Positions 1 to 54,950 of a DNA stretch of 54,950 nucleotides are shown here, one piece after another. The translations under genes were made by a program, and so were the position numbers. The notes beneath the pieces are model-generated. The model did no database searches, was not told where the DNA came from, and worked only from the letters and a program-made list of their open reading frames with translations. The DNA comes from Nemertoderma westbladi (Eukaryota; Animalia; Xenacoelomorpha). Where the stretch lies: contig JAUCBJ010008175.1 in NCBI GenBank assembly GCA_032718475.1, positions 1 through 54,950 of the forward strand. Direction: 5' to 3'. Within the stretch, counting starts at the first letter, position 1. Each line of letters starts with the position of its first letter.

Positions 1-15
1 ATCCTAGTAGTAGTA
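1..15 (+). mobile_element. (TAG)n 3' tail of an RTE-type LINE inserted in the L2/CR1 fragment
   Basis: atcctagtagtagta is the reverse complement of 54023-54037 and matches the RTE tail at 14977-14988. Confidence 0.75.
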
Positions 16-782
16 AACAGCTTAAATGTAAATTACAAGTAGCTCAGAATAAAGTAGTACGATTTATTAAAGACTACAAACCTAGGCACCACCTAACTCC
101 AGATGACTTTTCTGAATCTGGACTACTTAACTTAGATAGTAGAGTTAAGCAGCTACGCCTTAACCATGTGCATAAAGTGTATAATGGTAAATGTCCCAAT
201 TACCTAAAACAAAAATTCAACAGAGTACGCGATACACACTCTTACAGTACCAGAGCTAGTGCTTCAAACTTCTACCTCCCGAATTGTAAATCCTTTGAAT
301 CTGATACTTTCTTTTTTAACGGCATAAAAAATTGGAACGCTCTGCCTAATGAAATTAAAAACCTAAATAATCAACATTCTTTTAAATCTGCAGTTAAATC
401 TCATCTCCGTGTGCAATGTAAAAATAGGTACAATAGTCCTACAGTAAGTTATTAGTTTATTAATTATTTACTATTTATACTGTAATTACGTTTTATAATA
501 AATTGTTCTGTACATTACATCTTTATCGTTGAGTCGGGCATTGTCACGCTCTCGGTAAAGTTGTACATGTACATAGTGTAATTACGTTTTATATTGGTTT
601 TAGGTTAGCGTAGAGTAATATTGTATTTGTAACCAAGTAACATAAAGGACCCCCTTGGAAATAAGCTGCAAAGCTTTAGGGGTAATCCTATATGTTATGT
701 TGGACAATACCTTTATACCGGTACATTGTTTGGTGTATTTGTTATTGTTTTTACATAATGTATAAATAAATCTATCTATCTA
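15..782 (+). mobile_element. 3' end of a CR1/L2-group non-LTR retrotransposon (ORF2 C-terminus, 3' UTR, (TCTA)n tail) lying in the 5' leader of BEL copy A
   Basis: Frame 15..455 reads KLQVAQNKVVRFI...HSYSTR...KNWNALPNEIK...SFKSAVKSHL, the typical post-RT C-terminus of CR1/L2-group LINEs. The 3' UTR has a ggaccccctt...aggggtaatcc stem and ends AATAAATAAA-TCTATCTATCTA. Homology to the copy B leader resumes at ~783. Confidence 0.85.
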
Positions 783-1101
783 ACTAAGTAACGTAAAGTA
801 ACCCTTAAAATTCAGAAATTCAGTTATTCTAAATAATTGACATTACCGGTATTTAAGGTAGGCTTATTATTATATTTATATAAATTTAGGCTGACATTAT
901 ATAACGGTATTCTGTGATTAAACCTAGTTTGTAATAATACTTATATATCCTATAAGTTTATACCGGTATTCTAATATTATATATTGCGTTACATTGAGTA
1001 GCGGTATCGGTAATTGATCACTAGGCTAACAGTTGATACGGAATTACTAGACTTGCTTTAACTGCCGTTATAGTAGTAGGCATTCAACTGTACAATTAAA
1101 C

Positions 1102-4100
1102 ATGACTGACAAAAAGCAAACTCTGTCAGATAGTCTCCTAGACGCAACAGTCTGCGACTCTGACAGGAGCGCCGAGCGTTTAAGACCAAAGTCCAAGTCC
1201 CCTCCTACTGTCAGAAAGGTCATCCCTACAGTAGTAGTATCAGACCCTAGGCTAGTACAGCACCGTAGGTCTATCATAGGCACTCGGGCTCAAGTCAAGC
1301 GGGACCAAGAGGCAGCTGTCAAACAACGGCAACCCTCTAACCGAGAATTAATTTCTCGGAGGCCTGATAGCTCCAGTAGTTCGGATACTGTGGAGTTGTC
1401 ACCCGAGCGTGGAGCAACGATAGCGGATGCAGTTTATGCGGATCCACTTCTCATTCTTCCCGAAGCCGTACTCGCTAGAGTGTTGATTGCTGTGGAGGAA
1501 CATCAAATTGATTGGGCGAGAAGTAAGCGATCTACTAAGGACAGTTATGCGGGATACACGAAGGAAGAATTGAAGTCTATTGTCGAGACGCAATGGAACT
1601 TCTCCGGACCCGGACTCCCATTTAACTTATCGGAAGCTGCCTGGGAGGACTTATACAGGATGGGAGTAGTGAAAGACGCCAAAGATCCAGCTGTGTGGAA
1701 GAGGTCAGCAGCAGGATATGTACAGAGATTCTTCAGCTCATTGGAGCGATTGGAGGAACAACTGTTTCAACAACCCCAAGGACCTCAAGAGCAGGAACAG
1801 CTACTATATCAAGTTCGTGAACGAATCTTAAGAATTAGACTAATTCTTTCGGCCTTTGAGGAAGCCTCAAAGAGAATTCAAGACACGTCGTTGCAAGTTG
1901 CCGTAAAGACTTGGTTCCAACGGGTGAGTCTTAAAGTCCAAGGAACAACCCAGTGGAAAATTCAGTTGGATGAACGCTCAACCCATGGAGAATCAACAGA
2001 CGCTACCTTTTCTCAGGTGGAAAGCGAAGCGACATCGGAGAAACCTCAGAAGAAGGACGCCATTGACATCTATCTGTCAGACTATCAGCGATTCATCGGC
2101 GACAAAGAGTTAAGGAGACGGTTAGCTGGACTTCATCCTAATAGTGAGGGAGCTAAATTTGTGCTAGACACATTAGATGCGGAAAGGCTAGCAGCAAATG
2201 GAGCTATATTTGATGAAAGCAGCCGCATCGCTAGGGAACAAGAAGAACAATTAAAGAAAAAACGTATAGAAGACAGAAAGATAGCAGCAGCGGCAGTAGC
2301 AGCGGCAGAAGCGGAAAAGAAAGTGGCCGAAGTGGAAATAAAAGCAGCAGAGGCAGAGGCAGAAGTGCAAAGCAAGAAGGCAGCGGCAAAGGCAGGAGCG
2401 GAAAGAAAAACGGCCGAAGCAGAAAGAAAACGATCAGTGGCAGAAGCAGAAAAGAAAGCCTAAGAAGAGACCACCCAACTAGAGTTGGAAAATCTGCAAG
2501 AGAGGCAAGACTACATAGACAGACAGAGAACAGCTAGTAATATGCAACTGCTAAGTTGGTCAACTCCTAAGCGACAGGGATTTACATCGTCTGATGAAGA
2601 CGATACGACAGATCCTGAAGGCAGAGGAAATAGATCTCGTTCAAACCGACGTAGAAGAACAACCCACCACCCGAAACTGCCTAATTTGCCCCAGCTGTGA
2701 GAAGGCAACTAGTTAGTGAAAACTTAGGTAGTCCAGAACTCACAGACCAAATTATTAAAATAGAAAGACTTCCTACTATAGTAGATGAGCCTGAAATAAA
2801 TAGGCCTGTTGTTCTCGAAGCCACCCCTTCTGTAGTAGAGACCCCTGTACTTCCAGAACCTAACTCTAAATTCCCTTTGCACAGTACCAAACTACTTGTG
2901 CCCGGTAGAACAGCCCCTGAGACCATCCTGGTCCTGGACGCTGAGAGAGACATCAAGGATTTGTCACCGGTCGTCCCTCGTCTGCCCGCTACTATGTTGG
3001 CGACTCCTGCTTCGGCGGTTGAGTGGGTGGATGAGAGACGACGGGGGATGGATATCCTGCTCGGTAAGATGGAGGAGAATCACCTCCGCTCCTTCCAACA
3101 GGTCCGAGAGTTGGCGGGGACTGTTCAGCAGTTGAAGGGAACAGTAAGAGAGGGTAGGTTAGAGTTGCAAGAAGTGCAGCAGAGTATCGCGTACCTAAAG
3201 AGGTGAGGTCTCTATAGGGGTGCGCAAAACAGGTGGCAGCGGACTAGTGAGGGTCTGGGGGCACATTAAATCTATTCTAAGTGCAAGGGAGATACTGAAG
3301 GCCCTCGTGTCGAGCAAACCATGAATCAACATGGTGCCGTGGTACCGTCTAGTCGGCCTGTTGCCGTACTGCTAGTCCTGTACACAGTAGGGGTGGTGGC
3401 TTAGTGTGATCTGTTGTTTATTTGGTGTTTATGTTTAGTATGTATGTATGAGTTGACCAGACTCTTTACTGTCTCCAATCGGCTGCTAAAACGTGTCTTT
3501 TCCCAGGGTAGCACTATTGGAATGGAGGTGTTGCATCGGAAGGGGCAGGATTCTGATGATTCTGTTGGTACTACTATTGGAATGGAGGTAGCACCTGGAA
3601 TATCCGCTGTAAGGAGGGGGTGGTGTTGTAGTGTGGTCCGAGTAATGATGTTCTGGAATCTGTGGTTTGTGTGTGGATGATCAGTGGCAGTTTGCCTGAG
3701 CTTTCTGTTGCTGTGGGTACGTGGTATACGTGAGTGTGTGTATGGCCACTACGAGTGAGTGTGGGAAACCTTGCCAGTTGGTTCAGTCGCTGCTGGTTAT
3801 TAGTAGGACCACATCTTTACTGCGCCCCAGCATACTTTGTGCACACAAAGTTATTTTGCCCTGACGGCAAAATAAGGTACTCTCGGCTCTTTTATTAGTC
3901 GATACAATTTTGTCCCCTCTGATTTTGTCACCGATTTTGTCTTCCCCGATTATGTCCTCTGTGTGTGCATGGTATGTGTTCGATTTTGTGTTTACCGTTG
4001 TGTACTCGATATTGTGAGCATCTGTTGAGTACATGTGTACAGTGACTAGTAAGTGGTTACTTGTTCCTAGCTTTCGAGCTAGTCAGTATTGTTTGCGGAA

Positions 4101-7100
4101 CCGACTTCCCCTCAATACTGCCGGCGAGGCGGGTGAAAATGTGTCAATATTCCATGTTGGGTTGCGCAAGCCCACTTGGGACAAGACCGTCGGTTTGGCT
4201 CAAGGGCGACCTTGATGCTTGATCGCTATCGACTGGTCCACCCGCCGGTTGACTCTGAGTTGGCTCAATGTACACGTACAGTCAGGCCACAGTAAGTTGG
4301 TTGACATGTAGCAGTCGCCCATGTTCTACATGGCTACATGTTCGACGAGCTGTGCCGGTGTGATCGGGGGATTGAAAATTGAACCCGGGAAGCATTGGGC
4401 TACCCTCCGGCCCGGTCTGATAAAAATGGAGTCAGACTGGCCCCAAGGGTGGTGGGACAGCGTCCGCCTCATGGGTGCGCGTCGAATAATCCGAGAAATT
4501 TATATACCGATAACTCGATATTAAATAATACGATGGCTCAAGAAAGTTTTACACGTCAAATGGCTAGAACCGAGGCCTGTCAAGCGGTAAAGGTGGGAGA
4601 GATTGTCAAGTTCAATGGAGATGAGATGAAATGGTTACCTTTTAATGAATATTACAAAGATAACATACAGACCTCTGTGCTGTCTAACGGAGAGAAACTT
4701 AGATTCCTCATCGAGTGTTTGGACGGACCTCCCAAGTTAATGGCGTTAAAGTTTATTGGACATCCAGATGGATTAAGACAAGTTTGGGATACATTAAACA
4801 TCAGGTATGGTAATAGGACAAACATAGCTAGGTATTTATATGCAAAATTAGTAGCGCCCCGAAAGTTCGCAAGCAGCGGGATTATAGAGTTTTCCGATGA
4901 GATTCAGGAGATCTGTAGACAACTAGATTGGTTAGGCAAGTCTCATGAATATCAGAGTTCCATGGTTATTGGAGCTGTAGCATCTACTTTGCCAAAGGGT
5001 GGAGTTGGTACTCGCTGGGACAAGAAAGTGCTCTATATGATGGACCAGCAACAAAGAGACCCTACCATGGATGATCTTATGTCATTCCTAAATGGAGAGG
5101 TAGGATTACAGCTCCTAAGGCAGTCCCGGGAGAAGACACCGGAAAATAAGGTAATTGAAAAACCCGTTTCTAGGCGAAAAGTCACCCCAGTGTGTTATAC
5201 CGATGATGGCGAAAGCCAAACCTCTCAAGAGGAGAACAGCGGAAAAGACACTGAAAGAGCTTACTATGTCGACAAAGCACACAAAAACGTAAGTAAATAT
5301 AAGTCTCGAGCCAGTGATAGGAGAGAATAGGTAACAAAAACTCCTATGTCCCCTAAGAGAATTCATGGAAGAAAGCCCGAGGAAAGAACGAGTGTGCACA
5401 ACATTACCCAAGGTTAAGGTAAGTAACATCAAACCAAAATGTGTTCTGTGCGACAGGCCCCATCGTTTGAGTGCGTGTGATGACTTCTTAAAGAAGTCTT
5501 TGAAAGATAGACGTGAAGTCATGTGGGATAAGCGGTTGTGTTATAACTGTCTCAGACAAGGACATCAACGGCGAACCTGTTACTCAGACGTGAGGTGTGC
5601 TAAGTGCGGCGTGAAACAACATATCTTGCTACACACCGAATTCGAAAGGAACAGTACGAGTCAGGTGAGTGAGTCTGAACTACACGTCCAATTCAGTGAT
5701 GTGAACAACACTGATCACAGTTCTGAGATGGAAGGATTTTACACAGACTAATTCTCCAATGAAAATGAATCCTGATACATGATAAACACCGCAGTGTATC
5801 GAGCACTTACGTATGAGACTGACACCGAATGTGAGCTCCCCTTAAATATTCCTGACCAAAAACCATCTTGGAACGCGCCAACTTCCAACGTAGGAATTAG
5901 AGAATTTCCCGTAGTGCAGTTGAGAGTCCACGGAGGGGAAAAGAGTTATATAGTGAACGCCCTCCTTGACTCCGGCAGTACCAGAACATTCATCGACAAA
6001 GAACTAGCCGAGGACATCTTTGCTGGACAACCCAAGTTCCGAACTAAGTTGAACCTTTCAGGAATTATGCAGGTTTGGAAATCTACAGTAGCTACAGACT
6101 ATTATGTAGGCGCGTTGTCCACCCCCCAGGATGAGCTAGGAGAACACAGTATAAGGTTAGTAAAAATGGTAGCGATAAAGAACTTCGCCACCAGCCAAGT
6201 GGAACCTTATAACTGGGATGAAGATGAGTTCACCCAGCAGTATGATATACCTAGATTTAACACCGACTATCCAGGGGTACAAATACTCATCGGCCAAAAT
6301 GCGCATAAGGCTCTGGAGACATTAGAGAAACGGCCTGCTCAACCGCAACCACTGCAAACCTATGCGGAAAGAACTAGAGTAGGTTGGTACTTTACTGGAC
6401 CTTCCCGTAGGAAACTCAGGGAAAGGATACCAAAAGAACAAATCCACCAAGTGAGTGAATGGGAAAAAGAAATCAGTGAAGGAGACGATACACCTGAGGG
6501 AACACCATACTCCTCAGATCATGACAATATACATCCAATATTTGACGAGGAGAATACCATCAACCTTCTTACGGAAAATGAAACTTGGCGAAACCAAGTG
6601 AACTTGTGTCACCTCGTCCATCCAGTGGGACAAGACAACTACAATGGTGAGTTGAATGAAGTACTAGATCGTTACAACTCGAGGACTCGTGATGAACACG
6701 CCGTACGATTCTTTACTCAAGAAGCTGTAGAGCCTAATTCCTACGATAAGGCCTTATCGGTAGAAGAGGAAAGAGCCAAACAGATACTTGAAATGACGAA
6801 ACGTTTTCTTAAAGACCAAGGTAGGTATGAGATTGGTCTGCCCTTCCGGCGGAGAGAACCAACTTTTATAAATAACCGACCCTTGGTGGAGAAGAGAATC
6901 GCGCAACTACATCGACGCCTTATGGCAAACGCTTCAGCAAAAGAGATATACTTCTTGTACTTCCTGGACGATCTTCCAGAAACCAAGACACTTGGTTTGA
7001 AATTGGACACAGAGAGAGATATCCTGTTTTTCCAACTCGAACAACGAGATAATCCAGTTCGGACCAAACGGATTTGTCTAAGTATCCTGAGTACTTATTT

Positions 7101-9676
7101 CGATCCATTGGGATTTATTAGCCCCGTTATATTGGTTGCTCGGAGCTTAGTACAACAAATGTGGCTGGAAAACCACTTGTGGGACGATCCACTTAAAGGA
7201 GAACAACTGAAGAAGTGGATGAAATGGGAAGATTCTCTACCATCCATCGAGAACTTTATTATTTCCCATTCATACTTTGGTCACATTCTCCCCACATATT
7301 CCTATCAACTCCATGTGTTTGGAGATGCCAGCGATATGGGAATAGGTATAGTAGCCTACATGAGAGTTGAAACTCCAGACGGAATTAAAGTCGCCTTGGT
7401 TACCTCTAAGGCCTTGATAAACAACAAACTGAAAGTTCCTCGAGCGGAGTTAAAGGCGGCTCTATACGCTACAGCCATCGGCCGGAATGTAACCGAACAG
7501 ATAGACTATCCATTGGAGAAAACCGTCTATTGGACCGATGCTTTGCTCGTGTTGGAGTATATCACCAATGAAGTTTGTCAGTTCAGCATCTTCGTTACCA
7601 ACCGAGTAGCCATTATACTTAGTCGCACGAAGACAGATCAATGGAGACATTGCCCTGGGACGATTAATCCAGCCGACATCGCCTCCAGAGGAGCAACTCC
7701 CCAGGAACTGATAGATGCTCCAGACTGGTTAGGTTGACCCGACTTCCTAAGCAAGGAAGAGGATGAATAGCCTCCTCATCTTACCACGGCTGAGATTAGA
7801 CAAGCCAAGGGAGCGGAGAAAGTCAAACCTAAAACCTGGGCGAGTAAATTGAAGTTATTTAAACCAGTAGTAGATCTGTCTGTACTACACATTTCTGGAG
7901 ATGACGTTTTGGATCTAAAACTCCCCGCCACAAATCAGTCCGTTGTGGAGATTAGAGAGAGAGACTGGAAATCTGGAACACCAGACGTCTCACACGGACT
8001 CTCACCCCTCCTGCAGAGAGCAATACATCACTACAGCTCCTGGAATCGGCTCTGTAAGGCCGTTGTATATTTGAAACGATGTTTTCATTATCATTACTCC
8101 AGAAAGAAAACCGGTGGTGATACCGCTCCACTGACATCGGCGCAGGTCCATGTTGTTAAAGATCTTCCCAAGTATAAGACATCGGAACGGTTTCTGACGA
8201 GAAGATCAGTTACCCGGAGCATGAAGAAACTAATAAGCAGATACTGAGACTCCTGCAATGCTATGAGGATTCCGATAAGTATTTCCTGTTGTTGAGAAAT
8301 CCACAGATGCGCTTAAGGGATCGTTTCTCTAGTATAATGATAGACGGGTTAATACGTGTTGGAGGTAGATTAACTAATGCTCCATTATCCTTTGACACTA
8401 AGTTTCCCATACTCATTAGAAATCTTGAAATACAAATCAAGATGATTGTAGATGTTCACAGTAGGCTTTATCATGCTGGTAGAGAACGAGTTCTTAGCGA
8501 AATTCAAACTCGCTATTATTTTCATAAACCCCGTAGAGCTCTGAACCAAGTTCTTAGGAACTGCATACACTGTAGGAAAGCATTCAGTAGGCCTTTAACA
8601 CAGCGAGAGGCAGAATTACCTAGGGAACGCGTAAGCTTCTACGAACCACCCTTTTCTAATACCGGTGTGGATTTATTTGGCCCTATTGAAGTATATCGTG
8701 TTAGGACTATAGTCAAGAGATGGTGTGTCATCTTTGTCTGCATGACTTGTAGAGCTATCCATCTCGATATGATGAACGATCTATCTACCAACAGCTTCAT
8801 ATTGAGCTTACACCGACAGATCGCTTGCTTTGGAACTAGTAACACAATGAGATCAGATAAGGGAACGAACTTCGTTGGTGCCAACAACGAAATAAAGGCT
8901 TACGTCAAAGATTGGAACCAAAGACAGGTGGACGATCAGTTAAGGGTAACAGCGTCTAGCTGGACCTTCAACGCCGCCGACGCCCCTTGGTGGGGAGGAA
9001 GTTGGGAGAGATCAATTAGAAGCGTGAAGACCGCATTTCACTTTATAGTGCCGTGCCGCGCGCGCGCGTATCTTACCGACAAACTTTTGCGGACGTTAAT
9101 GGAGGAAATCGCCGCCTATCTCAACAAGAGAACGCTTATGCCAGTCTCAGTGAGCCCCAATTCCCTGGAAGCGCTAACACCCGCGCACTTCCTACTGAAG
9201 AAACCTGTAGCCATGCTCCCACGATCTGAAATCACGGACGGAGAGACGAGTATTGCCGGCAAACTTGGCAACTCATGCAATTGTTATCTCGTCGTTTCGC
9301 TGACCATTTCGAAAAACATTATCTGCCTATGCTACAACTTCGAACCAAGTGGTTTGCGCAGCAAGAAAACGTCAGCGCCGGAGACATGGTACTTATAGTG
9401 GACTTAGATCTTCCACGTAAGCGGTGGCAGACAGGTCGTATCATTGAGACCCATCTGTCGGATGATGGTTTAGTGCGATCGGTAGAACTCGTCGTCATGC
9501 GGCGTAACTTTAAGAAACCGGGAATAGTCTTTGAGACACAACAGCTCAACCGCCCAGTTGGTCGTTTATGTTTACTGGAAAGAGACCAAGAACTCTCCGG
9601 AAACTATGGAAGGCAAGATACTCTTCCCACGACCACTTCCCTAATTCCTCAAACATCTAGGGGCTCCCCAACGTAA
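1102..9676 (+). pseudogene. gag-pol: gag-pol pseudogene of copy A
   Basis: Fragments at 1102-2463, 2485-3191, ~4486-5330, 5365-5751 (three knuckles CVLC..H..C, CYNC..H..C, CAKC...H), 5779-7737 (protease ALLDSGS, RNase H LHVFGDAS, NPADIASRG), 8289-9398 (integrase HHCC, GVDLFGP, SDKGTNF, WGGSWER) and 9275-9676. Many stops and frameshifts, no YxDD RT core. Confidence 0.92.
3192..4485. other. 1,294-bp foreign insert replacing 208 bp of gag
   Basis: Homology to copy B stops after tatcgcg (B 20778) and resumes at ataatccgag (B 20987). Mirrored at 49553-50846. Confidence 0.85.
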
Positions 9677-10559
9677 CCACGTCTGGAGTGGGTGTGTGAC
9701 CATATTATTTTATATATTTTTATTTTTTTTATACATCTATGTATGTATTATTATGTACTTTTATTATAATCGTTTTCTTTAATTTTATTTAGTAGAATGT
9801 TATTTTAGCGATTATTTAGTAGATTAGTGCAATATATTAATCTTATTACTTAAGATGACTTAGTGATGTCCCTTTTTAACAGTAGCGTAAAACGCAAAAT
9901 AAATCTGTTAAACCCTTTGACCATCTGTAATTCTAGTCGATTAAGATATCGCGGCACCCACCGATATAGTTGAAAGACAATAATTTTAGAATCAGTGGTT
10001 AACGTCCCCAGACAAGTTCTGGAATAAATCGGTGCCCATCTTAAATATTACATATTTAATATTTATACAAATCTATAAACCAAAATCCGTTAAAATTTAG
10101 ATCTTTTAAAAATTCTAGTTGATTAAGATATCGTAGCTGATAAAATTCATAAAATCATGTATAAAGGGGAATATTGACTATTAAAGAATTACTATTAAAT
10201 AGCATCCCAGATCTGTATGCATGAGAATTACCCTAATTCTACCGCTAGCTTTCCATAATGTCACCATAGCAACAAACAAGCTAGAATTAGAAGCGAGTTA
10301 AAAGAACAATAGAAAGCTTGCCCCATTGAATAGCATAAGGAATAAATAGCACACTGCTAGTATCCAAGGATACATAATAATAACGTGGCGTTCTGGAAGG
10401 CACTTGACTAACGAACAAATGGCCCGAATGTGTACAATTTGGGGCAGTTGTGTGGAATTTGTGCGTTTATAGGTGAATGTTACTACTAAAGTGTGTTTAC
10501 AGTAGCGAGTCGCAGTTGTGAAAGTAGCCCTACCTCTGCAGTAAGAACCTGAAGTATAT

Positions 10560-10720
10560 CTTAGCCCTTGGGACGGACAGTGGAGTGACTCGCACCAGTT
10601 ATCATTGTTGTTGTATAGCTACACGTTGGCAAAAAACACAGCGACGACGGTACATCGGCGCTGAGGATCTTTCGCTGTCCGGGGGCCGCGAAGGGGTAGG
10701 CAGCGACGCCCGCTAGCCTA
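10560..10720 (+). promoter_or_regulatory. Conserved structured RNA element upstream of ORF2 (copy A)
   Basis: GC-rich block in an AT-rich spacer. Stems cggacagt/gctgtccg, ttgttgttgt/acagcgacga and taggc-agcg/cgct-a-gccta are preserved in copy B. Confidence 0.55.
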
Positions 10721-10761
10721 ATTATAAATAATATCAATATTAATAAACTCATATAGCAGCT

Positions 10762-13700
10762 ATGACTGAGTTGATAGAAGATGATCTTGGTATTAGGGAG
10801 CGATATGGTACGTATATGGACTTCTTAACTACTGGCCATCCTATCGATTTACACGATACGGACGATGTAGACACTGAAAGGGAAATGGTTTTATTTAAAT
10901 ATCATACCCAGCGGAGTCAGAACGATAAACCGAGAATCGAGCACGAGAATTCTATTCGGAACCGACTCAAAAGAGAAGACGTTGAAGAGCCGGATAAACG
11001 CAGCAACTTCAACAATTATATAGAATTCTTGAGAGAAACCTATCTCAATATTGCCAGTCAACAGAATCTAGAAACTGGATATCCTCAAGGTATACATCAT
11101 GACCCCATGGTAGAACTCAAACGGCTCTATTTCACTATGATGTATCTTACTGCCGATCGACCGCTACCTGTTGTCCCGGATAGCTTTGAACAGATGGAGG
11201 AATATTGTAAAACTGGAGAACGATCACCCGCGTTTCCTCTACAGGACGTGCGTCTTTGGTATTATTGTAATGAATGCCCTAGACCCAACCAACAAACAGA
11301 AAGACATAAACATCCGCGGAGACGTTGCACTAAACAGAGTTTTACTCGCTATACTTACGGGAGTTTCGAGCGAAATCTGTGCGATGTATCACCTATGATC
11401 GCTTGCCTCAAACAATCACTAAATAAACCCATGATCAGAGTTCCGGAATACTCGGTCAGGCCTCCTCATTCCCCAGTGAGACCTCAAACTCTTGATCCTA
11501 ACAGTATCACGGATCCTCCCAAACTATACTCACTGTTCAAAGATTTAGTTTTACCCGAACAATTAATCGGTGGCACCCCGGTAGTGGGTTCGTTGGATAT
11601 TCGCCCATCCTACCTAGCCGGATTGGGACGCGGGCATCTAATATCGCCATTTAATCCTTACAATCGTCCAGGTTTAACCCCGATACAACCCGCCACCGAA
11701 GTCGAGGAGAGTGTTATAAGAAACGCATTAGATGCTATTTGGCAGAAGATCGGAAAGGGAACGTACAATTGTTTAGAGAAACGTAAATTACAGCAACAAG
11801 TCCAATCAGAGAAGAAGTTGGCCTTGCCACAGTTCGATCGAGAAATCCAAAACCTCGAGGAAGACATCGAACTTGGACGAACTTATTCTCTACAAGAGTT
11901 TTTAGATGAACGCCTACAACGACAAGTGGAGGAAAACCAACTCGAGGAGAAACACACGGAATTGGATGAGAGAGAAGAAGCAGCTTTAGCCTAACCCGAA
12001 GCTCAATTCCTTATGACGGGTCTCTACTCTAAAACCATACTTAATCCCTCAATGGTTCCCCATTTCGGAGACAAACTCTTTGCGACGGTACAACCCCAAC
12101 CTGTTGATATCAACATAAGATCACAAAATCTTATCGCTGACGCTCCTATGTTACAGCATCCGCCAATCGAGGCCGCTCGTGTCGACGGTATACTCGTTGA
12201 ACCTCCGGACAATCGAGCGGATCTTGTCCATCGTATGGTACACGAGGTCATCATACGCGCTAGACCTTTACCGAACTCGTTTTATGGGATTAAAGACCAT
12301 CCTTATTACGTTAATCTAACTCAATAATATATGGTAAAACCTGAAGACCCGACGCATAATCTAAGGTTTCTACCGCTAATAAATCCTCTCGACCTTGTCA
12401 AACTCGAACAATTGCAGAAAAATCTAGATCAGTTGGTGAAAGTAAACTCATTCAGAAAACCATACAACGTTTCTAGAATAGAGAAAGATACAACACCTCC
12501 ATATAATCTCAATGGATTTATTAAGACTCGATTAGTCCATTGGAATCTCGACGTGTTATTCGAAGAAGAGAGAAATCAAAGATATGGAGATGTGGAGACG
12601 TATACTACACAGTATCTGAAGTATAGGGATCTCCCTAACGCTAGCAAATGCGCCACCTTGTGGCATCCGGTGGGGATGACCCTAGAGAACGCCACCAAAG
12701 AGTGGAACGAAACTCTTAACGTCATTGAAATGTATGGAGTTGTCACTTACGATAATGAAGGTAGCGTTCCAGTCGGAGAATTGGGAACTACGCGCATGAT
12801 ACATATACAAGGATTAGCTGGTTCTACCCACGTGTTAACTCGAGCGTGTTCCGACGTGATTGATTATTCTTTTGAGACTCTCACCGAAATACAAAAGAAT
12901 CTCCGACATGGACAATTCGAACTCGCGCAGCGTTATGTCACTGACACCGAGCGCAAACCGGCCATGGGTATCGATGGATAGATGTTATCCCAGCCCATGC
13001 TCGAGATGTTGTTTAACGAAAGAATCTTTAAAATCGGCTCAGCTGTTTATGGAGATCTCCAAAACAAATTTCGGAACATGGAGAATATCCCATATCCTTT
13101 CGTGGATACTCAGCTGATTGCTCCTTGGGCAGAAGGCCGAGGTTTCTTCCGCACCATGTATGCCAATACGTCCAGCTGCATCACTAAAGTACAACGAACC
13201 TCCATCGGACATCTTGCCTTTCAGGAATATGGATGGAATTTCAAAGTCGGAAATCCTATCAACTATCAGCAAGTATATGGAGATCATTATTCTCGATTAT
13301 ACTTTGACGGACCATTGACTGCACCTGGCGTCGTGTATAGCTTCATGAGTGTTCCACTTCGTCCCTCCTTAGCTATATACACGATCTTTGAAAACACCGC
13401 ACTTGCCGGTTGGCTAGCCGATGTGTGCAGTCATACTATACGCGCCCATCCCTTAATACTTGGAACCAAACTCGCCAAGCTAGATGAACACAATAAATTC
13501 ATCCGCTTCGAATGTTTCAGGCGTTTTCTAACCCCGTTCCGTAACGTTGATAGCCAGTTCAAGGACCGCGCTTTGACCAAGCTCAACCTAAGAGACTCAG
13601 CTGCTGAGAAGTTAGACAGCGCTGGATTTGCAATTTTCAAAGATGTTTGTATACAGAACTTACACTCTTCTGTTATACAAAGACCTCGGATCCCCACGGG

Positions 13701-14723
13701 TTATTCTATCATGGAAGTTCAGACAGTGGGTTCGCTTGAGGAGACAGCCACACCTACCTCAGCTATGCAATTGGAAGACGAACCAATATGCTTAGAATCC
13801 GAGGAGATTCAGCCTACCGCGCCCCGGAGCAGCAACGACGACTACGTCTTAGAATGGTATCTCAGTGTCTCACCACATACGACTATCGGCATGCCAACTA
13901 TGTTTCTCGACAACTTTGTCAGTTATGCGCATCGAGAGACCATATTACACCCATGGACTCAAACGTACCCTGCTCCTATTTCCACGAACAACCAGCGATG
14001 GAGATCTATTGTGCGTATTGCAGACTCAATAACTTGCACATTTTTGCAGTCTGCCCCCAATTTATGACTCAATGCCATCATTGTCAACTTAAAGGACATG
14101 CCAGTTTTGATTGCCCTTTCAATCGCAATCTGGAAAGCGTAGATGAAATGATTACCCTACGTTATATTCGAGCTTGGGAAGCGAACGCTGATTTACATTG
14201 TGATTCACGCCATCGCTATTACCCTGGACGCGCCTACGAAGGAGTTTATGCGTTCCATCCTTATCTATTCGCGTCCGTCGAACAGAAATCATACACACCG
14301 AGTTACGAACTAATGAAGCGTGTCAGCGAGTGTATTTCAACCAAATTTGTACGCAAATTTCTCAGGAGCGTTAATCCTAACAATATTCATTCCTATAACC
14401 TGATTAATTTCATCCGTCAAGATCCGGAATATGGCAATTTGTTTATCAACTCGCACCCAGAGTTACAGGAAGTACATTGACGGCCCTACGAATATCGAGC
14501 CCAAGAACGCGAGTTGGAAAGAACCATTAAACCAAGGAAGTTTCTCACTGCCTATGGTCCGCCCACTGCTCTCGTTCAGATCACTCGTCAAGCACCAGTA
14601 AGAGCTGCTGTCCTGAAACGTGCTCTAAAGGCCATCGACCAACCAGGTACCTCGACCGGCGGATACACCGACCGTAATCCTAAACCTTCTGATGCAATCG
14701 TTGTAAAAGCTTTTGTGGGATAA
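10762..14723 (+). pseudogene. ORF2 of copy A: ~1,300-aa accessory protein with Zn-finger-like N-region, coiled coil, putative DEDDy 3'-5' exonuclease and two CCHC knuckles
   Basis: ORFs 10762, 12013, 12331 and 12982 share one frame and are separated by single stops; the first two are sense codons CAA and TAT in copy B. A frameshift near 13870-13990 joins the frame of 13788..14480 and 14514..14723. Motifs VVTYDNEG, LEMLFNERIFKIGSAVYGD, FVDTQ, SIGHLA, YTIFE, CAYC..H..C and CHHCQLKGHASFDC. Confidence 0.8.
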
Positions 14724-14881
14724 CTGATTCGTTTGCCTTGTTGGCCAGTTCCCCCCCAGTCGCTAAGAATACTCTCAAAGTGATCTACAGCTAAAAATAG
14801 TGCAAGTTACCAGCTTATTGGCTGATTTGCTGTACGCAGGCATCTGGGCTCTGTTTAATCGGCCAACAAGCCTAGGGAGGT

Positions 14882-16469
14882 TGCGTCATAGCCTTGTTTT
14901 TGTATCTCCCAATAGAATTTGAGTTAGCCTTGATTTTGACCTATCACAGGCTACTGAACTGAAAATTTCCTATCTCTACTACTAGGATCGGCATGCTGCG
15001 TTGCAGCTGCATTTTTAAGAATGCTGTGCCGGCTTGTCAACAAAATTGCACCGCCACAACTCCCTATCACCCATGACATTTGCTAGATCATCCGCATCTT
15101 TAAGGCCAGTGTCCTTTAAGATGCGTCTCAAGAAAGTCATGGGCTGTCCACCATGCTTATTCACTCCATGAGGCTGCCAAAGTACAAGATTATGCACTGG
15201 CTGGTCCTCACGGCGAAAGCAATGTCCTGCAAAGCGGAGGCGATTTTGTTCTAGTGTCAAGCTTGGGGGAACCAATGAGACACCTCCAATGTTATATAGT
15301 GTCTGGTTGGAGATGTGTGCATTGTACTTGACACAATGAACCCGGCGTAGCATTCTTGTGAATGTGCCATCCAGAGATTTGGTGTCCTCAGCAGTTAGAG
15401 CCCAGCATGGACTCCCATAGAGGAGTACTGGAACTACTGCTGCTCTAAATAATCGGACCTTAAGTTTCCGATTAATTCTCGGTGACTTCCAAATCCTGGA
15501 AAGCCTATTCAAGGCTGCCCATGCCTTTCCCTTACGTATTCGAAGGTCCTCACCTGACTTCCGGATCCACCATTTCCTATCTCACTGCTCTTTCTCTGTG
15601 TTGAACGGGAGCTTCGTGGAATAAGGGAGTTGGTATCCTCGTATAGAGCAGTAGTCACGAGTTTTTCAAAGCCACGAAAGAACGGCTTTTTAGTGTTTTA
15701 TGTTTTATGCTTTTTAGCTCAACACTAGTAGGTTTAATTACAAGGACATATATCCTTTAACTGGCTGGCTGCAATTACGCATCAAACAACCTGGCTTTAA
15801 ACTCTGTAAATATCAAAACAAACTGGCACGATTGATCTGTGAATACTGCATACTGCTATTTGTTGTCGGTTATTCATTATATTTGTTGATGAATTATTAT
15901 ATTGGAATAACGAGAAATAACCCCGATACCCAATATTCTTGATATACCGAAGGTAAGAGAGAAAGGTTACCAATAACGATTGTGACTTATGTTAAAGTGG
16001 TTTGAAGTGAATCTAATGTTATTTGATAGACCCTACATGAGTCAGTCTGTGTTCCTTTTATATGTGATTAAAATCAGTGAAGATTGGCAGATTAGTGTGC
16101 AGTATTGTGCAGCATTGCGTATGAGCGAGTCTGTTAAAGAAGCAATTCCTAAAGAATGCGCCATATATGTGAATTATAATTAAGCCATATCGTTGTGAGT
16201 AGTTTAAGTCATAACTCTGTTTATATAGATAAAGCGCCACGTCCTAAAGGAACTGTTAATATTCCCGAAGGTGAATAATATTGTCAGAGATTATATAATA
16301 CTGTCAGTCGAATAATACATTAAGCTTACATAGCAATAAAATTAAACCGTCGAACCCAATCTCCCGGGAATATCCAGCGGGTGAATGGTCGCGCACGGAT
16401 TGGTTTCGACTAGTGTAGTGAATCAAATACTTGTCATAGGCTAAAAAGCGATTTAATATCTAGAAGACA
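14882..16469 (+). repeat. Candidate single LTR shared between copies A and B (~980 bp after removing the RTE insert)
   Basis: Purine run agggagg then TG at ~14882, AATAAA at ~16335, ...AGACA at 16469 followed 8 nt later by TGG. No second copy in the window confirms it. Confidence 0.35.
14977..15571 (-). mobile_element. 5'-truncated RTE-type LINE with ~12-bp TSD
   Basis: ORF 15015..15512 has the same protein sequence as the C-terminal part of 54061..54939. TSD atttcctatctc at 14965-14976 and 15572-15583, plus a (TAG)n tail. Confidence 0.92.
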
Positions 16470-16811
16470 TCTTAATTTGGCGGGTTAAACTGCCAAAGGT
16501 CTGAAAGCGCGAACATTAAAGGATATAGCTCCTTTGTTGCAGTAAGCAATAAAGTTGAAAGTACCGGTCAACCGGTAAACCTGAACCGGTACATTCTGTA
16601 GGTCAGTAGGCCTAACTGTTCTAACCGGTACTTCCGTATAAGTACACTAGTATTATTCGATTTGATTGTTGTATACCGGTAGGCTGTTTAAGGGATTAGG
16701 GATTGATCACCCTTATTCCTTTATATGGTTTACTTATTTCTGTCAAGTTTTATTTATTTGCAGGCCAGTATTGAACAGAAGGCGTGTAAGCCTGATCAGA
16801 TTGTACAGACG

Positions 16812-17371
16812 ATTTGTAGGCTGAGCTGTTGTCTGATTGCTGTTAAGTCCGAACGAATTGCAGTGTGTGTAGATCACCTGTCCGATTAAGTACGATTAGG
16901 CAGTAGGGGCAGTGAACGCTGTAAGGTAAACCCCCAACTAAAGAATAAGTCGCACTACTGGGTTAGAGCGCATACTCCCCAATCATTTCGGAGTCTGCAT
17001 GTCCTGCGGTTTATTTAGGCTTGAGAGTAGTCTGCCATCGTTTAGTCTGTACTTTGTTTGTGTAAGTCTGTACGGGTAGCGTATAATTTTACTTAGATAA
17101 TTTGTAGGCTGGATAGTTGTCTGGCTGTTATTAGGTCTGAACGGATTGCCGCGTGTGTAGATCATCTGTCCGATTAAGTACGGTTAGGCAGTAGGGGCAG
17201 CGAACGCTGTAAGGTAAACCCCCAACTAAAGAATAAGTCGCACTACTGGGTTAGAGCGCATACTCCCTAATCATTTCGGAGTCTGCATATACCGTAGTTT
17301 GTTTAGGCTTGATAGTAGTCTGTCAGTGTTCGGTCTGTATTTTGTTTGAGTGGTTTGTACGCGTAGCGTAA
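16812..17371 (+). repeat. Two-copy 288-bp tandem duplication in the 5' leader of copy B
   Basis: cccaactaaagaataagtcgcactactgggttagagcgcatactccc occurs at ~16933 and 17221. The flanks are diverged but alignable. Confidence 0.9.
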
Positions 17372-18696
17372 TATTTATTATTCAGAGTTTATGCGATTAT
17401 CCGCAACATTCATTCCCCAAGTTTGTTCCTACAGTAATTGTGTTTGTTATACATACTGCTATAGTTAAATTAACCCCGGTACTACACGGGCTGCTCGGCG
17501 TAGGTAAAGACTGGTGATTTTGTGCATCGGTCACTCCAGCAGATGCCGTGGTTCTTTTAGCTGTTCAAGTATATTTAACTACTGATTATCTGTTGTACAA
17601 GTACTTGTACCTAATTTAGGGTTTAGTGTACAGTACTTTCCGAAGTAATTATTGTAGACATTATATCTGTGTTGTAAAGTGGTTGATAGGCACATTCGAT
17701 TAGCTCTATTAACTTCTAGGTAGGAACACTCCGTGATACATAACGTAGAACCTATAGCGATACGGCTATAGGTCGTCAGGCGGTGGTATTTTCCTATCTA
17801 GACAACGCAGTGTATTTACTACTACTTATTATTTCAAATACCGTAGTACCCTGTCCGTTGTAATAACCGGTTTTCTAACCCTTTGTTAGGCTGGTTTGTA
17901 GACTTCTTGTAAAATTACCCTAAAAATTCGTATTTGTGTTTTTGTAAATTTTTGTGTTTATTTAGAGTTTGTAATCTCAACCCGAATTGTACGTAATTGT
18001 AGTATTAAGTAACTTAGGTAAATTAGAATTATTTGTTTTAGTGTCCTATACGTAACACTTCACTAAAAGCGCACCGCTTTGTGTAGTGATTACCCCAGAA
18101 ATAATAACATTTATTTCAAACATTGACTAAACCCATTAAAACGGGTATACATACATTATAAATCAAATCTAACGATTTATAAATAGTAGGCCTACCATAA
18201 AACCATTAGGTCTCAATATCAGTTGGATTACTGCTTAAATAACGGTAATAAAGTAAGTTAAAGTAACCAAGTAAACCTAAAGTAACAGAAATTTAATTAT
18301 TTGAAATAAATTGACATACCGGTATTTACGATAGGCCTATTATCTTTATTTCTATAAATCTAGGCTGAAATTATACCGGTACTTGTAATTAATTCTATTT
18401 CAGAATTATATATCCTACAAACTGTAAGCTGTATACCGGTATTCCAGATAGGCCTATTATATATTTATATATATTTGTGCTAAAATTATACCGGTATTCT
18501 GTGATAAACCTAGTCTGTAATAATACTTATATAGCTATATATACTAGAAGTATACCGGTATTATAATATATTATATATCACGCTACACTGAGTAGCAGTA
18601 ACGGTAATTAATTACTAGGCTAGCAGTTAATACTGAGTTACTAGACTTGCTTAGACTGTAATATAGCAGTAGGCATTCAACTGTACATACCTAATC

Positions 18697-21600
18697 ATGT
18701 CTGATACTAAGCAGAACCTGTCAGACAGTTTATTAGATGTAACTATCTGCGACTCAGATAGAGACGTACCACAGTCTGGTCGTAAATTCAGTTCACCTCC
18801 CACTGTGAGGAAGGTCATCCCTCCAGTAGTAATAACAGAACCTAGGCTAGTCCAACATCGTAGGTCTATCATAGGCACTCGAGCTCAGGTCAAGCGGGAC
18901 CAACAAGCAGCGGAACAGCAACAACCCGCTAGTCAAGAACTTATTCCTCAGCGGCCCAGCAGCTCCAGTAGTGAGGATACTGTAGAGCTGACACCCGAGA
19001 GCGGAGCAGAGAGGACGGATGCGGTTTATACGGATCCCCTTCTCATCCTTCCTGCAGCCGTGCTCGCTGGGTTATTGATCGCGGTGGAAGAACACCAGAT
19101 CGATTGGGCAAGGAGTCAACGATCAACTAGAGATAGTTATGCGGGGTACACGAGGGAAGAATTGAAGTCTATTGTCGAGTCGCAATGGAACTTCCCCGGA
19201 CCCGGACTCCCGTTTGATTTATCAGAAGCTGTCTGGGAAGACATACACCGGATGGGAGTAGCCAAGGAAACTATCGATCCAGCTGTATGGAAGAGGTCCG
19301 CAGCCGGATACGCACAGGGATTCTTCAGCTCTATGGAGCGAGTAGAAAGACAACTATTTAAACAACCTCAAGGACCTCAAGAGCAGGAACAGCTGCTTTA
19401 TCAAGTTAGAGAAAGAGTTCTGCGAATTAGGCTAATCTTATCCGCCTTTGAGGAGGCTTCTAAAAGAAGACAAGACACGTCGTTGCAAGTTGCCGTAAAG
19501 ACTTGGCTTCAAAGGGTGAGACGCCAGGTTCAAGGAGCAGCTCAGTGGAAAGTTCAGTTGGAGGAGCGCTCAACACAAGGAGAATCGACAGACGCTACTT
19601 TCTCCCAAGTGGAAAGGGAAGCGACGGCAGAGAAACCGCATAAGAAGGATGCCATTGATATCTATCTGTCAGACTATCAGCGTTTTGTGGGAGATGAAGA
19701 GTTGAGGAGAAGGCTAGAGGGACTTAGCCCTAATAGCGAAGGAGCCAAACTTGTGTTAGATGCGATTGATGTGGATAGGTTAGCGGCGAACCAAGCTAAA
19801 TTCGATGAACAACTCCGCATCGCTAGAGAAAAGGAAGAACAAGTAAGGAAAAAACGTATAGAAGACAGAAAGATAGCAGCAGTGGCAGAGGCAGAAAGAA
19901 AGGCGGCAGCGGCAGAGGCAAAAGCGGCAGCGGCAGAGGCAAAAGCGGCAGCAGTGGCGGAAGCAGAACGAAAAGCGGCAGCGGCAGAGGCAAAAGCAGC
20001 AGTGGCAGAGGCAAAAGCGGCAGCAGTGGCGGAAGTAGAACGAAAAGCGGCTGAAGAGATCATCCAACTGGAGTTGGAAAATCTTCAAGAGAAGCAAGAC
20101 GACTTCAGTAAACAGTTAGCAGCTAGTAATATGCAGATGATGAGTCGATCTACTCCCAAAAGACAGGGGTATACATCATCTGAGGAAGGCGATACCACCG
20201 ACACTGAAGGCGGAGGAAAGCGATCTCGTCTAAGCAGACGTAAAAGAACATTCCACCGTCAGAAATTGCCTGATTTGCCTCCAGCTGTTAGAAGACAACT
20301 AAATAACACCAACTTAGGTAGTACAGAACCCACAGACCAAATAATTAAAATAGAAAGACTCCCTACTATAGTAGATGAGCCTGAAATAATTAGGCCTGTT
20401 CTTGAAATCACCCCTACGGTGATAGACACACCTGTACTCCCTGAAGCTACCTATAAATTCCCTCTGCATAGCACTAAGCTACCTGTGCCCCGTAGAACTG
20501 CCCAAGAGACAGTTCAGGTCCTGGACCCCGAGCGAAGTATTCCGAATTTGTCGCCCGTTGTCCCTTGTCTGCCCGCTACGACGTTGGCGGATCCCGTTTC
20601 GGCGGTTGATTGGGTAGACGAGAGACGGCGGGGGATGGATATTCTCCTCGGAGAGATGAAGGAGAATCGGAGACTCTCCTCCCAACAGGTCCGAGAGTTG
20701 GAAGGGACTGTCCAACATTTAAAGGGAACAGTGAGGGAAAGTAAGTTAGAGTTGCAAGAAGTGCAGCAAAATATCGCGCTAGAGCGCGATAGATTAGTAA
20801 ATTTACAAAAGGGTATACCACCACCCCCTGTAACAATGTGTCAACCCGTTAGGTCTGAAGTATCTCATGCGCAAGGTGTGGAGCCTACACGCATTTATAC
20901 TGCTAGCGAAGTAGAAACTCCTATAGTGAACCCTATTAAGGGTAATTATAGACCTGTTGGTAATGATATCCCCTATGGAACTGATCATAATCCGAGAAAT
21001 TTATATACCGATAACTCGATATTAAATAGCACGATGGCCCAAGAAAGTTTTACGCGTCAAATGGCTAGAACCGAAGCCCGGCAAGCGGTAAAGGTTGGAG
21101 AGATCGTCAAGTTCAATGGAGATGAGATGAAGTGGTTACCTTTTAATGAATATTACAAAGATAACATACAGAACTCTGTACTATCTAATGGAGAAAAACT
21201 TAGATACCTCATCGAGTGCTTGGAAGGATCTCCCAAGTTAATGGCGTTAAAGTTTATTGGACATCCAGACGGATTAAGACAAGTTTGGGATACACTAAAC
21301 ATCAGGTATGGTAATAGGAATAATATCGCTGGGTACTTGTATGCCAAGTTAGTAGCGCCCCGAAAGTTTATTAGTAGCGGAATTATCGATTTTTCCGATG
21401 AGATCCAGGAGATCTGCAGACAATTAGACTGGCTAGGTAAGTCTCATGAGTATCAGAACACTATGGTTATTAGAGCAGTGGCTTCTACTTTACCTAAAGG
21501 TGGAGTAGGTACACGCTGGGATAAGAAAGTGTTATATATGATGGAACAACAACGGCGAGACCCTACCATGGCTGATCTCATGTCATTCCTAGATGGAGAA

Positions 21601-23676
21601 GTGAAATTACAGCTCCTGAAACTGTCTAGGGAGAAAACACCGGAAAACAAGGTAAGTGAAAAACCCGTCTCTAGGAGAAAAATAACACCAGTATGTTATA
21701 CCGATGACGGCGAAAGCCAGACTTCTCAAGGAGAAGATAGCGGGAAAGACCCGGATAGATCTTATTACGTGAATAAAATGCCTAAAGATCAGGTAAGTAA
21801 ATTTAAGTCTCGAACAAATGACAGGAGGGAACAGGTAAGAAAAACTCCTCCCATGTCTCCCAAGAGAATTCAGGTGAGAAAACCCGAAGAAAAGGCAAGT
21901 GTACACAATGTGACTCAAAACAAGGTAAGTAACATCAAACCAAAATGTGCGCTGTGCGACGGGACCCACTATTTGAATAGGTGTGATGAATTTCTAAAGA
22001 AATCATTAATGGAGAGACGCGAAGTCATGTGGGATAAGCGGTTATGTTATAATTGCCTCAGACAAGGACACCAACGGCGAACCTGTTTCTCTGACATAAG
22101 GTGTGCAAAGTGCGGCGCAAAACATCATATCTTGTTGCACACGGAATTCGAACGAAACAGCCCGAGTCAGGTAAGTGAGTCCGAACTACATGTCCAATTC
22201 AGTGATGTGAACGACACTGATCAATCTGAGATGGAAGGATTCTATACGGACGAGTTCTCCGACCAAAACGAATCCTGTTACCTAATAAACACCACCGCAG
22301 TGTATCGAGCACTCGTGTATGAGAAAGACACAGACAGCGACCTTACCTTAACTACTTCCGATCAACGACCATCTTGGAAAGCGCCAACTTCCAATATAGG
22401 AATCCGAGAATTTCCTGTAGTCCAGTTACGGGTCCACGGACCTCAGAAGAGCTATATAGTGAACGCCCTCCTGGACTCCGGTAGCACAGGAACATTCATC
22501 GATAAAGAACTAGCCGAAGTCATCTTTGCTGGACAACCCAAGTTCCGAACCAAGCTAAACATGTCAGGGATCATGCAGGTTTGGAATTCTACTGTAGCTG
22601 CCGACTATTGTATAGGTGAGTTGTCCACTCCACAGGATAAACTAGGAGAATACAGTATAAGGTCAGTGAAAATGGTGGCTATAAAGAACTTCGCTACCAC
22701 CCAAGTGGAACCTTATAATTGGGACGAAGATGATCATGTCCAACAACTTAACATCCCTAGATTCGACACCGATTATCCTGGAGTACAAATATTAATCGGT
22801 CAAAACGCGCATGAGGCGCTGGAGACATTGGAGAAACGACCTGCTCAACCGCAACCACTTCAGACCTATGCGGTAAGAACTAGAGTAGGTTGGTACCTTA
22901 CTGGACCTTCCCGAAGAACGCTCAGAGAAAGACTGCTTCAAGATCGCGTCCGCCAGGTGAGTGAATGGGAAGATGATACTAGTGAGGGAGACGACCCAAC
23001 TGAGGGAACACCACACTCCTCAGATAATGACAATCTTAGCTCCAATGTAGATCAATGGAGATATTGCCCCAAGAAGTTTAATCCAACGGACATCGCTTCC
23101 AGAGGAGCAACTCCTCTAGAACTAACAGATACTATAGATCGGTTAGGTGAACCCGACTTCCTGAGTAAGGAGAATGAATGGCCTCCCCATCTTACTCCGA
23201 CTGAGATTAGACCAGCCAAGGGAGCGGAGAAAGTCGAACCTGAAACCCGGACGGGTGGATCGGAGTTATTTGAACCCGGGATAGATCTGTCGGTATTACA
23301 TGTTGCCAGGGACGACGCCGTGGATCTGGGCCTCCCCTCCGCGAGTGGATCCTTCATGAAGATCAGAGAGAGCGATTGGAGCTCGGGAACATCAGACGTC
23401 TCGCAGAGACTCTCACCTCTCCTGCAGAGAGCGACGGACCACTATAGCTCCTGGAATCGGCTTTGTGACGCCGTCATATACTTTGAGCGATGTTTCTATC
23501 GTCACTATTCCAGGACGAAGAGGAAACCTGGAATTGTATTCAGGATGCAGCGACTCAATCACCCAGTCGTTGAATCGGAAGGGAATGGAGGACTCTCCGG
23601 AAACTGTGGAAGGCAAGATTCTCTTCCCACGACCACCTCCCTAATCCTTCAAACATCTAGGGACTCCATAACGTAA
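18697..23676 (+). CDS. gag-pro: 1659-aa Gag-protease polyprotein with in-frame loss of RT, RNase H and integrase
   Basis: Uninterrupted ORF with BEL Gag core (KFNGDEMKW), three knuckles and ALLDSGSTGTFI. It jumps to DQWRYCP at ~23050 and to KPGIVF at ~23524, and ends at the native pol stop. Confidence 0.92.
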   Translation: MSDTKQNLSDSLLDVTICDSDRDVPQSGRKFSSPPTVRKVIPPVVITEPRLVQHRRSIIGTRAQVKRDQQAAEQQQPASQELIPQRPSSSSSEDTVELTPESGAERTDAVYTDPLLILPAAVLAGLLIAVEEHQIDWARSQRSTRDSYAGYTREELKSIVESQWNFPGPGLPFDLSEAVWEDIHRMGVAKETIDPAVWKRSAAGYAQGFFSSMERVERQLFKQPQGPQEQEQLLYQVRERVLRIRLILSAFEEASKRRQDTSLQVAVKTWLQRVRRQVQGAAQWKVQLEERSTQGESTDATFSQVEREATAEKPHKKDAIDIYLSDYQRFVGDEELRRRLEGLSPNSEGAKLVLDAIDVDRLAANQAKFDEQLRIAREKEEQVRKKRIEDRKIAAVAEAERKAAAAEAKAAAAEAKAAAVAEAERKAAAAEAKAAVAEAKAAAVAEVERKAAEEIIQLELENLQEKQDDFSKQLAASNMQMMSRSTPKRQGYTSSEEGDTTDTEGGGKRSRLSRRKRTFHRQKLPDLPPAVRRQLNNTNLGSTEPTDQIIKIERLPTIVDEPEIIRPVLEITPTVIDTPVLPEATYKFPLHSTKLPVPRRTAQETVQVLDPERSIPNLSPVVPCLPATTLADPVSAVDWVDERRRGMDILLGEMKENRRLSSQQVRELEGTVQHLKGTVRESKLELQEVQQNIALERDRLVNLQKGIPPPPVTMCQPVRSEVSHAQGVEPTRIYTASEVETPIVNPIKGNYRPVGNDIPYGTDHNPRNLYTDNSILNSTMAQESFTRQMARTEARQAVKVGEIVKFNGDEMKWLPFNEYYKDNIQNSVLSNGEKLRYLIECLEGSPKLMALKFIGHPDGLRQVWDTLNIRYGNRNNIAGYLYAKLVAPRKFISSGIIDFSDEIQEICRQLDWLGKSHEYQNTMVIRAVASTLPKGGVGTRWDKKVLYMMEQQRRDPTMADLMSFLDGEVKLQLLKLSREKTPENKVSEKPVSRRKITPVCYTDDGESQTSQGEDSGKDPDRSYYVNKMPKDQVSKFKSRTNDRREQVRKTPPMSPKRIQVRKPEEKASVHNVTQNKVSNIKPKCALCDGTHYLNRCDEFLKKSLMERREVMWDKRLCYNCLRQGHQRRTCFSDIRCAKCGAKHHILLHTEFERNSPSQVSESELHVQFSDVNDTDQSEMEGFYTDEFSDQNESCYLINTTAVYRALVYEKDTDSDLTLTTSDQRPSWKAPTSNIGIREFPVVQLRVHGPQKSYIVNALLDSGSTGTFIDKELAEVIFAGQPKFRTKLNMSGIMQVWNSTVAADYCIGELSTPQDKLGEYSIRSVKMVAIKNFATTQVEPYNWDEDDHVQQLNIPRFDTDYPGVQILIGQNAHEALETLEKRPAQPQPLQTYAVRTRVGWYLTGPSRRTLRERLLQDRVRQVSEWEDDTSEGDDPTEGTPHSSDNDNLSSNVDQWRYCPKKFNPTDIASRGATPLELTDTIDRLGEPDFLSKENEWPPHLTPTEIRPAKGAEKVEPETRTGGSELFEPGIDLSVLHVARDDAVDLGLPSASGSFMKIRESDWSSGTSDVSQRLSPLLQRATDHYSSWNRLCDAVIYFERCFYRHYSRTKRKPGIVFRMQRLNHPVVESEGNGGLSGNCGRQDSLPTTTSLILQTSRDSIT
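19878..20052 (+). repeat. Coding tandem repeat giving (AEAKAAA/AEAERKAA)n helix in Gag
   Basis: Repeated gcagaggcaaaagcggcagc units. The homologous but different Ala/Glu/Lys tract in copy A is at ~2283-2460. Confidence 0.85.
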
Positions 23677-25124
23677 CAACATATGGAGTGGGTGTGTGAC
23701 TCTATTATTTTATATTATTTTATTATTTTTATATTTATGTATGTATTACTCTGTAATTCTATTATAATCGTTTTCTTTAATTTTATTCAGTAGAATGTTA
23801 TTTTAGCGATTATTTAGTAGATTAGTGCAATATATATTCGCGTTTATTACTTAATTACGTATATATTATATTTAATGCGACGGCAAGAAATAATTCTTTT
23901 CCTTCTTCCTTACTGTCCGTATTACATTACAAATACGTAACTACAGTAAGATGAAATGTCCGTACTTATTAAAGTACAATAAAGCCACTACTATATTCAA
24001 GTATTATTGGTAGGCAGAGTATTAGGAATGCAAAGTTCAGATCCTCGTGTCTCGGCTAAACCAAGCTCTGGGTAGACCTTGGAAACGACTTGCCTCTTCA
24101 CACTGACATTGCTTCGTGCGATATTGCTCTCATACCGTATATTAAATAATACATATAGTAGCGTGATGTCCCTTTAACAGTAGCGTATAACGCAAAATAA
24201 ATCTGTTAAACCCTTTGACCATCTGTAATTCTAGTCGATTAAGATATCGCGGCACCCACCGATATACTTGAAAGACAAATTCTAGAATCAGTGGTTAATG
24301 TCCCCAGACAAGTTCTGGAATAAATCGGTGCCCATCTCAAATATTAATTAGTTAATATTTACAAATCAAATAAGTCAAAATCTGTAAAATTCAGATCCTT
24401 CAACGATTCTAGTCAATTAAGATATCGTAGCATTTACCGATATTCTTAAAGAGACAATTTTCTTAGAATTAAGGATCTTGTGTTCCTAGACATGTTCTAG
24501 AATCAAAATATGCCCATTTAATTATCAAATAATAAAATTTCAGGGAATAAATTTAAATTCATGTCTTTTAATGAATTTAATAAATTGCCATTTTACGCAA
24601 TTTATAAAGTTCCCAAAATTCCATTAATTAATAGATCAAGGGAGCGGAGATTTATATTATTATGCGTGTGCGTGTACGAAAGTCTCCCAAACATAGTTAA
24701 TAGCCGATAAAATTCTTAAAGTCATGTATAAAACAGAACATTGACTATTAAAGAATACTATTAAATAACATCCCAGATCTGTATGCATTGGAATCACCCT
24801 AATTCTACCGCTAGCTTTGCATAATGTCACCATAGCAACAACCACGCTAGAATTAGAATTGAGTTAACGAACAATAGAAAGCTTGTCCCATAGAATAGCA
24901 TAGGGAATAAATAGCGCACTGCTAGTATCCAAGGATACATAATAATACAGTGACATTCTGGAAGGCATTGACTAACGGACAAATGGCCCGAATGTGCGTA
25001 CTTGTGACCAGTTGTGTGGTATTTGTGAGTTTATAGGTGAATGTTACTGCTAAAGTGTGTTTACAGTAGTTAGTCGCAATCGTAAAATAACCTAACTCTC
25101 CAAGGAATACCTGAAGTACATCTA

Positions 25125-25282
25125 AGCCTTTGGGACGGACAGTGGAGTGACTTGTGTCGGTTATCGTTGTAGTTGTACGGCTACGTCGTTGGCGAAAGTA
25201 CAGCTACAGCGGTACATCGGCGCTGAGAATCTCTTACTGTCCGGGGGCAAGGGAGAAATAGGCAGCGACGCCCGCTCGCCTA
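25125..25282 (+). promoter_or_regulatory. Conserved structured RNA element upstream of ORF2 (copy B)
   Basis: Stems 25136-25143/25236-25243, 25164-25178/25198-25212 and 25259-25263/25278-25282. Confidence 0.55.
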
Positions 25283-25328
25283 ACGATATATAAACTCATT
25301 ATAATATTGGTGAACTTGTATAGCAGAT

Positions 25329-27066
25329 ATGACTGAATTAATAGAAGATGATCTTGGTATCAGGGAGAGATATACTCTACCTTTACAAGCGTTTGTCGAT
25401 AGCTTGATACGCGGCGACGCTGATCCAACTATTACGGAGGACGATGGTCGTTATATCGAACCGCCAATGTCCCAGGAGCAACTTACGCGTGAATTGGATT
25501 ATAGAAAGTTCACTGCTCGCTACACGCATCGTAATGGTACGTATATGGACTTCTTGACCACTGGTCATCCTATTGATTTACACGACACCGACAATGTAGA
25601 CACCGAAAGGGAAATGGTTTTGTTTAAATATCATGCCCAGCGGAGTCGAAACGATAAATCGAGAATAGAACACGAGAACTCTATTCGAAACAAACTCGAA
25701 AGAGAAGACGTTGAAGAACCTGATAAACGTAACGGTTTCAACGATTATCTAGAATTCTTACGAGAGACCTATCTCAATGTTGCTAGTCAACAAAACCTCG
25801 AAACTCGATATCCCCAAGGTATACATCCAGATCCTATAATGGAACTCAAACGGCTCTATTTTACGATGATGTATCTTACCGCCGATCGACCGCTACCTGT
25901 CGTTCCAGATAGCTTCGAACAGATGGAGGAATATTGTAAAACTGGAGAGCGATCACCCGCGTTTCCCCTTCAAGACGTGCGTCTTTGGTATTACTGTGAC
26001 GAATGCCCTAGACCTAACCAGCAAATCGAAAGGCATAAACCTCCTCGGAGACGTTGCGCTAAACACAGTTTTACGCGATATACTTATGGGAGTTTCGAGC
26101 GTAACCTTTTCGACGTATCGCCTACGGTCGCGCGCCTTAAGCGATCATTGAATAAACCCATGATCAGAGTTCCGGAATACTCGGTCAGACCTCCCCATTC
26201 ACCAGTGATACCTCAAACTCTAGATCCTAATAGTATTACGGATCCTCCCGAACTGTACTCACTGTTCAAAGATCTAGTGTTACCTGAACAGTTGATTGGT
26301 GGCGCTCCGGTAGTGGGTTCGTTGGATATTCGCCAACCTTACCTCGCTGGACTAGGACGCGGTCATTTAATATCACCGTTTAACCCCTACAACCGTCCTG
26401 GCCTTCCTCCGATCCAACCTGTTACAGAAGTCGAAGAGAGCGTGATATGAAATGCATTGGACGCTATTCGGCAGAAAATCGGGAAAGGAACTTACGATTG
26501 CTTGGAGAAACGTAAATTGCAACAACAAGTCCAAGCGGTGAAAGAACTAGCTTTACCCCAGTTCGATAGAGAAATACAAAATCTAGAGGAGGACATCGAA
26601 CGTGGACGAACCTACTCTTTACAGGAATTCCTGGACGAGCGCTTGCAACAACAAGCGGAGGAAAATCAGCTCGAGGAGAGACATATAGAGCTGACTGAGA
26701 GGGAAGAAGCAGCTTTAGCCCAACCAGAAGCTCAAATTCTCGTGACGGATCTCTATTCCAAAACGATTCTCCACCCCTCGATGGTTCCTCATTTTAAAGA
26801 CAAGCTCTTTGCGACGGTACAGCCTCAACCGGTTAATACTGATCTCAGATCTCACGAGCTCGTTGCTGACGCTCCCATGCTACAACGTCCACCCATCGAG
26901 GCCACTCGTGTAGATGGTTTACTTGTTGAGCCTCCGGACAATAGAGCGGATCTTGTCCGTCGCATGGTGCACGATGTTAACATACGCGCTAGACCTTTGC
27001 CGGACTCATTTTATGGAATTAAGGATCATCCTTATTACGTCAATTTAAAGCAATATTATATGGTGA
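25329..27066 (+). pseudogene. ORF2 of copy B, 5' part (one in-frame TGA at 26448; continues at 40971-41138 after the nested element)
   Basis: Highly similar to copy A ORF2, with an extra 54-aa N-terminal segment. Reading ...KQYYMV|KPEDPTH... is split by the insertion. Confidence 0.88.
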
Positions 27067-28051
27067 TGTTGAAGCAAATCGATTGTTATACTTACAGTAT
27101 ATTGTCAACATTTATATTTTTTGTTCACAGCAGTGTTTAATGCAATTTATATTTAAATTTACCGCTGTGCAATTATTTTTCTTTATGGCTTGTGATTTCT
27201 TGCCGCTCATTGGCTCTTTTAAAGAGTGAATGGGATTTTGAGAGCTAGAGAGGACGTGGTGGAGAGGAAGGGCTGGATAGGCCAGGGCATAAGCATAAAA
27301 CCACGGTACTACAGTACTACATACGGTAACGGTATCCTGTCTGCCTGTCTAATTATTGTGCTGTGTTATGGATATGCGGTAAGAAGACCAGAAGGGCCTT
27401 CAAATCTATGTTTTTTATGAGGATGTACATCAATCTGTAAATTTGTGTAAATTCAACCTACTGAACTAAGGAATTGCATAATTATTCTGATATATTATTA
27501 TACCTACTGACTGGAAGCTGACGCTTACTTTCTTTTCGACATTCAGTCAGACACCTTACAGCCTTATCTGTTCTGTGTTCCCGAAAGTTTAGCTAGGTCC
27601 GCTAATTACTAAACTTAGCGCAGCTCATGGGTGTAATTTCTGCCCCGATTTATGATTTCTGGCTGTAGCGATATTTTCGGTCAGCTCATAGAGTCACTAA
27701 TCTTACAGTATCAGCATACACTTACCGGCAGACCGGTAATTATTCATCTATTTGAGTAAAGGACGGGTCGAACTACTACCAATTACAGGTAACAAACGGA
27801 TCCATAATTAATTGTTTACTGTCTGACTGAAATGGTAAGTTCCTTTATTGTTTGACTTGGTTTGTGAGTAGCAAGTGTCTTCTGCATTCCTATGTGAATG
27901 AACGGTTGTTTTCTTGATGTTTCCCTCCATAACGCCTTTGTTTGTGTGATCAAAATGTAGATAATAAATTGTTGGTCTTCAAATTACCGCTACCGCATAT
28001 CTTCATATCGAGTGACGTCCCAAGGTTGGGTCTTTCTTACTTGCGGTAACA
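27067..28051 (+). repeat. 5' LTR (985 bp)
   Basis: tgttgaagc...gcggtaaca, a near-identical direct repeat of 39981-40965. Confidence 0.97.
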
Positions 28052-28369
28052 ATAAAAAACATTAAATACAAGGCTTACCAGTACAGCAGTACCGGCATCA
28101 TACACATTTACAAGGACTGCACACATCCTTTTGCTGATGTTTTGCAGTTTGTTTGAACAGGTGAATGAAAATTAATATATAGATCTTGCAGATGCGCACC
28201 GCGCACAGCATTATCTAGGGTTGATTAACTTGTCGGTGGGTAGTGTAATTGTAATTTAACAAGTTTTGTTATTGCTGTAGCCTGTAGGTCAGTACTGCAG
28301 TAGGTATTGTTCAGGTATCGTACTTCCTGTACTTTAAATAGGCCTATATACCACCACCATATACCGGTA

Positions 28370-29005
28370 TTCTGACGCCTATTCATTTAGGTATTCCTGT
28401 ACTACAGTAGTATAGTGTATCTTGTACTGTTTAATTTGATGCCTAATTATATAGGTCTGCATACTACAGTACTAGGCCTATATCTGTATATGCTATATGC
28501 TGTGCTGTATGGACTTGACTTGACGCCTATTTTCTTATGATCTTAGGTATACATATATTTGATGCCAAATTATATAATTATAATTAGGTCTACATACATA
28601 TTCTGACGCCTATCAATGTAGGTATACCCGTCTGCCCGTACTTCAGTATTATAGTACCCTTTAAATTGATGCCTATTTATTTAGGTCTGCATACTATATG
28701 CTGCATGTACCTTACTTTGATGCCTAATTTCTTCTGATCTTAGGTATACATATATTTGATGCCAAATTATATAATTATAATTGGGTCTATACATATTCTG
28801 ACGCCTATTAATGTAGGTATACCCGTACTTCAGTATTATAGTACCCTTTAAATTGATGCCTATTTATTTAGGTCTGCATACTATATGCTGCATGTACCTT
28901 ACTTTGATTCCTAATTTCTTCCGACATTAGGTATACATATATTCGATGCCAAATTATTTAAATGTAATTAGGTCTGCATCCATATTTGATGCCTATTAAT
29001 TTAGT
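28370..29005 (+). repeat. Degenerate tandem repeats (~185-200-bp units built from tgaYgcctat...taggt subunits) in the 5' leader
   Basis: ttaggtatacatatatttgatgccaaattat recurs at ~28543, ~28740 and ~28927. Confidence 0.8.
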
Positions 29006-29682
29006 TATACTATACAGTAGATAGGTCTATTGTGTCCATAAACTTTCTATCAGTACACGCTTTATTTGAATCTGCACACTTACAAACGTATAGTTTGTTT
29101 GAAATACTGTAGGTTTACACCCGGCGGGAGTGTATAGCTGATATAGTTTAGCTATATAGTTTTAGTTATTACTAGTTTAGATAGCTATATAGTTTATTTA
29201 CTAGTTCAACCCCATGAAATATTAAATTGTATTGTATCATTGTATTTTAATGTAATGTCCTGAGATGCTGTGAAAGATGATCTATTTGTATGATTTGCGG
29301 CTAAATATGGATATATATAGGTTGTGATTTGTAGGTAATAAAAGGCTGAGTTATAGGCCTACTGTACATAAGTATAGAATTTCAGTAAGTAAAAATTGAG
29401 GGTTCGCCTTCGGTTATTTAATATTATAAATATATGTCAGTACATATTAAGCTGTATAATTATTTAATGCAGATAGTTATTACGTTCCTTTGGTTTGATC
29501 TCTGTTGTACTTTCTATAGATTCACTGTATATTATATACCGGTACCACTGTATAATATTATATATATTATATATATATTCTCACTAAAACTCTAATTCTA
29601 ATATACCTGTACTCTATACATATCATTGTATTATAATTATACATAGTATTGTATTATCATATAATGCTTAAATAACTTAACC

Positions 29683-32600
29683 ATGTCAATACCAGGTAAT
29701 ACTGAAACCCCGAGTCCAGATAATGTGGCAACTGCTTCCTCTGGGGATATGCATAGTGTAATTAACCTTGATCAAACTGTAATGCATATGTCGGGTAATT
29801 CTCAGGCATCTGATGATGAGTACCAAATGTGTTCGGAAATATCGTCACATCCCTCTAATCTTTCTGATAAAGAAATTTATGGGTTTAGTAAGCGAGAAGC
29901 TATAAAAATATATGGGTATGATCCCACAGATAATAGTCCAGAAACGTTGATGAAGCTGGGGATTCCAACTGGCACTGATGAACGCCAATTAAAACAGTCT
30001 TTGTCTGCATTTCGTGGACATGTTTCTAGAACAGTCAATGCTATTCATAAAAGCTGCAGCGGTGTAGTTCCTTCTAGTTATGAAAATATTAATCTTTGGC
30101 TGAATGAATCTAATGAAATTCGCATTCGATGGTTGGTTACATGTAATGCATTTAATAATGTAATTATTTCTCGTGGTTTGTCAGCATTGACTCCTACTGT
30201 TGACATATCTCGGACTACAGGCCTACAAATAATAAGCCAGTTGAATGAGAGGTTAAATGTTTTGTTACGTCCTCAGAGGATGTCAGACGAAGGAAGAACA
30301 TTCCCACCCAAGGGTCAAGCAATGTCAAATAAACAATCACAATCAAGGGAACTATCTCAGAGTTCGAAGGCTACATCGCGGAGGTCAATATCCAGTGAAA
30401 CTCGGCGAATCTTACAGCAGATAGGAGAACAGGAACGGAAAGCTGATGAGCAATTACTTCATGACCAAATTGAAGCCTCTAAACAATTCCAAGAATTGCA
30501 GGATGGCGTTGAAGATGAACTGAAAAGGGCTGAAACCATAAAAAGAGAAGAAGAATTAAAACAGCAAATACTGGAAGCAGCAAAAAGGGCAGAAATGGAA
30601 AAAAGAATACAGGAAGAATTGGAAAAGAAACAAAAATTAGAGACACAAAAATTACGAATTCTACGAGACCAACGTGAAGCAGCAGAGAATTTAAAAAAAC
30701 AGTTACATCTTCAAAGGCAACATGTTATTGCCAAAGAGATGGAGCGTCAATATAGAACTGATTCTGCCTCTAGCCGTTATAGTAAACCTTCAAATAATGG
30801 AAGTAATGTTAATGAAAGATGTAATAGTGTTTCTGTTCCTGCTCCTGCGCCAAATAGTGAATTGGATAGGGCTTATAATGAAACACAGCTAAAATCTATG
30901 TCCTCAGCTTCTACCTCCCAAGGTCGATTAGTAACTACTACTGAAATATTAGGAGGAATGTCAAACTTTTCTAGGGTTCAGGTCTCTACCCCATCGCCGC
31001 AAACTACGATTAATATTGATGCTCAACACCCTTCTGTTGCTGGAGTTATAGCTGGTGAAGTTCAGATGCTACATGATGATAATTATGCAGTACCCTCCTG
31101 TCATATCCAGGTAAGTAAGGGGTTACCATCACTATCTAAACATTCAGTGACTGCAAGTGTTAGTGTGCCAACTATTCCACTAATGGCTTCATCATCTGCT
31201 GTGAAAGATAAAATGGAGTCTCTTGTTGTCACTCTTACAACAAACCATCATCCCAGTAATCCGATATCACAATTTACACACCAGGAAATTAAAGAAATTC
31301 CCAGGCAACTCCCAGTTGATACATCCAGAAAACCAAATTTCTTTGATCACCTTCGTCCTGTACCATCAACCTTACGTCCATCATATCCTAACAAGGAATT
31401 TCCACCTCATTCTGTAAGTTTTAATCCTTATACATCAGTTGCAGGCCAAAATTATAGTAATACAATCCCTATACAACGACCACATTCATGTTATATGCCG
31501 TATCAAGAAGCATATTTCCCCGGTCTGAATTCATCAAACCGATCCCCAAGATATCCTTCACATTCACCTGCCTTCCATTCTACTGGAATTTATCCCGAAG
31601 AATCCACAAATTATGACCCCTTTGTAGGTGGTAGTGAGAGACCAATTGGGGATTATGGTGGTGAAACTCATTACAATTATTCAGAATTTGATAATATTCA
31701 ATTAAAAACTAATGATGCGAAAAGAGGATTATATTCTGTAATTAATGATACTAAGAATGCAAAACAACAGTTAAGTTCTATCAGAGAAGAATTAGAAGCT
31801 GAACGAATGGAACTGGCTCGTGTGAAGGATTCTATAAATATTCAAAGAATGGAACAGGTTCAAGAGAGACATGAGTCATCTCATCCTCCTCCTCAGCCAC
31901 TGTTTGCAAAGAAAAGTATTCTAAAACCAACTGAAAAATTTGAAATAACATCACATGAGAAGGACAAATTAGAACATCCTGATAATATTGTAGCAGATTG
32001 TGATTCTGAACTTCCAAATGAGTTTATATCGAATTTCAGTTCCAGCCATCTTAATAGAACCGACCCAAATCTTAGTTTGGCAAGGGTTTTTTCTCGGATG
32101 GATGCCAGACAATCATCAGTTTTAGATCCTCATTTGAAGTTTGATGGAGATCCACTTAAGTATCTTGCCTTTGAAAATCATTGCAAAACATCTTTCACTG
32201 ATGTACCTCTGACTGATAGTGAACGATTGAATAATCTGATAAAAATGTTAGAAGGGACTCCAAAGGAATTAGCTTTGTGCCAAATTGGGATACCAAATGG
32301 ATTTAAGATCGCATGGGAACAATTGAAAGAGCGATATGGAAATAAGGCCACGATAGCTACATCTATGATTGAGAATCTTCTTACCGATGGTAAACAGGTT
32401 TCTTATGGATATTCATTGGTCAAATATGCAGACAATATAGATCGTGTTTCAAACCAACTAAAGTTATTAGATCAAGAAAGCCAACTTGACCAAAGAATAA
32501 TTATTAACTGTTTAGTTGCTAAATTCCCTGAAAAGGTAAAGCTAGATTGGTTGAAATACGAGATGAACTTAAAATCAAAATCTAATAAAGGTAAAGAAAT

Positions 32601-35600
32601 AAATCTACGAGATTTACGTGATTACCTAAATAGACAGAGAGAGATATGGAATCTTGGGAGACAGTATAATACTCAACTTCCAGGAAAGTATAGTAATAGT
32701 CGACAGACCCCAGATAAGGTAAGGAGAACAGCTGAAGTTGGTTCAGAATCTGAAGGTTTCCCAGTAAGTGATGGATTTGACTGTGATGTAAATGATGAAT
32801 CTGTTGTGAGGGCAATAAAGTCAAAGTCAAAAGTAAATTCTGCATTGTCGTCGAACCAGAAACATACATTTGACACATTAGTGAGACAGGTGATATCAGC
32901 TAACAAGGAAACTATTGACAATCCTGCAAATACTCTTCATAAAAACAGTGCATATTTCCCTTGTTCACGCTGCAAATCTCATGAACACCCTATTTATAAA
33001 TGTGCTGAATATAGACAAGATTCACTACAGAAGCGACGAGAATGGTCTAAAGATAATAAACTCTGTTTTAACTGCCTTTCTGTTGGACATCGTAGAGATA
33101 AATGTCGCAGTAATATTCGATGTAAAGTGTGTAGCAGAAAACATCATACACTCTTGCATGATAATAACTTCTCCAAAGATCAAGAGCGAGAAATAGAAAG
33201 AATTCGTTATACATATGATATTGATGAAGATTTATCGATGGACAACTTTGAAGATGGTGAATTTGAGGATTCAGTCATTCCTGAGAGTGTCATGCGAGCA
33301 CTTGAAAAAGGGGCACACTCCTTGAATAATACTATGAAAGCATTTGATATAATTCAGGTACTTGTAAAAGGTGATAAAGGAAGTAAGATTGTTTATGCGC
33401 TTCTTGATGGTGGGAGTTCTAGGACCTTTATTGATGCAAAACTTGCCCAGGAACTATTTTCTACTTATGATTCAACCACCTTTAGAGCTTTGGGTTTTCT
33501 AAATATCTGGAATACTACATTGGCTACCAATTGTGCTAGAGGTTTTTTATCAGCAGTAGAGGGAGATATAGAATATTCTACTAAATTTACCTTTATTGAT
33601 AATTTCACAGACACAAACTCTGTACCCTATGATTGGTCGAATGATTCCTTACGATTGACATATGATATTCCATATTACCCTGTAGAGTATACTGGAATTC
33701 CTATTCTTATAGGCAAAGACCTGTTTGAGGCTCATGAACAGATCGAAAAGCGCCCGGCGGACCCTGGACCTCTAGAAGATAGAGCTATTCGCACAAGACT
33801 TGGTTGGTTCTTTAGTGGACCATGTATTAAAACAGTGGAGGAAAGGGAACAATATCCGACTAGATGTATAGATTCAAATGAGGTTCGAGATAAAGTGGAA
33901 CTTTCTACCAGTGACTCAGAAAGTGCTAATGATGAGGTTGACCATATTTTTAGGATCAAGGAAGATTTTCTTATGGATAACCTGCAAACTGATATTCTAA
34001 ATAAACCTAACTCAGCTGAAGAATTATTGTTTAATAAAACTATTAGTCTAGAATTTAATTCTATTGATAAGATTAGAAACATACTGGAAAAATTGGAAAC
34101 TACAGAAAGTATTGATGATCAATATAGAATTAGAGACCATCTTTTTGATATTATTCAATCTGAGGCTGAATTGAATCAAGCTGCTCGCAAATGGATAGAT
34201 GGAGATATCGTAGAAAATAATTCAAACCAATTAGCCCTTTCTACAAAGGAACTCAGAGCTATAGAGATTCAGCGCTCAACTATAAAACAATTACCTGATA
34301 AACACTATGAAGTAGGGTTATTATGGAAAGATGCACTACCTCAATTATACAATAATCGTAGCTTGGCAGAACAATGTGCTGAATCTCTAAAAAGAAGGCT
34401 AAGTAAGGATGATAACCTACGAATCATGTATACGGAACAGATGGACAAGTGTATAAATAATGGATTTGCGGAAATAGTCCCTGGTGATGAGTTGTATCGT
34501 AATGATGGTCTTGTATATTACCTTCCTCATCATCCAGTGATCAGACCTGACAAACCAGGAAAGGTTCGCGTTGTATACAACTGTGCAGCTACATTTAAAG
34601 GGCAATCCCTAAATTCTGAAATTATGCCTGGCCCTAACCTTTTACGTTCTCTTCATGGTATACTTCTTCGTTTCCGCCAGTTTGATATTGCAACAACTTC
34701 TGATATCGAGGGGATGTTCCTCCAAGTAAAAGTACTTGAACGTGAAAAGGACTGCTTACGTTTTCTGTGGTGGCCGAGTGGACGATTGACATCACCGGTA
34801 CAAGTATATCGTATGACTTGCCAAGCCTTTGGCATCATTAGCAGTCCTTCCAATGCCAGTTCTATAGTGCAACAAACCGCTACAGACAATGAAGAAGACT
34901 TTTGTGACCTAGTCATTCAGACAATAAGGGAAGATATATATATGGATGATTGCCAATCCTCTTCTGAAAATGCTCAGGAGGCTATCACTATTGCTCATGG
35001 TGTTCGGGAATGTTTGAGTAGAGGTGGTTTTAATTTGATTAAATTTAATAGTAACTCTAAGGAAGTTTTAGCTTCTCTTCCTAACTGTTGGAGGGCAAGT
35101 CCTGATGTAGACTTAGATAATGACAATTTGCCGATGGTAAAGACACTGGGATTACGCTGGAATCCAAATGAAGATTACCTTTATTTTAAGGTCACCCTTC
35201 CATCACCTAGTCAGATACCTACAAAGAGAACATGCCTAAGCATTTTTAGTCAAATATTTGATCCATTATCAACAGTTAGTCCAGTAATACTTCCTGCACG
35301 TTTGATTGTCCAAGAAGCCTGGAAAGAAAACTATTCTTGGGATGAGCCCTTAAAAGGGGAACTGTTACAGAAATGGCAGAAATGGGAAGAAATATTACCA
35401 GAACTAGAATTACTCAAAATTCCTAGAGCATATTTTCCTCATATGAGTCGAGGAGAAACTTTACAACTACATTTATTTAGCGATGCAAGTACTAAAGGTA
35501 TGGGGACAGTTGCATATCTTAGACGCGAAACTAATAACTCGATCGAAGTTGCTTATGTCATGTCGAAGGCTAAAACAATGCCTTCTAAATTTCTAACTAT

Positions 35601-37794
35601 TCCAAGAGCAGAGTTGATGGCTGCAGTTTATAGTGTAGAGTTAGCTAATTTCATTGTCGCGCATATTAGGTTTACATTGACTGTTACCTTCTGGACAGAT
35701 GCTAGTTTAGTCCTTGAATATTTACATAACGATAAAGCATCTTTTAAAGTCTTTGTAGCTAATCGCAAAGCACAAATATTGAGTTCAACTGAAGTCAATC
35801 AGTGGAGATATTGCCCTGGAGAACTAAATCCCGCGGATATCGCGTCTCGGGGAGCTACTCCCCGTCAACTGTTGGACACTCCTTGTTGGTTCCAAGGGCC
35901 CGCATTTTTGATCCTTGAAAAACATTTATGGCCTGTGAATCTATCACGAGAGGAGATGATGACTAAATCTGAATTTCCCCCTGAGATTGTTGTTCCTTCA
36001 AAGAGGTCTAATAAGTCTAAACTGTTTACTATATCTAAGCCTGAACAAGTTTTGTCAGATCACATTGTATTTAGAACCATTCCTGACATTCCTGATACTG
36101 ACTCTGTCAGTGTTCCTTATTTAGACATGCAAATTGTTTCTACTACAGCTCCTAAAGATGGATGTATTGAAGAACCAGAAAATGTTGAGGTTACTATTGA
36201 GGTTAGTAAATCAAAGGGAATTATTCTCCCAAACATATCTCAAGGATTACATAATATTTTAGCACGTTGTCTCGAACATTATTCTTCTTGGGATAGATTA
36301 TGTAAGCATGTTACATATCTTAAGAAGTATGCCCATTATGTATTATCTAAGAGAAAAATTATTCCAATTAAGGCTACTCTTGATAGTGAACTAAGAGAGA
36401 CTGAGTTGCAAATGTTACGGTTATCACAATGTATTAGTTTACCTTTAGAATATGAAACCTATGCGAAAATACCTGGCAAAGTTGGTAATGATAAGTACTC
36501 CACAGTAATGAAGGATGGTCTTCTAAGAGTTGGTGGTCGATTGAAACACGCACCATTTATCAGTGAGGATGCTCGGTATCCGATTTTGGTTTATGATAAA
36601 TTAGTGCAACAGAAGATTATACTAGATGTTCACCATCGACTGTTTCATGCTGGGCGACAACAAATATTAAGCTTTCTTAGAAACAGGTTCTATCTCGTGT
36701 ATCCTCGTCAAGCCTTGACAAAGGTTCTTAAGACATGCATCCCTTGCAGGAAAATGTATAATCGTCCTTTGACCCAATTAGAAAGTGATCTTCCACCTGA
36801 ACGGTTTGGAGCTTACAGTCCTCCCTTCACTTTTACTGGTTGTGATCTGCTTGGACCTATCGAGTTAAGGAGGGCCAGATCAACGATTAAAGGCTGGGCA
36901 GTAATATTTACGTGTCTCACTTGTCGCGCTGTCCACCTTGATCTGGTTACTGAATTGTCGATGAATAAGTTTATGTTGTGTCTGAGGAGGTTTATAGCAA
37001 GAAGAGGTAATATATCTGTCATGAGGTCAGATCAAGGAGGTAATTTTGTGAGTGCTTCTAAGGAGATAGCAACAAGTATTGCTGATTGGAATCAGGAACA
37101 GGTTGATAGTCTACTCAAGGTTGCTAACATGACGTGGAAGTTAAATACGCCTCTATCACCATGGTTTGGGGGATCATGGGAGAGGTTAATTCGCAGTATC
37201 AAAGTTGGTTTATTCCATATATTACCAGCGAAGGTCTATATTACCTATGAGGTGATGTTGACATGCCTCATAGAGATCGAAAACATTATTAACTCTAGAC
37301 CGCTTCTGCCACTTTCATCGGATAGTACATCCCCAGAAGTTTTGACTCCTGCCCATTTTCTAATGTTACGACCTGCAATTATGATTCCAGTCAAAGAATC
37401 AGTACCATCAGATGAGTACTCTCACAAGGTTTGGAAGTTAATGAATTATCTTTCCGACCGATACTGGGATTACTGGATGGATCAATATTTACCCTCCCTA
37501 CGGTTACGTACTAAGTGGTTTTCCAACCAGGATAATGTTCGTGTAAACGATTTGGTGTTATTGGTTGATGAGAATGTGCCACGTCGAACTTGGGTAACTG
37601 GGCGGATAACCCATATATTTCCAGGGAAAGATGGTCGGGTAAGATCAGTTCGACTACGCACTAGCTTGAAGCAAACTCTAGAACGTCCAGTACATGGCTT
37701 ATGCCTTCTGGAGATGGCCAGAGATAAGACTGGAGATCATAGTAGTAATGTCAGCAAATGTCTTGACTTACGTTACCCCGATTTGAATTATTAG
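29683..37794 (+). CDS. gag-pol: 2703-aa Gag-Pol polyprotein (Gag, 3 Zn knuckles, aspartic protease, RT, RNase H, integrase)
   Basis: KFDGDPLKY; CSRC..H..C, CFNC..H..C, CKVC..HHTLLH; ALLDGGSSRTFI; YLPHHPV, SDIEGMFLQV, YMDD; LHLFSDAS; CIPC, GCDLLGP, SDQGGNF, FGGSWERL. Confidence 0.97.
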   Translation: MSIPGNTETPSPDNVATASSGDMHSVINLDQTVMHMSGNSQASDDEYQMCSEISSHPSNLSDKEIYGFSKREAIKIYGYDPTDNSPETLMKLGIPTGTDERQLKQSLSAFRGHVSRTVNAIHKSCSGVVPSSYENINLWLNESNEIRIRWLVTCNAFNNVIISRGLSALTPTVDISRTTGLQIISQLNERLNVLLRPQRMSDEGRTFPPKGQAMSNKQSQSRELSQSSKATSRRSISSETRRILQQIGEQERKADEQLLHDQIEASKQFQELQDGVEDELKRAETIKREEELKQQILEAAKRAEMEKRIQEELEKKQKLETQKLRILRDQREAAENLKKQLHLQRQHVIAKEMERQYRTDSASSRYSKPSNNGSNVNERCNSVSVPAPAPNSELDRAYNETQLKSMSSASTSQGRLVTTTEILGGMSNFSRVQVSTPSPQTTINIDAQHPSVAGVIAGEVQMLHDDNYAVPSCHIQVSKGLPSLSKHSVTASVSVPTIPLMASSSAVKDKMESLVVTLTTNHHPSNPISQFTHQEIKEIPRQLPVDTSRKPNFFDHLRPVPSTLRPSYPNKEFPPHSVSFNPYTSVAGQNYSNTIPIQRPHSCYMPYQEAYFPGLNSSNRSPRYPSHSPAFHSTGIYPEESTNYDPFVGGSERPIGDYGGETHYNYSEFDNIQLKTNDAKRGLYSVINDTKNAKQQLSSIREELEAERMELARVKDSINIQRMEQVQERHESSHPPPQPLFAKKSILKPTEKFEITSHEKDKLEHPDNIVADCDSELPNEFISNFSSSHLNRTDPNLSLARVFSRMDARQSSVLDPHLKFDGDPLKYLAFENHCKTSFTDVPLTDSERLNNLIKMLEGTPKELALCQIGIPNGFKIAWEQLKERYGNKATIATSMIENLLTDGKQVSYGYSLVKYADNIDRVSNQLKLLDQESQLDQRIIINCLVAKFPEKVKLDWLKYEMNLKSKSNKGKEINLRDLRDYLNRQREIWNLGRQYNTQLPGKYSNSRQTPDKVRRTAEVGSESEGFPVSDGFDCDVNDESVVRAIKSKSKVNSALSSNQKHTFDTLVRQVISANKETIDNPANTLHKNSAYFPCSRCKSHEHPIYKCAEYRQDSLQKRREWSKDNKLCFNCLSVGHRRDKCRSNIRCKVCSRKHHTLLHDNNFSKDQEREIERIRYTYDIDEDLSMDNFEDGEFEDSVIPESVMRALEKGAHSLNNTMKAFDIIQVLVKGDKGSKIVYALLDGGSSRTFIDAKLAQELFSTYDSTTFRALGFLNIWNTTLATNCARGFLSAVEGDIEYSTKFTFIDNFTDTNSVPYDWSNDSLRLTYDIPYYPVEYTGIPILIGKDLFEAHEQIEKRPADPGPLEDRAIRTRLGWFFSGPCIKTVEEREQYPTRCIDSNEVRDKVELSTSDSESANDEVDHIFRIKEDFLMDNLQTDILNKPNSAEELLFNKTISLEFNSIDKIRNILEKLETTESIDDQYRIRDHLFDIIQSEAELNQAARKWIDGDIVENNSNQLALSTKELRAIEIQRSTIKQLPDKHYEVGLLWKDALPQLYNNRSLAEQCAESLKRRLSKDDNLRIMYTEQMDKCINNGFAEIVPGDELYRNDGLVYYLPHHPVIRPDKPGKVRVVYNCAATFKGQSLNSEIMPGPNLLRSLHGILLRFRQFDIATTSDIEGMFLQVKVLEREKDCLRFLWWPSGRLTSPVQVYRMTCQAFGIISSPSNASSIVQQTATDNEEDFCDLVIQTIREDIYMDDCQSSSENAQEAITIAHGVRECLSRGGFNLIKFNSNSKEVLASLPNCWRASPDVDLDNDNLPMVKTLGLRWNPNEDYLYFKVTLPSPSQIPTKRTCLSIFSQIFDPLSTVSPVILPARLIVQEAWKENYSWDEPLKGELLQKWQKWEEILPELELLKIPRAYFPHMSRGETLQLHLFSDASTKGMGTVAYLRRETNNSIEVAYVMSKAKTMPSKFLTIPRAELMAAVYSVELANFIVAHIRFTLTVTFWTDASLVLEYLHNDKASFKVFVANRKAQILSSTEVNQWRYCPGELNPADIASRGATPRQLLDTPCWFQGPAFLILEKHLWPVNLSREEMMTKSEFPPEIVVPSKRSNKSKLFTISKPEQVLSDHIVFRTIPDIPDTDSVSVPYLDMQIVSTTAPKDGCIEEPENVEVTIEVSKSKGIILPNISQGLHNILARCLEHYSSWDRLCKHVTYLKKYAHYVLSKRKIIPIKATLDSELRETELQMLRLSQCISLPLEYETYAKIPGKVGNDKYSTVMKDGLLRVGGRLKHAPFISEDARYPILVYDKLVQQKIILDVHHRLFHAGRQQILSFLRNRFYLVYPRQALTKVLKTCIPCRKMYNRPLTQLESDLPPERFGAYSPPFTFTGCDLLGPIELRRARSTIKGWAVIFTCLTCRAVHLDLVTELSMNKFMLCLRRFIARRGNISVMRSDQGGNFVSASKEIATSIADWNQEQVDSLLKVANMTWKLNTPLSPWFGGSWERLIRSIKVGLFHILPAKVYITYEVMLTCLIEIENIINSRPLLPLSSDSTSPEVLTPAHFLMLRPAIMIPVKESVPSDEYSHKVWKLMNYLSDRYWDYWMDQYLPSLRLRTKWFSNQDNVRVNDLVLLVDENVPRRTWVTGRITHIFPGKDGRVRSVRLRTSLKQTLERPVHGLCLLEMARDKTGDHSSNVSKCLDLRYPDLNY

Positions 37795-38592
37795 CAATAC
37801 CTACGATAGGTACCGTTATTTAAGATAAACAAACTCTCTTTTGATTGTATATGTTTAATATCCGTGATTAGTGCATCATATACGTACAAAATTTTGGAAG
37901 CGGGAATTTGTATGTAAATGAGAGCAGTATTTTTAAAAAATTTTGATATATAACAATGACCGTCATCTCACTCTAAGAGCTTGGAAGCGGTATGTAAAAT
38001 GATTGGTTCACAGTTAAATATAGTACATCGAATCGTTTCAAACGATCTAGCCCTATGTGTATTTATCGATGTGATAATCGTGTTTGTATCTAACATATTG
38101 TGTAGTCCAGCCCCGTTTCTGCGCTGCGCGATATTGCATGATACTATGTAAATGAATGTGTGACAAAGTATGAGAATGTTTGTTAAGGTTTAATTTCAGC
38201 CGATTAAAGACAAAGACTTAATATAAACATTATAGTTAAGTATACACATTGATTAGTGACTACCGGTACGCTATCATACGTGGTTGCGTTGAATGGCAAA
38301 ATTGTGTTACTGATACAATAAATTATGGTGCTGCAATCCCGTTTAAACCCTGTCCTTTAATTGATACTATAAATCATTTAAACAAAATAAATAAAACTAA
38401 ATTTTATTGAGGCTTGTGGCACTTTAATTAAAATTAACTTTAAATATTTATAAAAAAATAAAAATAAACGACCAGATTTCTGCGATCCCGTTGGGAGTTA
38501 CATCTTTAGTTTAGTGCCTTGCTGACAGAGCTGAGCTTTCGGGTTCCTGACTGATGGCTTTGGTGTTCTGTTGTCGAAGACGAAAAGTCTAT

Positions 38593-39185
38593 CGATATCC
38601 GTCGGATCCTTAGTTGTTCACACGATATCCTTCGGATCCTTGGTTGTTCACACGATATCCGTCGGATCCTTGGTTGTTCACACGATATCCGTCGGATCCT
38701 TGGTTGTTCACACGATATCCGTCGGATCCTTGGTTGTTCACACGATATCCGTCGGATCCTTAGTTGTTCACACGATATCCGTCGGATCCTTGGTTGTTCA
38801 CACGATATCCGTCGGATCCTTGGTTGTTCACACGATATCCGTCGGATCCTTGGTTGTTCACATGATATCCGTCGGATCCTTGGTTGTTCACACGATATCC
38901 GTCGGATCCTTGGTTGATCACACGATATCCGTCGGATCCTTGGTTGTTCACACGATATCCGTCGGATCCTTGGTTGTTCACACGATATCCGTCGGATCCT
39001 TGGTTGTTCACACGATATCCGTCGGATCCTTGGTTGTTCACACGATATCCGTCGGATCCTTGGTTGTTCACACGATATCCGTCGGATCCTTGGTTGTTCA
39101 CACGATATCCGTCGGATCCGTGGTTGTTCACACGATATCCGTCGGATCCGTGGTTGTTCACATGATATCACACGATATCCGTCGG
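38593..39185. repeat. 30-bp minisatellite, ~19 near-identical units (cgatatccgtcggatccttggttgttcaca)
   Basis: Directly visible 30-bp period with few variants. Confidence 0.97.
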
Positions 39186-39980
39186 CCCTGTGGGTTGTTT
39201 GCACGAATCCGTCGGACCTTTGGTCAGTAATGTTTTGCTATCTGTCCTACTTATTTAGACCCTATTTAGTTAGTTATTGCCGATGCAGATCGGCTACATG
39301 ACGATATTATATCCATTGACTTATTTCGATTAGTCTATAGCTACATGTGGGTTATCACTTACAGAGAAACTCTTTGTCCTGTTTCTTCCATTTATGTTGG
39401 TTTAGTTATTAAAGTAACCTGGTGGTAATGATAAACTTCTTATAACAAAAGGTCTATTACTTGTACAATATGTTTACTGTAATTATTATATGTTGTCGAT
39501 CAAGACGAATAATTAATTTGTATGTAATTATATGTACACCATTGAATTTAATGAGATATTTTCCTATGGAAGTAAGTTATGTTAATTGTAGTTTATTTTT
39601 AGGATTTGATTAATTGGAAGTTCTCTGAAATATTAGTTATTGTAATTATGTACGTATTATGCAAGTACCACACCTTGGTATTATGTCACATTAGTTAGTT
39701 ATTTGCAGGCCTCTTTAATTTCGGCCTGGTTATTTGTCGTTCATTTGATTAATTTTACCGAGGCGCCTGGAGACATGGTGTATTAATCTATTAACGAAAT
39801 TAAAATTATTATTTTTTATGCAAATGGTTTGATTCTGGACATTCTTTAGTTGAAAGGATTTATAATTTCGTGCATTGTGATAACAATCATTTGCTTCTTG
39901 AGTCTTTTATAAAATTATATTCTAAGAAGATATTTACAATTATATGGTAGTGCCTATGAGACTATAATTTGGAAGCGGTT

Positions 39981-40965
39981 TGTTGAAGCAAATCGATTGT
40001 TATACTTACAGTATATTGTCAACATTTATATTTTTTGTTCACAGCAGTGTTTAATGCAATTTATATTTAAATTTACCGCTGTGCAATTATTTTTCTTTAT
40101 GGCTTGTGATTTCTTGCCGCTCATTGGCTCTTTTAAAGAGTGAATGGGATTTTGAGAGCTAGAGAGGACGTGGTGGAGAGGAAGGGCTGGATAGGCCAGG
40201 GCATAAGCATAAAACCACGGTACTACAGTACTACATACGGTAACGGTATCCTGTCTGCCTGTCTAATTATTGTGCTGTGTTATGGATATGCGGTAAGAAG
40301 ACCAGAAGGGCCTTCAAATCTATGTTTTTTATGAGGATGTACATCAATCTGTAAATTTGTGTAAATTCAACCTACTGAACTAAGGAATTGCATAATTATT
40401 CTGATATATTATTATACCTACTGACTGGAAGCTGACGCTTACTTTCTTTTCGACATTCAGTCAGACACCTTACAGCCTTATCTGTTCTGTGTTCCCGAAA
40501 GTTTAGCTAGGTCCGCTAATTACTAAACTTAGCGCAGCTCATGGGTGTAATTTCTGCCCCGATTTATGATTTCTGGCTGTAGCGATATTTTCGGTCAGCT
40601 CATAGAGTCACTAATCTTACAGTATCAGCATACACTTACCGGCAGACCGGTAATTATTCATCTGTTTGAGTAAAGGACGGGTCGAACTACTACCAATTAC
40701 AGGTAACAAACGGATCCATAATTAATTGTTTACTGTCTGACTGAAATGGTAAGTTCCTTTATTGTTTGACTTGGTTTGTGAGTAGCAAGTGTCTTCTGCA
40801 TTCCTATGTGAATGAACGGTTGTTTTCTTGATGTTTCCCTCCATAACGCCTTTGTTTGTGTGATCAAAATGTAGATAATAAATTGTTGGTCTTCAAATTA
40901 CCGCTACCGCATATCTTCATATCGAGTGACGTCCCAAGGTTGGGTCTTTCTTACTTGCGGTAACA
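39981..40965 (+). repeat. 3' LTR (985 bp), preceded by the PPT-like ggaagcgg
   Basis: Direct repeat of 27067-28051, followed by TSD GGTGA. Confidence 0.97.
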
Positions 40966-41110
40966 GGTGAAACCAGAAGATCCTACGCATAGTCTGAAGT
41001 TTCTACCATTGATCAATCCTCTCGACCTTGTCGAACTCGAACAACTACAAAAACACCTAGATCAGCTAGTTAAACTAAACTCATTTAGAAAACCGTATAA
41101 TATTTCTAGA

Positions 41111-41154
41111 ATAGAGAAAGAAATATCACCTCCGTATAGATATATAAATAGAAA
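41111..41154. other. 44-bp spacer at the centre of a fold-back inverted duplication
   Basis: 40966-41110 pairs with 41155-41299 (coordinate sum 82265). Confidence 0.95.
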
Positions 41155-43032
41155 TCTAGAAATATTATACGGTTTTCTAAATGAGTTTAGTTTAACTAGC
41201 TGATCTAGGTGTTTTTGTAGTTGTTCGAGTTCGACAAGGTCGAGAGGATTGATCAATGGTAGAAACTTCAGACTATGCGTAGGATCTTCTGGTTTCACCA
41301 TATAATATTGCTTTAAATTGACGTAATAAGGATGATCCTTAATTCCATAAAATGAGTCCGGCAAAGGTCTAGCGCGTATGTTAACATCGTGCACCATGCG
41401 ACGGACAAGATCCGCTCTATTGTCCGGAGGCTCAACAAGTAAACCATCTACACGAGCGGCCTCGATGGGTGGACGTTGTAGCATGGGAGCGTCAGCAACG
41501 AGCTCGTGAGATCTGAGATCAGTATTAACCGGTTGAGGCTGTACCGTCGCAAAGAGCTTGTCTTTAAAATGAGGAACCATCGAGGGGTGGAGAATCGTTT
41601 TGGAATAGAGATCCGTCACGAGAATTTGAGCTTCTGGTTGGGCTAAAGCTGCTTCTTCCCTCTCAGTCAGCTCTATATGTCTCTCCTCGAGCTGATTTTC
41701 CTCCGCTTGTTGTTGCAAGCGCTCGTCCAGGAATTCCTGTAAAGAGTAGGTTCGTCCACGTTCGATGTCCTCCTCTAGATTTTGTATTTCTCTATCGAAC
41801 TGGGGTAAAGCTAGTTCTTTCACCGCTTGGACTTGTTGTTGCAATTTACGTTTCTCCAAGCAATCGTAAGTTCCTTTCCCGATTTTCTGCCGAATAGCGT
41901 CCAATGCATTTCATATCACGCTCTCTTCGACTTCTGTAACAGGTTGGATCGGAGGAAGGCCAGGACGGTTGTAGGGGTTAAACGGTGATATTAAATGACC
42001 GCGTCCTAGTCCAGCGAGGTAAGGTTGGCGAATATCCAACGAACCCACTACCGGAGCGCCACCAATCAACTGTTCAGGTAACACTAGATCTTTGAACAGT
42101 GAGTACAGTTCGGGAGGATCCGTAATACTATTAGGATCTAGAGTTTGAGGTATCACTGGTGAATGGGGAGGTCTGACCGAGTATTCCGGAACTCTGATCA
42201 TGGGTTTATTCAATGATCGCTTAAGGCGCGCGACCGTAGGCGATACGTCGAAAAGGTTACGCTCGAAACTCCCATAAGTATATCGCGTAAAACTGTGTTT
42301 AGCGCAACGTCTCCGAGGAGGTTTATGCCTTTCGATTTGCTGGTTAGGTCTAGGGCATTCGTCACAGTAATACCAAAGACGCACGTCTTGAAGGGGAAAC
42401 GCGGGTGATCGCTCTCCAGTTTTACAATATTCCTCCATCTGTTCGAAGCTATCTGGAACGACAGGTAGCGGTCGATCGGCGGTAAGATACATCATCGTAA
42501 AATAGAGCCGTTTGAGTTCCATTATAGGATCTGGATGTATACCTTGGGGATATCGAGTTTCGAGGTTTTGTTGACTAGCAACATTGAGATAGGTCTCTCG
42601 TAAGAATTCTAGATAATCGTTGAAACCGTTACGTTTATCAGGTTCTTCAACGTCTTCTCTTTCGAGTTTGTTTCGAATAGAGTTCTCGTGTTCTATTCTC
42701 GATTTATCGTTTCGACTCCGCTGGGCATGATATTTAAACAAAACCATTTCCCTTTCGGTGTCTACATCGTCGGTGTCGTGTAAATCAATAGGATGACCAG
42801 TGGTCAAGAAGTCCATATACGTACCATTACGATGCGTGTAGCGAGCAGTGAACTTTCTATAATCCAATTCACGCGTAAGTTGCTCCTGGGACATTGGCGG
42901 TTCGATATAACGACCATCGTCCTCCGTAATAGTTGGATCAGCGTCGCCGCGTATCAAGCTATCGACAAACGCTTGTAAAGGTAGAGTATATCTCTCCCTG
43001 ATACCAAGATCATCTTCTATTAATTCAGTCAT
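41155..43032 (-). pseudogene. ORF2 of copy C (B-type, uninterrupted by the nested BEL, truncated at the fold-back)
   Basis: ORFs 41911..43032 and 41062..41904 match 25329..26450 and 26457.. with one aa change each (N/D, T/A). Confidence 0.9.
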
Positions 43033-44386
43033 ATCTGCTATACAAGTTCACCAATATTATAATGAGTTTATATATCGTTAGGCGAGCGGGCGTCGCTGCC
43101 TATTTCTCCCTTGCCCCCGGACAGTAAGAGATTCTCAGCGCCGATGTACCGCTGTAGCTGTACTTTCGCCAACGACGTAGCCGTACAACTACAACGATAA
43201 CCGACACAAGTCACTCCACTGTCCGTCCCAAAGGCTTAGATGTACTTCAGGTATTCCTTGGAGAGTTAGGTTATTTTACGATTGCGACTAACTACTGTAA
43301 ACACACTTTAGCAGTAACATTCACCTATAAACTCACAAATACCACACAACTGGTCACAAGTACGCACATTCGGGCCATTTGTCCGTTAGTCAATGCCTTC
43401 CAGAATGTCACTGTATTATTATGTATCCTTGGATACTAGCAGTGCGCTATTTATTCCCTATGCTATTCTATGGGACAAGCTTTCTATTGTTCGTTAACTC
43501 AATTCTAATTCTAGCGTGGTTGTTGCTATGGTGACATTATGCAAAGCTAGCGGTAGAATTAGGGTGATTCCAATGCATACAGATCTGGGATGTTATTTAA
43601 TAGTATTCTTTAATAGTCAATGTTCTGTTTTATACATGACTTTAAGAATTTTATCGGCTATTAACTATGTTTGGGAGACTTTCGTACACGCACACGCATA
43701 ATAATATAAATCTCCGCTCCCTTGATCTATTAATTAATGGAATTTTGGGAACTTTATAAATTGCGTAAAATGGCAATTTATTAAATTCATTAAAAGACAT
43801 GAATTTAAATTTATTCCCTGAAATTTTATTATTTGATAATTAAATGGGCATATTTTGATTCTAGAACATGTCTAGGAACACAAGATCCTTAATTCTAAGA
43901 AAATTGTCTCTTTAAGAATATCGGTAAATGCTACGATATCTTAATTGACTAGAATCGTTGAAGGATCTGAATTTTACAGATTTTGACTTATTTGATTTGT
44001 AAATATTAACTAATTAATATTTGAGATGGGCACCGATTTATTCCAGAACTTATCTGGGGACGTTAACCACTGATTCTAGAATTTGTCTTTCAAGTATATC
44101 GGTGGGTGCCACGATATCTTAATCGACTAGAATTACAGATGGTCAAAGGGTTTAACAGATTTATTTTGCGTTTTACGCTACTGTTAAAAAGGGACATCAC
44201 TAAGTCATCTTAAGTAATAAGATTAATATATTGCACTAATCTACTAAATAATCGCTAAAATAACATTCTACTAAATAAAATTAAAGAAAACGATTATAAT
44301 AAAAGTACATAATAATACATACATAGATGTATAAAAAAAATAAAAATATATAAAATAATATGGTCACACACCCACTCCAGACGTGG

Positions 44387-47300
44387 TTACGTTGGGGAGC
44401 CCCTAGATGTTTGAGGAATTAGGGAAGTGGTCGTGGGAAGAGTATCTTGCCTTCCATAGTTTCCGGAGAGTTCTTGGTCTCTTTCCAGTAAACATAAACG
44501 ACCAACTGGGCGGTTGAGCTGTTGTGTCTCAAAGACTATTCCCGGTTTCTTAAAGTTACGCCGCATGACGACGAGTTCTACCGATCGCACTAAACCATCA
44601 TCCGACAGATGGGTCTCAATGATACGACCTGTCTGCCACCGCTTACGTGGAAGATCTAAGTCCACTATAAGTACCATGTCTCCGGCGCTGACGTTTTCTT
44701 GCTGCGCAAACCACTTGGTTCGAAGTTGTAGCATAGGCAGATAATGTTTTTCGAAATGGTCAGCGAAACGACGAGATAACAATTGCATGAGTTGCCAAGT
44801 TTGCCGGCAATACTCGTCTCTCCGTCCGTGATTTCAGATCGTGGGAGCATGGCTACAGGTTTCTTCAGTAGGAAGTGCGCGGGTGTTAGCGCTTCCAGGG
44901 AATTGGGGCTCACTGAGACTGGCATAAGCGTTCTCTTGTTGAGATAGGCGGCGATTTCCTCCATTAACGTCCGCAAAAGTTTGTCGGTAAGATACGCGCG
45001 CGCGCGGCACGGCACTATAAAGTGAAATGCGGTCTTCACGCTTCTAATTGATCTCTCCCAACTTCCTCCCCACCAAGGGGCGTCGGCGGCGTTGAAGGTC
45101 CAGCTAGACGCTGTTACCCTTAACTGATCGTCCACCTGTCTTTGGTTCCAATCTTTGACGTAAGCCTTTATTTCGTTGTTGGCACCAATGAAGTTCGTTC
45201 CCTTATCTGATCTCATTGTGTTACTAGTTCCAAAGCAAGCGATCTGTCGGTGTAAGCTCAATATGAAGCTGTTGGTAGATAGATCGTTCATCATATCGAG
45301 ATGGATAGCTCTACAAGTCATGCAGACAAAGATGACACACCATCTCTTGACTATAGTCCTAACACGATATACTTCAATAGGGCCAAATAAATCCACACCG
45401 GTATTAGAAAAGGGTGGTTCGTAGAAGCTTACGCGTTCCCTAGGTAATTCTGCCTCTCGCTGTGTTAAAGGCCTACTGAATGCTTTCCTACAGTGTATGC
45501 AGTTCCTAAGAACTTGGTTCAGAGCTCTACGGGGTTTATGAAAATAATAGCGAGTTTGAATTTCGCTAAGAACTCGTTCTCTACCAGCATGATAAAGCCT
45601 ACTGTGAACATCTACAATCATCTTGATTTGTATTTCAAGATTTCTAATGAGTATGGGAAACTTAGTGTCAAAGGATAATGGAGCATTAGTTAATCTACCT
45701 CCAACACGTATTAACCCGTCTATCATTATACTAGAGAAACGATCCCTTAAGCGCATCTGTGGATTTCTCAACAACAGGAAATACTTATCGGAATCCTCAT
45801 AGCATTGCAGGAGTCTCAGTATCTGCTTATTAGTTTCTTCATGCTCCGGGTAACTGATCTTCTCGTCAGAAACCGTTCCGATGTCTTATACTTGGGAAGA
45901 TCTTTAACAACATGGACCTGCGCCGATGTCAGTGGAGCGGTATCACCACCGGTTTTCTTTCTGGAGTAATGATAATGAAAACATCGTTTCAAATATACAA
46001 CGGCATTACAGAGCCGATTCCAGGAGCTGTAGTGATGTATTGCTCTCTGCAGGAGGGGTGAGAGTCCGTGTGAGACGTCTGGTGTTCCAGATTTCCAGTC
46101 TCTCTCTCTAATCTCCACAACGGACTGATTTGTGGCGGGGAGTTTTAGATCCAAAACGTCATCTCCAGAAATGTGTAGTACAGACAGATCTACTACTGGT
46201 TTAAATAACTTCAATTTACTCGCCCAGGTTTTAGGTTTGACTTTCTCCGCTCCCTTGGCTTGTCTAATCTCAGCCGTGGTAAGATGAGGAGGCTATTCAT
46301 CCTCTTCCTTGCTTAGGAAGTCGGGTCAACCTAACCAGTCTGGAGCATCTATCAGTTCGATGTCGGCTGGATTAATCGTCCCAGGGCAATGTCTCCATTG
46401 ATCTGTCTTCGTGCGACTAAGTATAATGGCTACTCGGTTGGTAACGAAGATGCTGAACTGACAAACTTCATTGGTGATATACTCCAACACGAGCAAAGCA
46501 TCGGTCCAATAGACGGTTTTCTCCAATGGATAGTCTATCTGTTCGGTTACATTCCGGCCGATGGCTGTAGCGTATAGAGCCGCTTTAACTCCGCTCGAGG
46601 AACTTTCAGTTTGTTGTTTATCAAGGCCTTAGAGGTAACCAAGGCGACTTTAATTCCGTCTGGAATTTCAACTCTCATGTAGGCTACTATACCTATTCCC
46701 ATATCGCTGGCATCTCCAAACACATGGAGTTGATAGGAATATGTGGGGAGAATGTGACCAAAGTATGAATGGGAAATAATAAAGTTCTCGATGGATGGTA
46801 GAGAATCTTCCCATTTCATCCACTTCTTCAGTTGTTCTCCTTTAAGTGGATCGTCCCACAAGTGGTTTTCCAGCCACATTTGTTGTACTAAGCTCCGAGC
46901 AACCAATATAACGGGGCTAATAAATCCCAATGGATCGAAATAAGTACTCAGGATACTTAGACAAATCCGTTTGGTCCGAACTGGATTATCTCGTTGTTCG
47001 AGTTGGAAAAACAGGATATCTCTCTCTGTGTCCAATTTCAAACCAAGTGTCTTGGTTTCTGGAAGATCGTCCAGGAAGTACAAGAAGTATATCTCTTTTG
47101 CTGAAGCGTTTGCCATAAGGCGTCGATGTAGTTGCGCGATTCTCTTCTCCACCAAGGGTCGGTTATTTATAAAAGTTGGTTCTCTCCGCCGGAAGGGCAG
47201 ACCAATCTCATACCTACCTTGGTCTTTAAGAAAACGTTTCGTCATTTCAAGTATCTGTTTGGCTCTTTCCTCTTCTACCGATAAGGCCTTATCGTAGGAA

Positions 47301-50300
47301 TTAGGCTCTACAGCTTCTTGAGTAAAGAATCGTACGGCGTGTTCATCACGAGTCCTCGAGTTGTAACGATCTAGTACTTCATTCAACTCACCATTGTAGT
47401 TGTCTTGTCCCACTGGATGGACGAGGTGACACAAGTTCACTTGGTTTCGCCAAGTTTCATTTTCCGTAAGAAGGTTGATGGTATTCTCCTCGTCAAATAT
47501 TGGATGTATATTGTCATGATCTGAGGAGTATGGTGTTCCCTCAGGTGTATCGTCTCCTTCACTGATTTCTTTTTCCCATTCACTCACTTGGTGGATTTGT
47601 TCTTTTGGTATCCTTTCCCTGAGTTTCCTACGGGAAGGTCCAGTAAAGTACCAACCTACTCTAGTTCTTTCCGCATAGGTTTGCAGTGGTTGCGGTTGAG
47701 CAGGCCGTTTCTCTAATGTCTCCAGAGCCTTATGCGCATTTTGGCCGATGAGTATTTGTACCCCTGGATAGTCGGTGTTAAATCTAGGTATATCATACTG
47801 CTGGGTGAACTCATCTTCATCCCAGTTATAAGGTTCCACTTGGCTGGTGGCGAAGTTCTTTATCGCTACCATTTTTACTAACCTTATACTGTGTTCTCCT
47901 AGCTCATCCTGGGGGGTGGACAACGCGCCTACATAATAGTCTGTAGCTACTGTAGATTTCCAAACCTGCATAATTCCTGAAAGGTTCAACTTAGTTCGGA
48001 ACTTGGGTTGTCCAGCAAAGATGTCCTCGGCTAGTTCTTTGTTGATGAATGTTCTGGTACTGCCGGAGTCAAGGAGGGCGTTCACTATATAACTCTTTTC
48101 CCCTCCGTGGACTCTCAACTGCACTACGGGAAATTCTCTAATTCCTACGTTGGAAGTTGGCGCGTTCCAAGATGGTTTTTGGTCAGGAATATTTAAGGGG
48201 AGCTCACATTCGGTGTCAGTCTCATACGTAAGTGCTCGATACACTGCGGTGTTTATCATGTATCAGGATTCATTTTCATTGGAGAATTAGTCTGTGTAAA
48301 ATCCTTCCATCTCAGAACTGTGATCAGTGTTGTTCACATCACTGAATTGGACGTGTAGTTCAGACTCACTCACCTGACTCGTACTGTTCCTTTCGAATTC
48401 GGTGTGTAGCAAGATATGTTGTTTCACGCCGCACTTAGCACACCTCACGTCTGAGTAACAGGTTCGCCGTTGATGTCCTTGTCTGAGACAGTTATAACAC
48501 AACCGCTTATCCCACATGACTTCACGTCTATCTTTCAAAGACTTCTTTAAGAAGTCATCACACGCACTCAAACGATGGGGCCTGTCGCACAGAACACATT
48601 TTGGTTTGATGTTACTTACCTTAACCTTGGGTAATGTTGTGCACACTCGTTCTTTCCTCGGGCTTTCTTCCATGAATTCTCTTAGGGGACATAGGAGTTT
48701 TTGTTACCTATTCTCTCCTATCACTGGCTCGAGACTTATATTTACTTACGTTTTTGTGTGCTTTGTCGACATAGTAAGCTCTTTCAGTGTCTTTTCCGCT
48801 GTTCTCCTCTTGAGAGGTTTGGCTTTCGCCATCATCGGTATAACACACTGGGGTGACTTTTCGCCTAGAAACGGGTTTTTCAATTACCTTATTTTCCGGT
48901 GTCTTCTCCCGGGACTGCCTTAGGAGCTGTAATCCTACCTCTCCATTTAGGAATGACATAAGATCATCCATGGTAGGGTCTCTTTGTTGCTGGTCCATCA
49001 TATAGAGCACTTTCTTGTCCCAGCGAGTACCAACTCCACCCTTTGGCAAAGTAGATGCTACAGCTCCAATAACCATGGAACTCTGATATTCATGAGACTT
49101 GCCTAACCAATCTAGTTGTCTACAGATCTCCTGAATCTCATCGGAAAACTCTATAATCCCGCTGCTTGCGAACTTTCGGGGCGCTACTAATTTTGCATAT
49201 AAATACCTAGCTATGTTTGTCCTATTACCATACCTGATGTTTAATGTATCCCAAACTTGTCTTAATCCATCTGGATGTCCAATAAACTTTAACGCCATTA
49301 ACTTGGGAGGTCCGTCCAAACACTCGATGAGGAATCTAAGTTTCTCTCCGTTAGACAGCACAGAGGTCTGTATGTTATCTTTGTAATATTCATTAAAAGG
49401 TAACCATTTCATCTCATCTCCATTGAACTTGACAATCTCTCCCACCTTTACCGCTTGACAGGCCTCGGTTCTAGCCATTTGACGTGTAAAACTTTCTTGA
49501 GCCATCGTATTATTTAATATCGAGTTATCGGTATATAAATTTCTCGGATTATTCGACGCGCACCCATGAGGCGGACGCTGTCCCACCACCCTTGGGGCCA
49601 GTCTGACTCCATTTTTATCAGACCGGGCCGGAGGGTAGCCCAATGCTTCCCGGGTTCAATTTTCAATCCCCCGATCACACCGGCACAGCTCGTCGAACAT
49701 GTAGCCATGTAGAACATGGGCGACTGCTACATGTCAACCAACTTACTGTGGCCTGACTGTACGTGTACATTGAGCCAACTCAGAGTCAACCGGCGGGTGG
49801 ACCAGTCGATAGCGATCAAGCATCAAGGTCGCCCTTGAGCCAAACCGACGGTCTTGTCCCAAGTGGGCTTGCGCAACCCAACATGGAATATTGACACATT
49901 TTCACCCGCCTCGCCGGCAGTATTGAGGGGAAGTCGGTTCCGCAAACAATACTGACTAGCTCGAAAGCTAGGAACAAGTAACCACTTACTAGTCACTGTA
50001 CACATGTACTCAACAGATGCTCACAATATCGAGTACACAACGGTAAACACAAAATCGAACACATACCATGCACACACAGAGGACATAATCGGGGAAGACA
50101 AAATCGGTGACAAAATCAGAGGGGACAAAATTGTATCGACTAATAAAAGAGCCGAGAGTACCTTATTTTGCCGTCAGGGCAAAATAACTTTGTGTGCACA
50201 AAGTATGCTGGGGCGCAGTAAAGATGTGGTCCTACTAATAACCAGCAGCGACTGAACCAACTGGCAAGGTTTCCCACACTCACTCGTAGTGGCCATACAC

Positions 50301-52936
50301 ACACTCACGTATACCACGTACCCACAGCAACAGAAAGCTCAGGCAAACTGCCACTGATCATCCACACACAAACCACAGATTCCAGAACATCATTACTCGG
50401 ACCACACTACAACACCACCCCCTCCTTACAGCGGATATTCCAGGTGCTACCTCCATTCCAATAGTAGTACCAACAGAATCATCAGAATCCTGCCCCTTCC
50501 GATGCAACACCTCCATTCCAATAGTGCTACCCTGGGAAAAGACACGTTTTAGCAGCCGATTGGAGACAGTAAAGAGTCTGGTCAACTCATACATACATAC
50601 TAAACATAAACACCAAATAAACAACAGATCACACTAAGCCACCACCCCTACTGTGTACAGGACTAGCAGTACGGCAACAGGCCGACTAGACGGTACCACG
50701 GCACCATGTTGATTCATGGTTTGCTCGACACGAGGGCCTTCAGTATCTCCCTTGCACTTAGAATAGATTTAATGTGCCCCCAGACCCTCACTAGTCCGCT
50801 GCCACCTGTTTTGCGCACCCCTATAGAGACCTCACCTCTTTAGGTACGCGATACTCTGCTGCACTTCTTGCAACTCTAACCTACCCTCTCTTACTGTTCC
50901 CTTCAACTGCTGAACAGTCCCCGCCAACTCTCGGACCTGTTGGAAGGAGCGGAGGTGATTCTCCTCCATCTTACCGAGCAGGATATCCATCCCCCGTCGT
51001 CTCTCATCCACCCACTCAACCGCCGAAGCAGGAGTCGCCAACATAGTAGCGGGCAGACGAGGGACGACCGGTGACAAATCCTTGATGTCTCTCTCAGCGT
51101 CCAGGACCAGGATGGTCTCAGGGGCTGTTCTACCGGGCACAAGTAGTTTGGTACTGTGCAAAGGGAATTTAGAGTTAGGTTCTGGAAGTACAGGGGTCTC
51201 TACTACAGAAGGGGTGGCTTCGAGAACAACAGGCCTATTTATTTCAGGCTCATCTACTATAGTAGGAAGTCTTTCTATTTTAATAATTTGGTCTGTGAGT
51301 TCTGGACTACCTAAGTTTTCACTAACTAGTTGCCTTCTCACAGCTGGGGCAAATTAGGCAGTTTCGGGTGGTGGGTTGTTCTTCTACGTCGGTTTGAACG
51401 AGATCTATTTCCTCTGCCTTCAGGATCTGTCGTATCGTCTTCATCAGACGATGTAAATCCCTGTCGCTTAGGAGTTGACCAACTTAGCAGTTGCATATTA
51501 CTAGCTGTTCTCTGTCTGTCTATGTAGTCTTGCCTCTCTTGCAGATTTTCCAACTCTAGTTGGGTGGTCTCTTCTTAGGCTTTCTTTTCTGCTTCTGCCA
51601 CTGATCGTTTTCTTTCTGCTTCGGCCGTTTTTCTTTCCGCTCCTGCCTTTGCCGCTGCCTTCTTGCTTTGCACTTCTGCCTCTGCCTCTGCTGCTTTTAT
51701 TTCCACTTCGGCCACTTTCTTTTCCGCTTCTGCCGCTGCTACTGCCGCTGCTGCTATCTTTCTGTCTTCTATACGTTTTTTCTTTAATTGTTCTTCTTGT
51801 TCCCTAGCGATGCGGCTGCTTTCATCAAATATAGCTCCATTTGCTGCTAGCCTTTCCGCATCTAATGTGTCTAGCACAAATTTAGCTCCCTCACTATTAG
51901 GATGAAGTCCAGCTAACCGTCTCCTTAACTCTTTGTCGCCGATGAATCGCTGATAGTCTGACAGATAGATGTCAATGGCGTCCTTCTTCTGAGGTTTCTC
52001 CGATGTCGCTTCGCTTTCCACCTGAGAAAAGGTAGCGTCTGTTGATTCTCCATGGGTTGAGCGTTCATCCAACTGAATTTTCCACTGGGTTGTTCCTTGG
52101 ACTTTAAGACTCACCCGTTGGAACCAAGTCTTTACGGCAACTTGCAACGACGTGTCTTGAATTCTCTTTGAGGCTTCCTCAAAGGCCGAAAGAATTAGTC
52201 TAATTCTTAAGATTCGTTCACGAACTTGATATAGTAGCTGTTCCTGCTCTTGAGGTCCTTGGGGTTGTTGAAACAGTTGTTCCTCCAATCGCTCCAATGA
52301 GCTGAAGAATCTCTGTACATATCCTGCTGCTGACCTCTTCCACACAGCTGGATCTTTGGCGTCTTTCACTACTCCCATCCTGTATAAGTCCTCCCAGGCA
52401 GCTTCCGATAAGTTAAATGGGAGTCCGGGTCCGGAGAAGTTCCATTGCGTCTCGACAATAGACTTCAATTCTTCCTTCGTGTATCCCGCATAACTGTCCT
52501 TAGTAGATCGCTTACTTCTCGCCCAATCAATTTGATGTTCCTCCACAGCAATCAACACTCTAGCGAGTACGGCTTCGGGAAGAATGAGAAGTGGATCCGC
52601 ATAAACTGCATCCGCTATCGTTGCTCCACGCTCGGGTGACAACTCCACAGTATCCGAACTACTGGAGCTATCAGGCCTCCGAGAAATTAATTCTCGGTTA
52701 GAGGGTTGCCGTTGTTTGACAGCTGCCTCTTGGTCCCGCTTGACTTGAGCCCGAGTGCCTATGATAGACCTACGGTGCTGTACTAGCCTAGGGTCTGATA
52801 CTACTACTGTAGGGATGACCTTTCTGACAGTAGGAGGGGACTTGGACTTTGGTCTTAAACGCTCGGCGCTCCTGTCAGAGTCGCAGACTGTTGCGTCTAG
52901 GAGACTATCTGACAGAGTTTGCTTTTTGTCAGTCAT
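44387..52936 (-). pseudogene. gag-pol: gag-pol pseudogene of copy C (mirror of 1102-9676)
   Basis: Same lesions as copy A, plus a private 24-bp deletion (~46358), a 1-bp deletion (~46583) and a few SNPs. Confidence 0.92.
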
Positions 52937-53255
52937 GTTTAATTGTACAGTTGAATGCCTACTACTATAACGGCAGTTAAAGCAAGTCTAGTAATTCCGT
53001 ATCAACTGTTAGCCTAGTGATCAATTACCGATACCGCTACTCAATGTAACGCAATATATAATATTAGAATACCGGTATAAACTTATAGGATATATAAGTA
53101 TTATTACAAACTAGGTTTAATCACAGAATACCGTTATATAATGTCAGCCTAAATTTATATAAATATAATAATAAGCCTACCTTAAATACCGGTAATGTCA
53201 ATTATTTAGAATAACTGAATTTCTGAATTTTAAGGGTTACTTTACGTTACTTAGT

Positions 53256-54023
53256 TAGATAGATAGATTTATTTATACATTATGTAAAAACAATAACAAA
53301 TACACCAAACAATGTACCGGTATAAAGGTATTGTCCAACATAACATATAGGATTACCCCTAAAGCTTTGCAGCTTATTTCCAAGGGGGTCCTTTATGTTA
53401 CTTGGTTACAAATACAATATTACTCTACGCTAACCTAAAACCAATATAAAACGTAATTACACTATGTACATGTACAACTTTACCGAGAGCGTGACAATGC
53501 CCGACTCAACGATAAAGATGTAATGTACAGAACAATTTATTATAAAACGTAATTACAGTATAAATAGTAAATAATTAATAAACTAATAACTTACTGTAGG
53601 ACTATTGTACCTATTTTTACATTGCACACGGAGATGAGATTTAACTGCAGATTTAAAAGAATGTTGATTATTTAGGTTTTTAATTTCATTAGGCAGAGCG
53701 TTCCAATTTTTTATGCCGTTAAAAAAGAAAGTATCAGATTCAAAGGATTTACAATTCGGGAGGTAGAAGTTTGAAGCACTAGCTCTGGTACTGTAAGAGT
53801 GTGTATCGCGTACTCTGTTGAATTTTTGTTTTAGGTAATTGGGACATTTACCATTATACACTTTATGCACATGGTTAAGGCGTAGCTGCTTAACTCTACT
53901 ATCTAAGTTAAGTAGTCCAGATTCAGAAAAGTCATCTGGAGTTAGGTGGTGCCTAGGTTTGTAGTCTTTAATAAATCGTACTACTTTATTCTGAGCTACT
54001 TGTAATTTACATTTAAGCTGTTT
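53256..54023 (-). mobile_element. CR1/L2-group LINE 3' end (mirror of 15-782)
   Basis: Reverse complement of the window start. Confidence 0.85.
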
Positions 54024-54950
54024 ACTACTACTAGGATCGGCATGCTGCATTGCAGCTGCATTAAGAATGCTGTGCCGGCTTGTCAACAAAATTGCACCGC
54101 CACAACTCCCTATCACCCATGACATTTGCTAGATCATCCGCATCTTTAAGGCCAGTGTCCTTTAAGATGCGTCTCAAGAAAGTCATGGGCTGTCCACCAT
54201 GCTTATTCACTCCATGAGGCTGCCAAAGTACAAGATTATGCACTGGCTGGTCCTCACGGCGAAAGCAATGTCCTGCAAAGCGGAGGCGATTTTGTTCTAG
54301 TGTCAAGCTTGGGGGAACCAATGAGACACCTCCAATGTTATATAGTGTCTGGTTGGAGATGTGTGCATTGTACTTGACACAATGTACCCGGCGTAGCATT
54401 CTTGTGAATGTGCCATCCAGAGATTTGGTGTCCTCAGCAGTTAGAGCCCAGCATGGACTCCCGTAGAGGAGTACTGGAACTACTGCTGCTCTAAATAATC
54501 GGACCTTAAGTTTCCGATTAATTCTAGGTGACTTCCAAATCCTGGAAAGCCTATTCAAGGCTGCCCATGCCTTTCCCTTACGTATTCGAAGGTCCTCACC
54601 TGACTTCCGGATCCATGATCCCAGGTAACAGTAGTCGTCCACATGCTCAAGCATACCATCCTTTGAGCTTATGCTCATCCGATCAGAGACTTGCTGAGGA
54701 CTTTCAAAGTTAACTGTCAGAATTTTGGTCTTTCTGGAGTTAATAAAAAGACCAACACTAGAAGCAGCATGTTCTAATGAGCTGAGGAGCCGCTGGGCTC
54801 CCTCTAATGATTCTGAGAGTACTCCTAAGTCATCAGCAAAGTCTAGATCAGTTAGGTACTTGGCAGGATTTCCTCGACTTCTGGAGCCAGTAGGTGGAGT
54901 TATCATCACCCCATCATCATTATGATGATCTAAGGACATCCGTAGAACAT
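54023..54950 (-). mobile_element. RTE-type LINE, 3' part (RT C-terminal half), running off the window
   Basis: ORF 54061..54939 has LDFADD, YLGS, VPVLLYGS and RLRFAGHC. Very short 3' UTR and (TAG)n tail. Confidence 0.9.

Follow-up and report, generated by a model that had tools for sequence, protein, structure and literature searches.

A conserved second open reading frame with an RNase D-like block and zinc knuckles behind BEL/Pao pol in Nemertoderma westbladi

The analysed stretch of Nemertoderma westbladi DNA (contig JAUCBJ010008175.1, assembly GCA_032718475.1; 54,950 nucleotides, hereafter the window) holds three broken or truncated copies, A, B, and C, of a BEL/Pao retrotransposon family with an additional open reading frame, ORF2, behind pol, as well as an intact related element, D (Table 1). 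Using Pfam, the Peptidase_A17 and integrase domains are found in copy A, DUF1759 in copy B, and all of these in element D, and the family shares with BEL/Pao (Belpaoviridae) the DUF1759 gag, the Peptidase_A17 RNase H region, and the PR-RT-RH-IN order; element D also has the 5-bp target duplication and TG..CA LTRs of this group. The gag-pol of copy A is 48–51% identical to that of element D, and RT core motifs were seen only in D, with none detected by motif scan in the protease-to-RNase H frame of copy A. Copy C is a composite, with a 5' half of A type and a 3' half of B type. The LINE fragment 3' of ORF2 in copy A, which we take to be RTE-like, is flanked by an 11-bp target duplication (14965–14975 and 15573–15583). 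The LTRs of element D are 99.9% identical, and this element is a natural control without ORF2.

Table 1. Features of the BEL/Pao locus, in window coordinates.
Feature	Position	Strand	Remarks
Copy A gag-pol (BEL/Pao)	1099..9680	+	Peptidase_A17 E 5e-34, Integrase_H2C2 E 1e-7; split over several frames
Non-coding spacer, pol to ORF2	9681..10761	+	Also kept in copies B and C
ORF2 of copy A	10762..14723	+	~1,320 codons, broken
ORF2 N-terminal region	10762..12477	+	No known family
Candidate ExoI strand (D 12751, E 12757), then strand 2 MIHIQ	12739..12810	+	
Putative ~45–50 aa insertion, strands 2–3	12811..12960	+	Low pLDDT in model
ExoII block, D 13054 and DTQ	12991..13128	+	Statistically supported RNase D match
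Candidate ExoIII PLxxxxxxYxxxE (Y 13378, E 13390)	13354..13392	+	
Two CCHC zinc knuckles	14010..14114 (14010–14054, 14073–14114)	+	
LINE fragment inserted 3' of ORF2	14976..15572	-	
Putative LTR, 3' of A = 5' of B	15599..16515	+	TGTTGAA...AACA
Primer-binding site	16516..16527	+	Complementary to 15749–15760 within putative LTR
Copy B ORF2, N-terminal part	25329..27066, resumes 40966–41138, then cut off	+	Split by element D
Element D, related BEL/Pao without ORF2	27067..40965	+	Intact; 985-bp LTRs, GGTGA target duplication, 2,709-aa frame
Copy C ORF2, N-terminal part only	41155..43032	-	

The end of the LTR shared by copies A and B is well supported, and its start rests on resemblance to the LTR start of element D. 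There is no second copy of this LTR in the window. The primer-binding site next to it ranks first among 120 CA sites, and none of 5,000 simulated LTRs equalled it; searches for tRNAs and Rfam families were negative. In the available parts of two reports (PMC6317226, PMC4600332), self-priming is a described feature of the Ty3/gypsy elements Tf1/sushi and Tcn1, and a predicted one of copia TAR. Like Tf1/sushi, the present family has a primer site complementary to 11–12 nt of the element's own LTR, which, at the level of sequence, has the signature of tRNA-free, Tf1-like self-priming, and element D carries the same signature. No literature on self-priming in BEL/Pao was found by title or listing, with Repbase, GyDB, and subscription journals outside the search. 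The full element may be ~17 kb long.

The first-pass annotation placed an ORF of ~1,300–1,370 aa in the env position of all three copies. This stands for copy A, where ORF2 runs from an ATG at 10762 to a final stop at 14721–14723. Stops at 11992, 12325, 12979, and 14478 interrupt it, as does a frame change located within 13740–14065; the stop at 12979 is not common to the contigs aligned to ORF2. It does not hold for copies B and C, which end before the first nuclease residue, at the equivalents of A 12505 and A 12477, and the nuclease motifs and knuckles occur only once in the window, in copy A. Copies B and C have ~56 additional N-terminal codons, hence the earlier figure of 1,370, and because the copy C ORF2 is 99.7% identical to that of copy B, it is not an independent copy.

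As proposed earlier, ORF2 shows no sign of a signal peptide or TM helix by hydropathy (across the three pieces scanned, the highest Kyte-Doolittle values of 19-residue windows are 1.17–1.21; the N-terminus is acidic), and no env family matches it in Pfam. In its N-terminal region, 51% of the charged stretch at 11770–11990 is E/Q/K/R, a composition suggestive of a coiled coil. Between copies A and B, ORF2 has a dN/dS of 0.07 (95% 0.05–0.09) over 553 codons, all from the N-terminal part ahead of the nuclease, far from the value near 1 that would have told against the first-pass reading. Gag and protease have dN/dS of 0.12–0.21 at a similar dS, so that purifying selection acts more strongly on the N-terminal part of ORF2 than on gag. 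Among the 40 variable positions listed (of 175) for the nuclease stretch, 29 are third codon positions (p 5e-7), and no indel is found among these 40.

The ExoII block carries the evidence for a nuclease. Among 18,950 NCBIfam models, only 2 match at E up to 10, both are RNase D (E 0.0023 and 0.0092), and both lie on the block, far under their curated cut-offs. A custom profile of 62 RNase D domains gives 15.6 bits (P 5.7e-7), and the two tiles with the block rank top of 1,218 six-frame tiles of the window, with the next at 4.0 bits and the best of 2,000 shuffles at 8.2 bits; with a second profile, built from 22 RNase D-type domains, the score is 16.0 bits. The match covers 46 residues in the correct register, including the catalytic D and DTQ; the His ahead of ExoII is replaced. 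By these profile scores, the resemblance to RNase D exceeds chance. Pfam returned no match for the nuclease part of ORF2, and a sequence search of the PDB returned no meaningful match.

The residues D 12751, E 12757, D 13054, Y 13378, and E 13390 are all in frame, and the MIHIQ, FVDTQ, and SIGHLAFQEYG strings are present, in agreement with the first-pass annotation. Its reading of a DEDDy nuclease is upheld by profile for ExoII, while ExoI and ExoIII are only suggestive from sequence and the ExoIII acid is E. Using MAFFT, the D/E of YDNEG and D 13054 fall on invariant columns. The family pattern for ExoI plus strand 2 occurs once in 1,100 aa and in 12 of 20,000 shuffles, and the one for ExoIII is present in all 22 RNase D references and in 91 of 20,000 shuffles; these lie upstream and downstream of ExoII, respectively, and were jointly present in 0 of 20,000 shuffles, for patterns drawn up after the sequence was seen and with E permitted at the last acid. 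Sub-profiles of ExoI and ExoIII gave nothing above shuffles, and hhalign a probability of 48%. There is no canonical ExoIII YxxxD; the best candidate (13378–13392) is YxxxE and reads YTIFE rather than YAAxD, without the small residues of the latter. Although identity to the references is only 11–19%, none of the four acids or the Tyr is missing. Since the distances between motifs (101 and 112 aa) exceed those in 20 references (57–79 and 69–70), two insertions are assumed.

Other placements of these motifs fit less well. A second DxE (VTDTE, ~12940–12954), located within the putative insertion, scores top on a short ExoI motif (10.5 bits, reached by 15 of 100 shuffles) but is too close to ExoII for two strands to fit in between. 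MAFFT aligned another Y, in NYQQVY, for ExoIII, which has no acid after it and a poorer P-to-Y spacing. The single-sequence fold was unusable (pLDDT 29.5). An alignment-guided model (pLDDT 61.0) matches the RNase D fold but is driven by the supplied RNase D alignment, so that this match is circular; its one unforced detail is a strand on MIHIQ, at pLDDT <50.

An assignment to the WRN/EXD/Mut-7/Egalitarian group, suggested earlier, found no support in a comparison with bacterial stand-ins. Their profiles gave 16.0 bits for RNase D, 2.5 for WRN-exo-like (12 small sequences), and -3.7 for NrnC-like, with group labels based on ORF size and motifs; these bacterial references point to RNase D over WRN. 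A PolA proofreading profile of 6 sequences only found no match. For an HRDC domain after the nuclease, a profile built on the C-terminal parts of 23 RNase D proteins (out of 27), run without a positive control, scored below 0 bits, and Pfam found none.

The two C-terminal knuckles reported earlier were recovered, as CX2CX5HX4C at 14010 and CX2CX4HX4C at 14073, with a partial CX2CX4H ahead of them at 13917. Pfam zf-CCHC_3 matches them at E 6e-4, below cut-off, and in the ESM Atlas their first match (0.83) has zf-CCHC on 61% of its members, which we treat as a lead only. The nuclease and the knuckles do not share a reading frame, and we assume that both are fused in one protein.

No ORF2 homologue was found among 1.84 billion protein cluster representatives, nor in metagenome, viral, and prokaryote contigs, plasmids, and phages. 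Alignments of pol against viral and metagenome contigs and an RNase D scan of viral contigs returned nothing, and PHROGs yielded no nuclease, with weak matches to unknown families only. The N-terminal frame of copy C matched one unnamed cluster in the ESM Atlas (0.76).

ORF2 lies behind pol in two subfamilies, is under purifying selection, and combines an RNase D-like ExoII with two knuckles and no TM helix. In our preferred reading, with a probability of about one in two, this accessory gene is conserved in the BEL/Pao family and encodes a strongly diverged 3'-5' exoribonuclease domain of RNase D type, captured and joined to RNA-binding knuckles. The protein is predicted from its sequence to hold single-stranded RNA and shorten it from the 3' end to the element's benefit. 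One two-metal site would be formed by D 12751, E 12757, D 13054, Y 13378, and E 13390, the knuckles may feed RNA into it in a TbRND-like manner, and the long N-terminal part may oligomerise or dock the enzyme on an RNP. The most likely substrates would be host small silencing RNAs or their guided target RNAs, i.e. counter-silencing, and these are ranked above the element's own RNA ends because element D, which has this priming signature too, replicates without ORF2. More tentatively, and at odds well below even for the whole scenario, a self-priming BEL/Pao lineage would use an active small-RNA-trimming nuclease to degrade or de-tune host piRNAs/siRNAs, a silencing suppressor encoded by an animal retrotransposon, under tighter selection than the capsid gene, that may help the family spread.

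It is also possible, if doubtful, that the domain has the DEDDy fold with little or no catalytic activity and acts, together with the knuckles, as a scaffold that binds the element's RNA for packaging, transport, or shielding, as described for EXD1 and Maelstrom. The E for D in ExoIII, the missing small residues of YAAxD, the replaced His, and the two large insertions are all consistent with such a loss. However, dead domains usually lose catalytic residues, and here four acids and the Tyr persist at very low identity. Inactive RNA-binding DEDD derivatives are known, yet rotifer ORF3s likewise swap one D for E and were read as possibly active (PMC5408684). That only the ExoII stretch is RNase D-like, with ExoI and ExoIII arising by chance in an unrelated fold, would make ORF2 a conserved protein of unknown kind; we consider this unlikely. 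Profile support is confined to the 46 residues, the NCBIfam matches are sub-threshold, and homologues are absent from the representatives searched, but the match is in register at P ~5e-7, takes in the catalytic D and DTQ, and is flanked by patterns in the correct order, all of which argues against it.

An active nuclease could instead work within reverse transcription, by trimming the self-made RNA primer or the cDNA 3' end or by proofreading a long genome. The tRNA-free self-complementary primer site is consistent with this role, as are the use of ssDNA and structured RNA by DEDDy enzymes (PMC5408684) and a probable length of ~17 kb, compared with the usual 4.2–10 kb given in the available part of a BEL/Pao survey (PMC3118150). 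We hold it to be quite improbable, given that element D, with intact frame, near-identical LTRs, and the same priming signature, does without ORF2, and that the small PolA proofreading profile found no match. Finally, ORF2 could be a host gene or part of another element adjoining the BEL copy: neither A nor B shows a pair of LTRs, no purine tract was seen ahead of 15599, the PPT-like GGAGTGGG at 9685 directly follows pol and opens the spacer, and the pol-ORF2 junction is spanned by none of the contigs aligned to the window. We regard this as very improbable, because the pol-spacer-ORF2 order is identical in subfamilies A and B, with a dS like that of gag. Furthermore, the post-pol spacer does not match the region upstream of copy B, element D also has PPT-like copies 3' of pol and distant from its LTR, and ORF2 is covered by thousands of diverged contigs.

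DEDDy accessory ORFs do occur in rotifer retroelements, as noted in the first-pass annotation: the bdelloid LTR retrotransposons Juno and Vesta and the Penelope-like Athena/Terminon carry a DEDDy ORF3 (Rodriguez, Kenefick, Arkhipova 2017, PMC5408684). Both ORF3 and ORF2 are extra ORFs after pol, in the env position, with an RNase D-like DEDDy domain, one D-to-E change (motif DEED in ORF3 and D-E-D-E in ORF2, compared by description only), and no TM helix. By contrast, the rotifer ORF3 has no coiled coil and shows no departure from neutrality within the genome (PMC5408684), while ORF2 has 1,320 aa, a charged helical stretch, CCHC knuckles, a low dN/dS between subfamilies, and a BEL/Pao host.

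The available part of the report on TbRND, the RNase D of Trypanosoma brucei (PDB 7C42-7C4C), describes an RNase D domain with C-terminal CCHC fingers (PMC7797062), an arrangement that ORF2 would resemble, also in having such fingers in place of HRDC. TbRND is there a cellular guide-RNA trimming enzyme that acts on small RNA 3' ends, with four fingers and a canonical DEDD, whereas ORF2 has an N-terminal region of 660 aa and two knuckles (perhaps a third, partial one), separated from the nuclease by ~200 aa. With RNase D/Rrp6 (TIGR01388, PF01612), ORF2 shares ExoII in register and the ExoIII spacing PLxxxxxxYxxx[D/E], and differs in the HRDC not found, scores far below cut-off, two insertions, and E for D. 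Typical BEL/Pao elements have few env genes in the available part of the survey (PMC3118150), and the present family differs from them in its probable ~17 kb, non-env ORF2, and no tRNA primer site.

Juno and Vesta are Ty3/gypsy-like. A DEDDy extra gene is known from gypsy-like elements of rotifers, and, as the first-pass annotation supposed, no paper describing one in BEL/Pao was found, with Repbase, GyDB, and subscription journals outside the search. Why retrotransposons acquire DEDDy nucleases has been open since the 2017 rotifer report, which saw no selection or benefit (PMC5408684). With the ORF2 family, this arrangement is seen in a second LTR superfamily, with strong constraint on the gene, and the neighbouring relative D, active without ORF2, makes a with/without comparison possible. 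As ORF2 has no detectable homologue among the 1.84 billion representatives, genes like it are missed by standard annotation. If the enzyme does act on small RNAs, it would represent an element-encoded counter-defence.

The window consists of nested BEL/Pao elements (see table), of which copies A, B and C belong to one family, while element D is an intact, recent insertion of a related BEL/Pao element with LTRs 99.9% alike. What we take to be a LINE 3' fragment stands in place of the 5' end of copy A, and the LINE fragments at 14976 and 54025 are 98.8% identical. Copy C, which lacks the element D insertion, is a hybrid of A and B in inverted orientation (sites 41110-41155 and 43930-44200); it begins where the sequence folds back across a 44-nt spacer, and may reflect either recombination following inverted duplication or an assembly effect. 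The long 5' leaders carry tandem repeats, of 288 bp in B (16812-17370) and 187 bp in D (28520-29010), and the 2.2-kb 3' region of D carries a 30-bp repeat 19 times (38593-39169), open in several frames.

Layout of BEL/Pao copies and inserted LINE fragments
Feature	Position	Strand	Content
Copy A	from ~790	+	gag-pol broken, to ~9680; 1.08-kb spacer; ORF2 10762-14723
Copy B	after copy A		gag-protease frame 18673-23676; pol mostly absent; ORF2 starts 25329
Element D	27067-40965		inserted in copy B ORF2; 13.9 kb; 985-bp TG..CA LTRs; GGTGA target duplication; single 2,709-aa frame
Copy C	54037 to 41155	-	99.5% identical to A over 5' 10 kb; 99.7% to B over 3' 2.9 kb
LINE fragments	1-780; 14976-15572; 54025-54950		inserted in elements

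ORF2, the extra gene behind pol, is a real gene. In copy A it is ~1,320 codons long and broken: stop codons fall at 11992, 12325, 12979 and 14478, and the reading frame shifts between 13740 and 14065; some 56 codons near its start (window 10806) are absent in A and present in B, C and contigs from sequencing runs. Between A and C its dN/dS is 0.07 (bootstrap 0.05-0.09; 553 of 556 gap-free codons, all from the N-terminal part ahead of the nuclease) rather than near 1, the value that the first-pass annotation had named as speaking against its reading. Differences by codon position number 56/29/191, and the same comparison in two shifted frames gives 1.44 and 2.54. Gag pieces reach 0.17 and 0.12 and the protease 0.21, with dS of 0.62-0.82 vs 0.89 in ORF2. 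No transmembrane helix is predicted in ORF2, as had been noticed at first pass.

Variation in the nuclease part was read from contigs of 4 of 7 listed runs, from two organisms, matched to 12640-13480 at 80% identity or more (3,232, 1,143, 38 and 11 contigs per run). Among the 40 variable sites listed, of 175, 29 are third codon positions (P = 5e-7), none is an indel, and none touches the codons of the four candidate acids and the tyrosine (D 12751, E 12757, D 13054, E 13390, Y 13378). The stop at 12979 is private to copy A relative to these contigs. Across 7500-18800, all 30 bins are covered in each of the four runs, with no single contig across the whole stretch. Deletion forms also occur: contigs from at least two runs join across 10967-13773, 11954-14657 and 7823-9536, two of the three removing the nuclease region. 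The first-pass annotation had placed a ~1,300-1,370-aa ORF in all three copies; because B and C end at A positions 12505 and 12477, both ahead of the nuclease, its motifs occur once in the window, in copy A only.

Sequence searches of PDB and of Pfam, the latter proposed by the first-pass annotation, returned no nuclease match. In NCBIfam, 2 of 18,950 models match, each of them for RNase D, with E = 0.0023 and 0.0092 over 12991-13128 and scores far under their whole-protein cut-offs. Our own RNase D profile (E. coli RNase D and those 61 of 120 listed proteins that cover the domain at <80% identity) scores 15.6 bits (P = 5.7e-7), setting D 13054 on the ExoII aspartate and DTQ on DTQ; the next-best window tile reaches 4.0 and the best of 2,000 shuffles 8.2. 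The ExoII sub-profile scores 18.8 in our own aligner, a value reached by 0 of 100 shuffles. With 60 PF01612 domains hand-picked from 90 listed matches in 41 genomes, in four groups whose names we assigned provisionally, the RNase D-type profile (n = 22) gives 16.0 bits vs 2.5 for small WRN-exo-like (n = 12), -3.7 for NrnC-like (n = 20) and no match for PolA-type (n = 6). The DEDDy assignment is supported through ExoII, and with these bacterial references the affinity points to RNase D rather than to WRN, part of the WRN/EXD/Mut-7 group first suggested.

Statistics are firm for one of the three Exo motifs, in a single broken copy. DEDD enzymes work through four acidic residues and two metals. 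Of the catalytic residues first proposed, MAFFT with 39 of the 60 references aligns D 12751, E 12757 and D 13054 with invariant columns, with ExoIII mis-set or re-set, but sub-profiles of ExoI and ExoIII find nothing above shuffles in HMMER or our own aligner. Two patterns, both written post hoc, recover these candidate motifs: the one for ExoI plus strand 2 (fitting 17/22 RNase D and 14/20 NrnC-like references) has a single site, 12739, over 1,100 aa (12 of 20,000 shuffles within the band), and the one for ExoIII (22/22 RNase D references) matches at 13354 (91 of 20,000) as well as at one place far upstream, 11236; jointly they appear in 0 of 20,000 shuffles. Motif spacings would need two insertions. 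hhalign gives a probability of 48%, and no HRDC domain, typical after the RNase D nuclease, was found after this one. Fold prediction from sequence alone gave no usable model; with the RNase D alignment supplied, pLDDT is 61.0 and DEDD-type folds match, E. coli RNase D first, which is circular evidence. We place the probability of a DEDDy-fold domain at roughly 85%; that it keeps an active site is moderately probable, its main rival being a dead, RNA-binding scaffold. Two CCHC knuckles lie downstream of the nuclease. A partial third, CX2CX4H at 13917-13943, lies ahead of them in the same frame, which suggests that the frame change is upstream of it.

No LTR pair for A or B was found within the window, nor a tRNA-type TGG site behind the element D 5' LTR. 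In D, the 11 nt after this LTR (28052-28062) pair perfectly with 27408-27418 inside it, as happens at 1 of 2,780 control positions and in 12 of 5,000 simulated LTRs. By the same test, AACA at 16515 is the best of 120 CA sites in the A-B spacer: the following 12 nt (16516-16527) are complementary to 15749-15760, a result given by 0 of 5,000 simulated LTRs. We infer a 917-bp LTR common to A and B, ending at 16515 and starting at TGTTGAA 15599, a guess from its likeness to the D LTR start; ORF2 would therefore sit between pol and LTR. Speaking against this placement, a purine tract ahead of 15599 is absent, and the two LTRs show no alignment above chance. Just before the start, 15570-15598 is pyrimidine-rich. 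Own-LTR pairing in differing letters, with no tRNA-type primer site, gives both families a Tf1-like self-priming signature, as described for Tf1/sushi, Tcn1 and TAR (PMC6317226, PMC4600332). PPT-like motifs recur soon after pol and well away from the 3' LTR (D 37896, 37983, 39971; probably also A 9685, B 23685); they may be internal primers for the plus strand or remnants of growth of the 3' region.

An extra DEDDy ORF is already published for rotifers: Juno, Vesta and Athena carry RNase D-like DEDDy ORF3s (motif DEED, activity untested; PMC5408684, Rodriguez et al. 2017), restated for Terminons in a review (PMC6431247). For BEL/Pao, none was found in the open-access main texts searched, which agrees with the first-pass annotation. 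The BEL/Pao survey (4.2-10 kb, few env genes) has zero occurrences of "exonuclease" in its main text (PMC3118150), and the available text of PMC8220671 adds nothing further. ORF2 has no homologues at E 0.001 among 1.84 billion protein representatives, nor relatives in the other collections searched. As far as searched, what is new is that the host element is BEL/Pao, together with the size of the gene, its knuckles, the strong constraint on it and the absence of homologues.

The data show ORF2 to be an accessory protein that is kept by selection, is not membrane-bound by prediction, and carries zinc knuckles and a core block like that of RNase D. Trypanosoma brucei RNase D (TbRND) likewise joins an RNase D-type domain to C-terminal CCHC fingers and trims small guide RNAs (PMC7797062). 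In ORF2, the knuckles may hold single-stranded RNA whose 3' end the nuclease domain would shorten. A part in core replication is unlikely because element D was recently active, with the same priming signature, without ORF2. Viral exonucleases such as arenavirus ExoN can suppress host sensing (PMC7968707), and a host-facing role for ORF2, e.g. blunting small-RNA silencing, would fit better than core replication.
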